Positions 1 to 64,000 of a stretch of DNA of 64,000 nucleotides are shown piece after piece. The DNA is taken from assembly GCA_035524375.1 (NCBI GenBank), contig DATKOZ010000033.1, positions 26,842 through 90,841 on the forward strand, read 5' to 3'. Numbering within the stretch: position 1 is the first letter of the stretch; every line of letters starts with the position of its first letter. The DNA is from Candidatus Binataceae bacterium (GTDB taxonomy: Bacteria; Desulfobacterota; Binatia; Binatales; Binataceae). Position numbers and translations under genes: made by a program. The notes under the pieces were generated by a model, which saw only the letters and a program-made list of their open reading frames with translations, ran no database searches and had not been told where the DNA came from.

Positions 1-530
1 ATCGATCGATAATAGTTGGATTCGGCGCGGGTCGAAAATTGCGGCCCCTCCATGCACAGATAGGTGCCGCCCGGATGGACTGTCGCACCGCCCTTCCGTG
101 CCGCCGAGGTAAGATCGCGCGCGAGATCGGCGCATACGGGATCGGCCAGTGACACGTGCACGACGATGCCGCCACCGAAAAACGTCTCGGGACGCTTGAA
201 GGTGCGATCGATGAACTGATCCGGGATCACAAGCTCGCCCGGATGAATCTCCTCCTTAAGGCTGCCAGCGGTCGACACGGAGATCAGATGCGTCACGTCG
301 AGCAGTTTCATCCCGAAGATGTTCGCGCGGAAGTTGATCTCGGAAGGCAGCACGCGATGGCCGCGCCCGTGGCGCGAGAGAAATACCACCTCGGTATCTC
401 CGATGCGGCCTTGGTAGAAGGGATCGGACGGATGGCCGAACGGCGTCTCCAACTCCATCATTTCGACCTTTTCGAGGCCGGGCATTTGGTAAAAGCCGCT
501 TCCGCCGATAATTCCAAGTACATTTTCCAT
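1..530 (-). CDS. mtnP: S-methyl-5'-thioadenosine phosphorylase (MTAP/PNP family), N-terminal ~176 aa; 3' end runs off the window
   Basis: My own translation of the minus strand from ATG at 530-528 gives MENVLGIIGGSGFYQMPGLEKVEMMELETPFGHPSDPFYQGRIGDTEVVFLSRHGRGH...TYLCMEGPQFSTRAES, a classic MTAP/PNP-family N-terminus. It is absent from the ORF track because it is edge-truncated. The start sits 1 nt after the rlmN stop. Confidence 0.8.
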   Translation of the reverse strand, partial: MENVLGIIGGSGFYQMPGLEKVEMMELETPFGHPSDPFYQGRIGDTEVVFLSRHGRGHRVLPSEINFRANIFGMKLLDVTHLISVSTAGSLKEEIHPGELVIPDQFIDRTFKRPETFFGGGIVVHVSLADPVCADLARDLTSAARKGGATVHPGGTYLCMEGPQFSTRAESNYYRS

Positions 531-531
531 C

Positions 532-1602
532 TTAATTTCCGTGGCGCTCCGCGTAGAGCTGGCCGCAAGCCGCGGCGATATCCAAGCCCCTGCTCTCGCG
601 GATGGTGGCGGTCAAATTACCGCGCTTGAGGATTGCTTGAAAGGCCTCCACGGCGTCACGCGAACTGCCGTGCAATGCCGAGCCGGCAAACGGATTAAAG
701 AAAATCAGGTTGACCTTCGCGCGGATCGGCGCGAGCAGCTTGGCCAATCGTTTCGCGTCGGCGGCGGAATCGTTCACGCCCGCAAGCATCACATATTCGA
801 ATGTGATTCGGCTGCGCCGCTTGATCGGCAGATCGCGGCATGCGGCAAGCAGCGTATCGAGCGGGTAGCGTTTGTTGATCGGCGCAAGCCGATCCCTCAG
901 CTCGTCGGTGGTCGCATGCAGCGACACCGCCAGATTCACCGGCGTCTCTTCCAGTAATCGCGTCATGTTGGGAACCAGGCCCACCGTCGATACGGTGATA
1001 CGCCGTTGCGAAATATCCATCCCCCACTCCGCCGTCATAATTTTAAGTGCGCGGACCAATTGCTGGTAGTTGGCCAGCGGCTCACCCATGCCCATGAAGA
1101 CGTAGTTGGTGATGTCCTCGCCCGCTGCAAGTTCGCGGCGAGCGGCAAGAATCTGCCCGATGATCTCCGACGCGGTGAGATTGCGATGCAACCCCATTTG
1201 CGCCGTCGCGCAAAATTCGCACGCCATCGCGCATCCCACCTGGCTCGACATGCACAGGGTGACGCGCTTTTCGGTTGGGATTATCACCGACTCGATCGCT
1301 TCGCCGCCGGCAAGCCGGATGAGCAGCTTGCGGGTGCCGTCGCTTGAGCGAACCACCAGCGCTTGCGGGGCAGGCCCAATCTTAAAGTGACGCTTTAAGT
1401 ACTCGCGCGGCGCCGCCGGCAGACCCTGCATTGCATCGAATGTTTCCGCGCCGCGCCGCCATACCCAATCGAGAATCTGGCGCGCGCGAAATTTCCGGTC
1501 GCCGGCCTCGGCGACCGCCGCCTCAAGCTCCTCGATCGTCAGGCTGCGGATGTCCGGCAAATGGGCCGCCTCGGCGATATCGATTGCGCGTTCCGCATTC
1601 AT
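532..1602 (-). CDS. rlmN: 23S rRNA (adenine2503-C2)-methyltransferase, radical SAM (RlmN/Cfr family)
   Basis: 356-aa ORF with the radical-SAM CxxxCxxC motif (GCAMACEFCATAQMG) and RlmN-like flanking sequence. Confidence 0.9.
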   Translation of the reverse strand: MNAERAIDIAEAAHLPDIRSLTIEELEAAVAEAGDRKFRARQILDWVWRRGAETFDAMQGLPAAPREYLKRHFKIGPAPQALVVRSSDGTRKLLIRLAGGEAIESVIIPTEKRVTLCMSSQVGCAMACEFCATAQMGLHRNLTASEIIGQILAARRELAAGEDITNYVFMGMGEPLANYQQLVRALKIMTAEWGMDISQRRITVSTVGLVPNMTRLLEETPVNLAVSLHATTDELRDRLAPINKRYPLDTLLAACRDLPIKRRSRITFEYVMLAGVNDSAADAKRLAKLLAPIRAKVNLIFFNPFAGSALHGSSRDAVEAFQAILKRGNLTATIRESRGLDIAAACGQLYAERHGN

Positions 1603-1654
1603 TGGCGGCTATTGTATCGCAATCGCTGAGGCAGGCGCACGATGAATCCGGCAG

Positions 1655-1770
1655 CCTTCCCGAAACCCCTCACGGGTTTCCTGTTTTACCCGAAACCGTC
1701 CGCAAACGGCGCGGCGCGCCGTTTGCGGCACTGCGGGAAGTCCGAAACCCGTCAGGGGTTTCGGGAATTT
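1655..1770. repeat. Three consecutive GC-rich hairpins (REP-like element): GAAACCC-ctcac-GGGTTTC (1662-1680), a 29-nt perfect palindrome CCGCAAACGGCGCG-G-CGCGCCGTTTGCGG (1700-1728), and CCGAAACCC-gtcag-GGGTTTCGG (1742-1764) overlapping the stop of the 1752..2483 gene
   Basis: Read directly from the sequence. The GAAACCCC / GGGGTTTCG arms recur at 19956-20015. Confidence 0.6.
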
Positions 1771-2483
1771 CCTGTAAGATAGGCGAAGGCTTCGGCGATC
1801 TTCGCATGGCCGCCCGATTCCAGGATGTCGCCGTGGGTGACAATCACGCGATCGAAATCCCACCTGAGAGTTCGCTCGACAGATTTGGCCGCCGCGGCGC
1901 GATCGCGGATCAGCAGGCGAATGAAAGCGTCGGGACCAAAATGGCCCGGGGTGCCACGCAGCTTGAGGAACCAGTTGGCGGCCTCGTAGTCGGCGGGAAT
2001 ATTGAATACGAGGTCGGTGAACATGACCGTGCGGCTGGACGGATGAAAGAACACAATCTCATTCAGAAAGCTCGCGCCCCGGAAAAAATGCTGGTCGATT
2101 GCGCCCGCCCAATCGGGATGCGGCTCATCGCTCAAAATCGAATCGAACTTTAGATCGCGGCGCGCGCCGAGCCATGCGCGGATATCGTTAATTTCGCCGG
2201 CGATTCCGGGGGCGGCATGCAGCTTCGCGCCGGGAAACGCCTTCGCATAATCGCCCACAAACAGATGGTGTGCGCGGGACGGCGCGACGACATCGCGGAC
2301 CTCGCCGAGCGCGGTGAGCGCCGTTTTGGTTTCATCATCGAGTTTGGTTGGCGAATGGAGAAACAATCCGCCGTTGGGCAGGCGAACGATCGTCATTCGC
2401 GTTCCGAGCCGCCCGGCACCCGGATCGAAATCGGGCTGGTCGACAACCCAGAGGTTGGAAGCAAGATTTTTGGGTTGAGGCAT
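1752..2483 (-). CDS. Hypothetical protein, probably DUF4336-like (metallo-beta-lactamase-related fold)
   Basis: 243-aa ORF with coding-like codon usage. Motifs (HHLFVGDY, VIVTHGD) resemble the DUF4336 / MBL-fold family. The family call is from memory only. Confidence 0.5.
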   Translation of the reverse strand: MPQPKNLASNLWVVDQPDFDPGAGRLGTRMTIVRLPNGGLFLHSPTKLDDETKTALTALGEVRDVVAPSRAHHLFVGDYAKAFPGAKLHAAPGIAGEINDIRAWLGARRDLKFDSILSDEPHPDWAGAIDQHFFRGASFLNEIVFFHPSSRTVMFTDLVFNIPADYEAANWFLKLRGTPGHFGPDAFIRLLIRDRAAAAKSVERTLRWDFDRVIVTHGDILESGGHAKIAEAFAYLTGNSRNP

Positions 2484-2710
2484 AAATCAATGCCAGCGCG
2501 GAACCTAGATCAGCCGGGCGATATGAATCAAGAATCGCGCCAAAATCGAATCGAAATTGACGATTGCATACGCACGGCCTTAATGCGAGCCTAGATTGGA
2601 CTCTGAAGGAATTTCCAGATTATCCGCTACGCAATTCGTTCGACGAAACCGCTCCGCCAAAGGTAACTTCGGACAGAGGTGGAGAATCCGCGACCAAGTA
2701 TGGAGGCACG

Positions 2711-3904
2711 ATGCCACGCCGCAACGCATGCAACCGCAATCAATGTTCGAGTCTAACTCTAGCCGCGACGCTTGGCGGCCTCATAATCTTGGCCGGGGGA
2801 GCGGCGAGCGCGAAGACGACCCCGCTTGCGCTGTGCGTCAATCATAGCGGCTCCGGTGGCTGTTCAACCACGATTCAGGACGCGGTGGACATAGTACCGC
2901 CCGGGGGCAGCGCGGTTATCACGATTGCTGCCAGCGTCACTCCGTACGCGGAAGATGTCAGTGTCTCCAACATCACCGTTAGCTTTATAGGCGGCGGCGC
3001 GGGAATGACCATCGTGGACGGCGCCAACAGTTCCGGCATTCCGACCTTTCTGTTTCAAAACAGTTCGAACGGCGAGTTGCACGGGATGACGATAGAGAAC
3101 GGCAATGGCGGTCAAGGCAGCAACGTGGACTTCACCCAGTTTGCTTCAAAAGGCAGCAAAGGCGTTGGAACCCTTACGATTGAAAATTGCGAGATAACCG
3201 GCGGCGTACGGCCTTCCAACATTCTCCCGGAAGGTGCGGTCAACTTCGCCGGAAAGACGCTAATCATCGATTCCTCCAGTATCACGAACAATACCGACCA
3301 AGGGCTGCTCATAAACGGGGCGCCACACGTGTTCATTACCGACACGACAATCAGTGGCAATGACACTACCGGCAACAATGGAAATGCAACCGGATGCGGA
3401 ATCCATATTTCTTCGGGCACGATTGTCCTCAACAATGTTACGATCACGGACAACCATTGCGTGGGAGGCTCCGGGCACGGGCAATCCCCAACCCAAGGAG
3501 GCGGAATTTGGGTTGATTACCCCGGCAAGGTGTCGATCTCCAATACGGTGATTGCGAACAATACGGTGGCCGGCAGCCTGCCTTCCGGGCCGGACTGCTT
3601 TGCGCCGGGGACCGGCGTCAAATCGAAGGGCCATAACCTGATCGAAGACCCGTCGGCCTGCACGATCAAGTTGGGCAAAACCGATCTGGCTGCGGGAACC
3701 GACCCCGAACTGAGTTCGCTTGCAGCGTGCGCGTCCAGCTCGCTTGAGGTTCAAACGCCGCTGGCAGGGAGTCCGATAATTGGAAAAGGGAATCCAGGTA
3801 AGCTTACCGGAAAGATTGGCTCCACCGGCTCGGGTTGCCTGCCGACCGACGAATGCGGTGCCGCGCGGACGCAGGGTTCGTGCAGCATCGGCGCCGCCGA
3901 ATGA
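2711..3904 (+). CDS. Secreted right-handed parallel beta-helix repeat protein (pectate-lyase/NosD-like fold)
   Basis: ATG at 2711 is preceded by GGAGG (2702-2706). The signal peptide MPRRNACNRNQCSSLTLAATLGGLIILAGGAASA is followed by repeated 'NNVTITDNHCVGG', 'ITNNTDQGLLINGA' and 'ISGNDTTGNNGN' beta-helix repeats. The 5' part of the longer track ORF (2564) is judged non-coding. Confidence 0.7.
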   Translation: MPRRNACNRNQCSSLTLAATLGGLIILAGGAASAKTTPLALCVNHSGSGGCSTTIQDAVDIVPPGGSAVITIAASVTPYAEDVSVSNITVSFIGGGAGMTIVDGANSSGIPTFLFQNSSNGELHGMTIENGNGGQGSNVDFTQFASKGSKGVGTLTIENCEITGGVRPSNILPEGAVNFAGKTLIIDSSSITNNTDQGLLINGAPHVFITDTTISGNDTTGNNGNATGCGIHISSGTIVLNNVTITDNHCVGGSGHGQSPTQGGGIWVDYPGKVSISNTVIANNTVAGSLPSGPDCFAPGTGVKSKGHNLIEDPSACTIKLGKTDLAAGTDPELSSLAACASSSLEVQTPLAGSPIIGKGNPGKLTGKIGSTGSGCLPTDECGAARTQGSCSIGAAE

Positions 3905-4415
3905 CTCGGCTTTGTTTGTACTTCGCAAAGGGCCCGCTTCCCCCTCCCTGCGATTGGATCGTCGCAGGACCGGAGCGATATGAAGCTCACCCGTCACCTA
4001 TCCGGAAAAATTGCAGGCCCTTATCGACAAAGCCGTGCGGGAAGTTCGTGCGGAGCGGAGCGCCGCGCCAAAAAGGGGGCGACAACCCCTGATTAGAAAG
4101 GCGCGACAGCACCCTCACCCACGCGGCTCTTGATTGGAGCAACCACCATGTCCTTGATGCCTGCGCGTCGCCATTTCACCTGCGCCTGCCCTCTCCCGCA
4201 AAAGCAGCGGGCGAGGGAACATTAGGAGGCCGAAGCCGTCGCGAAGTCACTCTCTCCGGTCTGGAATCAATTCGATCTTGCCGCGTCGGCCGCCTACGCC
4301 TGCCTCCACAGCTTCCAGCCGTTTGGCCGCGCCTTGATGCAATAAAACCCTTCAAACCCCGTCTTTGCCTAAATCCTGTTTCGTGATAATTCGATCTGTA
4401 GGGATAATCGAAGCC

Positions 4416-7040
4416 ATGGCAACGATATCGGCAAGTGATGGCGGACATCTGGATGGTCCGAATACGGGGCCGATCGCCAGTGGGCAATCATCCCTTCCCT
4501 CCCAATTCAACGCCGATGAACTGGACGCATCTGAAGCACTGCCGGTGATCCGGATTGGCATGCTTGCCGTGCTAATCGTGCAAGCAATCTTCGCGCTGTA
4601 TGTTCGTCATCCGCTGCCGGCGCAGGTGGCAAGGCAGGTATTTCCGGTAAAAGTGGCGCTGGGCGTGCCGATGGGGATTGTTTTCCTCCTCACATGGACG
4701 CCATGGTTCCGCCGTCATTGGAAGCCCGTAGCATGGATTGCAAATGCCTGGCTCTTCACCTTCGCCTGCTTGATCGTAAAAGTCGAGGGGGAATACGGGA
4801 TGCTCCCCGAGGGCGGAGACGAGAGTTCGCTTTTGAGCTTCGGACTGTCCGGTAATGAAAGCACATATGGGCCGCTGTTCTTAACCATCGTTATGATCGT
4901 GCTGATTCTGCTCGGGATCGGAATCATGTTTCCGTGGAACCGGCTCTGGCAAGGCACGCTGGAGGTCGCCGGGTTGGCCGCCCTGTATTTCACTTCGAGT
5001 GCGATCGACTGGGCCGGCTCAAGCAGCAACGAAGCGTTCGCCGTGCTGGCGAGCGTTGCTGTCGTGCATTGGTGTCATGAAGTTGCCGCCCGGAATCGGC
5101 GGCGGCTTACCGACATGATGGGCAAGCTCACGGCCGCGCGCGAGGAGGCGATGGCGGCGACGCGCGCCAAGTCCGAGTTCCTGTCCAATATGTCGCATGA
5201 AATCCGAACTCCGATGAACGCCGTTATCGGCATGTCGGAATTGCTCTCGTCAAGCTCGCTAAGTCCGGAACAGCGCCGCTACGTCGATATCATGAAGGCC
5301 AACGGCGACGCCCTCATCGATCTAATCAACGACATTCTCGACCTCGCGAAGATCGAAAGCGGCCGTTTGAGCCTGGAACGCGTCAACTTCGACCTTGAGG
5401 ACGTGATCGGCAAGCTGGGCGAGATGATGGGCATCCGGGCGCACGAAAAGGGACTTGAGCTTGCGATTCGTATCGCGCCCGATGTGCCGGTCAATCTGGT
5501 CGGCGATCCGCTCCGATTGCGGCAAATCCTGGTTAATCTTTTCGGCAACGCAATCAAATTCACCAGGCGCGGTCAGATTTCGCTGACCGTCGAACGCGCC
5601 GCGGCCGCCGACGGATTGCTACTGAAGTTCTCAGTCCGCGACACGGGCATTGGAATCCCTAAAGACAAGCTCGGCGACATCTTTTCCAGCTTCACGCAGG
5701 CCGACGCTTCCACAACCCGAAATTACGGCGGCACTGGACTCGGTCTTACAATAGTAAAGCGGCTGGTTGAACTTTACGGCGGCGAAATCAAGGTTGAAAG
5801 CGAACCCGGTACCGGCAGTTGCTTCATCTTTACCGCAAGGTTAGGGACTCAGGCCCCGGTGGCGGCGGCATCCGCGAAGCCGATCGTCGATTTGCGCGGC
5901 ATCAACGCTCTCGTTGTCGATACCCTCCCAATTAACCGAACCGTCGTGAAGGAAATCTTGGCGGCGGGTGGGGGCCGCGTCTCGGAAGCCGAAGGCCCTG
6001 CCCAAGCAGCCGGCGAATTAAGGCGCGCGGCGGACGCCGGCAACCCTTACCGCCTGGCCCTGATCGCTTGCCGGACGCGCGATACTGCCGGAATCGATCT
6101 AATTTCGAATTTGCGAAATTTGAACGGCCAAAGGGTCGGTGGCGGACCGGAAGTCGTTGCTATGCTCACCTCCGGCGACTTGGCCACGATGCCCGCGCGG
6201 CTTGGCGAATTCGGCGTTCGCGCCTATATCGTCAAACCGGTCCGGCGGTTGGAGTTGCTGCGTGCCGTCCGAACAGCGCTAACCGGCGCCAGAGAAGCTG
6301 ATGGTGTCGCTCGCGAAGCGGTGGCCGGGGCGGAATTGCCTCCGCTCAGGGTGCTGCTGGCCGACGATTCCCAAGACAACCGCATGCTGGTGAAGGCGTT
6401 TCTTGCTGGTAATCCCGTCCAAATCACTGCGGTGGAAAACGGGAGCGAGGCGGTCGACGTCTTCAAAAACGGCAAGTTTGACGTGGTCCTGATGGACATG
6501 CGGATGCCGGTCATGGACGGATGCACGGCGACCCGTACGATTCGCGAATGGGAACAGGAACACAAATTGGCCCGCACTCCGATCATCGCGTTGACTGCGT
6601 CCGCGCTTGAGGAAGCGGTCAAAGAATGCGTCGCCGCAGGATGCGATTTGCACGTCAGCAAACCGGTTCGGCGGCTCGGGCTGCTGACCGCGATCACCGA
6701 CGTGGTTAGATCGGCGCCTCGCTCCCAACCGGGAGACGGGAATAGGCCGACTGCCGTCGTCGACCCAGAATTGCGCGATTTGATTCCGGACTTCCTGCAA
6801 AGCAAACGGACCGACGTGGCCGCCGTTCTCGCCGCCCTCGAAAGCGGCGACTATGCGTTGGCCTCCACGGTCGGCCATCAATTGAAGGGTGAAGGCGGCT
6901 CCTATGGGTTTCCCGCCGTTACCGATCTGGGGCGGGATTTGGAAGAAGCAGCCGCAAGTGCCGATCGCGAGCGTGCGCTCCGCTTGACCCGGGAGATCGC
7001 CCAATATCTCGAGCAAGTGGAAGTCACCTACCGAGTATAG
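4416..7040 (+). CDS. Hybrid sensor histidine kinase/response regulator: polytopic membrane N-terminus, HisKA + HATPase_c, degenerate receiver, canonical receiver, C-terminal HPt
   Basis: Domains read from the translation:
- HisKA H-box: [17 protein letters not shown].
- ATPase G-boxes: DTGIGIP ... [21 protein letters not shown].
- REC2: [13 protein letters not shown] ... [13 protein letters not shown] ... SKP.
- HPt: [12 protein letters not shown].
REC1 lacks the acidic pocket (LVVDTLP, and ...[10 protein letters not shown] where the phospho-Asp is expected). Start chosen at ATG 4416 ([10 protein letters not shown]); the track ORF begins at 4365. Confidence 0.85.
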
Positions 7041-7130
7041 AAGTCCCTGCGCGGCGGGAATCGGATTGCGAAGAGCAAACCGTGCCGAAGCCGAATGCGG
7101 TCAGATCTGACGCTATTGAGCCGCCGTAGT

Positions 7131-7676
7131 TTATGCGGCGTGCTTTGGAACGACAGTCTCCGCTCCGCCGACGACTACGCGGCTGCAGGCGTGGCCATAG
7201 CCGAGGGCATACTTGGCGAACGGGAAAAATCGTCCGGCCGACATCGAGATTGCCAGGCTCACCAGCCCGCGCTTGCCGTATAGTTTTACGATCTCTTCGC
7301 GAAATTCATCCGCTCTCAAGTCACGATTATAGACCGCGCGGGTAAAGCGGACGGCGAGTGCGATTTCCGGCGGCATTGCGGTTTCATCGCGGGCCAGGAT
7401 TGCGCGAATCGTCGCGGGCTTCACGCCCTCTCGCTCAGCCATCGTCACGCACAATTGCGTGCACGGGCCGCAATCTTCGGCCAGGGCGGTCGCGATATGC
7501 GCAGCATGGAATACGTCGAGCGGCAGGTCCCGGCGATAAGCGGCAAGCCCGCTCACGGCGTTGATCTTGAGCATCGCACCGGGACAGTACTCGGCGATCT
7601 CGCGCGCGTAGCTCATGTCGTAATTGAAGTCGCGTTCGAACTTGTCCATCCGCCATCGAAGCAGCCGCTTGAACAT
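7131..7676 (-). CDS. Hypothetical protein, possibly AhpD/carboxymuconolactone-decarboxylase-like
   Basis: The ORF is trimmed to the internal ATG at 7676 (MFKRLLRWRMDKFE...). It follows the 7682..8059 gene on the same strand as the last gene of the cyd-containing run. The AEDCGPCTQLC motif is reminiscent of the CMD/AhpD core, but the family assignment is weak. Confidence 0.45.
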   Translation of the reverse strand: MFKRLLRWRMDKFERDFNYDMSYAREIAEYCPGAMLKINAVSGLAAYRRDLPLDVFHAAHIATALAEDCGPCTQLCVTMAEREGVKPATIRAILARDETAMPPEIALAVRFTRAVYNRDLRADEFREEIVKLYGKRGLVSLAISMSAGRFFPFAKYALGYGHACSRVVVGGAETVVPKHAA

Positions 7677-7681
7677 CGTCG

Positions 7682-8059
7682 TCACTCCTTTGAGTTGCGC
7701 GGCCACGCAAGCCAGATCGCCAGCGCAGGCGGCGCAAATACTCCGGGTAAATCGCCAATCAGCCGGCCCAAGGTCTCGCGGCCCGAGGCGGCATCCCAAA
7801 CGTGGACCATCGCGTGCAGCGAAAGAAACGCCGCCCCTGTCATCGCGGCACGCCATGCACGCGGATCCATTGCGAGCCATACCAATGATGCGCCCGCTAC
7901 AAAATAGGCGCATCCGATGTCGCGCACGAAATGAGGGTTAAACGGTCCGGTCGCGACGACGCCCGGAGTCAGCGCGTACCATGGCGCCGGCGCGACGAGC
8001 ATCAGCACGCCGTTTGCCGCGAGCAGGACGCCTAGAATTGTTGCAATGGTCGATCGCAT
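7682..8059 (-). CDS. Small integral membrane protein (about 4 TM helices), unknown function
   Basis: 125-aa ORF with hydrophobic segments (ILGVLLAANGVLMLVAPAPW, CAYFVAGASLVWLAM, AAFLSLHAMVHVW, PPALAIWLAW). It lies immediately downstream of cydB on the same strand. Confidence 0.5.
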   Translation of the reverse strand: MRSTIATILGVLLAANGVLMLVAPAPWYALTPGVVATGPFNPHFVRDIGCAYFVAGASLVWLAMDPRAWRAAMTGAAFLSLHAMVHVWDAASGRETLGRLIGDLPGVFAPPALAIWLAWPRNSKE

Positions 8060-8183
8060 CGCGTCCTCATGGCTATAGACGATGCAGTGTCACCGGTTGT
8101 GGCATTCAGCACGAGCTCAGATGCGCAAGCTACGCTGAATCCACAGCAGTCTTATTTTCCAGCTACGGCGAACATCGGGCAAG

Positions 8184-9224
8184 TCAGTGCCCACCTCCCT
8201 CGATGCCGACCTTTCCGGCAAAGCCGCGATAAGCGATGAACACGTAGATCGCCGCGATCGCCATGCCCGGAATAAACCACGCCAGTCCGACTTCGAGGGC
8301 ATGAGGAGGTGCAGCCGCCTGGAATATCGTCAGGCCGGCTTTGGGGTCTAGATTGGATGCCAATACATAGGGATAGATTCCAAAGGCCGTGCATGCCGCG
8401 ATACCCATCATGTACGCGCAGGAACATCCAAACGCGCCTGCTCCGCTTGCAGTGCGATTGAAATAGCGCGTCCCCAGAAGTCCGGTCAGGGCTGCCGCCG
8501 ACAGAACATAGCCCCACTGATGATGCGCAATCCGGTCGAGCAGTTGCGGCTGAATGACGGGACTAACGATTGCGACCAACACCGTGAAGATGAGGACCGG
8601 CCACCAGATTATCGCAGCAAGCCGGCGGCATCTCGCTTCCAGCTCGCCATCTGTCTTCACTGCGACCCACATCGCGCCGTGATGAGCCATCGCGAAGAAC
8701 CCGGCGATGCCGACCAAAATGGTAAACCAATCCAAAACGCCCGCATTCTTGCCAGGTAGCAAGTTGGTCCACAGCGGTAGAAAGAAATAACCGCTACTGT
8801 CGAGAGGAACCCCCCGAACCACGTTGCCGATCGCGACTCCGTAAAAGAGGGCCAACGCCGCGCTCGCGCCTGCAAAAACGACATCCCAGAGCGGCGACCA
8901 TACGGGGCTCTCGATTCGATTGCGAAACTCGATTGCGATGCCGCGGAAGATCAAGAGCCAAAGTACGATCATCAGCGGCAGATAAAATCCGCTGAAGCTT
9001 GATGCGTACAGCGTGGGAAACGCCATAAACAGGACCCCGCCCCCCGCAATGAGCCACACTTCATTGCCGTCCCATACCGGGCCGATCGAGCGAAGCACCG
9101 CCCGCCTCTCCGCTTCGGTTTGCGCGACCAGCAGATGGATGATGCCGGCGCCGATGTCGAAGCCGTCGAGCGAGGCGTATATCGCCAGCATCGCCGCGAC
9201 CGCCCAGAACCAGAACGTGGCCAT
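8184..9224 (-). CDS. cydB: Cytochrome bd ubiquinol oxidase subunit II
   Basis: Internal start MATFWFWAVAAMLAIYASLDGFDIGAGI... is the canonical CydB N-terminus. The track ORF (8184..9677) is an upstream over-extension that overlaps cydA. Confidence 0.85.
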   Translation of the reverse strand: MATFWFWAVAAMLAIYASLDGFDIGAGIIHLLVAQTEAERRAVLRSIGPVWDGNEVWLIAGGGVLFMAFPTLYASSFSGFYLPLMIVLWLLIFRGIAIEFRNRIESPVWSPLWDVVFAGASAALALFYGVAIGNVVRGVPLDSSGYFFLPLWTNLLPGKNAGVLDWFTILVGIAGFFAMAHHGAMWVAVKTDGELEARCRRLAAIIWWPVLIFTVLVAIVSPVIQPQLLDRIAHHQWGYVLSAAALTGLLGTRYFNRTASGAGAFGCSCAYMMGIAACTAFGIYPYVLASNLDPKAGLTIFQAAAPPHALEVGLAWFIPGMAIAAIYVFIAYRGFAGKVGIEGGGH

Positions 9225-9235
9225 CAGCGCCTCAT

Positions 9236-10567
9236 TCAGTCCGCTGCCGCGGTTGCAACCGGACCACGGCTTACTTCCTGGTAGATTAGGAACAGGAACA
9301 GCACCGCAAGGACGCTGTACATCCCAGCGAAACCGATCAGAGTAAACAGGACGTTGCCCTCCGATACATGCGGCGAGGCGGCCTGCTCCGTGCGCATCAG
9401 TCCATAGATGACCCACGGCTGGCGGCCAAGTTCCGCCGTCATCCAGCCGAAGGTTGTCGCAAGGTATGGAAACGGCGCCATCAACATTAGCCCCCACAAA
9501 AGCAGCCGCGACTCGAACAGCCATCCGCGCCACAGTGCGAACAGGGCGAACCCCAGCACCGCGATAAACATCGTCCCAAGCCCCACCATGTTGTGGTAGG
9601 CATAGTAGAGCAATGGAACATTGTCGGGCCATTGCTGGCGTGGGAATGTGTCGAGTCCCTTGACCTCCGCATTCCAACGCCGATAAGTCAAAATGCTCAG
9701 GACGTCGGGAACCTCAAGCGGATTATCGAGCGTCTGAGTCTGCATATCCGGCTGCCCGAGGATCGTAAGCGACGCGCCGTCTTCGGTATGAAACAGCCCT
9801 TCCATCGCGGCGAAGGAAGCCGGCTGATAGCGGACGACATTGCGGCCTTGCCCATCGCCCAGCGGATACATCATCAGGCACGACGCGATCGCGCCAGCAA
9901 TAACGCCGGTCCGCAGAAAAATCTTCGCCTGAACCTGATGGCGTCCGTCCAGGAGATAAAATGCGCCGGCGGCACTCATCGCGGTGCTTCCGGTAACGAC
10001 GGCGGCGCACATGTTATGCGGGTACTGCCAGAACAGCCACGGATTCGTCAGTAGGCTCCAAAAACTCTCCAACTCAATTGCGCCATCGGGCATGACGCGA
10101 TAGCCGACGGGATGCTGCATCCATGCATTGGTCGCGATGATGAAGAAACCCGACATCCACGAGCCTGCAAACACGAGAAATGCGGCCGCCCAATGAAGTC
10201 GGGGTCCGAGGCGCTTCTCGCCAAACAAAAATAGCCCTAAGAAACTGGACTCGAGAAAGAACGAAAATACGCCTTCCATCGCGAGCGTCTGCCCGATAAC
10301 GCCGCCCGATCTTTTGGAAAATGCCGCCCAGTTCGTCCCAAACTGAAACTCCATCGGGATGCCGGTGACGACACCTATCGCGAAATTAATCGCGAAGATG
10401 CGCGCCCAGAATCGCGCCGCCTGGTTGTATTTGTCGTCGCCGGTTCGGAGCGCGGCGGTTTTGAGGATCACGATAAGCAGCGCGAGGCCCATCGTGAGTT
10501 GCGGAAAGATGTAATGAAAAACGGCAGTGAAGCCGAAGAGAATGCGATCCGCCGTCAGTGCGTCCAT
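9236..10567 (-). CDS. cydA: Cytochrome bd ubiquinol oxidase subunit I
   Basis: 443-aa ORF MDALTADRILFGFTAVFHYIFPQLTMGLALLIV... with the CydA N-terminal heme-binding region and Q-loop. cydB starts 12 nt after its stop. Confidence 0.9.
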   Translation of the reverse strand: MDALTADRILFGFTAVFHYIFPQLTMGLALLIVILKTAALRTGDDKYNQAARFWARIFAINFAIGVVTGIPMEFQFGTNWAAFSKRSGGVIGQTLAMEGVFSFFLESSFLGLFLFGEKRLGPRLHWAAAFLVFAGSWMSGFFIIATNAWMQHPVGYRVMPDGAIELESFWSLLTNPWLFWQYPHNMCAAVVTGSTAMSAAGAFYLLDGRHQVQAKIFLRTGVIAGAIASCLMMYPLGDGQGRNVVRYQPASFAAMEGLFHTEDGASLTILGQPDMQTQTLDNPLEVPDVLSILTYRRWNAEVKGLDTFPRQQWPDNVPLLYYAYHNMVGLGTMFIAVLGFALFALWRGWLFESRLLLWGLMLMAPFPYLATTFGWMTAELGRQPWVIYGLMRTEQAASPHVSEGNVLFTLIGFAGMYSVLAVLFLFLIYQEVSRGPVATAAAD

Positions 10568-10592
10568 GCGGTGATCCCCGGGTGTGCGCCGC

Positions 10593-12884
10593 TTATTCCC
10601 TCTGGTCCGGAACCATTCTTACTTTGCCGGGTTTTGGGGAGCGCGTCCCCCGCCCTGCCGCGCCGGCCGCCGCACCGGTGGCGGCACCGGCTCCCTTGCG
10701 GCCGCGAGTCTTGATCAGGGGAGCGACGTCGTCGCCGAGGCCTTTGATCTTGTGCGCTTCAAGGCGGCCGCGCGCCGATTCGCTGGCGTGGCGATGGGCC
10801 GAGCCGGGAGGAGTCGAAGCCTTCGCGGCGCGCCGCTGCTCCGCCTCTTGGGCGGCCGTATCCATGCCAAATACCTTGCGCTCCAGCCGTTTAATTTTGT
10901 CGCGCAGCTCCGCCGCCCGTTCGTAATCAAGCGCCTCTGCCGCTTCCATCATCTCGCGCCGGAGATCCGTAATTCGATCCGGCAGATCGTGCGCGGGAAT
11001 CGCCTCTTCGTCCTTGGCCGGCTTGCCATCGACTTCGGGCACGATCGCCCATTCGGGCGAATACATTTCGACCAGGGACGCATCGATCGCTTTGACGATC
11101 GATTTCGGTGTTATCCCATGCTCGCGGTTGTATGCCAGCTGCTTGGCGCGCCGGCGGTTGGTTTCATCGATTGCCTGCTTCATCGAGCCGGTAACGGCAT
11201 CCGCATACATGATGACGCGGCCGTTGACGTTGCGGGCCGCACGCCCGATTGTCTGAATCAGCGAACGAGCCGATCTCAGGTAGCCCTCCTTGTCGGCATC
11301 GAGAATCGCAACCAGTGAAACTTCGGGCAGGTCCAGTCCTTCGCGCAAAAGATTGATTCCCACGAGCACGTCGAACTCGCCGCCGCGCAGGCTGCGGATA
11401 ATCTCGACGCGTTCGATAGTCTCGATGTCCGAATGGAGGTAGCGGACGCGCACGCCCAGGTCGTGGTAGTAGTCGGTCAGGTCCTCGGCCATCTTTTTGG
11501 TCAGGCAAGTGACGAGCACGCGCTCGGAGGCGGCGACCCGCTTGCGGATTTCTTCGAGGAGATCGTCGACCTGCGTTCCGGCCTTGCGGACTTCGATCTC
11601 CGGATCGATCAGGCCGGTTGGGCGAATCAGCTGTTCGACGACCAGCCCCTCGGATTTTTTCAGTTCGTAATCGCCGGGTGTTGCCGAGACGTACACGGCC
11701 TGGTTCACGTGCTGTTCCCATTCCTCGAAATTCAGCGGGCGATTATCCAGTGCCGAAGGCAATCGAAACCCAAAATCGACGAGCACCTGCTTGCGCGATC
11801 TGTCGCCGCGATACATCCCGCCCACCTGCGGAATCGTCACGTGGCTTTCGTCGATGAAGAACAGCGACTCCTTTGGGAAATAATCCAGCAGCGTTGGGGG
11901 AGCCTGCCCCGGCGCGCGGCCCGTCAAATGCCGTGAATAGTTTTCGATTCCGGTGCAGAAGCCCATCTCGGCCAGCAACTCAAGGTCGTACATCGTACGT
12001 TGTTCCAGGCGCTGTGCCTCGACTAGGCGGTTATCCTTGCGAAAGAATTCGAGCCGCTCCTTAAGTTCGGCGCGGATGTTTCGCACTGCGGTTTCCATCC
12101 GATCGGAGGTCGTCACATAGTGCGAGGCCGGGTAGATCGCGATGCTCTTCAAGCGGCGCAGCGACTTTCCCCGCAACGCATCGATTTCATGGATTGCCTC
12201 GACCTGGTCGCCGAAAAATTCGATCCGCACCGCCGCGCGCTCTTCGTAGGCGGGAAAAATTTCAATTGTGTCGCCGCGCACGCGGAAAGTGCCACGATGA
12301 AAATCGTAATCGTTGCGCTGGTAGTGGATGTCCACCAGCTTGCGCAGCACCCGATCTCGTTCGATCGTCTGGCCTTCCTCCAGAAACACCAGCATCTCGA
12401 AGTACACTTCCGGCTCGCCCAAGCCGTAGATGCAAGAAACCGACGCGACGATCAGGACATCGTTGCGCTCGAGCAACGCCTTGGTAGCGGAATGGCGCAG
12501 CTTGTCGATCTCGTCATTGATGCTGGAATCTTTCTCGATGTAGGTATCCGTTGACGGGACGTACGCCTCCGGCTGGTAGTAGTCGTAGTACGAGACGAAG
12601 TACCGGACCGCATTTTCGGGAAACAAGCTCTTGAACTCGTTGTAAAGCTGCGCTGCGAGCGTCTTGTTCGGCGCCATCACCAGCGCAGGCCGATTTATCT
12701 GCGCGATGACATTAGCCATCGTAAAGGTTTTTCCGGAACCGGTGACACCCAACAGCACCTGATGCGGCACTGCGGCCCGAACGTTCTTTACGATCGCTTC
12801 GATAGCGGCGGGCTGGTCACCCTCGGGCTGATAGCCCGATACCAGTTGAAAGGTTCCACCCCTGCCGCGCGATTGTGACAGCAT
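10593..12884 (-). CDS. uvrB: Excinuclease ABC subunit B with an ~85-aa basic Ala/Gly/Lys-rich C-terminal extension
   Basis: Helicase motifs ([12 protein letters not shown]), a beta-hairpin region, the UVR domain ([22 protein letters not shown]), then a tail ...[39 protein letters not shown]. Confidence 0.9.
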
Positions 12885-13140
12885 GATTAAAGCCCCACTC
12901 TAGCAGGGTTTTCAGTCCGTTCCGAATTGGCGCGTATCCCAAATCGTCTAATCCCCAGGACAGAATGAGGAGCCGCATATGGAAAACGAACGAAAAATGC
13001 CCAGTAGAACAGGCCTCAAGAATGCAATAGATTGCGTGGTAGCGATGGCATGCGGGTTGCTGTGGTGGGTAGGTGTAAGAGCAGCCTCGGATGCGACTGC
13101 GGATCGGCGGATTTAGGCGGGGAAGAGTCGGGATCGGGAT

Positions 13141-13620
13141 ATGAAAATCGCGCGGGTTATGGCGGCGTCGGCGGTAATCGCATCCGCGATGACGGCAACT
13201 TCTCTGGCGCAAGAAATCCCATTGAAACCAGCGGCCGCTACTCCGGCCAGCAGTCCATCGTCGCCGGCTGTGCCAAAGGTCACCCATCGCGAGCGCGAGG
13301 AATACAAGCGATTTCTTCGCCGCCGCCCAAAGTTGAAAGCAGAACTGGAAAGGAACCCAAACCTGATCTACGACAAAGATTTTCTGCTAAAGAACCAGGA
13401 TTTCAGCGATTTCCTCGACGCACATCCAAACTTCAGAAAGGGCGTGCAACCGGGAACGGAATCGAGTTCTTCGACGGTGAACGAGCGCGAACAGCGCCGA
13501 CGGGAGAGAATCAAGCGGCGCGAAAAGCAGCTTTCCAACATGACCAAATCACATCACGAACAACCGCCACCAGCTTCGCCGGCTTCCGCCAGCGAACCCG
13601 CCCCCGTGCCGACGCACTAG
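13141..13620 (+). CDS. Secreted protein, paralog 1 of a small 'HP/NP-repeat' family (uncharacterised)
   Basis: Signal peptide MKIARVMAASAVIASAMTATSLAQE, then the module EYKRFLRRRPKLKAELERNPNLIYDKDFLLKNQDFSDFLDAHPNFRKG, then a charged low-complexity tail. It shares the module with the ORFs at 13642, 14349 and 62934. Confidence 0.7.
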   Translation: MKIARVMAASAVIASAMTATSLAQEIPLKPAAATPASSPSSPAVPKVTHREREEYKRFLRRRPKLKAELERNPNLIYDKDFLLKNQDFSDFLDAHPNFRKGVQPGTESSSSTVNEREQRRRERIKRREKQLSNMTKSHHEQPPPASPASASEPAPVPTH

Positions 13621-13641
13621 CAGACCGACTGGAATGCGCAA

Positions 13642-14238
13642 TTGAGAAATCGCTGCCTTCAATCCATCGTCGCCGGCGCAATACTATCGTTGTCGCTGAC
13701 ACCGCCTGCGCATGCACAGGGTGCGCCGCCGGGTTTCGGCATCCTCATGCGTGCGCAAAAACTTCATATGCTGCACATGGTTCCGGTACCTGAGCCGGTG
13801 GATCCCTTTCAAAAATATTACAACGAGCATCCGGATTTCGGAAAAGAGCTTCAGGAATTTGTCATTACATACAAAAAGACCAATCCAAAATCATACGATC
13901 AAGCGCAGAACAAATATTTGCTGCTCAATCCAAAGTGGCGAGCGCGCCAACCACGGGAGCTAAACGAGTTTCTGCAACGCCACCCCGACGCCTGGAAGGC
14001 CGCACTCTCCGCAGTGCAGTACTACTGGACCCCAGAGTTCTCAAAGTTTATGGATGACAAGCCGAAGCTGGCAGCGGAACTGAGGAACAACCCTGAATTG
14101 ATGTACGACGACAAATGGCTCGCAAAAAACCCCAAAGTCAAAGCATTTCTGCGTACGCATCGAGACGTGCTTTGCGACGTTTATTCATCGCCCCACTTCT
14201 CAGGCGCCAAAGCTGCGGATTCGATGCGAGCGCATTGA
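13642..14238 (+). CDS. Secreted protein, paralog 2 of the HP/NP-repeat family
   Basis: TTG start at 13642 (no in-frame ATG upstream). Signal peptide MRNRCLQSIVAGAILSLSLTPPAHAQ. Modules: YNEHPDFGKELQEF, LNEFLQRHPDAWKAAL, FMDDKPKLAAELRNNPELMYDDKWLAKNPKVKAFLRTHRDVL. Confidence 0.7.
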   Translation: MRNRCLQSIVAGAILSLSLTPPAHAQGAPPGFGILMRAQKLHMLHMVPVPEPVDPFQKYYNEHPDFGKELQEFVITYKKTNPKSYDQAQNKYLLLNPKWRARQPRELNEFLQRHPDAWKAALSAVQYYWTPEFSKFMDDKPKLAAELRNNPELMYDDKWLAKNPKVKAFLRTHRDVLCDVYSSPHFSGAKAADSMRAH

Positions 14239-14348
14239 CCGAGCGTGTATCAGGAGAATTTGTGTTACGTAATAACGGATAACTACCGAGCGGAACGCAC
14301 AATTCATCGCGTCGCCCGGCCAAACAGGAGGCCCAGCGGGAAAAACTT

Positions 14349-15077
14349 ATGAAACGAGGCAAACTTTTCGCAATCATCGCGATTTTGCTTTTGGCAACCA
14401 CGGCGCCGGCAATGGCTCAATACCCGGCTCCACACGGAGGATATTCTTCGATTCCATATTTCGCGAATTTGCCGGAAAGCAAAGATTTCCGGATGTTCGC
14501 GGAGCAGCATCCCGACATGCTTCAGCAATTGCAGAGCAAGCCGGGTGAAATTTTCAATCCCAATTGGCGATCACAGCATCCCTACTTGGAGCAATATTTC
14601 CAGAATCATCCGCAGACTTGGTATGCAATTCGCAACCAAGCGCCAAATTATTGGGATCCGAATTTCCGCAATTTCATGAATGGCCAGAAGAAGGCGGGCG
14701 CTGAGCTACTTGCCAATCCCGACCTAATCTATAATCGGGCTTGGATTTCGAGCCATCCCCGGGTTGCGGAATATTTGAAGACTCACCCTCAAGTGTTACG
14801 CACCATCGAAGTTAAGGCCGGCCGGCCTGAATATCCCATCCCTCCTTCAGCTCCTCATGGCTGGGGTGACTATGACGATCATCATGAATGGCACGACTAC
14901 GGCTGGTGGCAGGAGCATCATCCCAATTGGGCACGCAAGCATCATCCTGAGTGGTATGCCAACAAAGAGGCAATTGAGGAGCATCACCACGAGATGCAGC
15001 AGGAACACCATCACGATCATGGGCACGACAATGATCATCACGATCATCATGGCGACCATGGGCACGATCACCACTAA
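14349..15077 (+). CDS. Secreted protein, paralog 3 of the HP/NP-repeat family, with an extreme His-rich C-terminal tail (putative metal binding)
   Basis: Signal peptide MKRGKLFAIIAILLLATTAPAMAQ. Modules: FAEQHPDMLQQLQSKPGEIFNPNWRSQHPYLEQYFQNHPQ and FMNGQKKAGAELLANPDLIYNRAWISSHPRVAEYLKTHPQVL. Tail: HHEWHDYGWWQEHHPNWARKHHPEWY...EEHHHEMQQEHHHDHGHDNDHHDHHGDHGHDHH. Confidence 0.75.
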   Translation: MKRGKLFAIIAILLLATTAPAMAQYPAPHGGYSSIPYFANLPESKDFRMFAEQHPDMLQQLQSKPGEIFNPNWRSQHPYLEQYFQNHPQTWYAIRNQAPNYWDPNFRNFMNGQKKAGAELLANPDLIYNRAWISSHPRVAEYLKTHPQVLRTIEVKAGRPEYPIPPSAPHGWGDYDDHHEWHDYGWWQEHHPNWARKHHPEWYANKEAIEEHHHEMQQEHHHDHGHDNDHHDHHGDHGHDHH

Positions 15078-15090
15078 TAAATGAGCTCCG

Positions 15091-15124
15091 TCCGGCGGGG
15101 ATACTAAAGCGGGCCCCCGCCGGA
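15091..15124 (+). terminator. GC-rich hairpin downstream of the 14349..15077 gene (10-bp perfect stem TCCGGCGGGG / CCCCGCCGGA); no U-tract
   Basis: Inverted repeat read directly from the sequence, 14 nt after the stop. Factor-independent terminators without U-tracts are common in high-GC genomes. Confidence 0.4.
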
Positions 15125-15219
15125 CAAGCGGCAGTCGGAAGACTGAACCTCAACCTGGGCCAGTAATTCGCTGCAGGATAACCATCACGAAACAAGTTCG
15201 TAACTTTCCCCGGGGCCTG

Positions 15220-15249
15220 TTGCTTTTTACCGCCTGATATCACTATATT
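15220..15249 (+). promoter_or_regulatory. Candidate sigma70-like promoter for the OmpA-like gene (TTGCTT, 18-nt spacer, TATATT)
   Basis: Hexamers at 15220-15225 and 15244-15249. An RBS (GAGGAG, 6-nt spacer) precedes ATG 15343. Confidence 0.3.
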
Positions 15250-15342
15250 TCCCGGTCAATATGGACCTTTGGCGGCCTGCCAGCGTAACAGTGGAGCCGG
15301 CCAGGGTTGGGCGAAAACTTGCATGTGGTGAGGAGCAGCTTG

Positions 15343-16047
15343 ATGAAAGGAAAGCCGGGATTGGCCAAATCGATAGCCGCGATTGCGGGTGCCGCCCTTT
15401 TAACGGGCGGATTGACCGGTTGCGCGTCGATGCGCCAGCCCCGCGAATGGGGCAAATGCACTGTGATGGGCGCACTGGCGGGTGCTGCGGCCGGTGCGGC
15501 CAGTGGCATCGTGATTGCCGACAACGCCCATGGCAGCGGCAGCAGCTCAACCGACGCCCGCGCATTCGGCGGAATCGGCGGCGCAGCGGCAGGCGCCCTA
15601 ATCGGCGGCTTGACCGGACATTTCCTGTGCGACGAAATTATTCCACCACCGCCGCCGCCTCCTCCCCCGCCACCACCACCTCCACCGCCTCCTGCCGAGC
15701 CGGTAAAGCAAAAGCTCGTCCTGCGAGGCATCCATTTCGATTTTAACAAGTACGATATCCGGCCCGGCGATGCTGCTGTGCTAGATGAAGCCGCCGGCAC
15801 CCTCAAGGCTAATCCGACCGTGACGGTGAACGTCAACGGCTACTGCGACGCAATCGGAAGCGTCGAGTACAACCTCAAGTTGTCAGACAAGCGCGCTGGC
15901 GCGGCGGTCGATTACCTTGTAAAACAGGGCATCCCGGCCACTCAGCTGATTCCGCACGGCTTCGGCAAGACCGATTTTGTGGCGACCAATGATACCGACG
16001 AAGGCCGGGCTCAGAACCGGCGCGTAGAGCTGGTACCGGTGCAATAA
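15343..16047 (+). CDS. OmpA-family lipoprotein: lipobox, Gly-zipper region, 19-residue poly-Pro linker, C-terminal OmpA peptidoglycan-binding domain
   Basis: MKGKPGLAKSIAAIAGAALLTGGLTGC (lipobox), Gly-rich stretches (GALAGAAAGAASG, GGIGGAAAGALIGG), PPPPPPPPPPPPPPPPPPP, then the OmpA_C signature NGYCDAIGSVEYNLKLSDKRAGAAVDYL...RAQNRRVEL. Confidence 0.85.
   Translation: MKGKPGLAKSIAAIAGAALLTGGLTGCASMRQPREWGKCTVMGALAGAAAGAASGIVIADNAHGSGSSSTDARAFGGIGGAAAGALIGGLTGHFLCDEIIPPPPPPPPPPPPPPPPPAEPVKQKLVLRGIHFDFNKYDIRPGDAAVLDEAAGTLKANPTVTVNVNGYCDAIGSVEYNLKLSDKRAGAAVDYLVKQGIPATQLIPHGFGKTDFVATNDTDEGRAQNRRVELVPVQ
15644..15693. repeat. Low-complexity CCN trinucleotide tract encoding the poly-Pro linker (poly-Gly on the opposite strand)
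   Basis: ccaccaccgccgccgcctcctcccccgccaccaccacctccaccgcctcct. It explains the spurious 197-aa Gly-rich antisense ORF 15243..15836. Confidence 0.8.
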
Positions 16048-16124
16048 GGCGGGGCGCTTGGTTAAGACCGATTAACGGCGCACCAGAATTCCGCAATAAC
16101 GTGAAGTTGGGAGGGTAAGAGTCA

Positions 16125-16628
16125 ATGTCAAATCAAGGAAAATCAATCATGAAAGGGCTGGGCGGCGGCGCAATGATCGCAGCCCTGCTGTTCGTGTCGG
16201 GATGCGGCTGCACGTTGACGCCGCCGGCACCCCCGCCGGCTCCGGTTGCCGCCGCTGCGCCACCACCACCACCACCGGCCCCGATGCAGCAAAAAATCGT
16301 GCTGCGCGGAGTTCATTTCGATTTCAATATGTGGAACATTCGCCCCGGCGATGCCGCGGTGCTGGACGAAGCCGTACCAACGCTCAAGGCGAATCCCGGC
16401 GTGATGATTCACGTCAATGGCTATTGCGACATCATCGGCTCAGTGGAGGCCAACCAAAAGTTGTCGCAGGCCCGCGCCGGTTCGGTTACGGACTACCTGA
16501 TGAGACAGGGCTTGTATCCCAGCCAGTTCCTGCCTCGCGGCTATGGTAAGACCGACTTCGTCGCGACCAACAAGACCGAGGAAGGCCGCGCCCAGAACCG
16601 CCGGGTCGAGTTGGTACCTATCCAGTAA
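16125..16628 (+). CDS. OmpA-family lipoprotein, tandem paralog (Pro/Ala-rich linker + OmpA_C domain)
   Basis: GGGAGGG RBS 9 nt upstream of ATG 16125. Lipobox LLFVSGC. Linker TPPAPPPAPVAAAAPPPPPPAP. The OmpA_C domain is ~75% identical to that of 15343..16047 (NGYCDIIGSVEANQKLSQARAGSVTDYL...RAQNRRVEL). Confidence 0.85.
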   Translation: MSNQGKSIMKGLGGGAMIAALLFVSGCGCTLTPPAPPPAPVAAAAPPPPPPAPMQQKIVLRGVHFDFNMWNIRPGDAAVLDEAVPTLKANPGVMIHVNGYCDIIGSVEANQKLSQARAGSVTDYLMRQGLYPSQFLPRGYGKTDFVATNKTEEGRAQNRRVELVPIQ

Positions 16629-16648
16629 CACGACCCGAACGGAATGCC

Positions 16649-16692
16649 AGGACGGCCGCAGTCCCTAACAGGGGCTGCGGCCGTTCCATTTC
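16649..16692 (+). terminator. Hairpin downstream of the second OmpA gene (GGACGGCCGCAG ... CTGCGGCCGTTCC) followed by ATTTCG
   Basis: Imperfect 12-13 bp inverted repeat, 20 nt after the stop. Confidence 0.4.
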
Positions 16693-16753
16693 GATGCGGC
16701 CTGACGAAGTTAATGGCTGACACCAAACCTTAAATCTGGTATAAAAAGCGAAC

Positions 16754-17311
16754 ATGTTGCCGGGGAGGTTCATAGCGGCATTCGGTGCCGCCGCACTTGT
16801 AATCGCAATATCGATACCCTCCACTTCCGCTCTCGCTCAGACCGCCGCTTCCGTTAATCCCGACGCTGCGCAACCAGCGGCCCCATCCGCCGCAAAGAAG
16901 ACGCTGCGCCAGCGCGTAAAACAGAAGGTAAAGGCGCTGGTCGAAAGCTTTACCCCGACCCGGGTCGAAATGGACCGCGAGTTCAAAAAGGCCGCTGCGC
17001 TGTTCCCGCACTTTTGCGACCATTGGCAGCAGGATTTGCGCGATCGCGAGACCAACAACCTGTCCCAGCTCACTTTCACAGATAAGGACGGGTACAAGGT
17101 CGCGACCTACACCGGCTACGGAAAGATCGAGTCCTGCGAGGCGCACCAATCGAAGGATGGCTTCGCGATCGGCAAGCTCGCGTACAAGGAATATGTCTAC
17201 TACATCACGGGTAAGAGCCCCGCTGAGGCCCGCCATGCCGCTCCCAAGCCCGTCAGCACAACCTATACGACGGAGATCTTTCGCTGGGACAAGGGCCAAT
17301 GGTTCTACTAG
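16754..17311 (+). CDS. Secreted hypothetical protein (signal peptide; Lys-rich N-terminal region)
   Basis: MLPGRFIAAFGAAALVIAISIPSTSALAQT signal. It is the last gene of the same-strand envelope run and is followed by a strong terminator. Confidence 0.6.
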   Translation: MLPGRFIAAFGAAALVIAISIPSTSALAQTAASVNPDAAQPAAPSAAKKTLRQRVKQKVKALVESFTPTRVEMDREFKKAAALFPHFCDHWQQDLRDRETNNLSQLTFTDKDGYKVATYTGYGKIESCEAHQSKDGFAIGKLAYKEYVYYITGKSPAEARHAAPKPVSTTYTTEIFRWDKGQWFY

Positions 17312-17361
17312 AAGTCGCAGTTCCACCTTTCGCCGGTTTTCAAAGCACGCCGCTTAACTAG

Positions 17362-17403
17362 AAATAAAAACGGGCCGCTGGTGCAACCAGCGGCCCGTTT
17401 TGC
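17362..17403. terminator. Bidirectional intrinsic terminator: AAAAA - CGGGCCGCTGGT - gcaa - CCAGCGGCCCG - TTTTG
   Basis: Perfect 11-12 bp stem with A-run and T-run flanks, lying between the convergent genes 16754..17311 (+) and 17420..18649 (-). Confidence 0.7.
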
Positions 17404-17419
17404 GTGCAACTCTTCCCGC

Positions 17420-18649
17420 TTAGTTTAGTTCCTTGCTGCTGTAGCCAAGGATGCGCCGGCCCACGATGATCATATTTACCTGCTGCGTGCCCTCGAAGAT
17501 GTCGTTGATTTTGGCATCGCGCATCCACTTCTCGACGAGATTCTTGCGCGAGTAACCCAGCGGGCCCAGCACTTCCACGGCTTTCTGGGTAATCTGTGTG
17601 ACGGCCAGTCCCGCCTTGGCCTTGGCCATCGAGGCTTCAAGGTTGTTGTGCTTGCCGGTGTCGAGCATCCATGCGGCCCGCCAGGTGAGCAGACGGGCGG
17701 CCTTTAACTGCACCTCCATGTCCATGAAGTCGCGCTCGAGCGCGGTCAGTCGGCGCGGCGATATTCCATAGCGAACGGGGATGTTGTTCTGCTTCAGAAA
17801 ATCGCGCACGAAATCGAGTGCGGCGCGCCCGACGCCGAGCGCCATCGCGGCGACGATTGGGCGGGTGGCGTCGAAGGTCGCCATTACGTCCTTGAAACCG
17901 CCCTCTTTCTTCACTTCGGCGCTGCCGAGGATGTGATCGTACGGGATGCGGCAGTTGTCGAAGATAATCGCGGCGGTGTCGGAAGCGCGGATGCCGAGCT
18001 TGTTCTCGACGCGCGCAACCGTCATGCCGGGCGTGTGATGCTCGACCACGAACGGTTTGATTCCCGCGCGGCCGGCGCTCTTATCGACGGTTGCCCACAC
18101 GACAATCAGGCCATCGGACTTCTCCGCCGCCATTTGTCCGGCGGTGCAGAAGATTTTTGTGCCGTTGATCACCCAATGGTCGCCGTCGCGGGTGGCCGTA
18201 GTGGTAACTGCCGCCGAATCGGATCCGCACCCCGGCTCCGTAATCGCCATCGCGCCCCACTTCGGCTTGCCTTCCCGGAAGCGCTTTAGAAAGCGCTCCT
18301 TCTGTGCGGGCGTGCCGGCGGCCATGATCGCCGCGCCGCCCAGTCCCGCATTCGGTGTCGAAAGGAAGAGACCAGCGTCGCCCCAGCACATCTCCTCGGT
18401 GCTGATCACCGTGTATAGATTGCGCAGCTTGGGGCCTTTGGAGGTCGTATCTGCCGGTCCGGTGGTGCCGCCGCCGGGCTGCACGTCGGAGCTGGACGAG
18501 GCCGCCCAGATCAACTCGTAATAATTGGTTGGCTTGGTATGTTCGTTCTCGTCGAATTCACGCGAGATCGGGCGCAGCACGTCGCGCGCGACGCCGTGAT
18601 AGAGCTTCAACCGGTCGATTACCTGCGGTTCCAATTCAAAATCGATCAT
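17420..18649 (-). CDS. Acyl-CoA dehydrogenase (canonical catalytic Glu present)
   Basis: 409-aa ACAD with the C-terminal ...DAKINDIFEGTQQVNMIIVGRRIL motif carrying the catalytic base Glu. Confidence 0.9.
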   Translation of the reverse strand: MIDFELEPQVIDRLKLYHGVARDVLRPISREFDENEHTKPTNYYELIWAASSSSDVQPGGGTTGPADTTSKGPKLRNLYTVISTEEMCWGDAGLFLSTPNAGLGGAAIMAAGTPAQKERFLKRFREGKPKWGAMAITEPGCGSDSAAVTTTATRDGDHWVINGTKIFCTAGQMAAEKSDGLIVVWATVDKSAGRAGIKPFVVEHHTPGMTVARVENKLGIRASDTAAIIFDNCRIPYDHILGSAEVKKEGGFKDVMATFDATRPIVAAMALGVGRAALDFVRDFLKQNNIPVRYGISPRRLTALERDFMDMEVQLKAARLLTWRAAWMLDTGKHNNLEASMAKAKAGLAVTQITQKAVEVLGPLGYSRKNLVEKWMRDAKINDIFEGTQQVNMIIVGRRILGYSSKELN

Positions 18650-18661
18650 GATCTCCTCCAG

Positions 18662-19771
18662 CTAAACCGTCGCGATTCCGTCGATCGTTGCCAGTCCACG
18701 CGCGTTGCGCAGGTACAGCTCGACCGGATGCTCGCGGATGTAACCGTGGCCGCCCAGGCACTGCACGGAGTTATCGGCAACTTTAAGCGCGCTTGCCGAT
18801 ACATAGTTCTTGGCCAGGTAGCTTTCCTTCAGGCCGTCCTTGCCCTTGTCGAGCTGGGAGGCCGCCTCCCATACCAGTAATCGCGATGCGTCGATCTCGA
18901 TCGCCATGTCGGCCAGCATGAATGCGATCGCCTGCTTGGTCGCGATCGGCACGCCGAACGCCTTGCGCTCCTTGGCGTAATCGCGTGAATATTCGAACGA
19001 CGCGCGCGCCATTCCGATCCCAAGCGCCCCAATTGCCACCCGCGCCTGGCTCATCAGGCGCGAGAAATCGATTCCCTTCTCTCCGCCCAATCGCGCTGCT
19101 CCATCGACGCGGCAATCCTTGAGCGCAATTTCATAGGTCGCAAGGGGTTTGAGCCCCATGTTCTTTTCGCGCTCGGAAATTTCCATCCCCTTGGCGCCCT
19201 TCTGGATTAGGAATCCATCCACGCCCGCAAAGCCCGAATCCTGCTTGGTCGCGGCATACACCAGGATCGCTCCCGATTCATTGGCAATCGGCACGAAGCA
19301 TTTGGTGCCATTGAGCACGTATCCGCCGCCGTCCGCCTTGGCGGTCACCTGCATCGCCGTAAGATCGAAATCGAACCGTGGCTCCACGACGGCGGCCGTC
19401 GCCGGCGCAAAGCTGTTGGCGCCAAACCGCTTCAATTGCTGCGCGCGCTGATCGTCGGTCCCGAATTCAAGGACCGGGAATGCGAGCAAACGGGGCGCCA
19501 GCACATGGATCGCGATCGACAAATCGCCGTACCCGAGCTCCTCCGCGACCACCGCGCCGGTAATCGCCGACCGGGTGTCGCCGTCGCCGCCGAATTTCTC
19601 GGGGATTGCGCCGCGGACCAGGCCCAATTGCCAGGCCTGCTCGATCAATTCGCCGGGGATTTTTCCGCTTTCGTCGGCGGGCCGCGCGGCGGGCCGAATC
19701 TGCTCGCGCGCAAACGCTCCGACCGTGTCGCGGATCATCTGCTGTTCTTCACTAAGTTCGAAATCAACCAT
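18662..19771 (-). CDS. Acyl-CoA dehydrogenase-family protein, partner subunit (Asp in place of the usual C-terminal catalytic Glu)
   Basis: 369-aa ACAD fold, 12 nt upstream of the other ACAD on the same strand. The equivalent C-terminal motif reads ...NARGLATIDGIATV. Confidence 0.85.
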   Translation of the reverse strand: MVDFELSEEQQMIRDTVGAFAREQIRPAARPADESGKIPGELIEQAWQLGLVRGAIPEKFGGDGDTRSAITGAVVAEELGYGDLSIAIHVLAPRLLAFPVLEFGTDDQRAQQLKRFGANSFAPATAAVVEPRFDFDLTAMQVTAKADGGGYVLNGTKCFVPIANESGAILVYAATKQDSGFAGVDGFLIQKGAKGMEISEREKNMGLKPLATYEIALKDCRVDGAARLGGEKGIDFSRLMSQARVAIGALGIGMARASFEYSRDYAKERKAFGVPIATKQAIAFMLADMAIEIDASRLLVWEAASQLDKGKDGLKESYLAKNYVSASALKVADNSVQCLGGHGYIREHPVELYLRNARGLATIDGIATV

Positions 19772-19955
19772 GGATCAATCGGTAACCTCGCTGGCTGTAA
19801 AAATGGTCCTTCAGGTCTGCGCCGCCGCGGGGCAAATCGCAGCCGTAAGGGTTAATCGGATACATATAGACCGCTTCAAGGCGCAGTGCCAGCCCTGCAA
19901 AATGCCCTGCATTGGTTCAATTTGATCATCGAACGCAGCCCTTAATCATAGCCTT

Positions 19956-20015
19956 CCCGAAACCCCTGACCCTTCGGCTTCGCTCAGGGCAGGCTCCACC
20001 CGCGCCGGGGTTTCG
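19956..20015. repeat. REP-like nested hairpin: CGAAACCCC (19958-19966) ... GGGGTTTCG (20007-20015) with inner CCCTGA / TCAGGG arms
   Basis: Same arm sequences as the hairpins at 1662-1764. It lies directly after the stop of the small ORF 20022..20180. Confidence 0.5.
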
Positions 20016-20021
20016 CTATGG

Positions 20022-20180
20022 CTATGATCCCGACTTCGTCTCCCGCCGCATCTGTTCCTGCTCGCGTTTGCGGCTGTATACCGATTCGTCCTGCAGCGTG
20101 CGCGACGGCGGCGCCATCGGCTTGCGAATCTTCGCGATCAGCCCCCTGCGGGGCTTTTTCTTCCTTTTACGCGGTGACAT
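20022..20180 (-). CDS. Possible small, highly basic protein (52 aa), not in the ORF track (below the size cut-off)
   Basis: My own translation: MSPRKRKKKPRRGLIAKIRKPMAPPSRTLQDESVYSRKREQEQMRRETKSGS*. It sits in an otherwise empty 440-bp gap and is followed by the REP-like hairpin. No family recognised. Confidence 0.25.
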   Translation of the reverse strand: MSPRKRKKKPRRGLIAKIRKPMAPPSRTLQDESVYSRKREQEQMRRETKSGS

Positions 20181-20209
20181 CAGGATTCAGTCGCCGAACC
20201 CGATAAAAC

Positions 20210-21079
20210 TCATCTCCAAGGCAAAATCCTCGTCAAGTAGCGCCTGCGCAGCTCGGCCCAATACCACCTGCGTAGCTCGGTCGGGTCAAGGAATCCTATA
20301 AAGCTCATCTGCAGGCCCGTGGTTGCGCCGCCCGCCGCGCGCCGGGAAAAGAATTCATCGGCGGCGCATCGCGTGCACGGGCCGACGCTAAGGATATTCG
20401 CGGGCGCGACGCCGGCGCGCTCCAGTTGATCGCCGGCGACTCCACGCAAATCGAGATACGCCTTGCCGGGACGCCCTGCCCTGCGATGTCTTCCCGCACC
20501 GGCAATCTCATTTACGAATCTGTCCGCTAACGCCTCATCGACCTCAAAACAGCACGGCCCAATCGACGGCCCCAGCGCGGCGCGGATATCGGCGGGCTCA
20601 GCGCCAAGCTGGACCATCGCATGCACGCCCATTTTCGCGATATCGCCGATAACGCCGCGCCATCCCGCGTGGAGTGCGCCGGCAACTTTCCGATTCGGAT
20701 CGACCATCAGGATTGGCACGCAATCGGCGGTGAAAATTCCCAGAGCGACGCCCGGCTGCGCCGTGACCATCCCGTCTCCCGGCGGGCGCAATTTTGCGGT
20801 CTCGCGCGTGACGGCGTGAACATCGATGCCATGCACCTGATTCAGCCGCGCAACGAGCTTCGGAATCCCCGTCGCACACCGCAATCGCACCCAGTTCTCA
20901 TCGACCGCGCGGTCGTCGTCGCCCACCCAGTGCGATAGATTCAGCGATGCGAACGGCCCCTTGCTTGTGCCGCCTCTTCGTCCGATGAATCCATGAGGCG
21001 GGCCGGGAATGCCCCAGTCGGCGCAGAGGACTGGAAGTAACGGGGAACCGTTGAAGATCGTATCTTCTTGGACTTTCAC
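20210..21079 (-). CDS. pgeF: Purine nucleoside phosphorylase / laccase-domain protein (YfiH/PgeF, DUF152 family)
   Basis: Motifs GVALGIFTADCVPILMVDP, ALHAGWRGV and GPSIGPCCFEV typical of YfiH/PgeF. It overlaps the upstream lipoprotein gene by 4 nt. Confidence 0.8.
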   Translation of the reverse strand: MKVQEDTIFNGSPLLPVLCADWGIPGPPHGFIGRRGGTSKGPFASLNLSHWVGDDDRAVDENWVRLRCATGIPKLVARLNQVHGIDVHAVTRETAKLRPPGDGMVTAQPGVALGIFTADCVPILMVDPNRKVAGALHAGWRGVIGDIAKMGVHAMVQLGAEPADIRAALGPSIGPCCFEVDEALADRFVNEIAGAGRHRRAGRPGKAYLDLRGVAGDQLERAGVAPANILSVGPCTRCAADEFFSRRAAGGATTGLQMSFIGFLDPTELRRWYWAELRRRYLTRILPWR

Positions 21080-21615
21080 ATCGGTTTCCCGGATTTCGAC
21101 GATGATTGAAATGGCAACAGTGGGCTACTTTGAATCTTACCGCTGGTAGGCTGACTTGAAAGGTCCTGCACAGAGATGCTGATGCCGTGGTATTTGACCA
21201 CTTGGAAATAGAGATCCGGGTGATTGTCATATGTCACTTGTAGATGCGATGGGCTTAACCATTTCATCGTGAGAGCTATGGTTCCACCAGCGTTGGCGTC
21301 ATCCAAGACGTAGGGGTGAGGCGCTGGACCATCACAATTGAACGCCAAGACCTCAAACGGAGGCTGTGAGTCAGGGCTCGGCTTTAGGGACACGACGGTA
21401 TCAATACGCGCCGATCCAACCCCGCCGTCTTGTATTGTGCGAACACTGGCAATCCAACTCCCATCCGGGGATGGAACTTCTGCCTTCCAAATCGTCAAGT
21501 CGTCCAAGGTTGGTTTACAGCCGGAGGCTAAGACGCAAACTGCAACAGCTCCGAGCCAAATCGCGTTGAAACAAACTTTCCAGCTCACCGATAACCGCCG
21601 TTCGTGGCAATCCAA
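21076..21615 (-). CDS. Hypothetical lipoprotein
   Basis: Signal peptide with lipobox: ...VLASGC (the Cys of SGCKPTLDDL...). 4-nt overlap with pgeF suggests an operon. Confidence 0.55.
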   Translation of the reverse strand: MDCHERRLSVSWKVCFNAIWLGAVAVCVLASGCKPTLDDLTIWKAEVPSPDGSWIASVRTIQDGGVGSARIDTVVSLKPSPDSQPPFEVLAFNCDGPAPHPYVLDDANAGGTIALTMKWLSPSHLQVTYDNHPDLYFQVVKYHGISISVQDLSSQPTSGKIQSSPLLPFQSSSKSGKPM

Positions 21616-21669
21616 AGTAGCCCACTGGACAAACGCAACGCCACGTTGTTCGCCACTCGCAGAATATCG

Positions 21670-21675
21670 TATAAT
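21670..21675 (+). promoter_or_regulatory. Candidate -10 element TATAAT upstream of the small ORF 21709..21930
   Basis: Perfect TATAAT hexamer 34 nt upstream of the ATG; a weak -35-like TTCGCC lies at the expected spacing. Confidence 0.3.
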
Positions 21676-21708
21676 TCCACTCTTTGGAATTTAACTTCTG
21701 GAGCGCCT

Positions 21709-21930
21709 ATGAACGGCTATCAATATCTCATCGCGCGCAACCGCCTGATGCAGCAGCTTGAGGATGACCTAAAGCTGCTGGTTCCTATGCCCGCCCCGCA
21801 GCGGGAGGCGGAAACCCACCGTCTGGAGGCCGAATTCGACGCGAAGCTTGCCGAACTGTACGCCCAAGTGGCCGAGGAATATCCGGGCGAGCGAAAGAAG
21901 AAGGCCCGCCCAATCGCCGACCCGCGATGA
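21709..21930 (+). CDS. Small hypothetical protein (73 aa), predicted helical/charged
   Basis: MNGYQYLIARNRLMQQLEDDLKLLVPMPAPQREAETHRLEAEFDAKLAELYAQVAEEYPGERKKKARPIADPR. It has its own putative promoter and lies upstream of uvrA. Confidence 0.35.
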   Translation: MNGYQYLIARNRLMQQLEDDLKLLVPMPAPQREAETHRLEAEFDAKLAELYAQVAEEYPGERKKKARPIADPR

Positions 21931-22100
21931 ATGGCAATGACGGTTCTCAATAAAACGTCCCGTAACGGATTTTAGGCGCATTCCGGGGGACAGGGAGTAC
22001 AAGCCAAGCGCGGTTTTATTTCAGATGAATCAAAAAATTACAAAACGAACCCAATTTTGCCAATGATTATGGACGCTTTTTTTCTAACAACCGCATCCGG

Positions 22101-25001
22101 TTGAGGTTCAACAACCTCTTGAACGGATCGATCAGCATCCGGGGTGCGCGCACCCACAATCTCGCGGGCATTTCGCTGGAAATTCCGCGCAACAAGTTTA
22201 CCGTCGTGACTGGAGTCTCGGGATCCGGCAAGTCGAGCCTCGTGTTCGATACCATTTACGCCGAAGGGCAGCGGCGCTACGTACAGAGCCTTTCCACGTA
22301 TGCCCGTCTGTTCCTGGAGCGAATGGACCGGCCGGACGTGGATTCGATTTCAAACATCCCGCCGGCACTCGCGCTCCGCCAAAAAAATACGATCAAGAAC
22401 GCGCGTTCGACCGTCGGCACGGTCACGGAAATCAGCGACTACCTCCGCATCCTGTTCGCGACCGCCGGCCGGACCATATGCCCGAAATGCGGCGGCGAGG
22501 TCGGCCGCGACAGCGTCGAGAGTGCGGCAGGTGCGATCATGGCCGCGCCCGGACTTTACATCGTGCTTGCGCCATTCGAGACCGGATCGCGATCGCTCGT
22601 GGATGCCGGAAATTTTCTCGTCCAGAATGGGTACCATCGGCTATACGAGGGCGGCGCGATCACCGAGACCGCGGAGTTCGCAGCGCGGCAGGGTGCGGTT
22701 TCCGGTCCGATGATGGTGGTAATCGATCGACTGTCGGTCACGGGCGCTGGCGATGCCGAGCGGGTCCGCGAGGCGCTGGAAAAGGCCTTCTACCTTGGCG
22801 GCGGCCGCGCCCGGGTGGTCCGCGCCGAGCGCTCAAACGGCGATTTCCACGCGATCGAATCGCTCGATTTCGATCGGCGTTTCAATTGCTCTCGATGCGG
22901 CGATTGCTTCGCCGAACCAACCCCGGCGATGTTCTCCGCCAACAGCCCCATCGGCGCATGCTCCGAATGCGAAGGTTTTGGCCGCACGGTGGAACTGGAC
23001 ATCGAGAAGGTGATTCCCAACCCCCGCCTGTCGATCAGGCAGGGATTGGTCGCCCCGTGGCGCACGCCGGCATACCACGAGATGAGCGAGTGGATGTTAA
23101 AGCTGGCTCGGCGCGCCAGAATTCGCACCACAGCGCCGTTTAACTCGATGACCGCGGAGGAGCGCCGGTGGCTGCTCGACGGCGAAGATGGCCCACGCGG
23201 GGACTGGGACGAAGATCGATGGCCGGGGGTGCGCGGCTTTTTCAAATGGATGGAGGGGCGGCGTTACAAAACCCACGTCCGGATTTTACTGGCAAAGTAT
23301 CGCCGCTTCGTATCCTGCTCTTCATGCAAGGGCGCGAAATTAAAGCCCGAGGCCCTTAACGTCCGCATCGTTGGGAAGTCGATAGTCGATGTAGGACGAA
23401 TGTCAGTGGTCGAATTTGCGGAGTGGCTCGGTGAAATCGACGGCCGGCCCGGCGTGGCCGAGCGTGCGGCGACGGTGATGCGCGAACTCAAAAATCGCGC
23501 CGGATACCTGACCCAGGTCGGGCTGGGCTATCTCACGATTGAGCGGCAGGCGCGCACCCTCTCCGGCGGCGAGGCGCAGCGGATTCATCTTGCCAGCGCG
23601 CTTGGCAGCTTGCTGATCGGAACGCTCTACGCCCTTGATGAACCCACCGTGGGGCTGCATGCCGCCGATGCGCGCCGCCTGCTATCCGTACTCTGCCATC
23701 TGCGCGATCTCGGCAACACCGTGGTTGTCGTGGAGCATGATGCATCGATCATTTCCGGCGCCGACTATGCAGTCGAGCTTGGCCCCGGCGGCGGCAGCGA
23801 AGGCGGCAAGCTTATATATGCCGGCGCGGCCTCAAAGGCCCGGCTTGAGAGCATGGCCGTAACCCCCGAGCGCGTATTGCTGATGCGCGCGATATCGCGG
23901 AGGCGAAAATTAAACCGCAACGACCCGGCGATTCGGATTATCGGCGCCCGTGAGCACAATCTGGCGGGAGTCGATGCCACGATTCCGATCGGCCGGATGG
24001 TTTGCGTTACGGGAGTTTCGGGCTCGGGAAAATCAACTCTGATTGAAGACGTCCTTTACAATCATTGGCTGCGCCGCAATGGCGATGCCTCGGCAGAGCC
24101 GGGCGAATGCGATCGGATCCTGGGGTTCGAGCGGATCGGCGCGATGATCCACATGGGGCAGGAGCTACCGGCGCGCTCGATGCGATCGAATCCCGCGACA
24201 TACCTGAAGCTGTACGACGACATCCGCAAGGTCTTCGCTTCCGGCGCCGAGGCCCGCCGGCTCGGAGTCACGCCGCGCCATTTCTCATTTAACGCCACCG
24301 GCGGCCGATGCGAAAAATGCCATGGCCGGGGTACGGTTACGATCGAGATGCATTTCATGGCCGATCTCGAAGTTAATTGCGATGCGTGCGACGGGCGATG
24401 TTTCCAGAGCCATATTCTCGCGATTCGCCACAATCGGCTGAACATCAAGCAGGTCCTCGACCTGACCGCCGAACAGGCGCGCGCGTTTTTCGCCGGTCAT
24501 CCCGCGATCGTCAAGCGGCTCGACGCGCTGATCGCGGTTGGTCTGGGGTACCTGCGGCTTGGCCAGACAACCTCCACGCTGTCGGGTGGAGAAGCGCAGC
24601 GCCTCAAACTCGCGCGCTTTTTGCTCGCCGATCTCGAACCAGTGCCGCGCGACGATGAAGCGCGCGCCCTGCCCCGGATGTTTCTGCTCGACGAACCGAC
24701 GACCGGGCTCAGCGCGACGGATATCCGCAGGCTCCTTAAGGTGCTCGGCCGTCTGGTTTCGGAGGGCAACACGCTGGTCGTTATCGAGCACAATCTGGAG
24801 TTCATCGCGCACGCCGACTATGTCATTGACCTCGGACCCGGCGGGGGAGACGATGGCGGGCGGCTGGTCGCGGCCGGTGGTCCGCTTGATATCGCCGCAT
24901 GTGCCAAATCGGAAACGGGCCGTGAACTTCGCCGAATGCTGGGGCTGCCGGAAAATGTGAGGCGGGCACGCTCCGCGGTGCGGGTGGCGGCCGGAGCATA
25001 G
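22101..25001 (+). CDS. uvrA: Excinuclease ABC subunit A
   Basis: TTG start at 22101. N-terminus [53 protein letters not shown]. Two ABC modules (Walker A, LSGGE signature), zinc-finger Cys clusters, total 966 aa. Confidence 0.9.
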
Positions 25002-25025
25002 GTTGAGAACAGAGGGCTGAAGACG

Positions 25026-25205
25026 ATGCGAAAAATTCTTAAGCTTGAACGAGGAGGAACAACACCCCGATTCCTCGATATTCTAACGGCACTCATCCTG
25101 CTCGCGATTCTTGCGTGCGTCGCTTACTTACAGTTCCCCGTCTATAGTTCACCCGCTCGGGCGAAGCTCGGCAGCAATTCGACTCGCCAGTTGCGCATCT
25201 CGTGA
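25026..25205 (+). CDS. Possible small membrane protein (59 aa), translationally coupled to the downstream pseudouridine synthase gene
   Basis: My own translation: MRKILKLERGGTTPRFLDILTALILLAILACVAYLQFPVYSSPARAKLGSNSTRQLRIS*. Its TGA stop (25203-25205) overlaps the GTG start (25202-25204) of the next gene in a GTGA arrangement. Below the ORF-track size cut-off. Confidence 0.3.
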   Translation: MRKILKLERGGTTPRFLDILTALILLAILACVAYLQFPVYSSPARAKLGSNSTRQLRIS

Positions 25206-26098
25206 ATCGGGCGGACGAGCGGCTCGACCGCTACCTGGTCCGGACAGGACTTGCGCCGTCGCGGCGCGCCGCGCAGGAATTGATCTCGCGCGGAAAGGTG
25301 CGGGTTAACGGCGCGCGCGCCAAGAAAAGCGATCTGATCGGCGCGGCAGATAAAGTCGAAGCGCCCGGGACGAGCCATGCGCCGTGTCCAATCGCATCCA
25401 ACCCGGCGCTCCCGCTTGAAGTTCTCCATGAAGATGCGGCCGTCGTCGTCGTAAACAAGCCCGGCGGGATGCCGTGTCATCCCCTGCGGCCCGAGGAGCG
25501 CGACTGCGTAATGAATGCCGTTGTCGCGCGTTTCCCCGACACCGCAAATGTTGGAATCAAGCCGCTGGAAGGCGGGCTGGTCCATCGCCTCGACAACGGC
25601 ACTTCCGGCGCGCTAATCATCGCGCGCAACCGCGCGACATTCGAGAAGCTGCGCGATGCGATCCGGATCGGCCAAATTGCACGGCGCTACGAGGCGCTGG
25701 CCGCAGGCGAGATTGACCGCCGTATGGAGATCGATCTGCCAATCGCGCATCATCCAAAGAACGCGCGCAAAATGGTGGCCGGCGATCTTTCAAGTTCGAA
25801 TCCGAAACGCTTTGGCCGCCCGGCGCGCACGATAATCGAGCCGATTCGGCGAATCGGCAATTTCACCCTTGTCTCAGTTACTCCATCGACCGGCAGCCGG
25901 CATCAGATTCGCGTGCATCTGGCCGGCGCGGATCATCCAATTGTCGGTGACACGCTGTACGGCGGACCGGCCTCAGATGCCCTCCCCCGCGGCCGCTTCT
26001 GGCTTCATCTGTGCGAAGTGGCCTTCGATTCGCCGGCGGTAGGCCACGTCAAAGTGGCAGCGCCGCTTCCATCGGATTTGAATAAATTGATCGCCTAG
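25202..26098 (+). CDS. RluA-family 23S rRNA pseudouridine synthase (RluD-like, N-terminal S4 domain)
   Basis: S4: RLDRYLVRTGLAPSRRAAQELISRGKVRVNG. Catalytic motif HRLDNGTSGALIIARN. C-terminal RHQIRVH. Confidence 0.85.
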   Translation: MNRADERLDRYLVRTGLAPSRRAAQELISRGKVRVNGARAKKSDLIGAADKVEAPGTSHAPCPIASNPALPLEVLHEDAAVVVVNKPGGMPCHPLRPEERDCVMNAVVARFPDTANVGIKPLEGGLVHRLDNGTSGALIIARNRATFEKLRDAIRIGQIARRYEALAAGEIDRRMEIDLPIAHHPKNARKMVAGDLSSSNPKRFGRPARTIIEPIRRIGNFTLVSVTPSTGSRHQIRVHLAGADHPIVGDTLYGGPASDALPRGRFWLHLCEVAFDSPAVGHVKVAAPLPSDLNKLIA

Positions 26099-26107
26099 CC
26101 GTGGCAG

Positions 26108-26659
26108 TCAGTTGCAAGCGCAGTTCGAGCATTCGCCCGCGATTTGGCCCTGCGCCGCCTGAACCGGATCCGTGACGATTGCCGACGAGCTGACCTGGCC
26201 GCGCGAATTGAAAGCGGTCCCATTGTAGAACGTCGGAGATTGGGTGAGCGCATTTTGCCTGGGCGCGATGTAAGGAGATGGCACATGATCGTTCGTGTTG
26301 TAACCGATGCATTGGCCGGTGGCCGCCTGGCTGGCATTGGTGTAGTTCGTTGCGGAAACAGTCCCCACCCATGCCGTCGGGAATCCGGGACCAGAACAGG
26401 AGCATCGGAAGACTCGAATCGTAGCCATGACAGTCGCTTTTAGGATCTGGCCGGTACCCGGCGCCGGCATCAGCGCTGGAAGCGCCCCGATGGTCGCGAA
26501 CGGTTGGGGCTGGCCGGGCACCGCCGGAACTGTCAATTGCACCGGGGTGGGTGCAGCCACTTGCGCATCGGCCGGCCGCAATATGTTCACCGGTCCGATT
26601 ACGAGCACAAGCGCCCCGAACGCCACCGACGACACCGCCAATATCCGAATCGCACGCAT
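26108..26659 (-). CDS. Secreted Cys-rich hypothetical protein
   Basis: Signal peptide MRAIRILAVSSVAFGALVLVIGPVNILRPADAQ. The mature part carries 8 Cys (CSCSG, CIGYN, ECSNCACN). Confidence 0.5.
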   Translation of the reverse strand: MRAIRILAVSSVAFGALVLVIGPVNILRPADAQVAAPTPVQLTVPAVPGQPQPFATIGALPALMPAPGTGQILKATVMATIRVFRCSCSGPGFPTAWVGTVSATNYTNASQAATGQCIGYNTNDHVPSPYIAPRQNALTQSPTFYNGTAFNSRGQVSSSAIVTDPVQAAQGQIAGECSNCACN

Positions 26660-26790
26660 AGTAGAAACAGCAGACAGGGCTTGCCCCGTTGGATATAATC
26701 CCCGACCGGCCGGAGCTGCACAAGCCTTGCCACCTGAACCGATTTTCCGGTCCAGCCGTATATCGTACCGACGAGGAGGTCTCTCAGACG

Positions 26791-28686
26791 ATGTCGAGTC
26801 GCAAACGTCTTCTGCTTACGTTGACGATTTTATCGATAATATTTGCGGGCGGCACGATGGCGCCGGCCGATGATTCTCTTAAGGTGACCGGGGCGTTGCC
26901 CACCTCACCGCTGCCCGCGCCGGCCACGTCCGGAACAATTCAGCTCAACGCCCAGCCGATTGCGCCGCAACAGGCTCCGCCGGAAAACCTTTCTCCGTCG
27001 GTGTTGACGGCGCCGTTTGAACAGCGCGATTCGGCGCTCGATCTTCCGGCCATCTTTGGCCACCAATGGTCGTTGACCAAGGAGTCCGCGCCGGAAAGCC
27101 TCATCAGCGAGCGATACTTGCGCTCGCAGGATTCAAATGCCCGCGGAGTTACACTCAAAGAGTCCATCTATATTGCGCTGCGCAACAACCCGGGGCTGCA
27201 GGCGTCGGCGCTGGATCCGATCGCATCGATGGAATCGGTTCGGCAGGCCAACGGCGCATTCGACCCGAACATCACCTCGCAGGGCGACATCATCAAGAAC
27301 GTCCAGCCCACGACCAACATCCTGCAAACCGGCAACCACGTCGAGACGTATACCCAGAAAAACTACGACTGGAATTTCGGCATCAACAAGGTGTCGTCGA
27401 TTACCAACGGCACTTGGGGCGTGACTTTCAACAACGATCGCTCGTTGTCGAACTCGTCGTTCGCCGGCGTGAACCCCTCTTACACTCCTACGCTCGCCCT
27501 GTCGCTTTCGCAGCCGCTGTTGCAGAACTTCGGATGGAAATTCGCAACGATCAATGTTCGCATCGCCGAGTCGGGCCAACGCCAGGCGCAATGGAATTTC
27601 GGCCAGACGTTGCAAGACTTCGTGGAGAGGATCGGCGGCGAATATTGGAACGTCGTGCTCGCCGAGGAAAACCTGGACGTCGCTCGCGCGGCACTGCGCT
27701 TCAATCAGGACCTAGTCCGCCAGAATGCGATTAGCGTGAAGGTTGGAACCCTTGCGCCAATCGACCTGCAGGAGGCGCAATCGGCGGCCGCCACCGCGGA
27801 GGCCAATGTGTTTACCGCCGAGGCCAACCTGAAGAATACGCGCAGCCAGTTGCGCGAGGATGTGATGTTTAATCCTTACGGCACGTTCCTTCCTGCGGAA
27901 CTTGAGCCGATTACGCGGCCGGCTCCGGAGGAGAAAATGACAATGGACGAGAACCGGGCGCTTGAGCTTGCCGTTCAATACCGGCCCTCGCTGGCCGGAA
28001 TGCGCGAGGCGATCCGTGGCGCGCTTATGCAGGAAAAATTCTCCGAAAACCAGGTACTGCCGCAGTTGAACCTCGGCACGCAGTTCGGAATCAATTCAAC
28101 CGCCGGAACGACTCCTTGCCTTAGTACCAGCTCCGCAGTTGGGAATTGCACCCCACTGGGCGGTGGTACGGGCAGCCAGCTTCCTTTCGGTGGAATCTAT
28201 GGCGACGCTCTCAATCGCCTGTGGGGGTTCAGCTTCTACAATTATGCCGCCGTGCTGACCTTCCAGGTGCCGCTGGATAACGCCACCGCCCGCGCCGCGC
28301 TGTCCCAGGCTCGCATCCAGTACGAACAGCAGCGCGCACAATATCGTGCCGCGCTGGCACAGGCGGTCGTTGACGTGCAGAGCGCCCTGTCCAATCTGTA
28401 CGCCGACCAGAAGCGCGCCACCGCGACCGCGCAGGCAACCTACTATGCGCGCCAATCACTGCATGACGAGGAAGTTCGTTTCCGCGTGGGGTTGGCGACA
28501 ACCCACGACCTGCTGCAATTCCAGGAGGAAGAAGTCAGCGCGGAGGGTAACCAGGTGCAGGCTGAGGTCGATTTGGAGAACGCGAAGCTCGCGATGGGCC
28601 ACGCAACCGGCACGCTGTTGCAATCATTTCAGATCGATTTCGACGTGAAGGACCCGCACGACACGCCGTGGTACGCGGCCTTCTAG
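26791..28686 (+). CDS. TolC-like outer-membrane efflux protein (OEP family), unusually long (~630 aa)
   Basis: ATG 26791 (MSSRKRLLLTLTILSIIFAGGTMA signal). OEP repeats recognisable in two halves (LKESIYIALRNNPGLQAS...; VVDVQSALSNLYADQKR...), with long Gln/Ala-rich helical segments. Confidence 0.75.
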   Translation: MSSRKRLLLTLTILSIIFAGGTMAPADDSLKVTGALPTSPLPAPATSGTIQLNAQPIAPQQAPPENLSPSVLTAPFEQRDSALDLPAIFGHQWSLTKESAPESLISERYLRSQDSNARGVTLKESIYIALRNNPGLQASALDPIASMESVRQANGAFDPNITSQGDIIKNVQPTTNILQTGNHVETYTQKNYDWNFGINKVSSITNGTWGVTFNNDRSLSNSSFAGVNPSYTPTLALSLSQPLLQNFGWKFATINVRIAESGQRQAQWNFGQTLQDFVERIGGEYWNVVLAEENLDVARAALRFNQDLVRQNAISVKVGTLAPIDLQEAQSAAATAEANVFTAEANLKNTRSQLREDVMFNPYGTFLPAELEPITRPAPEEKMTMDENRALELAVQYRPSLAGMREAIRGALMQEKFSENQVLPQLNLGTQFGINSTAGTTPCLSTSSAVGNCTPLGGGTGSQLPFGGIYGDALNRLWGFSFYNYAAVLTFQVPLDNATARAALSQARIQYEQQRAQYRAALAQAVVDVQSALSNLYADQKRATATAQATYYARQSLHDEEVRFRVGLATTHDLLQFQEEEVSAEGNQVQAEVDLENAKLAMGHATGTLLQSFQIDFDVKDPHDTPWYAAF

Positions 28687-28693
28687 CCCGGGG

Positions 28694-29104
28694 TCAGTTA
28701 TGTCCCCAAATCGACACGAGGCGGCTCGCGAATCGCCATCCAGCAGGGGTTTTGCGCAACTCATCGGCATAGACGCCCACCGAGGCTTGCTGCACCCGGC
28801 CATCTTTGCAGTGACTGTAGAGAAAATAAGCCGAGCCGGTGGCGGTATCGCCGGTGATTTCGAGCGATATATTCGCGACCACGTGCAGTGATCGCGCGCC
28901 CCCCAGCGATTCCTGGTACTGCGAGCAAAAATGGCGCAATCCGGCTTGACCGGCGCAGCGTCCGAATCGCGGGCTTTCAAAGACGCCATCCTCTGTGAAA
29001 CACGCGCGCCAATCGTCGTATCGCGCCTGGTCGATCGCCAGGCAATATCGTGCATACAGCTCCCGTATCTCTTCGCGATCCTCAACGGTTCCACTAAATC
29101 GCAT
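28694..29104 (-). CDS. SnoaL-like / NTF2-fold protein
   Basis: Start MRFSGTVEDREEIRELYARYCLAIDQARYDDWRACFTEDGVFESP, typical of SnoaL_4 / DUF4440 NTF2-like proteins. The ORF is trimmed from the track start at 29149. Confidence 0.55.
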   Translation of the reverse strand: MRFSGTVEDREEIRELYARYCLAIDQARYDDWRACFTEDGVFESPRFGRCAGQAGLRHFCSQYQESLGGARSLHVVANISLEITGDTATGSAYFLYSHCKDGRVQQASVGVYADELRKTPAGWRFASRLVSIWGHN

Positions 29105-29206
29105 CGGCCAACCCTCTCTTAGTTTCTTCGACTGCCCGCAATATACCACAGGCTTGGTCGAATCCGGTGGGCTTGAGTTTCACTGCGATGGCATCGACAA
29201 TTTGAT

Positions 29207-29941
29207 GTGGCAATCCTCGTTCCGCTCCTCAATTTTCTCTACCCGCCGCGATGCGCCGCATGCGATGCGCCGCTTGCCGCGGACACGGCCGCCCGGGTGT
29301 GCTCCAATTGCCTCGCTCGGCTTGAGCCATTACCGGAACATCGATGCGAAATCTGTTCCGGATCGCTCGATTCCGCAACCGGGGATGCTCCGCGATGCTC
29401 CCGATGTATGACGATGCGGCCGCACTTTGGTGCCGCGTATGCAATCGCACGCTACCGGCCATCGGCGGAGGACGAGCCGGGCAGCCTGCCTCGGCTTATC
29501 CGGCGGCATAAGTATGGGCTCGATCAAGCGGCGGGACGGGCACTGATTGAGTTTCTCGGCGCGGGATTACCGCTCTCAGCAGACGCCTACGACATCGTGA
29601 TTCCGGTTCCTCTCCATTGGCGGCGGCTGTGGTGGCGGGGCTTTAATCAGGCGGCTCTTCTCGGCGAAGAAATTGCGGCGCGATTGGGCCGCCCGCTCGA
29701 TGCAACCGTGATGGCGCGAAAGCGATACACTTCGCCGCAGACCTCACGCCATCACGATGAACGTGTCCGCAACGTCAGGAGCGCTTTTGTCGTTAAGCGG
29801 CGCGATCGCATCAAGGGGCGGCGAGTGCTTCTGGTAGATGACGTAATGACCACGGGAGCCACCGTCAATGAATGCGCACGTGCTATTCTCGCCGCCGGCG
29901 CGGTCCGGGTTGACGTCTTTACTCTCGCAAGGATGCTATGA
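29207..29941 (+). CDS. comF: ComF-family protein (amidophosphoribosyltransferase-like, N-terminal Cys4 finger)
   Basis: PRCAACDAPL...CSNC...CEIC...CSRC zinc-finger region plus the PRTase motif VLLVDDVMTTGATVNECA. Confidence 0.8.
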   Translation: MAILVPLLNFLYPPRCAACDAPLAADTAARVCSNCLARLEPLPEHRCEICSGSLDSATGDAPRCSRCMTMRPHFGAAYAIARYRPSAEDEPGSLPRLIRRHKYGLDQAAGRALIEFLGAGLPLSADAYDIVIPVPLHWRRLWWRGFNQAALLGEEIAARLGRPLDATVMARKRYTSPQTSRHHDERVRNVRSAFVVKRRDRIKGRRVLLVDDVMTTGATVNECARAILAAGAVRVDVFTLARML

Positions 29942-29971
29942 ATATGGGTGCGCTGTACAGGTGAACTATCG

Positions 29972-30643
29972 ATGGCGGACCGTCCTCCAGTCAAACTCGG
30001 CATCCTGATCTCAGGCTCTGGAACAAATCTGCAGGCGATTATCGACGCAATCGCTTGTGGCGACCTTAAGGCGGAGATCGGGCTGGTGATATCCAATCGC
30101 CCCGATGCATTCGGATTGGAGCGGGCGCGGCGCAATGGAATCCAAGCCCTGACCATCGAGCATCGAAAGTTTGCCTCGCGCGAGGATTTCGACCGCGCAG
30201 TGGCAGAAGCATTGCGCGAGCGCGGCGTCGAGTTGGTGGCTTGCGCCGGCTTCATGCGGCTGCTGTCGCCAGCGATGCTGGATGCGTTTCCCGATCGGAT
30301 CATGAACATACATCCCGGGCTGTTGCCTTCATTCCCAGGCACGCATGCGCAGAAGGACGCCTTCGAAAGCGGCGTCCGCATAGCAGGATGCACGGTATTT
30401 TTCGTTGCACCGGGTGTGGACGACGGCCCCATTATCATTCAGGCGGCGGTGCCGGTCATGCCCGACGACGATGAGGAGCGGCTAGCGGCACGCATCCTGG
30501 AGCAGGAGCATCGGATTTACCCATACGCGATTCGCCTCTATCAGGAAGGGCGTCTGGAGATTCAGGGACGGAAGGTAATCATCAAAGGCGATGCGCCCGG
30601 GTCAACGTCGGCGCCGCTGGTCAATCCGCCGGTTATTAAATGA
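29972..30643 (+). CDS. purN: Phosphoribosylglycinamide formyltransferase
   Basis: KLGILISGSGTNLQAIIDA, the formyl-transferase core NIHPGLLPSFPGTHA, and DDGPIIIQAAVPV. Confidence 0.85.
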   Translation: MADRPPVKLGILISGSGTNLQAIIDAIACGDLKAEIGLVISNRPDAFGLERARRNGIQALTIEHRKFASREDFDRAVAEALRERGVELVACAGFMRLLSPAMLDAFPDRIMNIHPGLLPSFPGTHAQKDAFESGVRIAGCTVFFVAPGVDDGPIIIQAAVPVMPDDDEERLAARILEQEHRIYPYAIRLYQEGRLEIQGRKVIIKGDAPGSTSAPLVNPPVIK

Positions 30644-30707
30644 TCAGGCCCTGACCCTACTGGACTCGGCAGTGCCGCGGTTGGAAGATAATTTTAGGAG
30701 ATGATCC

Positions 30708-30977
30708 GTGGCGAGAGTAGAAATCTATACCACCACCTACTGCCCATTCTGCACGCGAGCAAAGAGTTTGCTCAAGAGCAAGGGCGTCGGCTTCGATGAA
30801 ATAGACGTTACCGATGACGATGCATTGCGCGCGAAAATGGTCGAGCTTGCGGGCGGTCGCCGCACCGTCCCGGAAATCTTTGTAAACGGCAAACTGATCG
30901 GCGGCTTCGACGAACTCAAACGGCTTGACGATCAAGGGCTGCTCGACGGCATCCTCGCAGAGCCAGCTCCAGCTTAA
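30708..30977 (+). CDS. grxC: Glutaredoxin (Grx3-type)
   Basis: 89 aa. VEIYTTTYCPFCTRAKSLL active site; TVPEIFVNGKLIGGFDEL. Confidence 0.85.
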   Translation: MARVEIYTTTYCPFCTRAKSLLKSKGVGFDEIDVTDDDALRAKMVELAGGRRTVPEIFVNGKLIGGFDELKRLDDQGLLDGILAEPAPA

Positions 30978-31009
30978 TCGAGCCGGGGGCGCCGAATCAT
31001 CCAAAAGAA

Positions 31010-31041
31010 GCGGGCGCCTCCCGATTCGGAGAGGCGCCCGC
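31010..31041. terminator. Bidirectional GC hairpin (11-bp perfect stem GCGGGCGCCTC / GAGGCGCCCGC) between convergent grxC and the lipoprotein gene
   Basis: Read directly from the sequence. Confidence 0.5.
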
Positions 31042-31058
31042 AATACCGTCCGTTCGGA

Positions 31059-31505
31059 TTACTGGTTGTCGTTGGGCGACGCTACCATCCCTTCGTTCAT
31101 TCCATGCAACGCTGCGCGATCGACAGACGATTCATACTGGATGGCTTCAGCCGTCACGGTGATCTGGGACCCGTCAGCCGAGGTGTCGTGGTTCATCTTT
31201 ACGATCGCATCGATGGTATCAGGCCACTTGGCCAGCGCCATCTTCTTGAGCTTGTCCTTGATGTAGTCTTCTTCGATCGCATCAGGCGAGAACGGCTCGG
31301 TATATTTCAATTCGCCAAGCACAGTGTAAGGCTTGCCCGGCGGCGGTGTATCGGTGGTCACCCAAATGTGCGCCATGTCGACGTGCTGCGCGAACTCCTG
31401 CTGCTTCTGTTCGTGTTCCTGGCGCTCCGCCTCAATTGCGGAACAGCCCGAAATTCCGATCGCAAGCCCAATCGCGATAACCGGAAGAATTCTGAATGAA
31501 CGCAT
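31059..31505 (-). CDS. Hypothetical lipoprotein
   Basis: MRSFRILPVIAIGLAIGISGC lipobox signal, charged helical N-terminal region. Trimmed from the track ORF start at 31541. Confidence 0.55.
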   Translation of the reverse strand: MRSFRILPVIAIGLAIGISGCSAIEAERQEHEQKQQEFAQHVDMAHIWVTTDTPPPGKPYTVLGELKYTEPFSPDAIEEDYIKDKLKKMALAKWPDTIDAIVKMNHDTSADGSQITVTAEAIQYESSVDRAALHGMNEGMVASPNDNQ

Positions 31506-31628
31506 ATGTCTCCTTCCAATCTCCCCCGTTGTGTTTGACACAATTATAACTAAATCAGTCTCGATGTCTAACTGTCCAGCCGTTCGACGGGACTGTCAGG
31601 CCGATGCCTCGATCGGTAAGATTTCGCC

Positions 31629-32465
31629 GTGACCAGATTTGCGGCCTGCTTCCTATTGGTGTTCGGCGAGCTCGCGCTCGGCGGAATGTTCGCGCTCGCA
31701 ATTCCGCCCTTCTTCAAGGTCGAGCGAGGTTTTTATAAATCGAGCGCGTCGGTTTATCTCGTAGCCGGGCTTGTGACAGCGATCGGGTTGGCTTTTCTGG
31801 CCATTCGGGGCGGAGCCTCCGAAGGCCCGAGTGCGGCCGCGCTCTGGACGGCAGCGGGATTTTGGACGCTCTTTTCCGCCGTCTTTGCGACATACCTTTA
31901 CACGCTGTGGTTCGACAATGGATGGCTGCGGGCGCGGTCGTTTACTCTAGGCTTGGGCATGGGAATCATGGCACTGGCGTTCAATGCGATTATCCTGACG
32001 CCGGCAGGATTCGGCATTGCCGCTGATGTCGGAGCCGTACTTACGGCCCTCACTTCCGGCTTGGTACTGGGCCTGACCAGCGGCGCGATGCTGTTTGGCC
32101 ATTGGTACCTGATCGACTTGGAGATGCCGGTCGACTATCTGCGCACTTTTATGAGGGTATTGGTAGGTGCGATCATCGCAAACATTGGCGCTACACTCGT
32201 CTCGGTGGTGCTCCTGTGGCTGGCCGGAGGAACCATGGGCGCAGGTGCAGTTGGATCGCTGTTAGGCCCCAATCTTATGCTCGGTACGATGTGGTTTGCA
32301 TTAGGGCCGGCGGCAACAATCGTACTAGTGTGGATGTGCTGGCAGACGCTCAAAATCCCGCAGACGATGGCAGCGACCGGATTACTTTATATTGCGGTAA
32401 TGTCAGTATTAGTTGGAGAAATGCTAAGCCGGTTCATCCTTTTTCGCACCTCTGTCCCCCTTTGA
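31629..32465 (+). CDS. Polytopic integral membrane protein (7-8 TM), unknown function
   Basis: 278 aa, almost entirely hydrophobic helices separated by short loops. Confidence 0.55.
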   Translation: MTRFAACFLLVFGELALGGMFALAIPPFFKVERGFYKSSASVYLVAGLVTAIGLAFLAIRGGASEGPSAAALWTAAGFWTLFSAVFATYLYTLWFDNGWLRARSFTLGLGMGIMALAFNAIILTPAGFGIAADVGAVLTALTSGLVLGLTSGAMLFGHWYLIDLEMPVDYLRTFMRVLVGAIIANIGATLVSVVLLWLAGGTMGAGAVGSLLGPNLMLGTMWFALGPAATIVLVWMCWQTLKIPQTMAATGLLYIAVMSVLVGEMLSRFILFRTSVPL

Positions 32466-32573
32466 TCCCATTGGTATCGCATTTGTAGAAAATTCCCATG
32501 AACTTGGCGATGCCCTAATGACTCAATTAGGCAAACTATTCATCTCTTTAAGAATTATAGTTTTTTTGAGAGT

Positions 32574-32602
32574 TTGACCCATGATTTTTGCTCTGCTAGC
32601 AT
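32574..32602 (+). promoter_or_regulatory. Candidate promoter in the AT-rich 245-bp gap upstream of the giant surface-protein gene (TTGACC, 17-nt spacer, TAGCAT)
   Basis: This is the only markedly AT-rich stretch in the neighbourhood. The hexamers lie about 130 nt upstream of ATG 32734. Confidence 0.3.
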
Positions 32603-32733
32603 TTAGCCGTTCTTAGCTCACCCCTTTCCCCTTCTGAGACCATACCTTCGGGGGGCTTGGACGCGCGAGCGGCGCGATTGAACGGCCGTGCTGGGAGACC
32701 TCGTGCAAATTGCCGTCGATGAAGGTTGATGTG

Positions 32734-35700
32734 ATGAAGAGTACTGAAGGACGGGTCCGGCTTGGAACGATCGCGATCTTTAGCGCGGTCGCAATGGTCA
32801 TATTTGCTACCGCGATTCTGACTACACCGCGCGCCCAGCAGAATGCAGTCGCGGCCGCGTCAGCAACCCCTAGTTTGCCTTTTAGACCGTTTCTGCCGCC
32901 CGCAATCGCTCCCGACGGGTCAGCCCGAGTCACAACTAGCACAACCGCCAGCGCCAATATCGTATTAAATTTTCCAACTTCCGTGACTGCGGGCGATATT
33001 TGTGTCGCGGGTATCAATTTCAGTTCGTCCAGCGGTGCCGGCAACACCCGCACGGTGAATACTGTTCCTACTGGATGGACTCTGGTCCGGACCGATACCG
33101 CCACCGGTACGAATAATGGCACCAATGCCAACCAGCAGGGCTTCATTTACTGGTATAAGAACGGCGGCGCGAGCGGGACCGAGGGAGGCACAACGGCCAC
33201 TTGGGTATTGAATGCGAATTACGCCGATTTGGTCGGATGGATCCAATGCTTCAAAGGAGTCGATGCCAACGTGCCGATCGATTCGCTGAATCCAACCGGA
33301 AGCGGCGTCAACGGCGGCAGCGCCAACGTCGGAACTGTCACCGTTCCAGCGCTGGGTACGCTAAACCGCGCCGGTGACACCGTTATCCTGAACTGCTCGA
33401 TCGCCAACGGAGCCGGCACATACACAAGCCCGGCGATTCCGGTAGGTGTGTTTACGACGCAGAGCGTCGGCACGGCCGGAGCCGGAATCGTAGCGGGTAC
33501 GCACGCTGACGCCGCCGCATATACGGGAGTTGATGCGACCACGACCGCTCCCGCCGCACAGGCGTGCACCAACAATGGCACCAACGGCAGAATGGTCGGC
33601 GAACAGATCGCCCTGCAGCCGTCGGTTACGCCCGGAGCTTGCACTGCGCTCAACTACGGCGACTTCAGTTCCACCTCGGGGCTAACCTTGCTCGGCAGCA
33701 CGATCCAGAACGGCAATGCGCTGGAGTTGACGCCGGCCAGCGGCAACCAGCTAGGGGCACTATGGGGCTCCAGTCAAATCGATGTTGCGGACGGATTTAT
33801 CGCGAGTTTCGCATTTTCACTCACTAATCCCTCGACCCCTCCGGCCGACGGCATCACTTTCACGATTCAGAACGAGGCTCTGACCGCGATCGGCGATACT
33901 TTGGCCGGCGGCGGCGGCATCGGTTATAACGATATAACCGACGCACTCACCGTCGAGTTCGATGTATTCAATAACGGCGTGGGCGGAACTTGCCCCACTT
34001 GCTATAACGACCCCAACGCAAATCACATCGCAGTACAAAGTTGCGGCACCGCCGCCAACGGGCCAAACCCGGCCTGCCAACTGGGCATTCAGGCGACGCT
34101 GCCCAATACGATGTCGGACGGCGCCGTGCATACCGCCACGATCGTATACGATCCGGGCACGTTGGAAATCTATTATGACAACGGCGCAACGCCGGTACTT
34201 CAGGTGCCGGTTGATTTGGCAACCCTCCTGAGTTTGACCGGTGGCAACTCGGCGTGGGTTGGATTCACTTCTTCGACCGGTGGGTCGTTTGAACAGACCA
34301 ATCTGTTCAATTTCTTTGCTGCCCAGGGACAGGAATGCGCCACTCCGACTCCGACGGCAACTTCGACTACAACGTTGACACCGTCGATTACACGGACTCC
34401 AACCACTACAGCGACGGCTTCTGCAACACGGACGCCGACCGCGACAATCACCCGGACGCCGACGGCTACCGTTTCGCCAACGACCACGGCAACCAGGACC
34501 GCGACGCTTTCTCCGACTTCCACAGTCACCGCCACATCGACGCTTACGCGGACAGCCACATCAACGGCTACTGCGACTTCGACCGCTACAGTGACCGCAA
34601 CTCTATCGCCGACCATTACTACTACGGCGACAATTTCGCCGACCTCAAGTATCACCGCGACTTCGACCACGACCGCGACGCCAACAGCCACTTCAACATC
34701 GACGCCGCTGGTAAACATTTCGGTTACGCCGACGCCCGTCGCTTTCCCAACGGTAACGATTGGCACTCCGCAGTCTCAGTTCGTTGTCATTACGAATTCC
34801 GATCCTACGAATCCGCTTGTCTTTAGTTCTTTCAATACGACTGACACGACCGCGACCGGAAGTACGCCAAACGAATGGAGCGTGACCGGAGCCGTCGATG
34901 GCGCCATCCCGGCATGTGTTGCGGGAACACCTGTGCCGCCGGGAACTTCCTGCGCTCTGCAGGTTACGCTGTCTCCAAACGCAGCCAACGGAGATGACGT
35001 CACGGTTACCGGTAATCTGACGCTGAACGGCAACATCTCGCCGGGCGGCTCAACCACAATTTCGCTGCATGGGACTGGGCAATGGGCCAACGTCAGCGCG
35101 ACCGCCTCGCCCACGCCGCTCGCGTTCGGAACGGTTCAGGTTGGGACTCCTCAGACTAAGACTTTGACCATCACCAACACCGACGCCACCAATCCGCTCT
35201 ACATCACCTCGCTGGGCGCATCCGACACCACTGCCGGCTACTCTGGCCCCGATGAGTTCTCAATTGTCGGTGGAACTTGCAGTGCGGCGACCGATGGGTC
35301 CAATCCGGTGGCTCCGGGCGGCTCATGCACAGTAGTCGTGCAGCTAGCACCGAATGCCGCCAACGGCGACGGGGTGGGCGTCACAGGCCAACTAGCGGTG
35401 AATGGCAACCTGACGGGCGGACCGTTGGATGTCTCAATGACGGGAACCGGCCAGTGGCCTTCAGTCGCCGCGACCGCCTCGCCTACACCGATCGCATTCG
35501 GAACTGTGCAGGTTGGGACTCCGCAGACTAAGACCCTGACCATCACGAATACCGACGCAACCAATCCGCTCTACATCACATCGCTGGGAGCATCGGATAC
35601 GACCGCCGGCTACACCGGTCCCAATGAATTTTCGATCGTGGGCGGTACCTGCACGGCGGCAACCAACGGTTCCAATCCGGTACCTCCGGGCGGCTCGTGC

Positions 35701-37413
35701 ACGGTGATCGCGCAACTCTCGCCCAATACGGTCAATGGCAATGGCGCAAGCATTACCGGCCAGTTGTCCGTGAACGGGAATCTGACCGGCGGACCGCTCA
35801 ATGTGGCGATGACCGGAACCGGCCAATGGCCCAATACCACCGTATCGCCCAGTTCCAATCCGTTGAACATTGGAACGGTTTTCGTCGGAACTACGGGAAC
35901 CGGCATACTGACGATTACGAACACCGGAACAAATCCGCTGTTCATCACGAGCACCGGAACTACCGACACCACCAGTGGCTATACTGGAACCAACGAGTGG
36001 GGAGTGACCAGCGGAGGAATTAATCCGTGCCCCGTGGCTCCTGCCAGCATTCCCCCGGGAAGCTCTTGTACTCTCGTCGTGAGCTTGGATCCATCGGTAT
36101 CGAACGGCGACAACACGACCATCACCGGAACCCTCACCATAGGTGATAATACGACCGGCGGAACGACGACGGTCAACCTGACGGGGACCGGCGAATGGCC
36201 GCAGGTCGTCGCATCTCCATCTCCTACTCCGCTCGCCTTCGGCGCAGTAAACGTCGGGGCTCCAGTGACTAAAACACTGACGATCAAAAATGAAGATGCT
36301 ACCAACCCGCTATACCTCACCTCGATAACGCCTACCGATACCACCGCTGGCTACACGGGTCCGGATGAATTCTCCGTCACCGGAGGCACCTGTAGCACTG
36401 CCACCGATGGCTCCAATCCGCTTGCTCCGGGAGCCTCCTGCACGGTTCAGGTGACGCTGTCTCCTCAACCGATCAATGGCAATGGGACGAGCATCACCGG
36501 CCAGTTGTCGATAAATGGCAACATCACCGGCGGGCCCCTGAACGTATCCATGACTGGGACCGGCACCGGCATAACGACTGTAAGCGTGAGCCCGGCTTCG
36601 TGCTTTGCGGGCGCCGTGGTGGAGGGAAACACGTCAACGTTCTGCGTATTCACGGTGAGCAACACCGGCTTTGTGAATCATATGCTCGTGAGCAACATTG
36701 CCCTCGACGACTCGCTGGATTCCGGGGTGTTCTTCACCGATTGCCAGGCGCCGGGCGGAACCCCCGCACAGTCGCAATGCTCAATCAATGTGGCGTTCAC
36801 TCCACAGACCCTTGGGCCGTACACGATCCACATGAATATCACCGATAACGCGTTGTCCAGTCCGCAAACAGTGACAGTAACGGGGACTGGAACGATGCCC
36901 CCAAACACCACCGACACGCTGCTGCCGAATCCCTTGGACTTCGGCGGCGCGCCGGTAGCGCAGCCGACGGAGGCATTCCTGACAGTAACCAACACCGGAT
37001 TTACCAATCCGTTGGTGCTGCAGACGTTGAACGTTACGGACACGACGCCGGGTTACACGGGCGCCAATGAATTTGCATTGGTGCCTGCGGATTCGAACTG
37101 TCCGACTGCGCCCGCGGGGCTGGGACCAGGCGCAAGCTGCATATTGGCAATTAACCTGACTTCGGATGCGTCAAACGTTGACCAGACGATCACCGGAACG
37201 CTGACGGTGACTGACAACACGGCTGGTAGTCCGCAGACGGTGAGCCTGACCGGGTACGGAGTGTCGGGGATAACACCGGATGGAGATTGCTACACCGCTT
37301 CGAGCGGGGCGTGCGATTCGACGCAATCCAATCCGGGCTTCTCCGGCCAGTCGTGCCTGATAGACTCCGGAACCTGCACGAATACTGGAGGCCCAGGGTG
37401 CCAGTGCCAGTAA
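32734..37413 (+). CDS. Giant secreted surface protein / putative lectin adhesin: signal peptide, N-terminal region of unknown fold, legume-lectin-like domain, Thr/Ala/Ser-rich linker, 7 tandem Ig-like (choice-of-anchor-D type) repeats, Cys-rich C-terminus
   Basis: Start chosen at ATG 32734 (MKSTEGRVRLGTIAIFSAVAMVIFATAIL).
- Lectin_legB-like motifs: ASFAFSL...DGITFTIQNE, LTVEFDVFNNG, NHIAVQS, AWVGFTSSTGG.
- A ~115-residue Thr/Ala/Ser-rich linker (TPTPTATSTTTLTPSITRTPTTTATA...TSTSTP).
- Repeats with the motif ...FG.V.VG....K.LTI.N....PL.I.S.......F.....C......PG.SC...V.L.P...G.
- C-terminal GDCYTASSGACDSTQSNPGFSGQSCLIDSGTCTNTGGPGCQCQ. Confidence 0.85.
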   Translation: MKSTEGRVRLGTIAIFSAVAMVIFATAILTTPRAQQNAVAAASATPSLPFRPFLPPAIAPDGSARVTTSTTASANIVLNFPTSVTAGDICVAGINFSSSSGAGNTRTVNTVPTGWTLVRTDTATGTNNGTNANQQGFIYWYKNGGASGTEGGTTATWVLNANYADLVGWIQCFKGVDANVPIDSLNPTGSGVNGGSANVGTVTVPALGTLNRAGDTVILNCSIANGAGTYTSPAIPVGVFTTQSVGTAGAGIVAGTHADAAAYTGVDATTTAPAAQACTNNGTNGRMVGEQIALQPSVTPGACTALNYGDFSSTSGLTLLGSTIQNGNALELTPASGNQLGALWGSSQIDVADGFIASFAFSLTNPSTPPADGITFTIQNEALTAIGDTLAGGGGIGYNDITDALTVEFDVFNNGVGGTCPTCYNDPNANHIAVQSCGTAANGPNPACQLGIQATLPNTMSDGAVHTATIVYDPGTLEIYYDNGATPVLQVPVDLATLLSLTGGNSAWVGFTSSTGGSFEQTNLFNFFAAQGQECATPTPTATSTTTLTPSITRTPTTTATASATRTPTATITRTPTATVSPTTTATRTATLSPTSTVTATSTLTRTATSTATATSTATVTATLSPTITTTATISPTSSITATSTTTATPTATSTSTPLVNISVTPTPVAFPTVTIGTPQSQFVVITNSDPTNPLVFSSFNTTDTTATGSTPNEWSVTGAVDGAIPACVAGTPVPPGTSCALQVTLSPNAANGDDVTVTGNLTLNGNISPGGSTTISLHGTGQWANVSATASPTPLAFGTVQVGTPQTKTLTITNTDATNPLYITSLGASDTTAGYSGPDEFSIVGGTCSAATDGSNPVAPGGSCTVVVQLAPNAANGDGVGVTGQLAVNGNLTGGPLDVSMTGTGQWPSVAATASPTPIAFGTVQVGTPQTKTLTITNTDATNPLYITSLGASDTTAGYTGPNEFSIVGGTCTAATNGSNPVPPGGSCTVIAQLSPNTVNGNGASITGQLSVNGNLTGGPLNVAMTGTGQWPNTTVSPSSNPLNIGTVFVGTTGTGILTITNTGTNPLFITSTGTTDTTSGYTGTNEWGVTSGGINPCPVAPASIPPGSSCTLVVSLDPSVSNGDNTTITGTLTIGDNTTGGTTTVNLTGTGEWPQVVASPSPTPLAFGAVNVGAPVTKTLTIKNEDATNPLYLTSITPTDTTAGYTGPDEFSVTGGTCSTATDGSNPLAPGASCTVQVTLSPQPINGNGTSITGQLSINGNITGGPLNVSMTGTGTGITTVSVSPASCFAGAVVEGNTSTFCVFTVSNTGFVNHMLVSNIALDDSLDSGVFFTDCQAPGGTPAQSQCSINVAFTPQTLGPYTIHMNITDNALSSPQTVTVTGTGTMPPNTTDTLLPNPLDFGGAPVAQPTEAFLTVTNTGFTNPLVLQTLNVTDTTPGYTGANEFALVPADSNCPTAPAGLGPGASCILAINLTSDASNVDQTITGTLTVTDNTAGSPQTVSLTGYGVSGITPDGDCYTASSGACDSTQSNPGFSGQSCLIDSGTCTNTGGPGCQCQ
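34711..37260 (+). repeat. Seven tandem ~360-370-bp coding repeats inside the giant gene; units 2 and 3 (35086-35457, 35458-35829) are roughly 85% identical at nucleotide level (by-eye estimate)
   Basis: Unit boundaries are approximate: 34711, 35086, 35458, 35830, 36202, 36571, 36895. Long identical runs are shared by units 2 and 3 (ccgctctacatcac, ggttgggactcc.cagactaag). Confidence 0.7.
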
Positions 37414-37516
37414 TGGGATGGACGCCCGATGGCCAATCTTGGCGCAGGGTGCTATTCGTTCAGGCGTGGATGGTGAGTACGATAACGAGCGATTCCCCGG
37501 TAATTTCTACCAGGGA

Positions 37517-37771
37517 ATGATCCTCAAGCTCGACCGCGCGCGCGGCCGGGGAATCGTTCGTTCGCATAGCGGAAGGGAGATATCTTTCGAGTTTCCTTTC
37601 GTATCGGTGGTGGGCGCGGAAATCGGCGGAAAGATGCCGGGAATCGACCTGATCCGCGAAGGCGATGTAATCGGATTCGACGTCGGGTGGACATCCAAGG
37701 GGCTCCGCGTCACCACCATACAACCACCCTCTGGTGCCGCTTCCGCTTCCGGAGGCGGTCAGACCGCCTGA
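37517..37771 (+). CDS. Small hypothetical protein with possible divergent cold-shock/OB-fold-like architecture
   Basis: MILKLDRARGRGIVRSHSGREISFEFPFVSVVGAEIGGKMPGIDLIREGDVIGFDVGWTSKGLRVTTIQ... has G-x-V ... L-x-EG-x-x-V-x-F ... KG spacing reminiscent of CspA, but lacks the RNP motifs. The start is uncertain (track ORF begins at 37418). It is followed by a hairpin at 37782-37799. Confidence 0.3.
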   Translation: MILKLDRARGRGIVRSHSGREISFEFPFVSVVGAEIGGKMPGIDLIREGDVIGFDVGWTSKGLRVTTIQPPSGAASASGGGQTA

Positions 37772-37782
37772 CACTCACCTAA

Positions 37783-38418
37783 TCAGCGCTTACGCTGATA
37801 CATTCGCCAGATTCTAACGCCTTGAGGAAAGAGTTCGCCAATCACTTCGTAGCCGTGCGCGCTGTAAAAGGCGACATTCGCTTCGGTCGCAGTCTCAAGA
37901 TATACACCGGCAACATCCGTTCGGATGGCGGCCTCAAGACGTAGCCGTTCGAGCAGCGCCTTGCCGTAGTGCTTTTTCTGGAAATCCGGATCGACCCCGA
38001 GCGCTTGCAGATACAGGTGCGGCTCCTTGGGATGATTTCGTGCCAGCACGTCCATCATGTTAAATCCGCGCAACATTCCACCCCACCCCGCCGCCCGCAG
38101 CATTCGCGGCAGCTGACCGATGCCGGTGACCATCATGCTTAATACTGAAACAATCGAAGTACCCTCGGTTGCCGCGACTCCGACCACTTGGCCATTGTCG
38201 ACCACTCCAAACACGGGCTGCCCATGATGCCGCTCCACCGCCAACATCGCGCGGAATATTTCCGCAAGCAGACGGGCCCGAATAACGGGATCGGCTACCT
38301 CTCGCACCACCGGCTTGAATGACGGATCGTTAATGAACGCTCGTCCGAGCGCGACCGCCGCCTGCTCGTGCTGCTCCGGGTACAATATCGTAACGGTGGG
38401 CTTGCCGTTGTCAGCCAT
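37783..38418 (-). CDS. GNAT-family N-acetyltransferase
   Basis: Start MADNGKPTVTILYPEQHE; acetyl-CoA binding-like region QVVGVAATEG...GIGQLP. Its start overlaps the glpK stop by 8 nt (operon). Confidence 0.65.
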   Translation of the reverse strand: MADNGKPTVTILYPEQHEQAAVALGRAFINDPSFKPVVREVADPVIRARLLAEIFRAMLAVERHHGQPVFGVVDNGQVVGVAATEGTSIVSVLSMMVTGIGQLPRMLRAAGWGGMLRGFNMMDVLARNHPKEPHLYLQALGVDPDFQKKHYGKALLERLRLEAAIRTDVAGVYLETATEANVAFYSAHGYEVIGELFPQGVRIWRMYQRKR

Positions 38419-39922
38419 TTGAGTCTCCAGTAGAGGCGGATGGCGCGGTTCGCACACGCGCAACCGCATCATGCCATCCGGCTATCAGTCGCGCACGCTC
38501 AGCGACGGACATCTTCGGTTTAAATAACTTTGCGGTTCCCTTGAGCGCCGCGGCCTCGTCCATCGACTTCCACATTCCGACAGCCATCCCCGCCAGTATC
38601 GCGGCACCCATCGCGGTGGTTTCCGCCATCTTTGCGGGCCGCACCGGTTTCCCCAAGATATCGGCCTGAAATTGCATCAGGTAGCGATTGGCGGTAGCGC
38701 CGCCATCGGCGCGTAATTCCGCGAGCGCATGGCCGGTGTCAGATTCCATTGCCGCGATCACGTCGCGCACCTGATATGCGATGCTATCAATTGTCGCGCG
38801 CACCAAGTCAGCGCGGGTGGTACCTCGTGTAATCCCAAAAATTCCGCCCCGCGCTCCACTGTCCCAATATGGCGCACCAAGACCTACAAATGCCGGAACG
38901 ACATAGGGCGCGGAATTGTCTTTGCTGCCACGCGCCAACGCTTCCGAATCGCCCGCCTTCTTAATCAGCCCCAGCCCGTCGCGCAGCCATTGAACAGCCG
39001 CACCGGCCACAAAGACCGACCCCTCCAAAGCATAGGCCGGCTCCCCCTGCTTACCCAACGCTGCGGTCGTAAGCAGCCGGTTTTTCGACGGTACGATTTC
39101 TTTGCCGGTGTTCATTAGCAGGAAGGCGCCGGTACCATAGGTTGCCTTGGAATCGCCCGCAGCAGTGGCGCCCTGCCCGAACAATGCGGACTGCTGATCT
39201 CCTATCACCGACGCGATCGGAATCGCTCGCGGCCCGACGGTTCCTGGAGCGGCCTCGGCAAGCGGCCCGCGCGAACTGACCGCGGCCGGCATCATGCTGT
39301 CTGGAACCTCCAGCATTGCAAGCATCTCGTCGTCCCATTCCAGACGCGCGAGATTGAACATCATCGTGCGCGATGCATTCGTAAAATCGGTGACAAACCC
39401 GCTACCGCGTGACAACTTGAAGATCAGCCAGGTGTCGATAGTACCGAAGCATAGCTCCCTGCGGGCGCCGCGTCCGCGTAGTTCCGGGTTCTCGTCAAGG
39501 AGCCATTTGAGCTTGGTGCCGGAAAAATAAGGGTCGAGCAGTAGCCCGGTGCGGCGCGAGACTTCGCTTTCGCGCTCGCGAAGTGCGTTGCAGATTTCGG
39601 CGCTCCGGCGGCATTGCCATACAATCGCGCGATGGAGCGGGCGGCCAGTGCGTCGCTCCCAGACCACGAATGTTTCGCGCTGATTCGTAATTCCGATCCC
39701 GCGCAGGTCGGTCGGTGCGAGCCGGGCGTCTTTAATTGCCTTCTTCGCCAGTGTCACGGCGGACCGGTAGATTTCCTCCGGATCGTGCTCGACCCATCCT
39801 GCTCTGGGGTAGAACTGCCGAATCTCGCCGTACGCGCGGCCCAATATGCGCCCGCGACCGTCCACGACGAACACAGTGGTGCCGGTGGTCCCTTGATCGA
39901 TCGCTAATACGGCTTGGGCCAT
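38411..39922 (-). CDS. glpK: Glycerol kinase
   Basis: MAQAVLAIDQGTTGTTVFVVD, FGTIDTWLIFKLS, and the second FGGY signature GGATANRYLMQFQADILGKPV. Confidence 0.9.
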   Translation of the reverse strand: MAQAVLAIDQGTTGTTVFVVDGRGRILGRAYGEIRQFYPRAGWVEHDPEEIYRSAVTLAKKAIKDARLAPTDLRGIGITNQRETFVVWERRTGRPLHRAIVWQCRRSAEICNALRERESEVSRRTGLLLDPYFSGTKLKWLLDENPELRGRGARRELCFGTIDTWLIFKLSRGSGFVTDFTNASRTMMFNLARLEWDDEMLAMLEVPDSMMPAAVSSRGPLAEAAPGTVGPRAIPIASVIGDQQSALFGQGATAAGDSKATYGTGAFLLMNTGKEIVPSKNRLLTTAALGKQGEPAYALEGSVFVAGAAVQWLRDGLGLIKKAGDSEALARGSKDNSAPYVVPAFVGLGAPYWDSGARGGIFGITRGTTRADLVRATIDSIAYQVRDVIAAMESDTGHALAELRADGGATANRYLMQFQADILGKPVRPAKMAETTAMGAAILAGMAVGMWKSMDEAAALKGTAKLFKPKMSVAERARLIAGWHDAVARVRTAPSASTGDSNG

Positions 39923-40085
39923 TTTCCGTGCGGTGATTATCCGCCGTGGGCATCCTATTGTGCATTGGCAGGCCCGACAACTCTTTTCGGCAAATTTGAG
40001 GCAACATTCGAGACTTGCCTCGAATTTTGTCCAAGGTCATTATAGGCGGACTCGCCGATCCACCTCTGTTCAGGAGCCTCACCCA

Positions 40086-41450
40086 TTGAGCGAACTGGTT
40101 GAAAAGAAAGAGGATTTGATCCGCTACTTCGAGGCCGGCTCAAAGCCTCGATCGGCGTGGCGCATTGGCTCGGAGTTCGAAAAAGTGTTGGTCCGCGCCG
40201 AAGACGGCCGCGCCCTGCCCTTCTCCGGCCCATGCGGCGTCGAAGAGCTTCTGCGCCGGATGGCCGAACATTACGGCTTGGAGCCGGAGATCGAACACGG
40301 CCGAATCCTTGCGCTTGCCGGTCCGCATGGCGCGATTACTCTGGAGCCGGGCGGACAAATTGAGTTGTCAGGGTCGCAATGCGAGACGATCCATGAGGCC
40401 TACGCTGAGTTTCTGAGCCACGCGCGACAAGTCATCGATGTCGGCGCCGAAATCGGCGCCAAGGTACTTGGGTTGGGAATGCAGCCAATCAGCCGCATCG
40501 ATGAAATCGAGCTTCTTCCCAAGGCCCGCTACCACATCATGTACCCATACATGGCCCGCAAGGGGACTCTGGGGCAGCGGATGATGAAGCAGACGGCGGG
40601 AGTGCAGGCCAACTTGGATTACTCTGACGAGGCTGACGCAATGCGTAAGGTTCGCACCAGCATGGGTTTGGTGCCGATCCTCCACGCGATTTTTGCGAAT
40701 TCACCGCTGAGCGATGGCGGCCTTAACGGGTATCAAAGTTTCCGCGGCCATATCTGGACTGATACCGATCCCGATCGGTGCGGCATCCTCGAGTTTATAT
40801 TCCGTGGCGGCTGCTCATTCGAAGATTACGCCGAGTATGCGCTCGACGTTCCGATGTATTTTCTCATCCGCGATCACGAATATATCGACCTCACGCGTAC
40901 CCCCGGAATTACATTCCGCCAGTTCATGGAGCGCGGATTCGGCGCGGAGCGCGCGACCTTGGATGACTGGAGCAATCATCTCACAACCATATTCACTGAA
41001 GTGCGATTAAAGAGCTACCTTGAGGTTCGCACCCCTGATAGCCAGCCGCCGGCCCTGATGCTGGCACTGCCCGCACTTCTCAAAGGGGTGCTATATGACG
41101 ACGATTGCCTGACTGGCGCGTGGGATCTCGTCAAGCAATTGAGCTTCAGTGACCGTCTGGAGTTGGCCGACGCTGCGCAGAAATTCGGCCTCGATGCACG
41201 AGCGGGCAAGGTCCGTCTGCAAGAGCTGGCCAACGAGCTTTTGTCAATAGCGGCGCACGGCCTCACCCGGCAGAGGGCGTTGAACAATCGGGGCCGGGAT
41301 GAGACCATTTACTTGTCACGTTTGATGGAAATGATCCGCAGCGGAGACAATTTGGCCCGATGGACGATCGACCGCTGGAAAGGCGCTTGGAATTCCGACG
41401 TAAAACGGCTGATCGAAGCTATGGCCTATCAAATTGAGGCGATCGAGTAG
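40086..41450 (+). CDS. gshA: Glutamate--cysteine ligase, plant/alpha-proteobacterial type (GshA family 2, GCS2)
   Basis: TTG 40086 preceded by AGGAG (40072-40076). The LSELVEKKEDLIRYFEAGSKPRSAWRIGSEFEKVLV...GGQIELSGSQ...ANLDYSDEADA...TEVRLKSYLEVR pattern matches plant-type GCL. The track ORF (39933) has a ~50-aa N-terminal over-extension. Confidence 0.8.
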   Translation: MSELVEKKEDLIRYFEAGSKPRSAWRIGSEFEKVLVRAEDGRALPFSGPCGVEELLRRMAEHYGLEPEIEHGRILALAGPHGAITLEPGGQIELSGSQCETIHEAYAEFLSHARQVIDVGAEIGAKVLGLGMQPISRIDEIELLPKARYHIMYPYMARKGTLGQRMMKQTAGVQANLDYSDEADAMRKVRTSMGLVPILHAIFANSPLSDGGLNGYQSFRGHIWTDTDPDRCGILEFIFRGGCSFEDYAEYALDVPMYFLIRDHEYIDLTRTPGITFRQFMERGFGAERATLDDWSNHLTTIFTEVRLKSYLEVRTPDSQPPALMLALPALLKGVLYDDDCLTGAWDLVKQLSFSDRLELADAAQKFGLDARAGKVRLQELANELLSIAAHGLTRQRALNNRGRDETIYLSRLMEMIRSGDNLARWTIDRWKGAWNSDVKRLIEAMAYQIEAIE

Positions 41451-42449
41451 ATGGAATTTCGGCTGACACAACGCCACTTTATGGCAGCCAACATCCTCCT
41501 TGGCGCGGCGCTCTTTTACGTCGCATGGCTGTGCTTCTTGGATATTCGTAACTTTACGCCGACCGGCGAGATTAACCCAAAGCACGTCTCGCAGCGTGCC
41601 GGCGCCACCGAGGCCGGCGAGCGAACCCGCGCCACTTACGATGAAATCGTCAAGCGCGATATTTTCAATCTCGTCCCGCTGGCTCCGGCGGCGGCTCCGC
41701 CGGTAGTAGACGAAGATTTGCACTTGGTGCTGATTGGCACGTCCCAACTGACGGCATCCAAGCCGTACGCAATCATCGAGGCTGAAGGCACCAATTCCCA
41801 AGTTCTGTATCGAATCGGCGACCAAGTCGAAAGTGCCGGCACGCTCGCCGCGATTGAGCATAGCCGGGTGTTAATCGATCACAATGGTCACCGGGTTGCG
41901 TTGGAGCTTCCAAAAGAAGAATTGTCCTCTACTGAACCGTCAGGTCTGTCTTCGGGAGCATCAGAAGCCCCACCCCGTCCCGCACCACACCCGCTAGCCG
42001 ACAAAGAACGATTGAAGCGGCGCCTGCGCAGCCGTCACCACCACCGGGGTGACGATTCGGGCGAGCCGGAAGGTGATGCGGCATCGCCTCGCGAACGCCT
42101 GGGAATGATCGCTCCACCCAGCTTTGGACCGGCGACCGGCGGATCGGGGCACTCGAAGTTCCCTGCGTCAAACTTGTCTCCAGAAAAACTCTCCTCGCAA
42201 ATCCACGTGGATCCGCACATGGTCGGTGGCAAAGTTGAAGGATATTCGGTTTCCCAAGTCAGCGCAGATTCGGTCTTCGATAAACTAGGCCTGAAGGTTG
42301 GAGACACAATCACTGCGCTTGATGGGCAACCGGTTACAAATCCTGCCCAAGGAATCATTTTCCTTCAGTCGATCCCTAATCGTTCGGCAATCGACATGAC
42401 GGTTACCCGCAACGGTTTTCCGATCCAGCTTCACCTCACTCTGCGCTAG
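41451..42449 (+). CDS. GspC-like protein: N-terminal TM anchor, secretin-interacting 'HR'-like region, low-complexity linker, C-terminal PDZ domain
   Basis: TM: ILLGAALFYVAWLCFL. HR-like: LHLVLIGTSQLTASKPYAIIEAEGTNSQVLYRIGDQVESAGTLAAIEHSRVLIDHNGHRVALEL. PDZ: GGKVEGYSVSQVSADSVFDKLGLKVGDTITALDGQPVTNPAQGIIFLQSI. The start abuts the gshA stop. Confidence 0.6.
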   Translation: MEFRLTQRHFMAANILLGAALFYVAWLCFLDIRNFTPTGEINPKHVSQRAGATEAGERTRATYDEIVKRDIFNLVPLAPAAAPPVVDEDLHLVLIGTSQLTASKPYAIIEAEGTNSQVLYRIGDQVESAGTLAAIEHSRVLIDHNGHRVALELPKEELSSTEPSGLSSGASEAPPRPAPHPLADKERLKRRLRSRHHHRGDDSGEPEGDAASPRERLGMIAPPSFGPATGGSGHSKFPASNLSPEKLSSQIHVDPHMVGGKVEGYSVSQVSADSVFDKLGLKVGDTITALDGQPVTNPAQGIIFLQSIPNRSAIDMTVTRNGFPIQLHLTLR

Positions 42450-42451
42450 TT

Positions 42452-43516
42452 ATGGAATATCGAGCCGCGCGTCCCAGCGAGCGTGACGAGGTCCTGGACC
42501 TACTTTCGCTGTGGTACGGCGATCGGGAGTTTTTTGCCCGCTACAACCAAAATGACCCGAGCTATCGGGACAATTTCTGCCTGATCGCTCGTGACGGTGG
42601 CCAACTGGCGTCAACTGTTCAAATTTTCGACCGTAAGATCAACCTGGCGGGTCAAGCTGTTCCGATGGGCGGAATTGGTTCGGTCTTCACGCGCGAGGAT
42701 TATCGGCACAAAGGCGTTGCGTCCGAACTCATGCGGCTTGCGGTCGAGACGATGCGTAATGCGAGTTTTGAAGTTTCGCTGCTGTTCGCCGAGCGGATCA
42801 CGTTTTACAACCAATTCGGATGGCGCGAAGTCGAACGCAAAATCAGTATGCTTCCCGGCACGGAGAGGCTTTCAGCTCCCGGTAATTACCTCATTGATGT
42901 CTTTGATCCTGAACGCGACCTTACGGAGGTGGATTCCATCCACCGCGGATACAGCGGCCGGTTCAATTTGACCGCGGCGCGCGACCCCGCCGCATGGAGC
43001 GGCAGCCTCAAATTCTCCGCTAATCAGCCACTCCATCACGGCGAGGCTTCTGACGAATACTTCATTCTGTGCCGCAATGAAAAACGGATCGTAGCTTATG
43101 CTCGCGTGATGCGCTTGTACGGAGTTCCCGGCGTCATGGAATTTGGCTATGTTCCCGGCGCGAGATCCGCATTACTTTCGATATTCAAATATCTTGGTGA
43201 AGTAGCTGCCGGCCGGGCGCCGTCGTTCAAGACCGCCGGCAATCATTCGCGGGCCGCGATGCTGATGCCGGCCCGGGGAACCGCTCCCGCCGGAATTATC
43301 GCGTCGCATACCGCGCACGATCCCGATCTGGAGCGCCAATTCGCCGCCGCCGGATCTCAAGTGTCGTATTACACGGACAATAATTTCATGTGGACAGTGC
43401 TCGCGCCCGAAAAGCTGGCGAAGCGCTTGAATGTCTCTCCGGAATCGGCCACCGCCCGCGCATTCAAGATATTTTCCGACCCCGGTTCAGTTTATTGGAT
43501 GTCGGACCGATTCTAG
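42452..43516 (+). CDS. GNAT-family acetyltransferase with a ~200-aa C-terminal extension (Eis-like architecture)
   Basis: GNAT core: QAVPMGGIGSVFTREDYRHKGVASELMRLAVETMRNASFEVSLLFAERITFYNQFGW. The C-terminal region is of unknown fold. Confidence 0.65.
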   Translation: MEYRAARPSERDEVLDLLSLWYGDREFFARYNQNDPSYRDNFCLIARDGGQLASTVQIFDRKINLAGQAVPMGGIGSVFTREDYRHKGVASELMRLAVETMRNASFEVSLLFAERITFYNQFGWREVERKISMLPGTERLSAPGNYLIDVFDPERDLTEVDSIHRGYSGRFNLTAARDPAAWSGSLKFSANQPLHHGEASDEYFILCRNEKRIVAYARVMRLYGVPGVMEFGYVPGARSALLSIFKYLGEVAAGRAPSFKTAGNHSRAAMLMPARGTAPAGIIASHTAHDPDLERQFAAAGSQVSYYTDNNFMWTVLAPEKLAKRLNVSPESATARAFKIFSDPGSVYWMSDRF

Positions 43517-43518
43517 TT

Positions 43519-44439
43519 ATGCGCAATCGAATTGTAATCATCGCAGCGGCACTGGTGGCCATTTGGTTTGGAAGCGTCCTGGCACTCCATTTCGGCCAAA
43601 AGCATCACGACAATCTCGGCTACGATATCGACGAGCACTTTCCGCCCGGCAAACCGGTTGTGCCCGGTGAAATCTTCGCCTCCACACTGGCCGCAATCAT
43701 GGATCATGAGCTCCACACCGGTTTTGGATGGCGTCCGAATGATTTTTTCCTGTGGGGACCTGCGATTGGTCCGGACAATAATGCGAATCGGCAATTGGGA
43801 ATCATTATGGCGGTCCGCGAAACCACCCGCGTTTTCAAAGACGATCTCACGAAGGTGTCGTCGAATCAGTACGACAAAAATCTGGTAATCGCCGATACCG
43901 ATTTCCGCAACGACGCTGAGAAGTGGGTCCTGCCCGCACCGGAAGGCAAGTACGACGATGGCGTTCAGCATCTCCAACTGTATGCTCAAGGCCTTCATAC
44001 CAGCCCGGAATCATCCCGCGAACTAAATGTGCGCGCAGTCGAACTGGTGCGGCTGTTTCAGGCGTGGACCGACCTTTTAGGGGACGCTCACGCCAACCTG
44101 TACCGAACTACAAAAGATGACGGTTCGCCGATTCGATGGTGGAGCAGCGCGCGTGACTTTTATCACGCGCAGGGCTACGCGCACGTGATGTATCACATGA
44201 TGATCGCGCTAAAGCGGGAATATGCCGAAGTGATCAAAAGCGATCCGACGCTGGCGACCTTGTTCGACGACACTATCGACGCGCTCGGCAAGGCCGCAGT
44301 CCTCAAGCCGCTGGTGATTATGAATGGCTCTCCGGACGGCTTGTTCGCAAACCATCGCCGCAACTTGGACGGCTACATCACCGAAGCCCGCCAGAAAATG
44401 TATTCGATTCGCGAAGAATTGCAGCGATCGCCACTCTAA
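43519..44439 (+). CDS. Membrane-anchored hypothetical protein (single N-terminal TM; possibly DUF2333-like)
   Basis: MRNRIVIIAAALVAIWFGSVLALHF then a ~280-aa soluble domain. Fourth gene of the tightly spaced gshA run (3-nt gaps). Confidence 0.5.
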   Translation: MRNRIVIIAAALVAIWFGSVLALHFGQKHHDNLGYDIDEHFPPGKPVVPGEIFASTLAAIMDHELHTGFGWRPNDFFLWGPAIGPDNNANRQLGIIMAVRETTRVFKDDLTKVSSNQYDKNLVIADTDFRNDAEKWVLPAPEGKYDDGVQHLQLYAQGLHTSPESSRELNVRAVELVRLFQAWTDLLGDAHANLYRTTKDDGSPIRWWSSARDFYHAQGYAHVMYHMMIALKREYAEVIKSDPTLATLFDDTIDALGKAAVLKPLVIMNGSPDGLFANHRRNLDGYITEARQKMYSIREELQRSPL

Positions 44440-44445
44440 CCGGGG

Positions 44446-46296
44446 CTACAGATCGAACCAGGGGCAAAGGAGCATGATCCCTCCCCGCACGGCTAACTCA
44501 GCCATCGCTGGAGCCCATCGTGCTGGAATCCCCAGCAATTCAGCAAGTGTACGCATCGGCCACGTCGGCCCGGCGGGCATGATGCCCAAGGGCAGTCCCA
44601 ACAACCGCCGTTCATGATGGTAGGTCACCAACTCGTGCCGCCGATCATCGGGAATATTTGCCCGCCGGCGTGCAAGCCGGATTGCCGCATCCATGCCACC
44701 GATTTCGTCGACCAAGCCGTTCTCACGCGCCGCTATTCCGCTCCAGATTCGCCCTCGCGCAAGCTCCTCGGTTCGTTCGGGCAAGAGATGCCGCCCTTGG
44801 GCTACCTTTGCCGTGAAATTGCCGTAGAGGTGCCCCAGCGTGTCATTCACCTGCGTCAGCTCGGCCTCGGTCAACGGACGCGTAATCGACATCGAGTCGC
44901 TGTTCTCGGCCGTCTTTACGTACTCGATGCGAACGCCGAGTTCGTCGAGAACCCGGGCAAAATTGAATTTCGCGTAAACGACTCCGATTGAACCCGTAAC
45001 CGTAGCAGCCTCGGCGACGATCGCATCCGCCCCGGCTGCGACGTAATAGCCCCCCGACCCCGCAACGTCACCCATTGAAACCACCACTGGCTTGCCGCGA
45101 TGCTGAGCTTCACGCACAGCGCGCCACACGAGATCGGAGCCGACCGCCGAACCTCCTGGCGAATTGACGCGAAATACGATTGCCTTTATCCGCTCATCGC
45201 GGGAGGCGCGCTCGAATTGCAAAGCGGTTGCCGGTCCGCTGACGAACTCGCCGGCGGCAGGGGCGTTTCCTCCAATAATTGGGCCGCACGCGTGAATCAA
45301 AGCAATCTTTGCCGGTCGTCCAGGCGCCCGAGGAAGGGCCGCGTGACGGCAATAGCGGCCTATGCTGACAAATGGATGGCCCTTGCCTTCCGAATCCAGG
45401 TCCGCGTGGATATCTTCGATATAGCCTTCGCGATCTACCAGTCCATGGTCCACACCGAACTTGGCGGTAACAAATCCCGATGCCAGTAGCTCGCGAATCC
45501 GCGCTGGATCGATCTTGCGGGCCGAGGAAATCGCTTCGATAATGATTTTTTCCCAGTCGCCAACCACCGCCGCGATACTTTCGCGCAGCACCGGTGACAT
45601 CGTATCCCGGCTAAGCGTTTCCCCCGCACCCTTGTATTCCTTCCACTGCAGGGTTTGAGCCTGCACTTTCAGTTTGTCCAGCACGGACTTGAGAAAAACG
45701 CCCCGAGTGGCAATGCCGTGCAATGCGAGCGTCGTATCCGGGTTGATTACAATCTCACCCGCACCCGCCGCAGCCAGATACTCTCCTAATGCGGCTGTGT
45801 CGCCGCGTAGGAGCGCAATCACTCGCTTGCCGGCCGTCTGCACCGCGCGCAGGCCGCGGTAAATCTCATGCGCAGTCGCAATTCCAGTCTCGAGCCCCGC
45901 AATCTGAACGACGACCGCCCGTATCTGTGGGTCGGTGGCGGCCGCGTCAAGCGCATAGCGGACTTGATCGAGGCTGAGCGGGCCTCGGCGCAGGAGCTGC
46001 TCCAGCGGCGAGCGCCGGGGTGCTTCCTGGATCGGCCCGGTCAATTTGAATGCCAGTACGGCGTCGTGCGGGATGTGCGCCGGCCGCAATACGAAGAACC
46101 AGAACGCCGCCGAAAGCGCCCCAGCAATCCCAATCAGTTCGATTCCGGTCGACCAGTTCTCGCTGGCGCATTCTACGGCGCCGGCGGCGCACAAGAGTGC
46201 GACCACGATGGCCAAGCGTGCTTCCCGGCTTATCCACAAGCGATCCGGAACAGTTATCTTCATCGATTCGGCAGTCGCCTTTTTCGTCGGCTCCAT
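44446..46296 (-). CDS. sppA: Signal peptide peptidase SppA (protease IV, 67K type, tandem ClpP/crotonase-like domains)
   Basis: 616 aa. N-terminal TM, two S49 domains (AVVVQIAGLETG...; GKPVVVSMGDVAGSGGYYVAAGAD with catalytic Ser), and the Lys dyad region. Confidence 0.85.
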   Translation of the reverse strand: MEPTKKATAESMKITVPDRLWISREARLAIVVALLCAAGAVECASENWSTGIELIGIAGALSAAFWFFVLRPAHIPHDAVLAFKLTGPIQEAPRRSPLEQLLRRGPLSLDQVRYALDAAATDPQIRAVVVQIAGLETGIATAHEIYRGLRAVQTAGKRVIALLRGDTAALGEYLAAAGAGEIVINPDTTLALHGIATRGVFLKSVLDKLKVQAQTLQWKEYKGAGETLSRDTMSPVLRESIAAVVGDWEKIIIEAISSARKIDPARIRELLASGFVTAKFGVDHGLVDREGYIEDIHADLDSEGKGHPFVSIGRYCRHAALPRAPGRPAKIALIHACGPIIGGNAPAAGEFVSGPATALQFERASRDERIKAIVFRVNSPGGSAVGSDLVWRAVREAQHRGKPVVVSMGDVAGSGGYYVAAGADAIVAEAATVTGSIGVVYAKFNFARVLDELGVRIEYVKTAENSDSMSITRPLTEAELTQVNDTLGHLYGNFTAKVAQGRHLLPERTEELARGRIWSGIAARENGLVDEIGGMDAAIRLARRRANIPDDRRHELVTYHHERRLLGLPLGIMPAGPTWPMRTLAELLGIPARWAPAMAELAVRGGIMLLCPWFDL

Positions 46297-46314
46297 CTAC
46301 ACTATCGAATTTCG

Positions 46315-47652
46315 ATGGCAAAGTCTGCCTTAAATTTCGCGCTGGGATTGGCGCTCTTAGGCGCCGCAGCGTGTTCCACCGGGAAGCCCACGGCAACCCC
46401 CCTCCGGCCCTATATGGGTCGCGCAGCGACGCTCGATTTTGCCAGCAATATGAACGTGATTTCCGTGATGTCGCTGCCAAAGGGATTTGCTCCGATTGCG
46501 GACCGGCCGCCAATGTGGGTTCAGAACGGCGAAGAAATTGCCGTCGCTGGCATTCAAGATGGCCACTCAGTGGTCTATGGCTTGAGTGGCGCCGGATGGA
46601 AAACCGGGCGAGTATTGGCCGCGGAGAGCGGCCCGGCTGCTGCTGTTCCCGGTTCGCTGGTCGACGCCGCCTCCAGCCCGGACGGGTTCGCTCTTGCGAC
46701 CGCCGTGGTATCGCCCGACGGCAATCAACTGGATATCGTCGTCCGTGACTTGATAGCCAACGGAGCCGGCCATTCGGTCGCCGTATTTGACGGCAGCTTC
46801 GATTCGATTTCAATCGCTTGGCTGAACTCAGCAACTATCGCCGTGGCGCTACGCCGCCATCCTGATTCCACCCCTAACGCGAATGGCGCCGGTCCGGACG
46901 GCCTTCAGCTGGTGGTCCTTTCCGGAGCCGGCTCGGCGGCGCCTATCACGCTCACTTGCCCAATGTCGCGGCTGTCGTGGAGCCCGCATGGAATTTATGC
47001 CGTTGGCGAGGGAGATGCGGGAGCCCCGCCGATTCTGATCGACCGGCGAACCTCAGCCTGCAAGCCATTTCATACGAACCGGCCGATTCGCGTGCTTGAT
47101 TGGGATTTGGCCGATGAAGGAACTTTTCTCTACGCCGGAACCGATGTCGCCAATCGTGTAGTCAGCGTCTACAAATACAACATCGCCACCGGCACTGAAA
47201 ATCTGATGGGCCTGTCATCGGCCGCCGCGGCCTTCACCAGCGGAGGCCAGGTCTTAATCTTGGGCAACCAAAAGCTAAATTTTCGCGTAGCCACCGAGCG
47301 CCCTACACAACCGCTAACCGCACAAATCGCGCTGGCCCGCTCCGATCAAAGCGAAATCGACATAAAATCGCTTGCTTTTCAAACCACGCCCGCGATGCTG
47401 GATCAGAGCTCGATTGCATATTCCAAGCAGGCGGATGAGGCCGCAATCCAAACCTTCTCGCCAAGCGTGCCGATCCCATGGCGTAAAATAATCAACTATT
47501 CGATGACCAGCGGCACCGCCTACATGGTCGGAACCGGCCCCGCGAGCGGAACCGTCACGATGGCATGGTCGCCAAAGGGACGCTGGCTGGCGGTTCTGGA
47601 TGGTGACGCTGCGTCAGGCACCGCAATGGCGATTCTCGCGCCGCCTCGATAA
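46315..47652 (+). CDS. Secreted/lipoprotein with PD40 (TolB-like) beta-propeller repeats
   Basis: Start MAKSALNFALGLALLGAAACSTG. Repeated SPDG/SPHG/SPKG motifs (SPDGFALA, SPDGNQLDI, SPHGIYAV, SPKGRWLAV). The track ORF start (45868) overlaps sppA in antisense, so it is trimmed to the first ATG after sppA. Confidence 0.55.
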   Translation: MAKSALNFALGLALLGAAACSTGKPTATPLRPYMGRAATLDFASNMNVISVMSLPKGFAPIADRPPMWVQNGEEIAVAGIQDGHSVVYGLSGAGWKTGRVLAAESGPAAAVPGSLVDAASSPDGFALATAVVSPDGNQLDIVVRDLIANGAGHSVAVFDGSFDSISIAWLNSATIAVALRRHPDSTPNANGAGPDGLQLVVLSGAGSAAPITLTCPMSRLSWSPHGIYAVGEGDAGAPPILIDRRTSACKPFHTNRPIRVLDWDLADEGTFLYAGTDVANRVVSVYKYNIATGTENLMGLSSAAAAFTSGGQVLILGNQKLNFRVATERPTQPLTAQIALARSDQSEIDIKSLAFQTTPAMLDQSSIAYSKQADEAAIQTFSPSVPIPWRKIINYSMTSGTAYMVGTGPASGTVTMAWSPKGRWLAVLDGDAASGTAMAILAPPR

Positions 47653-47698
47653 CAGGTCCCCGTTGTAATCCCGTGGCATTCGCGCGAGCTTGGATGGC

Positions 47699-49972
47699 TC
47701 AACGCGCGCGATGCTCCCAGTATTCCGCCGCAACTTTGAAAGCCCGCCCTGCGCGTTCGAAGCTCTCAAACACGACCAATCCTCGCGCGCGAGCCTGTTC
47801 CCTAGCCCGCGCCACAACGGCTTCAAGGTGCGCTGGCTGAATCACTGTCGCGAAGGGCTTCTGCGAGCGGCTATTGAATGCCGCCAATTGATCCAGAAGC
47901 CCGCTTAACGCGGCTTCTTGCGCCGCCCACAGACCCGCGCGCAGACCGCTTCCCAGCTCGACGATCATCCCGTCGATAACCGGATCGCGTTCGAGGATGC
48001 CGAGTATACGGTCGAGATTCCCGCCATCGGAGACAAAGCCAATCGTTCCGCCCGCATCCAGGGGATTTCGGCAACTGCCGCCGATGATGTTGAAGAATTG
48101 TTTCAGTTCCTCATACGAGCGCGGCGACAGGGCGGGAACTTCCAATCCGGCTGTGGAAAATGCGTCGGTTATTGCCACCGATTGCCCACCGGTCATCGCC
48201 ACCAGCCCCATTTTTCGGCCGGAATGACGTCTCCCGCGCGAGAATAGCTCCATCGCGTCGAGCATCGCGTCGAAGCCGTCGACCTCCACTGCACCGGCCT
48301 GCCGAACCATCGCTTGCCAAACCGCCGCCCGCGAGGTCATTGCCCCGGTGTGCGACAATGCCGCGCGCGCTCCCGCCTCCGTAGCCCCGCCCTTCCATAT
48401 CACGACCGGATGGCGTCCCGCGGCCCGCTGTACGCTCTCAAAGAAATGACGGCCGTGACGCACGCCCTCGATATACATGCCAATGGCGGCAGTTGCGGGA
48501 TCGTCCGCCATTAGATCGATGTAGTCCGCCGCTTCCACTACGGTCGCATTTCCGATCGAGGCCGCCTTATTGACCTTGATGCCGCGCACGGGAGCCTGCA
48601 GGCAAAAATTGACCGTGTGGGTGCCGCTCTGCGAGATGAAACATACGTTTCCCGCTTCGCCGGTCGCCTCGCCGGGATAATTGCAAAGTCCGGCGGCGGG
48701 GTTGTACAGTCCCATACAATTGGGTCCGACCAATGCGATCTCGGAATCAAGCGCGACTTGCCGGAGCGCCTCCTCCAGGCGTATTCCTTCTTCTTCCGCA
48801 GTCTCGGAAAAGCCCGAAGTAAAGAAAGAAATCGCTCCAACCCGGTTTGCGGTGCAATCTTTCAGGATGCGCGGTGCAACGTTGCGCGGCACCGCGCTAA
48901 CCGCGTAATCGATCGGTCCGTCGATTTCCGCAAGGCTTTTCCGGTTCTCCACGCCCATCGCCTCGATGCCCGGAATTTCGTTCGGGTCGATTTGAATGGA
49001 GTAAACCTTCACCTTAAGCTCCCGCATCGCACGCAGCCATAGATATCCACCGGCACGCTTGTCGCCGATTACAGCCACGGCGCGTGGATCAAAGGCACGC
49101 CTCAGGTTTGCCAAACGCATCGCGCGATGCGGGTCGGAATCATCTCCAGCTGAAGGCGTCCGGACCACGATTCGGGCGTCAAGAATCGCCACTTTATCCG
49201 GGTAGGCAATTATCGGGTTCAAGTCCATTTCGGCAATTTCCGGATGCGCCGACGCCAGCTCGGATACCTCCGCCAGAACCGAGGCAACCATCTCCTTATT
49301 AATGCCTGGCTGGCCTCGCGTTCCGCGCAGCACCGCTTCGCCGCGCAATTCCGCGATCATTTCGGCCGCCTCGGCCCGGCCGATCGGCGCAAGGCGAATC
49401 GCAGTATCTCGGATGACTTCGGTAAAAATGCCGCCCAGGCCAATGAGTACGGCCGGACCGAAGCTTTCATCGCGCATCACTCCCGCTATCAGCTCGACAC
49501 CCGGACGAGCCATTGCATCGATCGTTACACCTTCAAACTGCGCCGCCGGCGCGCACTTCAGCAGCGAAAGGCGGATACGTTCAAGGGCTGCTCGCACCGC
49601 ATCGTCGTCGGCAAGGTTGAGCTCAACACCGCCAATTTCGCTCTTATGGCTAATCTGTGGGGAGATTACCTTCAGTACAACAGGATAGCCGATTCCATTC
49701 GCTACCCGCACTGCAGAAGCCGCGTCAATTGCGGTCTCGGGGACCGAGGCCGGCAGCCCTGCAGCGGCCAGCAGCCGTTTGCTTTCGATCTCAGTTAAAG
49801 CGGTGCGTCCAGAAGCCTGAACGGACGCGATGAGCGCGGAAATATCGGAGGCATTCACAGCAAACGCATATAGCAGAGGCGACCGCCGATTAGAATCAAC
49901 CGGCCACTCCGCCCGCGGTTCAGACTTGGTTTTTCCGCAAATCGGATGGAATTTCGGGTGCGGACGCCGCAC
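47699..49972 (-). CDS. Acetyl-CoA synthetase (ADP-forming) / NDP-forming acyl-CoA synthetase, fused; ATP-grasp part N-terminal, CoA-binding/ligase part C-terminal
   Basis: ATP-grasp: GYPVVLKVISPQISHKSEIGGVELNL. CoA-binding: RAVAVIGDKRAGGYLW. Phospho-His loop: ALSHTGAMTS. The N-terminal boundary is uncertain. Confidence 0.75.
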   Translation of the reverse strand: MRRPHPKFHPICGKTKSEPRAEWPVDSNRRSPLLYAFAVNASDISALIASVQASGRTALTEIESKRLLAAAGLPASVPETAIDAASAVRVANGIGYPVVLKVISPQISHKSEIGGVELNLADDDAVRAALERIRLSLLKCAPAAQFEGVTIDAMARPGVELIAGVMRDESFGPAVLIGLGGIFTEVIRDTAIRLAPIGRAEAAEMIAELRGEAVLRGTRGQPGINKEMVASVLAEVSELASAHPEIAEMDLNPIIAYPDKVAILDARIVVRTPSAGDDSDPHRAMRLANLRRAFDPRAVAVIGDKRAGGYLWLRAMRELKVKVYSIQIDPNEIPGIEAMGVENRKSLAEIDGPIDYAVSAVPRNVAPRILKDCTANRVGAISFFTSGFSETAEEEGIRLEEALRQVALDSEIALVGPNCMGLYNPAAGLCNYPGEATGEAGNVCFISQSGTHTVNFCLQAPVRGIKVNKAASIGNATVVEAADYIDLMADDPATAAIGMYIEGVRHGRHFFESVQRAAGRHPVVIWKGGATEAGARAALSHTGAMTSRAAVWQAMVRQAGAVEVDGFDAMLDAMELFSRGRRHSGRKMGLVAMTGGQSVAITDAFSTAGLEVPALSPRSYEELKQFFNIIGGSCRNPLDAGGTIGFVSDGGNLDRILGILERDPVIDGMIVELGSGLRAGLWAAQEAALSGLLDQLAAFNSRSQKPFATVIQPAHLEAVVARAREQARARGLVVFESFERAGRAFKVAAEYWEHRAR

Positions 49973-49995
49973 AGCGCCCGCACCCGCTCGGCGTC

Positions 49996-51285
49996 TTAAT
50001 GCGTCAAGCGCAGCAGAATCTTGGAGGCGATTAACAAAAATGCGTTGTTAAGATCCGCTGAGGTTTGCGCCAAGATTGCCGCCCCTTGGGGTAGATTCGG
50101 GTTGTAGCTGGGGCTGGCAGGATCGTTGGCAATTTCTTGCAGGTAGGTCATATCCACCTTATCGCCCATGCCTAGAGCGTAAATCTCGACTCCAGGATTC
50201 TCCTCCTGCATCGACAGCGCCACTTGCTCAGCACGATATTTTGCTTCATTAGACACGTTGGTATTATTCTGAGTCATCGTCGGCGGTGACAATTGCGAAG
50301 GGAAGGTGGTCGGTGGGCAACTGCTGCATGCATTGCTGCTGCAGGTGCTGTCCGAGCTCCCCGGCATTGCACAGAAGCTATTAGCCCCGTGACACCAGCC
50401 GACAGCCGCTTCCGGAGGTGCGCAGCCGCCGTAAATTGTGAGGTGACTGCCGGAACTACCACTGCAGCCACCTCCCGACTTACAGGTCAAGGTGTCCTCG
50501 ATCATGTTGGCCCAGCCGTCGGTGAAAAAAACCGCAACCCGCACTGTGTTCTGTCCAGCTGGAATCGCAATAGTATTAATTTGAGTTTGCCCAGCCGCCA
50601 GTGCAGCTTCCGCGAACGTTCCACCCTGGAATGATATCGAGCCAACGTTTGAGATGATGGCTGATTTGAAGGGCTGGGTCATGGCCACGCCGGTGGTTGC
50701 GACCGTCCCAAAATGAATTTCGGCCACGTGATCCTGCGTATCGTCGAAATAGTTGATGAAACTATCAACTGCGGGAGGAAGCGCCGTGGAGCCTCCGTTC
50801 CTTGTCATCGATGCCGAATTATCCAGGACCAGCGACATGACCAGCTTGGCGCGGGTGGCTTGGGCGCTCCCGCTGACCGATACCTGATTAAATTGGTTAA
50901 AAATTGCAAGAAAGAACGGGTTGACGGTAACTGTGCCGCTGACATTGACCAGTTTGTTGCCGTTGGAATCTGTTCCAACCGAGAATGAAAAAGTCGGGGT
51001 AATGCTGTTATTAGTAAATTGCGAGGTCGAGCTCATGTTCAAGGTGTAGGCCGTCTGAGCAAGACTTTGCGCGGTGGAATTGCCCTGATAAAGATTGCGC
51101 ATCCCTTCCAGCGCCGCGGCATCTAGCGCCCGGGATAACGCCGACTGCTCGACATAGATCATGCCAAAGTCGATCGCCATGCCGGCAAAAACGATAAGGA
51201 CCGGAATCATGAGCGCCAGCATCACTAGGATCTGGCCGGGTTTGCTCTCTTTAATCTTTTGCTTCCAGCGAGCCGACATAATCAT
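49996..51285 (-). CDS. TadG-like pseudopilin with C-terminal von Willebrand factor A domain
   Basis: Tad N-terminus: GQILVMLALMIPVLIVFAGMAIDFG. vWA MIDAS-like: VMSLVLDNSASM ... VFFTDGWAN. Confidence 0.7.
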   Translation of the reverse strand: MIMSARWKQKIKESKPGQILVMLALMIPVLIVFAGMAIDFGMIYVEQSALSRALDAAALEGMRNLYQGNSTAQSLAQTAYTLNMSSTSQFTNNSITPTFSFSVGTDSNGNKLVNVSGTVTVNPFFLAIFNQFNQVSVSGSAQATRAKLVMSLVLDNSASMTRNGGSTALPPAVDSFINYFDDTQDHVAEIHFGTVATTGVAMTQPFKSAIISNVGSISFQGGTFAEAALAAGQTQINTIAIPAGQNTVRVAVFFTDGWANMIEDTLTCKSGGGCSGSSGSHLTIYGGCAPPEAAVGWCHGANSFCAMPGSSDSTCSSNACSSCPPTTFPSQLSPPTMTQNNTNVSNEAKYRAEQVALSMQEENPGVEIYALGMGDKVDMTYLQEIANDPASPSYNPNLPQGAAILAQTSADLNNAFLLIASKILLRLTH

Positions 51286-51292
51286 ACCCCTC

Positions 51293-51838
51293 CTAGAAAT
51301 ACGCCGCCTGATACATCTGCGTTGGCATCACAATATTTAGCATGGTGCCGATTGGCGTGATTGGCGTGAACTGGTAGCACACTTCGGTAATGTAAACCGT
51401 CATTCCCGAATTGAGTAGAGTAGCCGCGTTGGTTGGAACTGTCGCACTGGACCCGACGCCAGTGCCGACATGGCTCGTGCAATGATAGCCGCCGCCAGAG
51501 GCTTGGGCGGTGATCTTGTTCGAGTTCGAAATCTGCTGCACCGTCGTTAAAATAACGCCGCCATAGTGGGCCATATCCAACGGCGCACCACCGGAAACCA
51601 AAGCGGTGGCCGCAGTTGCAACGTCCGTCCCGCGGCACGTGATGCTGGAGCCCTCGCGGCTCAAACCAACCATCTCCTGTTCGTAATTCAGCGCCCGGCC
51701 GAACTCAATCAATCCGCACATCAGGCTCAGAAGAATCATCACGACCATCGCGAATTCAACCGCAGCTTGGCCGGATGACTGCGTCCGCGTTCTAATCCTA
51801 ACTCCATCTCGACGTTTTGAAGCCATAGTACTCTCCAA
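51293..51838 (-). CDS. TadE-like pseudopilin
   Basis: QAAVEFAMVVMILLSLMCGLIEFGRAL, the TadE N-terminal helix. Confidence 0.65.
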   Translation of the reverse strand: MESTMASKRRDGVRIRTRTQSSGQAAVEFAMVVMILLSLMCGLIEFGRALNYEQEMVGLSREGSSITCRGTDVATAATALVSGGAPLDMAHYGGVILTTVQQISNSNKITAQASGGGYHCTSHVGTGVGSSATVPTNAATLLNSGMTVYITEVCYQFTPITPIGTMLNIVMPTQMYQAAYF

Positions 51839-51852
51839 GCTTGGCCGCCCCG

Positions 51853-52398
51853 TTAGGGATTCTGACCCGGCGGGAACGGCTCGTTCTTGATGGTGGTACT
51901 CGCGACGATTGTATATTGGCCGCCGGGAAATATATTCGCCACAAACGGAGTGATGAACGGCACCGTGGTGGTCAGCGTTATTGTTACGACATCCAGCGGC
52001 CCTCCGCCGTTGTTATTGCTGGTCTGGCCCGCCGAGTTCACGCTGTTTACCGTAATGTTGGCAACCGAGGCACCCATCGAAGTTGCGCCGAACGCGGCAG
52101 TTGTGGCGTACGAGATAATCGAATTGATCCGGCTCAGATTCCCTCCTGAACCATTGGGCAGCTTATTGCCTGTCGAAGCAAACCTGCCGGCCTCTTGCAC
52201 TGCCTGCTGGAGGTTCAGCTGAATAAAAAACATCCGCCCATAATCGACAATTGCAAAGGTTAGGAAAAAGAATAGCGGTGCGACCAACGCAAATTCGACT
52301 ACATCCTGCCCGCTCATTGATCCCAAGCGCCGGTTTCTCAACCGGCGTGGCAGAATACTGCAGGCAGCCTCCGCTCTGCGCTTGGCTACAGTTGTCAT
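51853..52398 (-). CDS. TadE-like pseudopilin
   Basis: Start MTTVAKRR... then GQDVVEFALVAPLFFFLTFAIVDYGRMFF. Trimmed from the track start at 52473. Confidence 0.65.
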   Translation of the reverse strand: MTTVAKRRAEAACSILPRRLRNRRLGSMSGQDVVEFALVAPLFFFLTFAIVDYGRMFFIQLNLQQAVQEAGRFASTGNKLPNGSGGNLSRINSIISYATTAAFGATSMGASVANITVNSVNSAGQTSNNNGGGPLDVVTITLTTTVPFITPFVANIFPGGQYTIVASTTIKNEPFPPGQNP

Positions 52399-52708
52399 GA
52401 ATGACACCCTCCTAGGTCTGTCACATCGCGCGTGTCGAATTTTGGCGATGGCCCCTTCATGGCTGAGGAACACCCTCCCAAAATTTCCCGCGATCTTCCT
52501 CCCTCGCTATGCATCCGACCTACGATTTGCCGAGCCAAGGACCCGTAATATGGTCACTGGCGCCACAAATCTTATCCTCCGATTCGGATTTACGCATACA
52601 ATATGCCACAAAATTAAACCCGTCAAGGCTCATATTTCTCTGGCGGGAAATCCGACCCGTTGCTCGGGTGCCACAATTAGTGGCAGCCACGCATATCGCC
52701 GACAACTA

Positions 52709-53470
52709 TTAAGCCTTCCCCACCGCAGCGATTGCCTCTCCTAATGTGAAGTTCCCCTCATACAGCGCCCGGCCAACGATAACCCCGACTAAGCCATCGC
52801 CGAACCGGTCTGCCAAAGCCTTTATGTCATCCAGGGTAGCTACCCCACCCGAGGCAATTACCGGCAATCCAATCGACTTTGCAATCTGCCCCATTTCCGC
52901 CGCATCGACGCCCGACTGCACCCCATCTCGCGAAATGTCAGTTACCGTCACAGCCGCCACGCCGGCCGTTTTGAACAGTTCCGCGACCTCGGCAATTGAG
53001 AGCTCACTGGTTTCTTTCCAGCCTTTGATTGCCATCTTGCCATCGCGGGCGTCGATCGAACCGATCACCCGGCCCGGCAGATTCATGCAAGCGCGGCGAA
53101 CCAACTCCGGATTAACGATTGCGGCGGTCCCAATCGATACGGAATCGGCGCCAGCAGTCAGGACCGACCGAATCGATTCGATCGTCCGCAGCCCGCCCCC
53201 GACGTCGAGTGAGCATTTCACTGCCGCTCGAATCTTGCGGAGCGTGGGAAGCGCGCGCGGCTCGCCCGCGACGGCGCCATCGAGATCGACGATATGGATT
53301 ACTTCCGCCCCTTCCCCCTCGAAATGGCGCGCGATTTCCGCGGGATCGGCCTCGTAGTCGGTGGCTTGGTTCATGTCACCTTGCATCAGGCGGACGACAC
53401 GAGTGCCTTTCAAATCGATAGCCGGAATAACCGTGAAATGATCGAACACAATCGTCACCTCCTCCATCAT
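52709..53470 (-). CDS. hisA: 1-(5-phosphoribosyl)-5-[(5-phosphoribosylamino)methylideneamino]imidazole-4-carboxamide isomerase
   Basis: VIPAIDLKGTRVVRLMQGD...DLDGA...VGGGLRT...SGGVATLDDI...VIVGRALYEG aligns along the full length with HisA. The true start may be GTG 53449 (GGAGGAGG RBS upstream) rather than ATG 53470. Confidence 0.85.
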   Translation of the reverse strand: MMEEVTIVFDHFTVIPAIDLKGTRVVRLMQGDMNQATDYEADPAEIARHFEGEGAEVIHIVDLDGAVAGEPRALPTLRKIRAAVKCSLDVGGGLRTIESIRSVLTAGADSVSIGTAAIVNPELVRRACMNLPGRVIGSIDARDGKMAIKGWKETSELSIAEVAELFKTAGVAAVTVTDISRDGVQSGVDAAEMGQIAKSIGLPVIASGGVATLDDIKALADRFGDGLVGVIVGRALYEGNFTLGEAIAAVGKA

Positions 53471-53554
53471 CCCGCATCGTTTCGTGCAGGCTGCTGGGAA
53501 CCGGCTTCAGCTCGGAGGTCTAATTCGATGCAAAACCGGTGCTCAACATCCCGC

Positions 53555-54220
53555 TTATGTCAGCGTTCCCTTGGTCGAAGGTACCCCGGAACGCCGGGGC
53601 TCAAGCGCGGTCGCCTGATCCATCGCGCGCGCCAGCGCCTTGAATGCCGCTTCGATTATATGATGGGGATTACGTCCGCTGGCCAGATTAAGATGCAAAT
53701 TCATGCCGGTTTCGTCGGCCAGCGCCTTCATGAAGTCATGAAGCAGTTCGGTCTGAAAGCTCCCCACCCGCTCCTGCGCGATTGGCACATTATACCCCAA
53801 ATACGAGCGCCCGCTCAGATCTACAATCGCCGTGCAGACCGCCTCGTCCAACGGTACGGTCGCCTCGCCAAACCGCCTAATACCCGAGCGATCGCCGAGC
53901 GCCTGCCGGAAAGCCCGGCCAAGCACGATCCCGACGTCCTCGACCGTGTGATGCTCATCGATATGCAGGTCGCCGCGCGCCTCCATCTTGAGGTCGAAAA
54001 ATCCATGGCGGGCAAAGCTGTCCAGCATGTGGTCGAGGAACGGGACTCCCGTATCGATCGTGGAAGCGCCCGAGCCATCGAGCTTAAGGGAGGCTTTTAT
54101 CTGTGTCTCGCGCGTTTTGCGGTCGATTTCGGCCGCCCGGGGCGCCGCCGCCGCAATCGCGGCGACTCGCGCCGGCGCTACGGATCGAGTGCTAGCTTTG
54201 GTCTTACGCCGATTCCGCAT
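53555..54220 (-). CDS. hisB: Imidazoleglycerol-phosphate dehydratase
   Basis: [55 protein letters not shown] are IGPD signatures. The N-terminal ~29 residues are atypical, so the start is uncertain. Confidence 0.8.
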
Positions 54221-54237
54221 GTCGAACTAATCTCCCC

Positions 54238-55566
54238 TCATCCGCCCCTGCCACCACGCTTGGAATTCCCTGTTACGCTCCGCAACTCAATTGCCCGCGC
54301 ATGCCCCTCGAATCCTTCCATCCGCGCCAGATGCGCAACGCTGGCGCCCAGCGCCGCAATCGCCCCCCGCGATGCCTCGATTATACTCGTTCGCTTAAGG
54401 AAATCGTATGCCCCCAAGGGGGAGGCAAAACGGGCCGTCCCACCCGTCGGCAGGACGTGGTTTGGCCCGGCGAGATAGTCACCCAGCGGGGCAGGGGTAA
54501 GTAAACCCAGAAAGACCGCTCCGGCCGCCTTCACCCTTGGAAGCCATTTCGCCGGCTTGCGGATATCCAATTCCAGGTGTTCCGGCCCGATACGGTTGCT
54601 GAGATCGAACGCTTCTTCCAAGTCGCGCACGACGACCATCGCGCCGCGCCGTGCGATTGCCGCGCCAGCCTGCCGGCCGCGCGGCAGAGTCTTGAGGGCG
54701 CTTTCCAACTCATCAGCTACCCGCGCCGCCAGAGCCGCCGACGGTGTCAGCAAAATTGCAGCCTCATCGCCCGATCCATGCTCGGCCTGGGCTATCAGGT
54801 CAGCTGCAACCCAAGCCGGTTTCGCACTGGTGTCCGCAATCACCAGCACTTCGCTCGGCCCGGCCATCTTGTCGATATCGACAATTCCGTAGACCATCCG
54901 CTTGGCTGCCTGCACGAAGGCATTGCCGGGGCCTACGATTTTATCGACCGGCCGGATTGACTCGGTCCCGTAAGCAAGCGCCGCGATCGATTGCGCTCCG
55001 CCCACGCGATAGACTTCGCTGACTCCGGCGATCGCCGCCGCGGCCAGCACGGCGGGCCGATCCCCACCCGGCACCGGCGGCGACACCATAACTATATCCT
55101 CGACGCCGGCGACCTTGGCGGGAATGGCGTTCATCAGCACCGACGACGGATACGCGCCCATCCCACCGGGCACATAGATGCCGACCCGTTTGATCGGACT
55201 TGCGATTTGCCCCAGCCGCATCCCGGTCCGATCTCGATAGACGAACGATTTCTCCATTGTGCGGCGATGGAAATCGGCGATCCGGCGCGCGGCGAGCTTG
55301 AGTGCGCGGAGGTCCTCCCGCGTGATTTTGCCCATCGCGGCGCGCAAATCGGCGGCCGGGACACGAAGCGTCCTCGGCGTGAGCCGGACATTGTCCAGCT
55401 CGAAGGTGAGATCGATAAGCGCGCGGTCGCCGCGTTTCCGGACCGCTTCCACGATGCGGCTCGCCGCATTATCAACGCCGCTGTCGCGACCGCCGCGACG
55501 CGCCTCCATCGCGGCCATGAACTCGCGGAATTCAGCGCTGTTGGATTTCAGGACCTTGGGCTTCAT
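54238..55566 (-). CDS. hisD: Histidinol dehydrogenase
   Basis: 442 aa; NAD and Zn-binding motifs (IYVPGG, AQAEHGSGDE) and overall HisD-like sequence. Confidence 0.9.
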   Translation of the reverse strand: MKPKVLKSNSAEFREFMAAMEARRGGRDSGVDNAASRIVEAVRKRGDRALIDLTFELDNVRLTPRTLRVPAADLRAAMGKITREDLRALKLAARRIADFHRRTMEKSFVYRDRTGMRLGQIASPIKRVGIYVPGGMGAYPSSVLMNAIPAKVAGVEDIVMVSPPVPGGDRPAVLAAAAIAGVSEVYRVGGAQSIAALAYGTESIRPVDKIVGPGNAFVQAAKRMVYGIVDIDKMAGPSEVLVIADTSAKPAWVAADLIAQAEHGSGDEAAILLTPSAALAARVADELESALKTLPRGRQAGAAIARRGAMVVVRDLEEAFDLSNRIGPEHLELDIRKPAKWLPRVKAAGAVFLGLLTPAPLGDYLAGPNHVLPTGGTARFASPLGAYDFLKRTSIIEASRGAIAALGASVAHLARMEGFEGHARAIELRSVTGNSKRGGRGG

Positions 55567-55688
55567 GCGTCGTCATCCTTTACCGGCTCAGGCGGCAAGT
55601 CAAATCAGCGTCGCTCATGCCGACCGCTTGCGCAACAGAATAGATCTGTCTTATGCGTCTCAAGGTCTGATAGATCTGCGCGGAAGCG

Positions 55689-56810
55689 ATGCTAACCCTG
55701 CTCGAATTGATTGCCGCCGCATCGGTGGCCCTAGCCGCGTATTCGATGATTCGGCGGAATCAGTCGCGCGTCGACCCGGGCCTCGAATTGGCCACTTGGG
55801 ATGCGGTCGCGGACGGACTGCATAATTCGAATACCGATCTGATCTTTTGGCGAGATCGGTTTTACCTCGTCCACGCAGCCTCCCCGTTTCATCTGGGCAG
55901 CAGCCGCTGCAAATTGACGGTGCGCCGCTCAGCCGACGCACGGACTTGGGAGACGGTGGCCGAACTGAACATGCCCGGCGAGGATATCCGCGACCCGAAG
56001 TTCGCGGCGATCGGCGATCGCTTGATTATGTACGCGTTGCCGAACGCCGGCTTGCGCGCGATGCCGTATGGAACTGTCTACTCCGCCACCGACGATGGCG
56101 AGAATTGGTCAAAATTTGAAACTATCGGCCATCCCGGATGGCTTTTCTGGCGGCCGAAAACCAACGACGGACATACTTGGTACGTTCCGGCCTACTGGCA
56201 TCACCACGGTAAATCGAACTTGCTGACCTCGACCGACGGCATCAAATGGACCGTCGTGTCAGAGATCTACAACGGCGAAGGTAACGACGAGACCGATATC
56301 GAGTTTCTGCCCGACGGCCGGGTGCTCGCCACTGCGCGGCTGGAATATACGCCGGACAATCCGATTGGCAATGCGAACGCGTCAACACTGATCGCAGTGG
56401 CGTCGCCGCCGTTCACCGAATGGCATTACGCAAAAAGCCGGGTGACGCGCCTGGATGGACCCGCCCTCTTCCGCTACGACGGGCGCATCTTCGCCGTCGC
56501 CAGGTTCCAGCCCGGCCCGCGCGGATTTTTCACCCGGCTCGGCAGCTCATTCAGCCGCAAGCGCACATCGCTCTTTCTGGTTGAAGAAGACGGCTTGGTA
56601 TACCTTTCCGACCTTCCCAGCGCCGGCGACACTTCGTACGCCGGCGTAGTCGTTCGCGACGGTTACCTCTACGCCAGCTATTACACCAGCGACATCAGCC
56701 GGGATTATCCGTGGGTAATCGGGATGATGCTGCGGTCGGACATTCGAATGGCGAAAATCGGATTGCAGTCGCTCGCACGATTGGCGCCCGCGAGACATCC
56801 CAAGAGTTGA
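55689..56810 (+). CDS. Membrane-anchored BNR/Asp-box repeat protein (sialidase-like beta-propeller)
   Basis: N-terminal TM LLELIAAASVALAAYSMI. Repeated S-x-D-x-G-x-T-W boxes: SADARTW, ATDDGENW, STDGIKW. Confidence 0.55.
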   Translation: MLTLLELIAAASVALAAYSMIRRNQSRVDPGLELATWDAVADGLHNSNTDLIFWRDRFYLVHAASPFHLGSSRCKLTVRRSADARTWETVAELNMPGEDIRDPKFAAIGDRLIMYALPNAGLRAMPYGTVYSATDDGENWSKFETIGHPGWLFWRPKTNDGHTWYVPAYWHHHGKSNLLTSTDGIKWTVVSEIYNGEGNDETDIEFLPDGRVLATARLEYTPDNPIGNANASTLIAVASPPFTEWHYAKSRVTRLDGPALFRYDGRIFAVARFQPGPRGFFTRLGSSFSRKRTSLFLVEEDGLVYLSDLPSAGDTSYAGVVVRDGYLYASYYTSDISRDYPWVIGMMLRSDIRMAKIGLQSLARLAPARHPKS

Positions 56811-56813
56811 GCG

Positions 56814-58079
56814 CTACCCGTTTTCGTCCTTGACGCGCTCGATTCGAGCGCCCAAGGCCGACAATTTCTCGTCGAGTTTTTCGTAGCCGCGATCCAGATG
56901 ATAAACGCGCGATAGCTCGGTGGTGCTTTCGGCGGCCAGCCCCGCCAGGATCAGCCCCATACTGGCGCGCAGGTCGGTCGCCATTACGGGAGCGCCACCC
57001 AGCTTCGACGGTCCGCGCACCACCGCGGTTGGCCCCTTCATGACGATATCCGCGCCCATCCGGATGAGTTCCTGCGCATGCATGAACCGATTCTCAAAAA
57101 TCGTTTCGGTAATCACCGAGGTCCCCGGCGCCTGCGTAAGCAGCGCCATCATTTGCGCCTGCAGGTCGGTCGGAAAACCTGGGTATGGCAGCGTACGCAA
57201 CTCGACCGGACGCAGCTTGCCGTTGGCACGCACCCGCAGGCCGCCGTTCACGGGAGTTACTTCAACGCCTGCCTCCACAAGCTTTGCCATTACAGCATCC
57301 AATCGAGGCGCCGGAGCGTTGGATATTGTGACATCGCCGCCGGTTACCGCCGCCGCGATCATCAGCGATCCCGCCTCGATTCGGTCGGGCGCAACCCGAT
57401 GCTCCGCGCCGTGCAGCCGCTCTACTCCTTCGATTTCGATTACATGCGTTCCGGCACCCGAAATCTTCGCACCCATCGCGTTGAGCATCGCCGCAAGGTC
57501 GACAATCTCCGGCTCGCGCGCCGCATTTTCGATCTGTGTGCGGCCCGCTGCGATCGACGCGGCCATCAAAATGTTTTCAGTTGCGCCGACCGATGGGTTG
57601 TCGAGCCAAATGCGCGCTCCCTTGAGCGGTTGCGCGTGCGCTTCGACATAACCGGCGCGCATCGCAAGCTTAGCCCCCAACGCGCGCATTCCCGTTATGT
57701 GCAGATTCACCGGGCGCGCGCCGATGGCGCATCCGCCGGGAGTCGAGACCCGCGCCCGCCCGGCACGCGCGAGCAAAGGGCCCAGCACCAGGAACGACGC
57801 GCGCATCGTCTTAACCAGCTCATACGGGGCGACATGCGAGCGGATTTCCCGCGTCTGAATTTCAACCGAGTGATCGCCGGACCAATCGGCCTGCGCGCCC
57901 AAGTCGCGCAACAGGCCAAGCGTGGTCGCCACATCGCGCAATCGAGGAACGTTGGTGACCTTAACCGGCTCGTCCGTCAGCAGCGCGGCAATCAGGCACG
58001 GCAGAGCGCTGTTTTTGCTGCCGCTTGCGGCAACCGTTCCCGCCAGAGGAACACCGCCGCGAATGACCATCTTGTCCAT
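56814..58079 (-). CDS. murA: UDP-N-acetylglucosamine 1-carboxyvinyltransferase
   Basis: MDKMVIRGGVPLAGTVAASGSKNSALP..., and the active-site Cys in GCAIGARPVNLHI. Confidence 0.9.
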   Translation of the reverse strand: MDKMVIRGGVPLAGTVAASGSKNSALPCLIAALLTDEPVKVTNVPRLRDVATTLGLLRDLGAQADWSGDHSVEIQTREIRSHVAPYELVKTMRASFLVLGPLLARAGRARVSTPGGCAIGARPVNLHITGMRALGAKLAMRAGYVEAHAQPLKGARIWLDNPSVGATENILMAASIAAGRTQIENAAREPEIVDLAAMLNAMGAKISGAGTHVIEIEGVERLHGAEHRVAPDRIEAGSLMIAAAVTGGDVTISNAPAPRLDAVMAKLVEAGVEVTPVNGGLRVRANGKLRPVELRTLPYPGFPTDLQAQMMALLTQAPGTSVITETIFENRFMHAQELIRMGADIVMKGPTAVVRGPSKLGGAPVMATDLRASMGLILAGLAAESTTELSRVYHLDRGYEKLDEKLSALGARIERVKDENG

Positions 58080-58121
58080 TTAGGGTTATGCCCGACGCGC
58101 GATACTGGTCCTCAAGGACGC

Positions 58122-60323
58122 TCACTTTTTCTTGCCGAAGTTGAACATGTTCCGCAGATCGCCGATCGCGGGACTGTTGGTCGGAACGTATGGTTCTACG
58201 CTTGTACTTACGGGATTCGGCAAATTATCCCGGCTGCGCTTGGAAAGCGGCTTCAGTCCCCAGTTCCATTCGATGAACTTCAGGATCGACACATGGTCGG
58301 AATAGGTGTGATCGACGAAGCCGTACTTGGAGAACGGCGATATTGCGATCATCACGGTGCGCGGACCGTCGCCGAAGAAATCGATCGGCTGAATGTACCC
58401 ACTGTCGTACTCGCCGCCGGATTCATCGAAGGTGACGAGAATCGCCGTTGTGGCCCACAGCTTTGGGTTGCTTTGCACGGTCTGAACGATGTTCTTCGCA
58501 AATGCCTCGAACCGCGCCGGCATCGAGGTTCCTGGATGTCCGTCCGTCAGCTCGCTTGGCTTGACGAATGAAACCGCCGGCAACGTGTTGTGCTGCACGT
58601 CATCGAAGAAGGTGGAAATATCCTGGATGTTATTCCTCAGCGGCGTGGTCATGATCGATTTCGAATACTGAAAGGCGTTGCAGATGGCGCAGTAGAGGCT
58701 ATTACCCGGCTCCGGGTCGCCGGCCTGATCGTACCCATCGCCATAATACTTCCACGATATCTTCCGCTTGGAGAGCGCATCGCCAATGGTCGGTATGGTC
58801 TGCGGGCCGATCGAATAATAAGGTCCAGCCGGGAATTCCTCTTTCTGCGTCGGCGATGTAGCGATCGGGTTCCCCAAATGATCGTAGGCCGGATATTCGT
58901 TATTGATTTGATAGTAGGTGCCGGCCGCGCAATTTCCGCCATTGAAGGGAGAGTACGGCAATTGCCCGAGGTAGTTCCTGATGGGCGCGATTCCGGGCTG
59001 GCTCGTGTCGGAACATTCCGCCGCACCACCAAAGCTTGTGCTTCCGGGGTCCGCGAACGGCAACGTGTCGTTTGTGTAGAAATTGTTCGTCCCGGCGACG
59101 GGGTTGGGATTCGCAATCAGGTCGGATGCGGGCGCGATCGGATTTCCAGAGCCCGACGGATCGGCAAAGTAATAAACGTCGCCGGTAAATATCGCCTGCG
59201 AGTTGGGCCCGGTGCCGCCCATTATCGGCTGATGATAATTATCGTTGAGGGCGTAATTCTCCGCGAATGATTGCAAGATCGGCACCTCGCCCGCGGCCAT
59301 ATTATAAATTCCCATTCCGACCCCGCCCTGATAGGTTCCCTCGTCATCGGTTGGCGGCGGGCATTGCTCGCTGCCGATAGCCGGCTGGCAGGTTCCGGTA
59401 ATTCCCCATCCCTGCGTGATGGCGACCCAGGTGACCAGGTCATGCATGCATCCGCTGGGGTTGGCCGGGGTCGCATTGGCGATATTGCAGTCGGCCTGCT
59501 GCCACATCTGGAAAAATTGATGCGCCGGATCTCCCGTATTGTCAGTGACGGTGGTCGGCGTGGGCGGCGAGTCCGGAGCTCCAAGGGCTTCGAGCAACGG
59601 GCCACAGAAGCCTCCACTGCCCACTATCGGCTGACATTTGGTAGCGTCAAATGGCGGTACGCCTGCGAGCGACGACCAGACTCTGCCCGGATTCACCAGC
59701 GGATACGGCCCATCAGGCAGCAAGAATGGATCGGTTCCTGACCCTTCTGCCTTTGGCCTCAACAGTTCGTACCGGCAATCCACCTGCGGTGAAAGGCATA
59801 GCGGCTCCGTCGGTTCGTACAACGACTGATGGGTTCCGCTCAGCGACAGCAGATACTGATCCTCCGGTGCAAGTCCGATGTCGGTGCAACTCACCGGTCC
59901 CATCGAGAGGCCGAGCGCCAGCGTCAGGCTGGAGAGCAAACATGCCGACGCGGGAAGGCCGTTTAATCCCGTACTTGGTTGAGGCAGGTTTTCGAAAGGG
60001 CCGGTCTGCGTCGGGCTAATCTCGTAGGTGGCCGTATCGGTCGCCTGATTCTGCAAGGACAACGATTCGGTGCCGTTGAAGGTTCCGGGAGGAAATCCGG
60101 TTTCATCAACGATCCCCTCCGAGAGCAGATTCATGACCGTCTGGGTCGGATCGGGCGGCGTGTAAGTTCCAAACAGGTTGTCGAAGCTCCGATTTTCGCC
60201 GACCACCACGATCAGATGCTTGATCGGGCTCCGCGTCGGTGCCGCGAGCGCCATTCCGGCCTGATTAATACCGAAGCAGACCACCAATGCGGCGCTGACC
60301 GCGCGTCGATAACGTTTACGCAT
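58122..60323 (-). CDS. Phosphoesterase-family protein (phospholipase C / AcpA acid phosphatase family), probable Tat signal
   Basis: Signature IKHLIVVVGENRSFDNLFGTY near the N-terminus. Signal MRKRYRRAVSAALVVCFGINQAGMALA with an RR motif. Start chosen at ATG 60323 (RBS spacing); the track start is 60416. Confidence 0.75.
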   Translation of the reverse strand: MRKRYRRAVSAALVVCFGINQAGMALAAPTRSPIKHLIVVVGENRSFDNLFGTYTPPDPTQTVMNLLSEGIVDETGFPPGTFNGTESLSLQNQATDTATYEISPTQTGPFENLPQPSTGLNGLPASACLLSSLTLALGLSMGPVSCTDIGLAPEDQYLLSLSGTHQSLYEPTEPLCLSPQVDCRYELLRPKAEGSGTDPFLLPDGPYPLVNPGRVWSSLAGVPPFDATKCQPIVGSGGFCGPLLEALGAPDSPPTPTTVTDNTGDPAHQFFQMWQQADCNIANATPANPSGCMHDLVTWVAITQGWGITGTCQPAIGSEQCPPPTDDEGTYQGGVGMGIYNMAAGEVPILQSFAENYALNDNYHQPIMGGTGPNSQAIFTGDVYYFADPSGSGNPIAPASDLIANPNPVAGTNNFYTNDTLPFADPGSTSFGGAAECSDTSQPGIAPIRNYLGQLPYSPFNGGNCAAGTYYQINNEYPAYDHLGNPIATSPTQKEEFPAGPYYSIGPQTIPTIGDALSKRKISWKYYGDGYDQAGDPEPGNSLYCAICNAFQYSKSIMTTPLRNNIQDISTFFDDVQHNTLPAVSFVKPSELTDGHPGTSMPARFEAFAKNIVQTVQSNPKLWATTAILVTFDESGGEYDSGYIQPIDFFGDGPRTVMIAISPFSKYGFVDHTYSDHVSILKFIEWNWGLKPLSKRSRDNLPNPVSTSVEPYVPTNSPAIGDLRNMFNFGKKK

Positions 60324-60421
60324 GTTCATCCTCGCCCACCAGGATTTTCCACATCGTAAGACATACCCACCTCGTGAGCAAAGGGTTCTCGACGCGAGGG
60401 GGGATGCCGGCCACAACTTTT

Positions 60422-61279
60422 CTAATCGGTGCGCATCACCAGTGTGCGTGGAAGGCCCGCCAGATCGCTCAACTGCGAGACGGCGGCGAAACCCTCGCGC
60501 GCGAAAATTTTCCGAACCGCCGCGTTTTGAGCTGCTCCGATCTCGACGATCACGGTTCCGCCGGGCTCAAGATGCGTACCCGCCCCGGCCGCGATTCGCC
60601 GATAGCATTCCAGTCCGTCGGACCCGGCGACAGTCGCGATCCGCGGTTCGTAATCCCGCACTTCAGGCTCGAGTGAACCGATCTCGGAGGCTGAGATATA
60701 CGGAGGATTCGATACGATCAGGTCAAATTTGCCGAGCGGATCGAGATCGTCGCGGATCTCAAATAAATCGGCGATTCGCAAATCAACCCGGCTGGAAAGC
60801 CCATGCTTCGCCGCATTGCGGCGGGCGATCTCCAATGCCACAGGCGAGATATCGACGGCAGTCACGCGCGCCGCTGGAGCATGATGTGCAATTGCGATCG
60901 CAATCGCACCCGATCCTGTGCCGATGTCGAGCATGCTAATACTGCCGCGAGTTTCAGCCGCCTTTAGCGCCGCCTCAACGAGTATCTCTGTTTCCGGGCG
61001 CGGAATCAGAACGTCTGGCGTCACGATGAAATCGAGCGAGTAGAACTCCTTGTGGCCGACGATATATGCAAGCGGTTCGCGCGCCGCACGGCGTGCGACA
61101 AATGAATCGAATCGAGCAATTGCTGATTCGTCCGCAATGAAATCCCGCACCAATATCCGTTCGCGTGAGACGCCGGCAGCCGCGACCATCAGCAATGATG
61201 CGTCCAAATCCGCATTTTCGATTCCGGCAGCCGTCAGTTTCCGTGCCGCATCGGCGACGGCGTCCGCCACCCGGCTCAT
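60422..61279 (-). CDS. prmC: Release factor glutamine N5-methyltransferase
   Basis: DLIVSNPPYI signature, SAM-binding DIGTGSGAIAIAIA. Start ATG 61279, one nucleotide after the prfA stop. Confidence 0.8.
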   Translation of the reverse strand: MSRVADAVADAARKLTAAGIENADLDASLLMVAAAGVSRERILVRDFIADESAIARFDSFVARRAAREPLAYIVGHKEFYSLDFIVTPDVLIPRPETEILVEAALKAAETRGSISMLDIGTGSGAIAIAIAHHAPAARVTAVDISPVALEIARRNAAKHGLSSRVDLRIADLFEIRDDLDPLGKFDLIVSNPPYISASEIGSLEPEVRDYEPRIATVAGSDGLECYRRIAAGAGTHLEPGGTVIVEIGAAQNAAVRKIFAREGFAAVSQLSDLAGLPRTLVMRTD

Positions 61280-61280
61280 A

Positions 61281-62348
61281 TCAGGTTGGCAGGTTGAGAG
61301 CTTGCTGCTGATCATAGGCAGCCAGCGCATCGATGACTGGATCGATCTCACCGTCGAGGACCTTGTCCAATTGATGGAGCGTGAGATTCACGCGATGATC
61401 GGTCACGCGCGATTGCGGAAAATTATAGGTGCGGATGCGCTCGGAGCGGTCCCCCGTCCCGATCATTGTGCGGCGCGCATCGGCAATCTTCGCGTGCTGC
61501 TCCGCCTGCGCCTGCTCGAGCAATCGGGCCCGCAAGACCTTTAGGGCGCGCGCCTTGTTCTTGTGCTGCGATTTTTCATCGCGGCAAACGATGACCATCC
61601 CGCTTGGGATGTGCGTGATGCGCACCGCGGAGTCGGTCGTGTTGACGCTCTGGCCGCCGGGGCCCGACGCGCGCATCACGTCGATTCGCAGGTCCTTCTC
61701 CTCATTGATGTTTACTTCGACCTCATCGGCTTCGGGCATCACGGCAACCGTCACCGCGGAGGTATGAATCCGCCCCGACGCTTCCGTCTTCGGCACCCGC
61801 TGCACGCGATGCACCCCGCCCTCATACTTGAGGCGCGAGTAGGCGCCGCGTCCACTGATGTTGGCGATCACTTCCTTGATTCCGCCCAAACCGGTGTCGC
61901 TCATGCTGAGCGGTTCGACCTTCCACCCGTGGCGTTCGGCGTATCGCGTGTACATCCGATATAGGTCACCGGCGAATAGCGACGCTTCCGCGCCGCCGGT
62001 TCCGGCGCGAATTTCCAGGATGACGTTCTTTTCGTCATTGGGATTGCGCGGAGTCATCAGCACCTTCAGCCGCTCTTCGAGGGCGGCTTGCCGTTTGAGC
62101 AACTCCGGCAATTCGGCGCGCGCGAGGTCTTTCAGGTCCTGGTCGGCGCCCTCGGCAAGTGCGCGATGCTCCTTGATTTCATCGGACAGGCGGATGTATT
62201 CGCGGGCGCATTGGACCGTCTCGCTCAATTGCGAGCGTTCCTTGCCGATACGCGCATATTCGCGCTGGTTCGCGATTACGGCCGGATCGCCAAACTTGCG
62301 CTCCAGCTCCGCAAATCGCTCCACTATTGCGTTTGCCTTGTCGAGCAT
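61281..62348 (-). CDS. prfA: Peptide chain release factor 1
   Basis: GGQ motif (SGPGGQSVNTTDSAVRITHIPSG) and the PxT-region typical of RF1. Confidence 0.9.
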   Translation of the reverse strand: MLDKANAIVERFAELERKFGDPAVIANQREYARIGKERSQLSETVQCAREYIRLSDEIKEHRALAEGADQDLKDLARAELPELLKRQAALEERLKVLMTPRNPNDEKNVILEIRAGTGGAEASLFAGDLYRMYTRYAERHGWKVEPLSMSDTGLGGIKEVIANISGRGAYSRLKYEGGVHRVQRVPKTEASGRIHTSAVTVAVMPEADEVEVNINEEKDLRIDVMRASGPGGQSVNTTDSAVRITHIPSGMVIVCRDEKSQHKNKARALKVLRARLLEQAQAEQHAKIADARRTMIGTGDRSERIRTYNFPQSRVTDHRVNLTLHQLDKVLDGEIDPVIDALAAYDQQQALNLPT

Positions 62349-62380
62349 CGCCCCATCACATGCAGCTTTCCGCGTGAAGT

Positions 62381-62416
62381 GAAAACAAAAACGGCGCGGC
62401 CGAAATGGCCGTGCCG
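62381..62416 (-). terminator. Intrinsic terminator for rpmE on the minus strand (stem CCGGCACGGCC / GGCCGCGCCG with 1 mismatch, followed by TTTTTGTTTT)
   Basis: Read directly on the reverse complement of 62381-62416. Confidence 0.6.
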
Positions 62417-62476
62417 GTTATATATCCCCCGCGCACCCGGACGCATCATGCGACACGGGCGGCGGGAGTTGCAATG

Positions 62477-62680
62477 CTACTTCTTGATGCCGTACTTGCG
62501 GTTGAAACGCTCGACGCGGCCGGCGGTATCAACCAAGCGCTGCTGCCCGGTGTAAAACGGATGGCACTTCGAACAAACTTCAACGTGAATCTCTTTCAGC
62601 GTTGAGCGCGTCTCAAAGGTGTTGCCGCAAGCACAGCTAACCATGCAGCGGCGATAATCAGGATGGATTTCAGCTTTCAT
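62477..62680 (-). CDS. rpmE: 50S ribosomal protein L31 (zinc-ribbon C+ form)
   Basis: [47 protein letters not shown] with four Cys. Confidence 0.9.
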
Positions 62681-62866
62681 TGTCTCTTTCCGGCCATGCG
62701 CACCGATTTTTCAAAAGGATATCATCGGTCCAGCGGCGGTTCAAACCACCTGCCGATGCTGTCTACTAAGATGAATCGGCCCTCGGCCTTCCGTCCTTGC
62801 CGGTTATTTTAACCACGATTTCCGAATTCGCCAGCCCCAACCCTCCGCCATGCGAATCGCCAAGGG

Positions 62867-62872
62867 TATAAT
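62867..62872 (+). promoter_or_regulatory. Perfect TATAAT -10 hexamer upstream of the 62934 gene; GGAGGA RBS at 62922-62927
   Basis: Read directly from the sequence. No convincing -35 element. Confidence 0.35.
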
Positions 62873-62933
62873 GAGAGCCGAAATCGAGGTTAGAATTTCG
62901 CAGGTTCGCCAAATGCGATATGGAGGACGGACG

Positions 62934-63308
62934 ATGAAGAAACTACCCGGTCTGCTAACGGCGGTGACATTCGTCGCCATTTCGGCAACTGGCCTATTCG
63001 CCCAGGAAAGCGGCTCGCAGCCACAGGTTAATGGCACGGTTGTTCGCGGCAATACGACGATAGTGTTTGAGGCTGCCAATACCAGCGACTTGCCGATGGA
63101 CCTGTATAAAATTTGGGGCGAATTCGAAAAATCGCATCCAGACATCGAACACGACCTTGCGTATAACCCTAAACTACTCGACGACGCCAACTACCTGCAT
63201 AAACATCCGGATTTCGCCAAATTGCTCGACGAAAATCCCGAACTGTTCAAAGAAATGAGGCGCAATCCGGGCAACTTCGCCGCCATCCCGCCCCGGCCGG
63301 GCGAATGA
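62934..63308 (+). CDS. Secreted protein, paralog 4 of the HP/NP-repeat family
   Basis: Signal peptide MKKLPGLLTAVTFVAISATGLFAQ. Module: EFEKSHPDIEHDLAYNPKLLDDANYLHKHPDFAKLLDENPELFKEMRRNPGNF. The track ORF starts at 62850 in non-coding leader. Confidence 0.65.
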   Translation: MKKLPGLLTAVTFVAISATGLFAQESGSQPQVNGTVVRGNTTIVFEAANTSDLPMDLYKIWGEFEKSHPDIEHDLAYNPKLLDDANYLHKHPDFAKLLDENPELFKEMRRNPGNFAAIPPRPGE

Positions 63309-63417
63309 TCCAAAGTCTCCAGTAGTCGAAGTTCACGCGCGGCGCCCTTCACTTTCCACGCCGGGCGGAGAACGGCAAGATAACGACGTGCACCATCCTC
63401 GTCAGGCTATCCGAACC

Positions 63418-64000
63418 GTGAGCAAGCGGCGTCTGGCAGCTGCCGTCGCAGCGGCCTTGGTGTCCGTAACCCGGATAACAGCCGGTGCGGTAGCGGCTCC
63501 GGAGCTGGGTGCACAGGTTTCCGCCAAGTCATCCGCGAATTCGCCCGGATTCGCACCAGACAATGAATCGCCGTTTCTCCCGGTAATCCAATTGGCGCCG
63601 CCGGGACCCAATCGCGCGGCACGCGCGGTCGCGATTTTCGAGCGGATACTCGCGCTGCAGCGCAAGGTGATGTTTCACCCTGAGTTCGCCGAATCGATCG
63701 ATCCGATGCTCGACCATCTCTCGCCCCGGCAATCGACGCTGATTCGCGCCGCCGCTCTTTATTCTGATAGCGACGTTCCGTGGATCGTTCAGCCCGGCGG
63801 AATCCATCAAATTTGCATCACTGGCGAGCCGCGCGGCGCCGACTACTACTATTCGCTCGCTCATGCATGCGACGTTCAGGCGCCGATGGATCATTTCCTT
63901 GGGACGTTTTCCCTGAAACCGATCGTTGCCGGCAATGACGGGAAAATCTCCAGCGTAATCGGCAACATCGGCGGGCAGATGACCGTCGATACCGTCGGCC
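63418..64000 (+). CDS. Hypothetical secreted protein, GTG start, 3' end beyond the window
   Basis: My own translation from GTG 63418: VSKRRLAAAVAAALVSVTRITAGAVAAPELGAQVSAK...IFERILALQRKVMFHPEFAESIDPML...ICITGEPRGADYYYSLAHACDVQAPMDHFLGTF..., open to the window end. Strong GC3 codon bias. The ORF track only lists weak antisense ORFs here because it requires ATG. Confidence 0.4.
   Translation, partial: MSKRRLAAAVAAALVSVTRITAGAVAAPELGAQVSAKSSANSPGFAPDNESPFLPVIQLAPPGPNRAARAVAIFERILALQRKVMFHPEFAESIDPMLDHLSPRQSTLIRAAALYSDSDVPWIVQPGGIHQICITGEPRGADYYYSLAHACDVQAPMDHFLGTFSLKPIVAGNDGKISSVIGNIGGQMTVDTVG

Follow-up and report, generated by a model that had tools for sequence, protein, structure and literature searches.

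A gshA/GspC-like gene pair conserved in Binataceae heads a possibly mixed operon

The gene for glutamate-cysteine ligase (gshA) and the gene for a GspC-like protein form a stable unit across 86 Binataceae loci. In the stretch of DNA analysed here (the window, 64 kb from a Candidatus Binataceae MAG), the two genes are followed on the + strand by genes for an Eis-type tandem GNAT N-acetyltransferase and a DUF2333 protein. On balance, we favor reading this four-gene run as a Binataceae-specific mixed operon that heads an envelope/secretion neighbourhood, rather than as a single (thiol) pathway; the four products do not appear to share a pathway. The comparison covered about 150 related loci: the 86 Binataceae loci and 69 loci outside the family that carry a homologue of the GNAT. 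All of the gshA-bearing loci come from one family, whose members are uncultured soil bacteria, with a gshA identity of 68-75% across 80 metagenome loci, so their shared gene order may in part be inherited synteny. The presence and position of the GNAT gene could be scored in the 54 loci with enough sequence, and the position of the GspC-like gene in the 79 loci in which any of it is visible.

The four ORFs nearly abut, as the original prediction had it and as the ORF list bears out: gshA lies at 40086..41450 (454 aa), the GspC-like gene at 41451..42449 (332 aa), the GNAT gene at 42452..43516 (354 aa), and the DUF2333 gene at 43519..44439 (306 aa). The spacers are 0, 2, and 2 nt, in gene order, because TAG is followed directly by ATG at the gshA/GspC-like junction and the next two junctions (GspC-like/GNAT and GNAT/DUF2333) both read TAG-tt-ATG. 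The start of gshA is a TTG with AGGAG 8-9 nt upstream, consistent with the N-termini of its homologues; the DUF2333 ORF opens at 43390, and homologues begin at the ATG at 43519. A scan of the + strand inside the run gave neither terminator-like nor promoter-like sites. Upstream of gshA there is a σ70-like promoter (40015..40043, + strand), which has the -35 sequence TTGCCT (40015-40020), a 17-nt spacer, and the -10 sequence CATTAT (40038-40043). (This promoter is not picked up by a generic promoter scan, because it matches the consensus at only 8 of 12 positions.) Within an alignment of 34 glpK-gshA intergenic regions, CTTGC.TC and GCCAT.ATA are kept in at least 80% of the sequences. Dozens of relatives show equally tight junctions, and the -35/-10 elements upstream of gshA are conserved; on these grounds the four genes are almost certainly co-transcribed, as had been proposed.

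The proposal of a four-gene unit fared less well. Only the gshA/GspC-like pair is universal: the GspC-like gene is the next gene after gshA in 79/79 loci, and the gap between them is 70 nt or less in 69 of the 79 (most often 5-12 nt between tblastn ends). In contrast, the GNAT gene is adjacent in 33 of the 54 informative loci, lies 0.4-2.8 kb away in 9, and is missing from 12, and the GNAT-less loci occupy at least three separate places in the gshA tree. The GNAT is thus an optional part of the Binataceae operon. In one GNAT-less locus (L118), gshA and the GspC-like gene are followed by convergent genes; in another (L143), they are followed by a DUF2333 remnant and the signal peptide peptidase gene sppA, an arrangement that is a deletion scar. 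The DUF2333 gene lies next to the GNAT gene in just 3 of 30 loci, all of the window's sub-clade: the window itself and L002 and L003, where the gap is 8 nt. The other 27 loci have a gap of 1.3-3.1 kb that holds a PBP5-type carboxypeptidase gene, sometimes together with a desaturase gene, neither of which is found anywhere in the 64-kb window. The arrangement therefore recurs in relatives and is not unique to this genome, but the complete four-gene order belongs to this sub-clade alone.

The GspC-like protein consists of an N-terminal TM (hydrophobic segment at residues 11-30), an HR domain (T2SSC, PF11356; 41 bits, residues 52-152, gathering score 27), a charged/Pro-rich variable linker, and a C-terminal PDZ domain (PDZ_6; 34 bits, residues 267-320, gathering score 27). 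A conservation profile of 70 orthologues shows that HR and PDZ are conserved and the linker is variable, and that the periplasmic part contains no conserved Cys and no redox motif. The protein falls under the cut-offs of the NCBIfam GspC models NF041515 (91.1 bits; cut-off 150) and TIGR01713 (71.7 bits; cut-off 101.6), and no gsp families are found by Pfam among the large ORFs of the window or in the gene tables of six related loci (L001-L003 and L073-L075).

The universal and translationally coupled pairing of this gene with gshA could reflect a real functional link. In its full form, such a link would make gshA and the GspC-like gene the functional unit, with the HR-PDZ protein physiologically coupled to γ-Glu-Cys/GSH synthesis and with the GNAT and DUF2333 as passengers; the coupling might lie, for example, in a demand for thiol export that arises from envelope stress or secretion, or in stoichiometric co-production enforced by translational coupling. 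Adjacency that persists even in lineages that have lost everything downstream argues for this reading, as does the persistence of the pairing when a fast-evolving GspC-like protein (29-62% identical in the best tblastn segment) sits beside a gshA that is conserved at 68-75%. Insertions between the two genes bear on it in both directions. Five loci tolerate 0.74-1.5 kb at this place; in L084 the insert is a signal peptidase I-like gene, and L081, L097, and L109 have an insert of equal size (741-745 nt). Where signal peptidase I has been inserted, both genes are left behind the same promoter. However, the gene order, sampled in a single bacterial family, may simply be inherited, the periplasmic part of the protein lacks conserved Cys residues or a redox motif, and the literature searched holds no precedent for gshA coupled to a GspC-like periplasmic protein. 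Taken together, these points leave this reading unlikely, though worth keeping in mind.

Several features place the GNAT with the Eis family. Its N-terminal domain matches Acetyltransf_9 (PF13527; 90.3 bits, residues 2-125), phmmer against the PDB returns 3n7z, 2i00, 4my0, and Eis2, of which the Eis-like 3n7z and 2i00 and Eis2 are among the best relatives, and Foldseek aligns a query model of modest confidence (pLDDT 69.6) with Eis-family chains at a probability of 1.0 over ~330 columns, with TM scores of 0.29-0.37. The Eis fold has three domains, namely a GNAT, a central GNAT, and an SCP2-like C-terminal domain; at E <= 0.01, Pfam gives GNAT-domain families only, with nothing else for the C-terminal two thirds. 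The N-terminal domain contains the acetyl-CoA motif R85-H-x-G88-x-A90, in which R85, H86, G88, and A90 are invariant, as are the following S91 and Y119. All 18 Binataceae sequences compared and all 12 distant ones share the last residue, F354, which ends the sequence D-R-F. In the Eis mechanism, a Tyr serves as general acid and the carboxylate of the C-terminal Phe (Phe402) as a remote base (PMC8556138), and Y119 and F354 may fill these two roles in the GNAT. Judged from its sequence, the protein represents an Eis-type subfamily of its own, which ends in W-x-[AS]-D-R-F and is common to Binataceae, Myxococcota, and Acidobacteriota. Outside Binataceae, full-length homologues were found at 69 loci of Myxococcota, Acidobacteriota, and a few other MAGs; they are 22-56% identical to the Myxococcota-type query and 25-42% identical to the GNAT of the window over the best tblastn segment, except for a short 54% segment in L068. 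An assignment of the GNAT to the MshD type was ruled out: its acetyl-CoA motif is N-terminal while the C-terminal domain of MshD is the active one, it carries the C-terminal Phe, and no MshD model is among its NCBIfam matches.

According to the original prediction, the GNAT might acetylate γ-Glu-Cys or a derivative. If it N-acetylated γ-Glu-Cys or a Cys derivative, in a role analogous to that of MshD in the mycothiol pathway, Binataceae would have an undescribed low-molecular-weight thiol, to be handled or used by the two envelope proteins; any lineage lacking the GNAT would then have reverted to plain γ-Glu-Cys or GSH. The GNAT gene does lie in the gshA operon at most informative loci and close by at others, and the claim that the window lacks gshB was borne out: there is none among the large ORFs in the Pfam survey, and a tblastn search that used E. 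coli GshB as query and covered 795 kb, made up of the window and the 86 related loci, yielded nothing above noise, so that gshB is not linked to gshA. The protein is also a tandem GNAT whose fold matches include the MshD structure 2c27, at rank 46 (E = 2e-7) and with Eis-type structures far higher. Furthermore, a mycothiol-type formaldehyde dehydrogenase (mscR/fadH) and mshABC have been annotated in Binatota, with no mention of mshD (Murphy et al. 2021), which suggests that there is room for unusual thiol chemistry in this group. Against this stand the 12 informative loci, spread over three or more lineages, that have gshA and the GspC-like gene but no GNAT. Outside Binataceae, the neighbours of the GNAT homologues are unrelated genes, and neither tblastn nor HMM searches placed gshA, a GspC-like gene, or DUF2333 at a distance of 8 kb or less in any of the 69 loci. 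The sequence and fold are of the Eis type rather than the MshD type, without an MshD family match in NCBIfam, and the substrates of Eis are cationic, whereas γ-Glu-Cys is an acidic dipeptide. A GSH-type glutaredoxin is present as well (89 aa; 30708..30977, + strand), with a CPFC active site, TVPxxF, and GGxDE; it is 76% identical by tblastn to the glutaredoxin of L073 and syntenic with Binataceae loci, among which L073 and L074 have Pfam glutaredoxin matches. Finally, this reading gives no role to the GspC-like protein, even though its gene is the one whose link to gshA is truly conserved. Because of the GNAT losses, the unlinked homologues elsewhere, and the Eis-type features, the idea of a new thiol is without positive comparative support, and we consider it, together with the reversions that it would entail, very improbable.

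The gshA product itself fits a plant/alphaproteobacterial-type glutamate-cysteine ligase. It matches GCS2 (PF04107) with 217 bits and the plant-type model TIGR01436 with 461 bits (E = 3e-138; model positions 2-444 of 446; cut-off 463.15), and its residues 8-447 align end to end with chain residues 15-445 of PDB 2GWC and 6GMO (E = 1.5e-98). That this GCS2 protein is instead a diverged carboxylate-amine ligase, which together with the GNAT builds some other acylated or ligated small molecule, would fit the 2-bit shortfall from the trusted cut-off of TIGR01436 and the membership of YbdK and EgtA types in GCS2, but we give it hardly any credence in view of these end-to-end alignments, the low scores with the EgtA model (153 bits; cut-off 370.8) and the YbdK models (20-43 bits, far under their cut-offs), and a mean column identity of 82% within the GshA family.

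The DUF2333 protein matches PF10095 in two stretches (100.6 bits; gathering score 22) and is 75-80% identical across Binataceae; one N-terminal TM helix is followed by an all-helical domain, which an AF2 model also renders as helical (pTM 0.70), and no PDB match was found for it. We know of no member of PF10095 with a known function. Six nt from its stop lies the convergent gene for the signal peptide peptidase SppA (44446..46296, - strand; Peptidase_S49, 224 bits; TIGR00705, 310.7 bits against a cut-off of 311.45), which adjoins DUF2333 in related loci and is a conserved syntenic neighbour. On the other side, divergent from gshA, lies a glycerol kinase gene (38411..39922, - strand), likewise a conserved syntenic neighbour, which is 62-78% identical in related loci by tblastn and whose syntenic counterparts match FGGY_N/FGGY_C. 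Downstream of this glpK there is a small single-domain GNAT gene (37783..38472, - strand; Acetyltransf_7, Acetyltransf_1) that is syntenic in L002, L073-L075, and many metagenome loci.

Under the mixed-operon reading, the conserved σ70-like promoter would drive gshA, the GspC-like gene, and usually the GNAT gene as one translationally coupled transcript, which in the window's sub-clade would also carry DUF2333. The γ-glutamylcysteine made by GshA would feed an ordinary glutathione-type thiol pool, consistent with the syntenic GSH-type glutaredoxin nearby. The predicted topology of the GspC-like protein, whose gene has no gsp cluster around it in the loci covered, is an inner-membrane anchor with HR and PDZ in the periplasm; in the T2SS, the component with this TM-HR-PDZ architecture couples the inner-membrane platform to the secretin. 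The GNAT would be a cytoplasmic, acetyl-CoA-dependent amine N-acetyltransferase that appears to use the Eis mechanism, with the N-terminal domain active, a Tyr as general acid, and the carboxylate of the terminal Phe as remote base. Known Eis substrates are polycationic amines or lysines, and a cationic amine or lysine is a more likely substrate for the GNAT than γ-Glu-Cys. DUF2333 would contribute a membrane-anchored helical protein to a neighbourhood that in some lineages runs from LepB through the GspC-like protein, PBP5, sometimes the desaturase, and DUF2333 to the convergent SppA. The tight four-gene run of the window would then be a derived state, in which PBP5 (and the desaturase of part of the family) is missing between the GNAT and DUF2333.

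If the operon is a mere lineage-specific mixture of housekeeping and envelope genes, it matters chiefly for annotation: annotators should not take the run for a thiol pathway, and would best assign the GNAT to a separate Eis-type subfamily with its characteristic C-terminal end. Two aspects are mildly interesting beyond this. One is the invariant, translationally coupled and seemingly unprecedented pairing of the ligase with a GspC-like periplasmic protein; the other is the major thiol of uncultured Binatia, given a plant-type gshA, a glutaredoxin, no gshB seen near gshA, and the reported msh-like genes. An acetylated thiol, if it did exist, would be a previously undescribed thiol in a Gram-negative soil phylum.

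Each of the four products can be set beside a known system. The DUF2333 protein shares its Pfam match, and here also an N-terminal membrane anchor, with the DUF2333 proteins of Pseudomonas, Vibrio, and Rhodobacteraceae, but its neighbours differ: in P. fluorescens they are an amidase and a NUDIX hydrolase, and on other replicons ECF sigma/anti-sigma genes or a GTPase. With MshD (2C27), the GNAT has in common the tandem fold and a nearby gene of thiol biosynthesis, and the two folds match distantly; the GNAT differs in conserving the acetyl-CoA motif in its N-terminal domain. The likeness to Eis (M. tuberculosis Eis, M. abscessus Eis2, B. anthracis 3N7Z, and E. faecalis 2I00 were compared) extends to the Acetyltransf_9 domain, the acetyl-CoA motif, the Tyr at the general-acid position, a second GNAT-like domain, and an invariant C-terminal Phe at the place equivalent to the remote base Phe402 (PMC8556138). 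However, the GNAT is ~50 residues shorter (354 versus ~400 aa), has no separate family for a central domain or an SCP2-type C-terminal domain in Pfam at E <= 0.01, and is just 13-16% identical to solved Eis members in structural alignments. GshA is collinear over its full length with the Brassica juncea ligase 2GWC and with TIGR01436, and falls into the same length class of ~450 aa; its distinguishing points are that in every Binataceae locus seen its gene comes first in an operon shared with a GspC-like gene, that no gshB is linked, and that it scores just under the NCBIfam trusted cut-off. The GspC-like protein stays beneath both NCBIfam GspC cut-offs, including that of GspC_delta (NF041515), and differs from T2SS GspC in that its gene is coupled to gshA, with gspD-gspM not found in the 64-kb window or the related-locus gene tables; nevertheless, it has the same order of TM, HR, variable linker, and C-terminal PDZ, and it evolves fast, as GspC of the T2SS does.

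Four plus-strand ORFs match the arrangement described in the original prediction. The first, gshA (40086-41450), begins with a TTG codon that has AGGAG upstream and agrees with homologue N-termini; it is followed by the GspC-like gene (41451-42449), the GNAT gene (42452-43516), and DUF2333 (43519-44439), which, like all its homologues, starts at the ATG at 43519. The proposal that these genes form a tight, co-transcribed run is well founded: the spacers are 0, 2, and 2 nt (in order along the run, TAG directly abutting ATG, then TAG-tt-ATG twice), and a generic scan finds no plus-strand terminator-like or promoter-like site within the run. (The identical sequence TAGTTATG is present at the GspC-like/GNAT junction, 42447-42454, and at the GNAT/DUF2333 junction, 43514-43521; despite this match, the latter is sub-clade-specific.) The generic promoter scan yields no plus-strand promoter, and no Rfam family matches 39500-44800 at E <= 1. 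A plus-strand promoter upstream of gshA, comprising TTGCCT (40015-40020) and CATTAT (40038-40043) placed 17 nt apart, was detected solely by aligning orthologous intergenic regions; in this alignment of 34 loci, CTTGC.TC and GCCAT.ATA are conserved between glpK and gshA. The evidence supports both co-transcription and family-wide conservation.

Conservation of the neighbourhood was assessed by tblastn within the Binataceae, the family to which the gshA-neighbourhood sample belongs, using six loci recovered through GNAT homologues and 80 metagenome loci recovered through gshA alignment (gshA being 68-75% identical across the 80). The GspC-like gene follows gshA in 79/79 loci that show at least part of it; the gap is at most 70 nt in 69 of these, most commonly 5-12 nt between tblastn ends, and in five an insert of 0.74-1.5 kb separates the two genes. 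(In one Binataceae sub-lineage, represented by locus L084, the insert at 7393-8097 is a signal peptidase I-like gene of 234 aa with SMEPT and GDNRDDSWDSRFWG motifs; L081, L097, and L109 have an insert of equal size.) Where the sequence extends 1.3 kb or more beyond the GspC-like gene (54 loci), the GNAT gene is adjacent to it in 33, displaced by 0.4-2.8 kb in nine (in locus L001 by an IS110 insertion), and absent from 12. The loci that lack it fall at no fewer than three separate places in a gshA NJ tree. One of them, L143, bears a deletion scar in which gshA, the GspC-like gene, a DUF2333 remnant, and SppA are present and GNAT is missing; in another, L118, a two-gene operon is followed by convergent genes. 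GNAT adjoins DUF2333 only in L002 and L003, the closest relatives of the window. In 27 other loci the two lie 1.3-3.1 kb apart, and the gap is occupied by a PBP5-type D,D-carboxypeptidase gene, sometimes with a fatty-acid desaturase gene, neither of which tblastn finds anywhere in the 64-kb window. Given the invariant GspC-like gene, the optional GNAT, the rare DUF2333 adjacency, and the shared promoter, the conserved transcription unit runs from the promoter through gshA and the GspC-like gene and usually takes in GNAT; the four-gene run is a derived sub-clade state.

Upstream of gshA, glpK and a separate small GNAT gene are divergent, and SppA lies convergent, 6 nt past DUF2333. The signal peptidase I-like insert, SppA, and PBP5 give this neighbourhood a secretion/envelope theme: downstream it has LepB (in some lineages), the GspC-like gene, PBP5, DUF2333, and SppA, and gshA, which stands first, is the one that does not fit. 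The best reading, considered moderately probable, is a lineage-specific mixed operon in which an orphan GspC-like protein of the periplasm and an Eis-type accessory acetyltransferase would be co-expressed with ordinary gamma-Glu-Cys synthesis.

Several other features mark the surrounding DNA. Mobile and defence islands break the syntenic block at differing points: MvaI/BcnI restriction and HNH genes between glpK and gshA (L002, 2397-5472), CTD7, MC3, and LmuB_C (Lamassu-like) genes after GNAT (L074, 9407-13070), and the IS110 transposase with the GspC-like gene on one side and GNAT on the other (L001, 6496-7686). The window has a 1567-aa ORF (32710-37413, plus strand) flanked by the syntenic glutaredoxin on one side and by the small GNAT and glpK on the other; it is not seen at the corresponding position in L073 or L074. 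Its product starts with a hydrophobic segment, has long linkers rich in Thr/Ser/Pro/Ala and five or more tandem repeats of roughly 115-130 aa each ('...TPLAFGTVQVGTPQTKTLTITNTDATNPLYITS...'), and is probably a large repeat protein that is secreted or lies on the surface. After SppA, a protein of ~456 aa is conserved throughout the Binataceae (window 46282-47652, plus strand; L073 13252-14628; 44% identical between the two); it has a lipoprotein-like N-terminus (MAKSALNFALGLALLGAAAC) and matches no Pfam family. A survey of the large ORFs in the window with Pfam turned up, among other families, Tad pseudopilins, cytochrome bd oxidase, and UvrA/UvrB.

The GspC-like protein has the full GspC architecture, consisting of a TM segment, T2SSC/HR (41 bits), a variable charged linker, and PDZ (34 bits). 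It does not reach the NCBIfam GspC cut-offs; the HR and PDZ, unlike the linker, are conserved across 70 orthologues. The Pfam survey found no Gsp genes among the window's large ORFs. On the minus strand, 49996-52473 contains TadE/TadG-like pseudopilin genes, of which one encodes a VWA domain; they show a Tad/Flp pilus locus ~5 kb from the operon, and a Tad secretin is among the candidate partners that an HR-domain protein could have. Literature searches returned no relevant paper on gshA together with GspC and nothing useful on Binatia secretion systems; the pairing is unreported in the literature searched. That gshA and the GspC-like protein are genuinely linked in function is an unlikely though not negligible alternative to the mixed operon.

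The fourth protein is a DUF2333 member (100.6 bits) with a single N-terminal TM helix and a helical body. Its structure model has no significant fold match in the PDB (best E-value 0.68), its sequence has no PDB match, and its neighbours on Vibrio and Rhodobacteraceae replicons and in P. fluorescens are unrelated. None of these comparisons provides a functional lead; the literature searches returned one incidental mention.

The gshA product is a plant-type glutamate-cysteine ligase (GCS2, 217 bits in Pfam). It covers the whole TIGR01436 model at 461 bits, 2 bits under the cut-off, and Brassica GCL crystal structures align with it end to end (E = 1.5e-98). The absence of gshB from the window was correctly noted: the Pfam survey detected none among the large ORFs, and E. 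coli GshB as a tblastn query drew only noise from the window and 86 related loci (795 kb). A glutaredoxin of 89 aa (30708-30977, plus strand), with a CPFC site and TVP and GGxDE motifs, is syntenic with those of other Binataceae loci (76% identical to that of L073, ~5 kb upstream of the L073 gshA). Its presence suggests that a GSH-type thiol is in use.

As its third protein the run encodes an Eis-type tandem GNAT (Acetyltransf_9, 90 bits) whose best PDB relatives are 3n7z, 2i00, 4my0, and Eis2. Foldseek aligns its model, of moderate confidence (pLDDT 69.6), with Eis-family chains over ~330 columns at probability 1.0. An exhaustive representative search found full-length homologues at 34-40% identity with the same W-x-[AS]-D-R-F ending. 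Five distant sequences (alignment A4) seeded a genome scan in place of a mixed Binataceae and distant alignment (A3), which was dropped because of its excess divergence. The scan gave 69 loci, mostly from Myxococcota/'Deltaproteobacteria' MAGs and Acidobacteriota (Thermoanaerobaculia, Ca. Multivorans, Holophagales, Vicinamibacteraceae), with a few labelled Bacteroidetes or Ignavibacteriales. By tblastn, and by HMMs built from the Binataceae proteins, not one of gshA, a GspC-like gene, or DUF2333 occurs within 8 kb of GNAT at any of the 69. Neighbours in one group are an O-methyltransferase, metallophosphoesterase, Zn-ADH, and Ppx, and in the other a PIN protein, BNR protein, and SSF symporter. 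(Greedy longest-ORF calls and single-linkage clusters of these loci were noisy, with antisense ORFs in the high-GC DNA and chained clusters, one of which joined SppA matches and a Ppx/GppA protein; clustering served only to choose neighbours for Pfam, and linkage was tested by tblastn and HMM.) SppA homologues (30-34% identical) lie ~4-5 kb downstream of GNAT, on the same strand, in six Myxococcota-type loci (L017, L019, L020, L021, L025, L066). This proximity echoes that in Binataceae and may be chance; as linkage it was discounted, being too loose and lineage-restricted.

These data bear on the original idea that GNAT acetylates gamma-Glu-Cys to give an undescribed thiol, a reading now judged very improbable. 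Consistent with it are the lack of a visible gshB near gshA and the genes reported for Binatota, namely mscR/fadH in 96/108 genomes, mshABC homologues, and frmA without frmB, with mshD unmentioned (Murphy et al. 2021, PMC8262859 Text S1). However, the gshA-GspC-like unit can do without GNAT, the relatives of GNAT elsewhere function without gshA, and the GspC-like protein, the sole invariant partner of gshA, is left with no role. In addition, the features of GNAT are Eis-type, and the known substrates of Eis enzymes are polycationic amines and lysines. Consequently, neither a GNAT-dependent thiol nor a four-gene functional module is supported. An MshD analogue, weighed after the mshABC report, was rejected as the leading explanation on domain and motif evidence.

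In M. tuberculosis Eis, activity resides in the N-terminal GNAT alone, with the C-terminal carboxylate of Phe402 as remote base and a Tyr acting as general acid (PMC8556138). In the GNAT alignment, the R85-H-x-G-x-A acetyl-CoA motif, Y119, and the final residue F354 are invariant, in homologues down to 35% identity with the alignment's first sequence. The catalytic features of GNAT are those of Eis enzymes, and all four proteins of the run are new members of known families.
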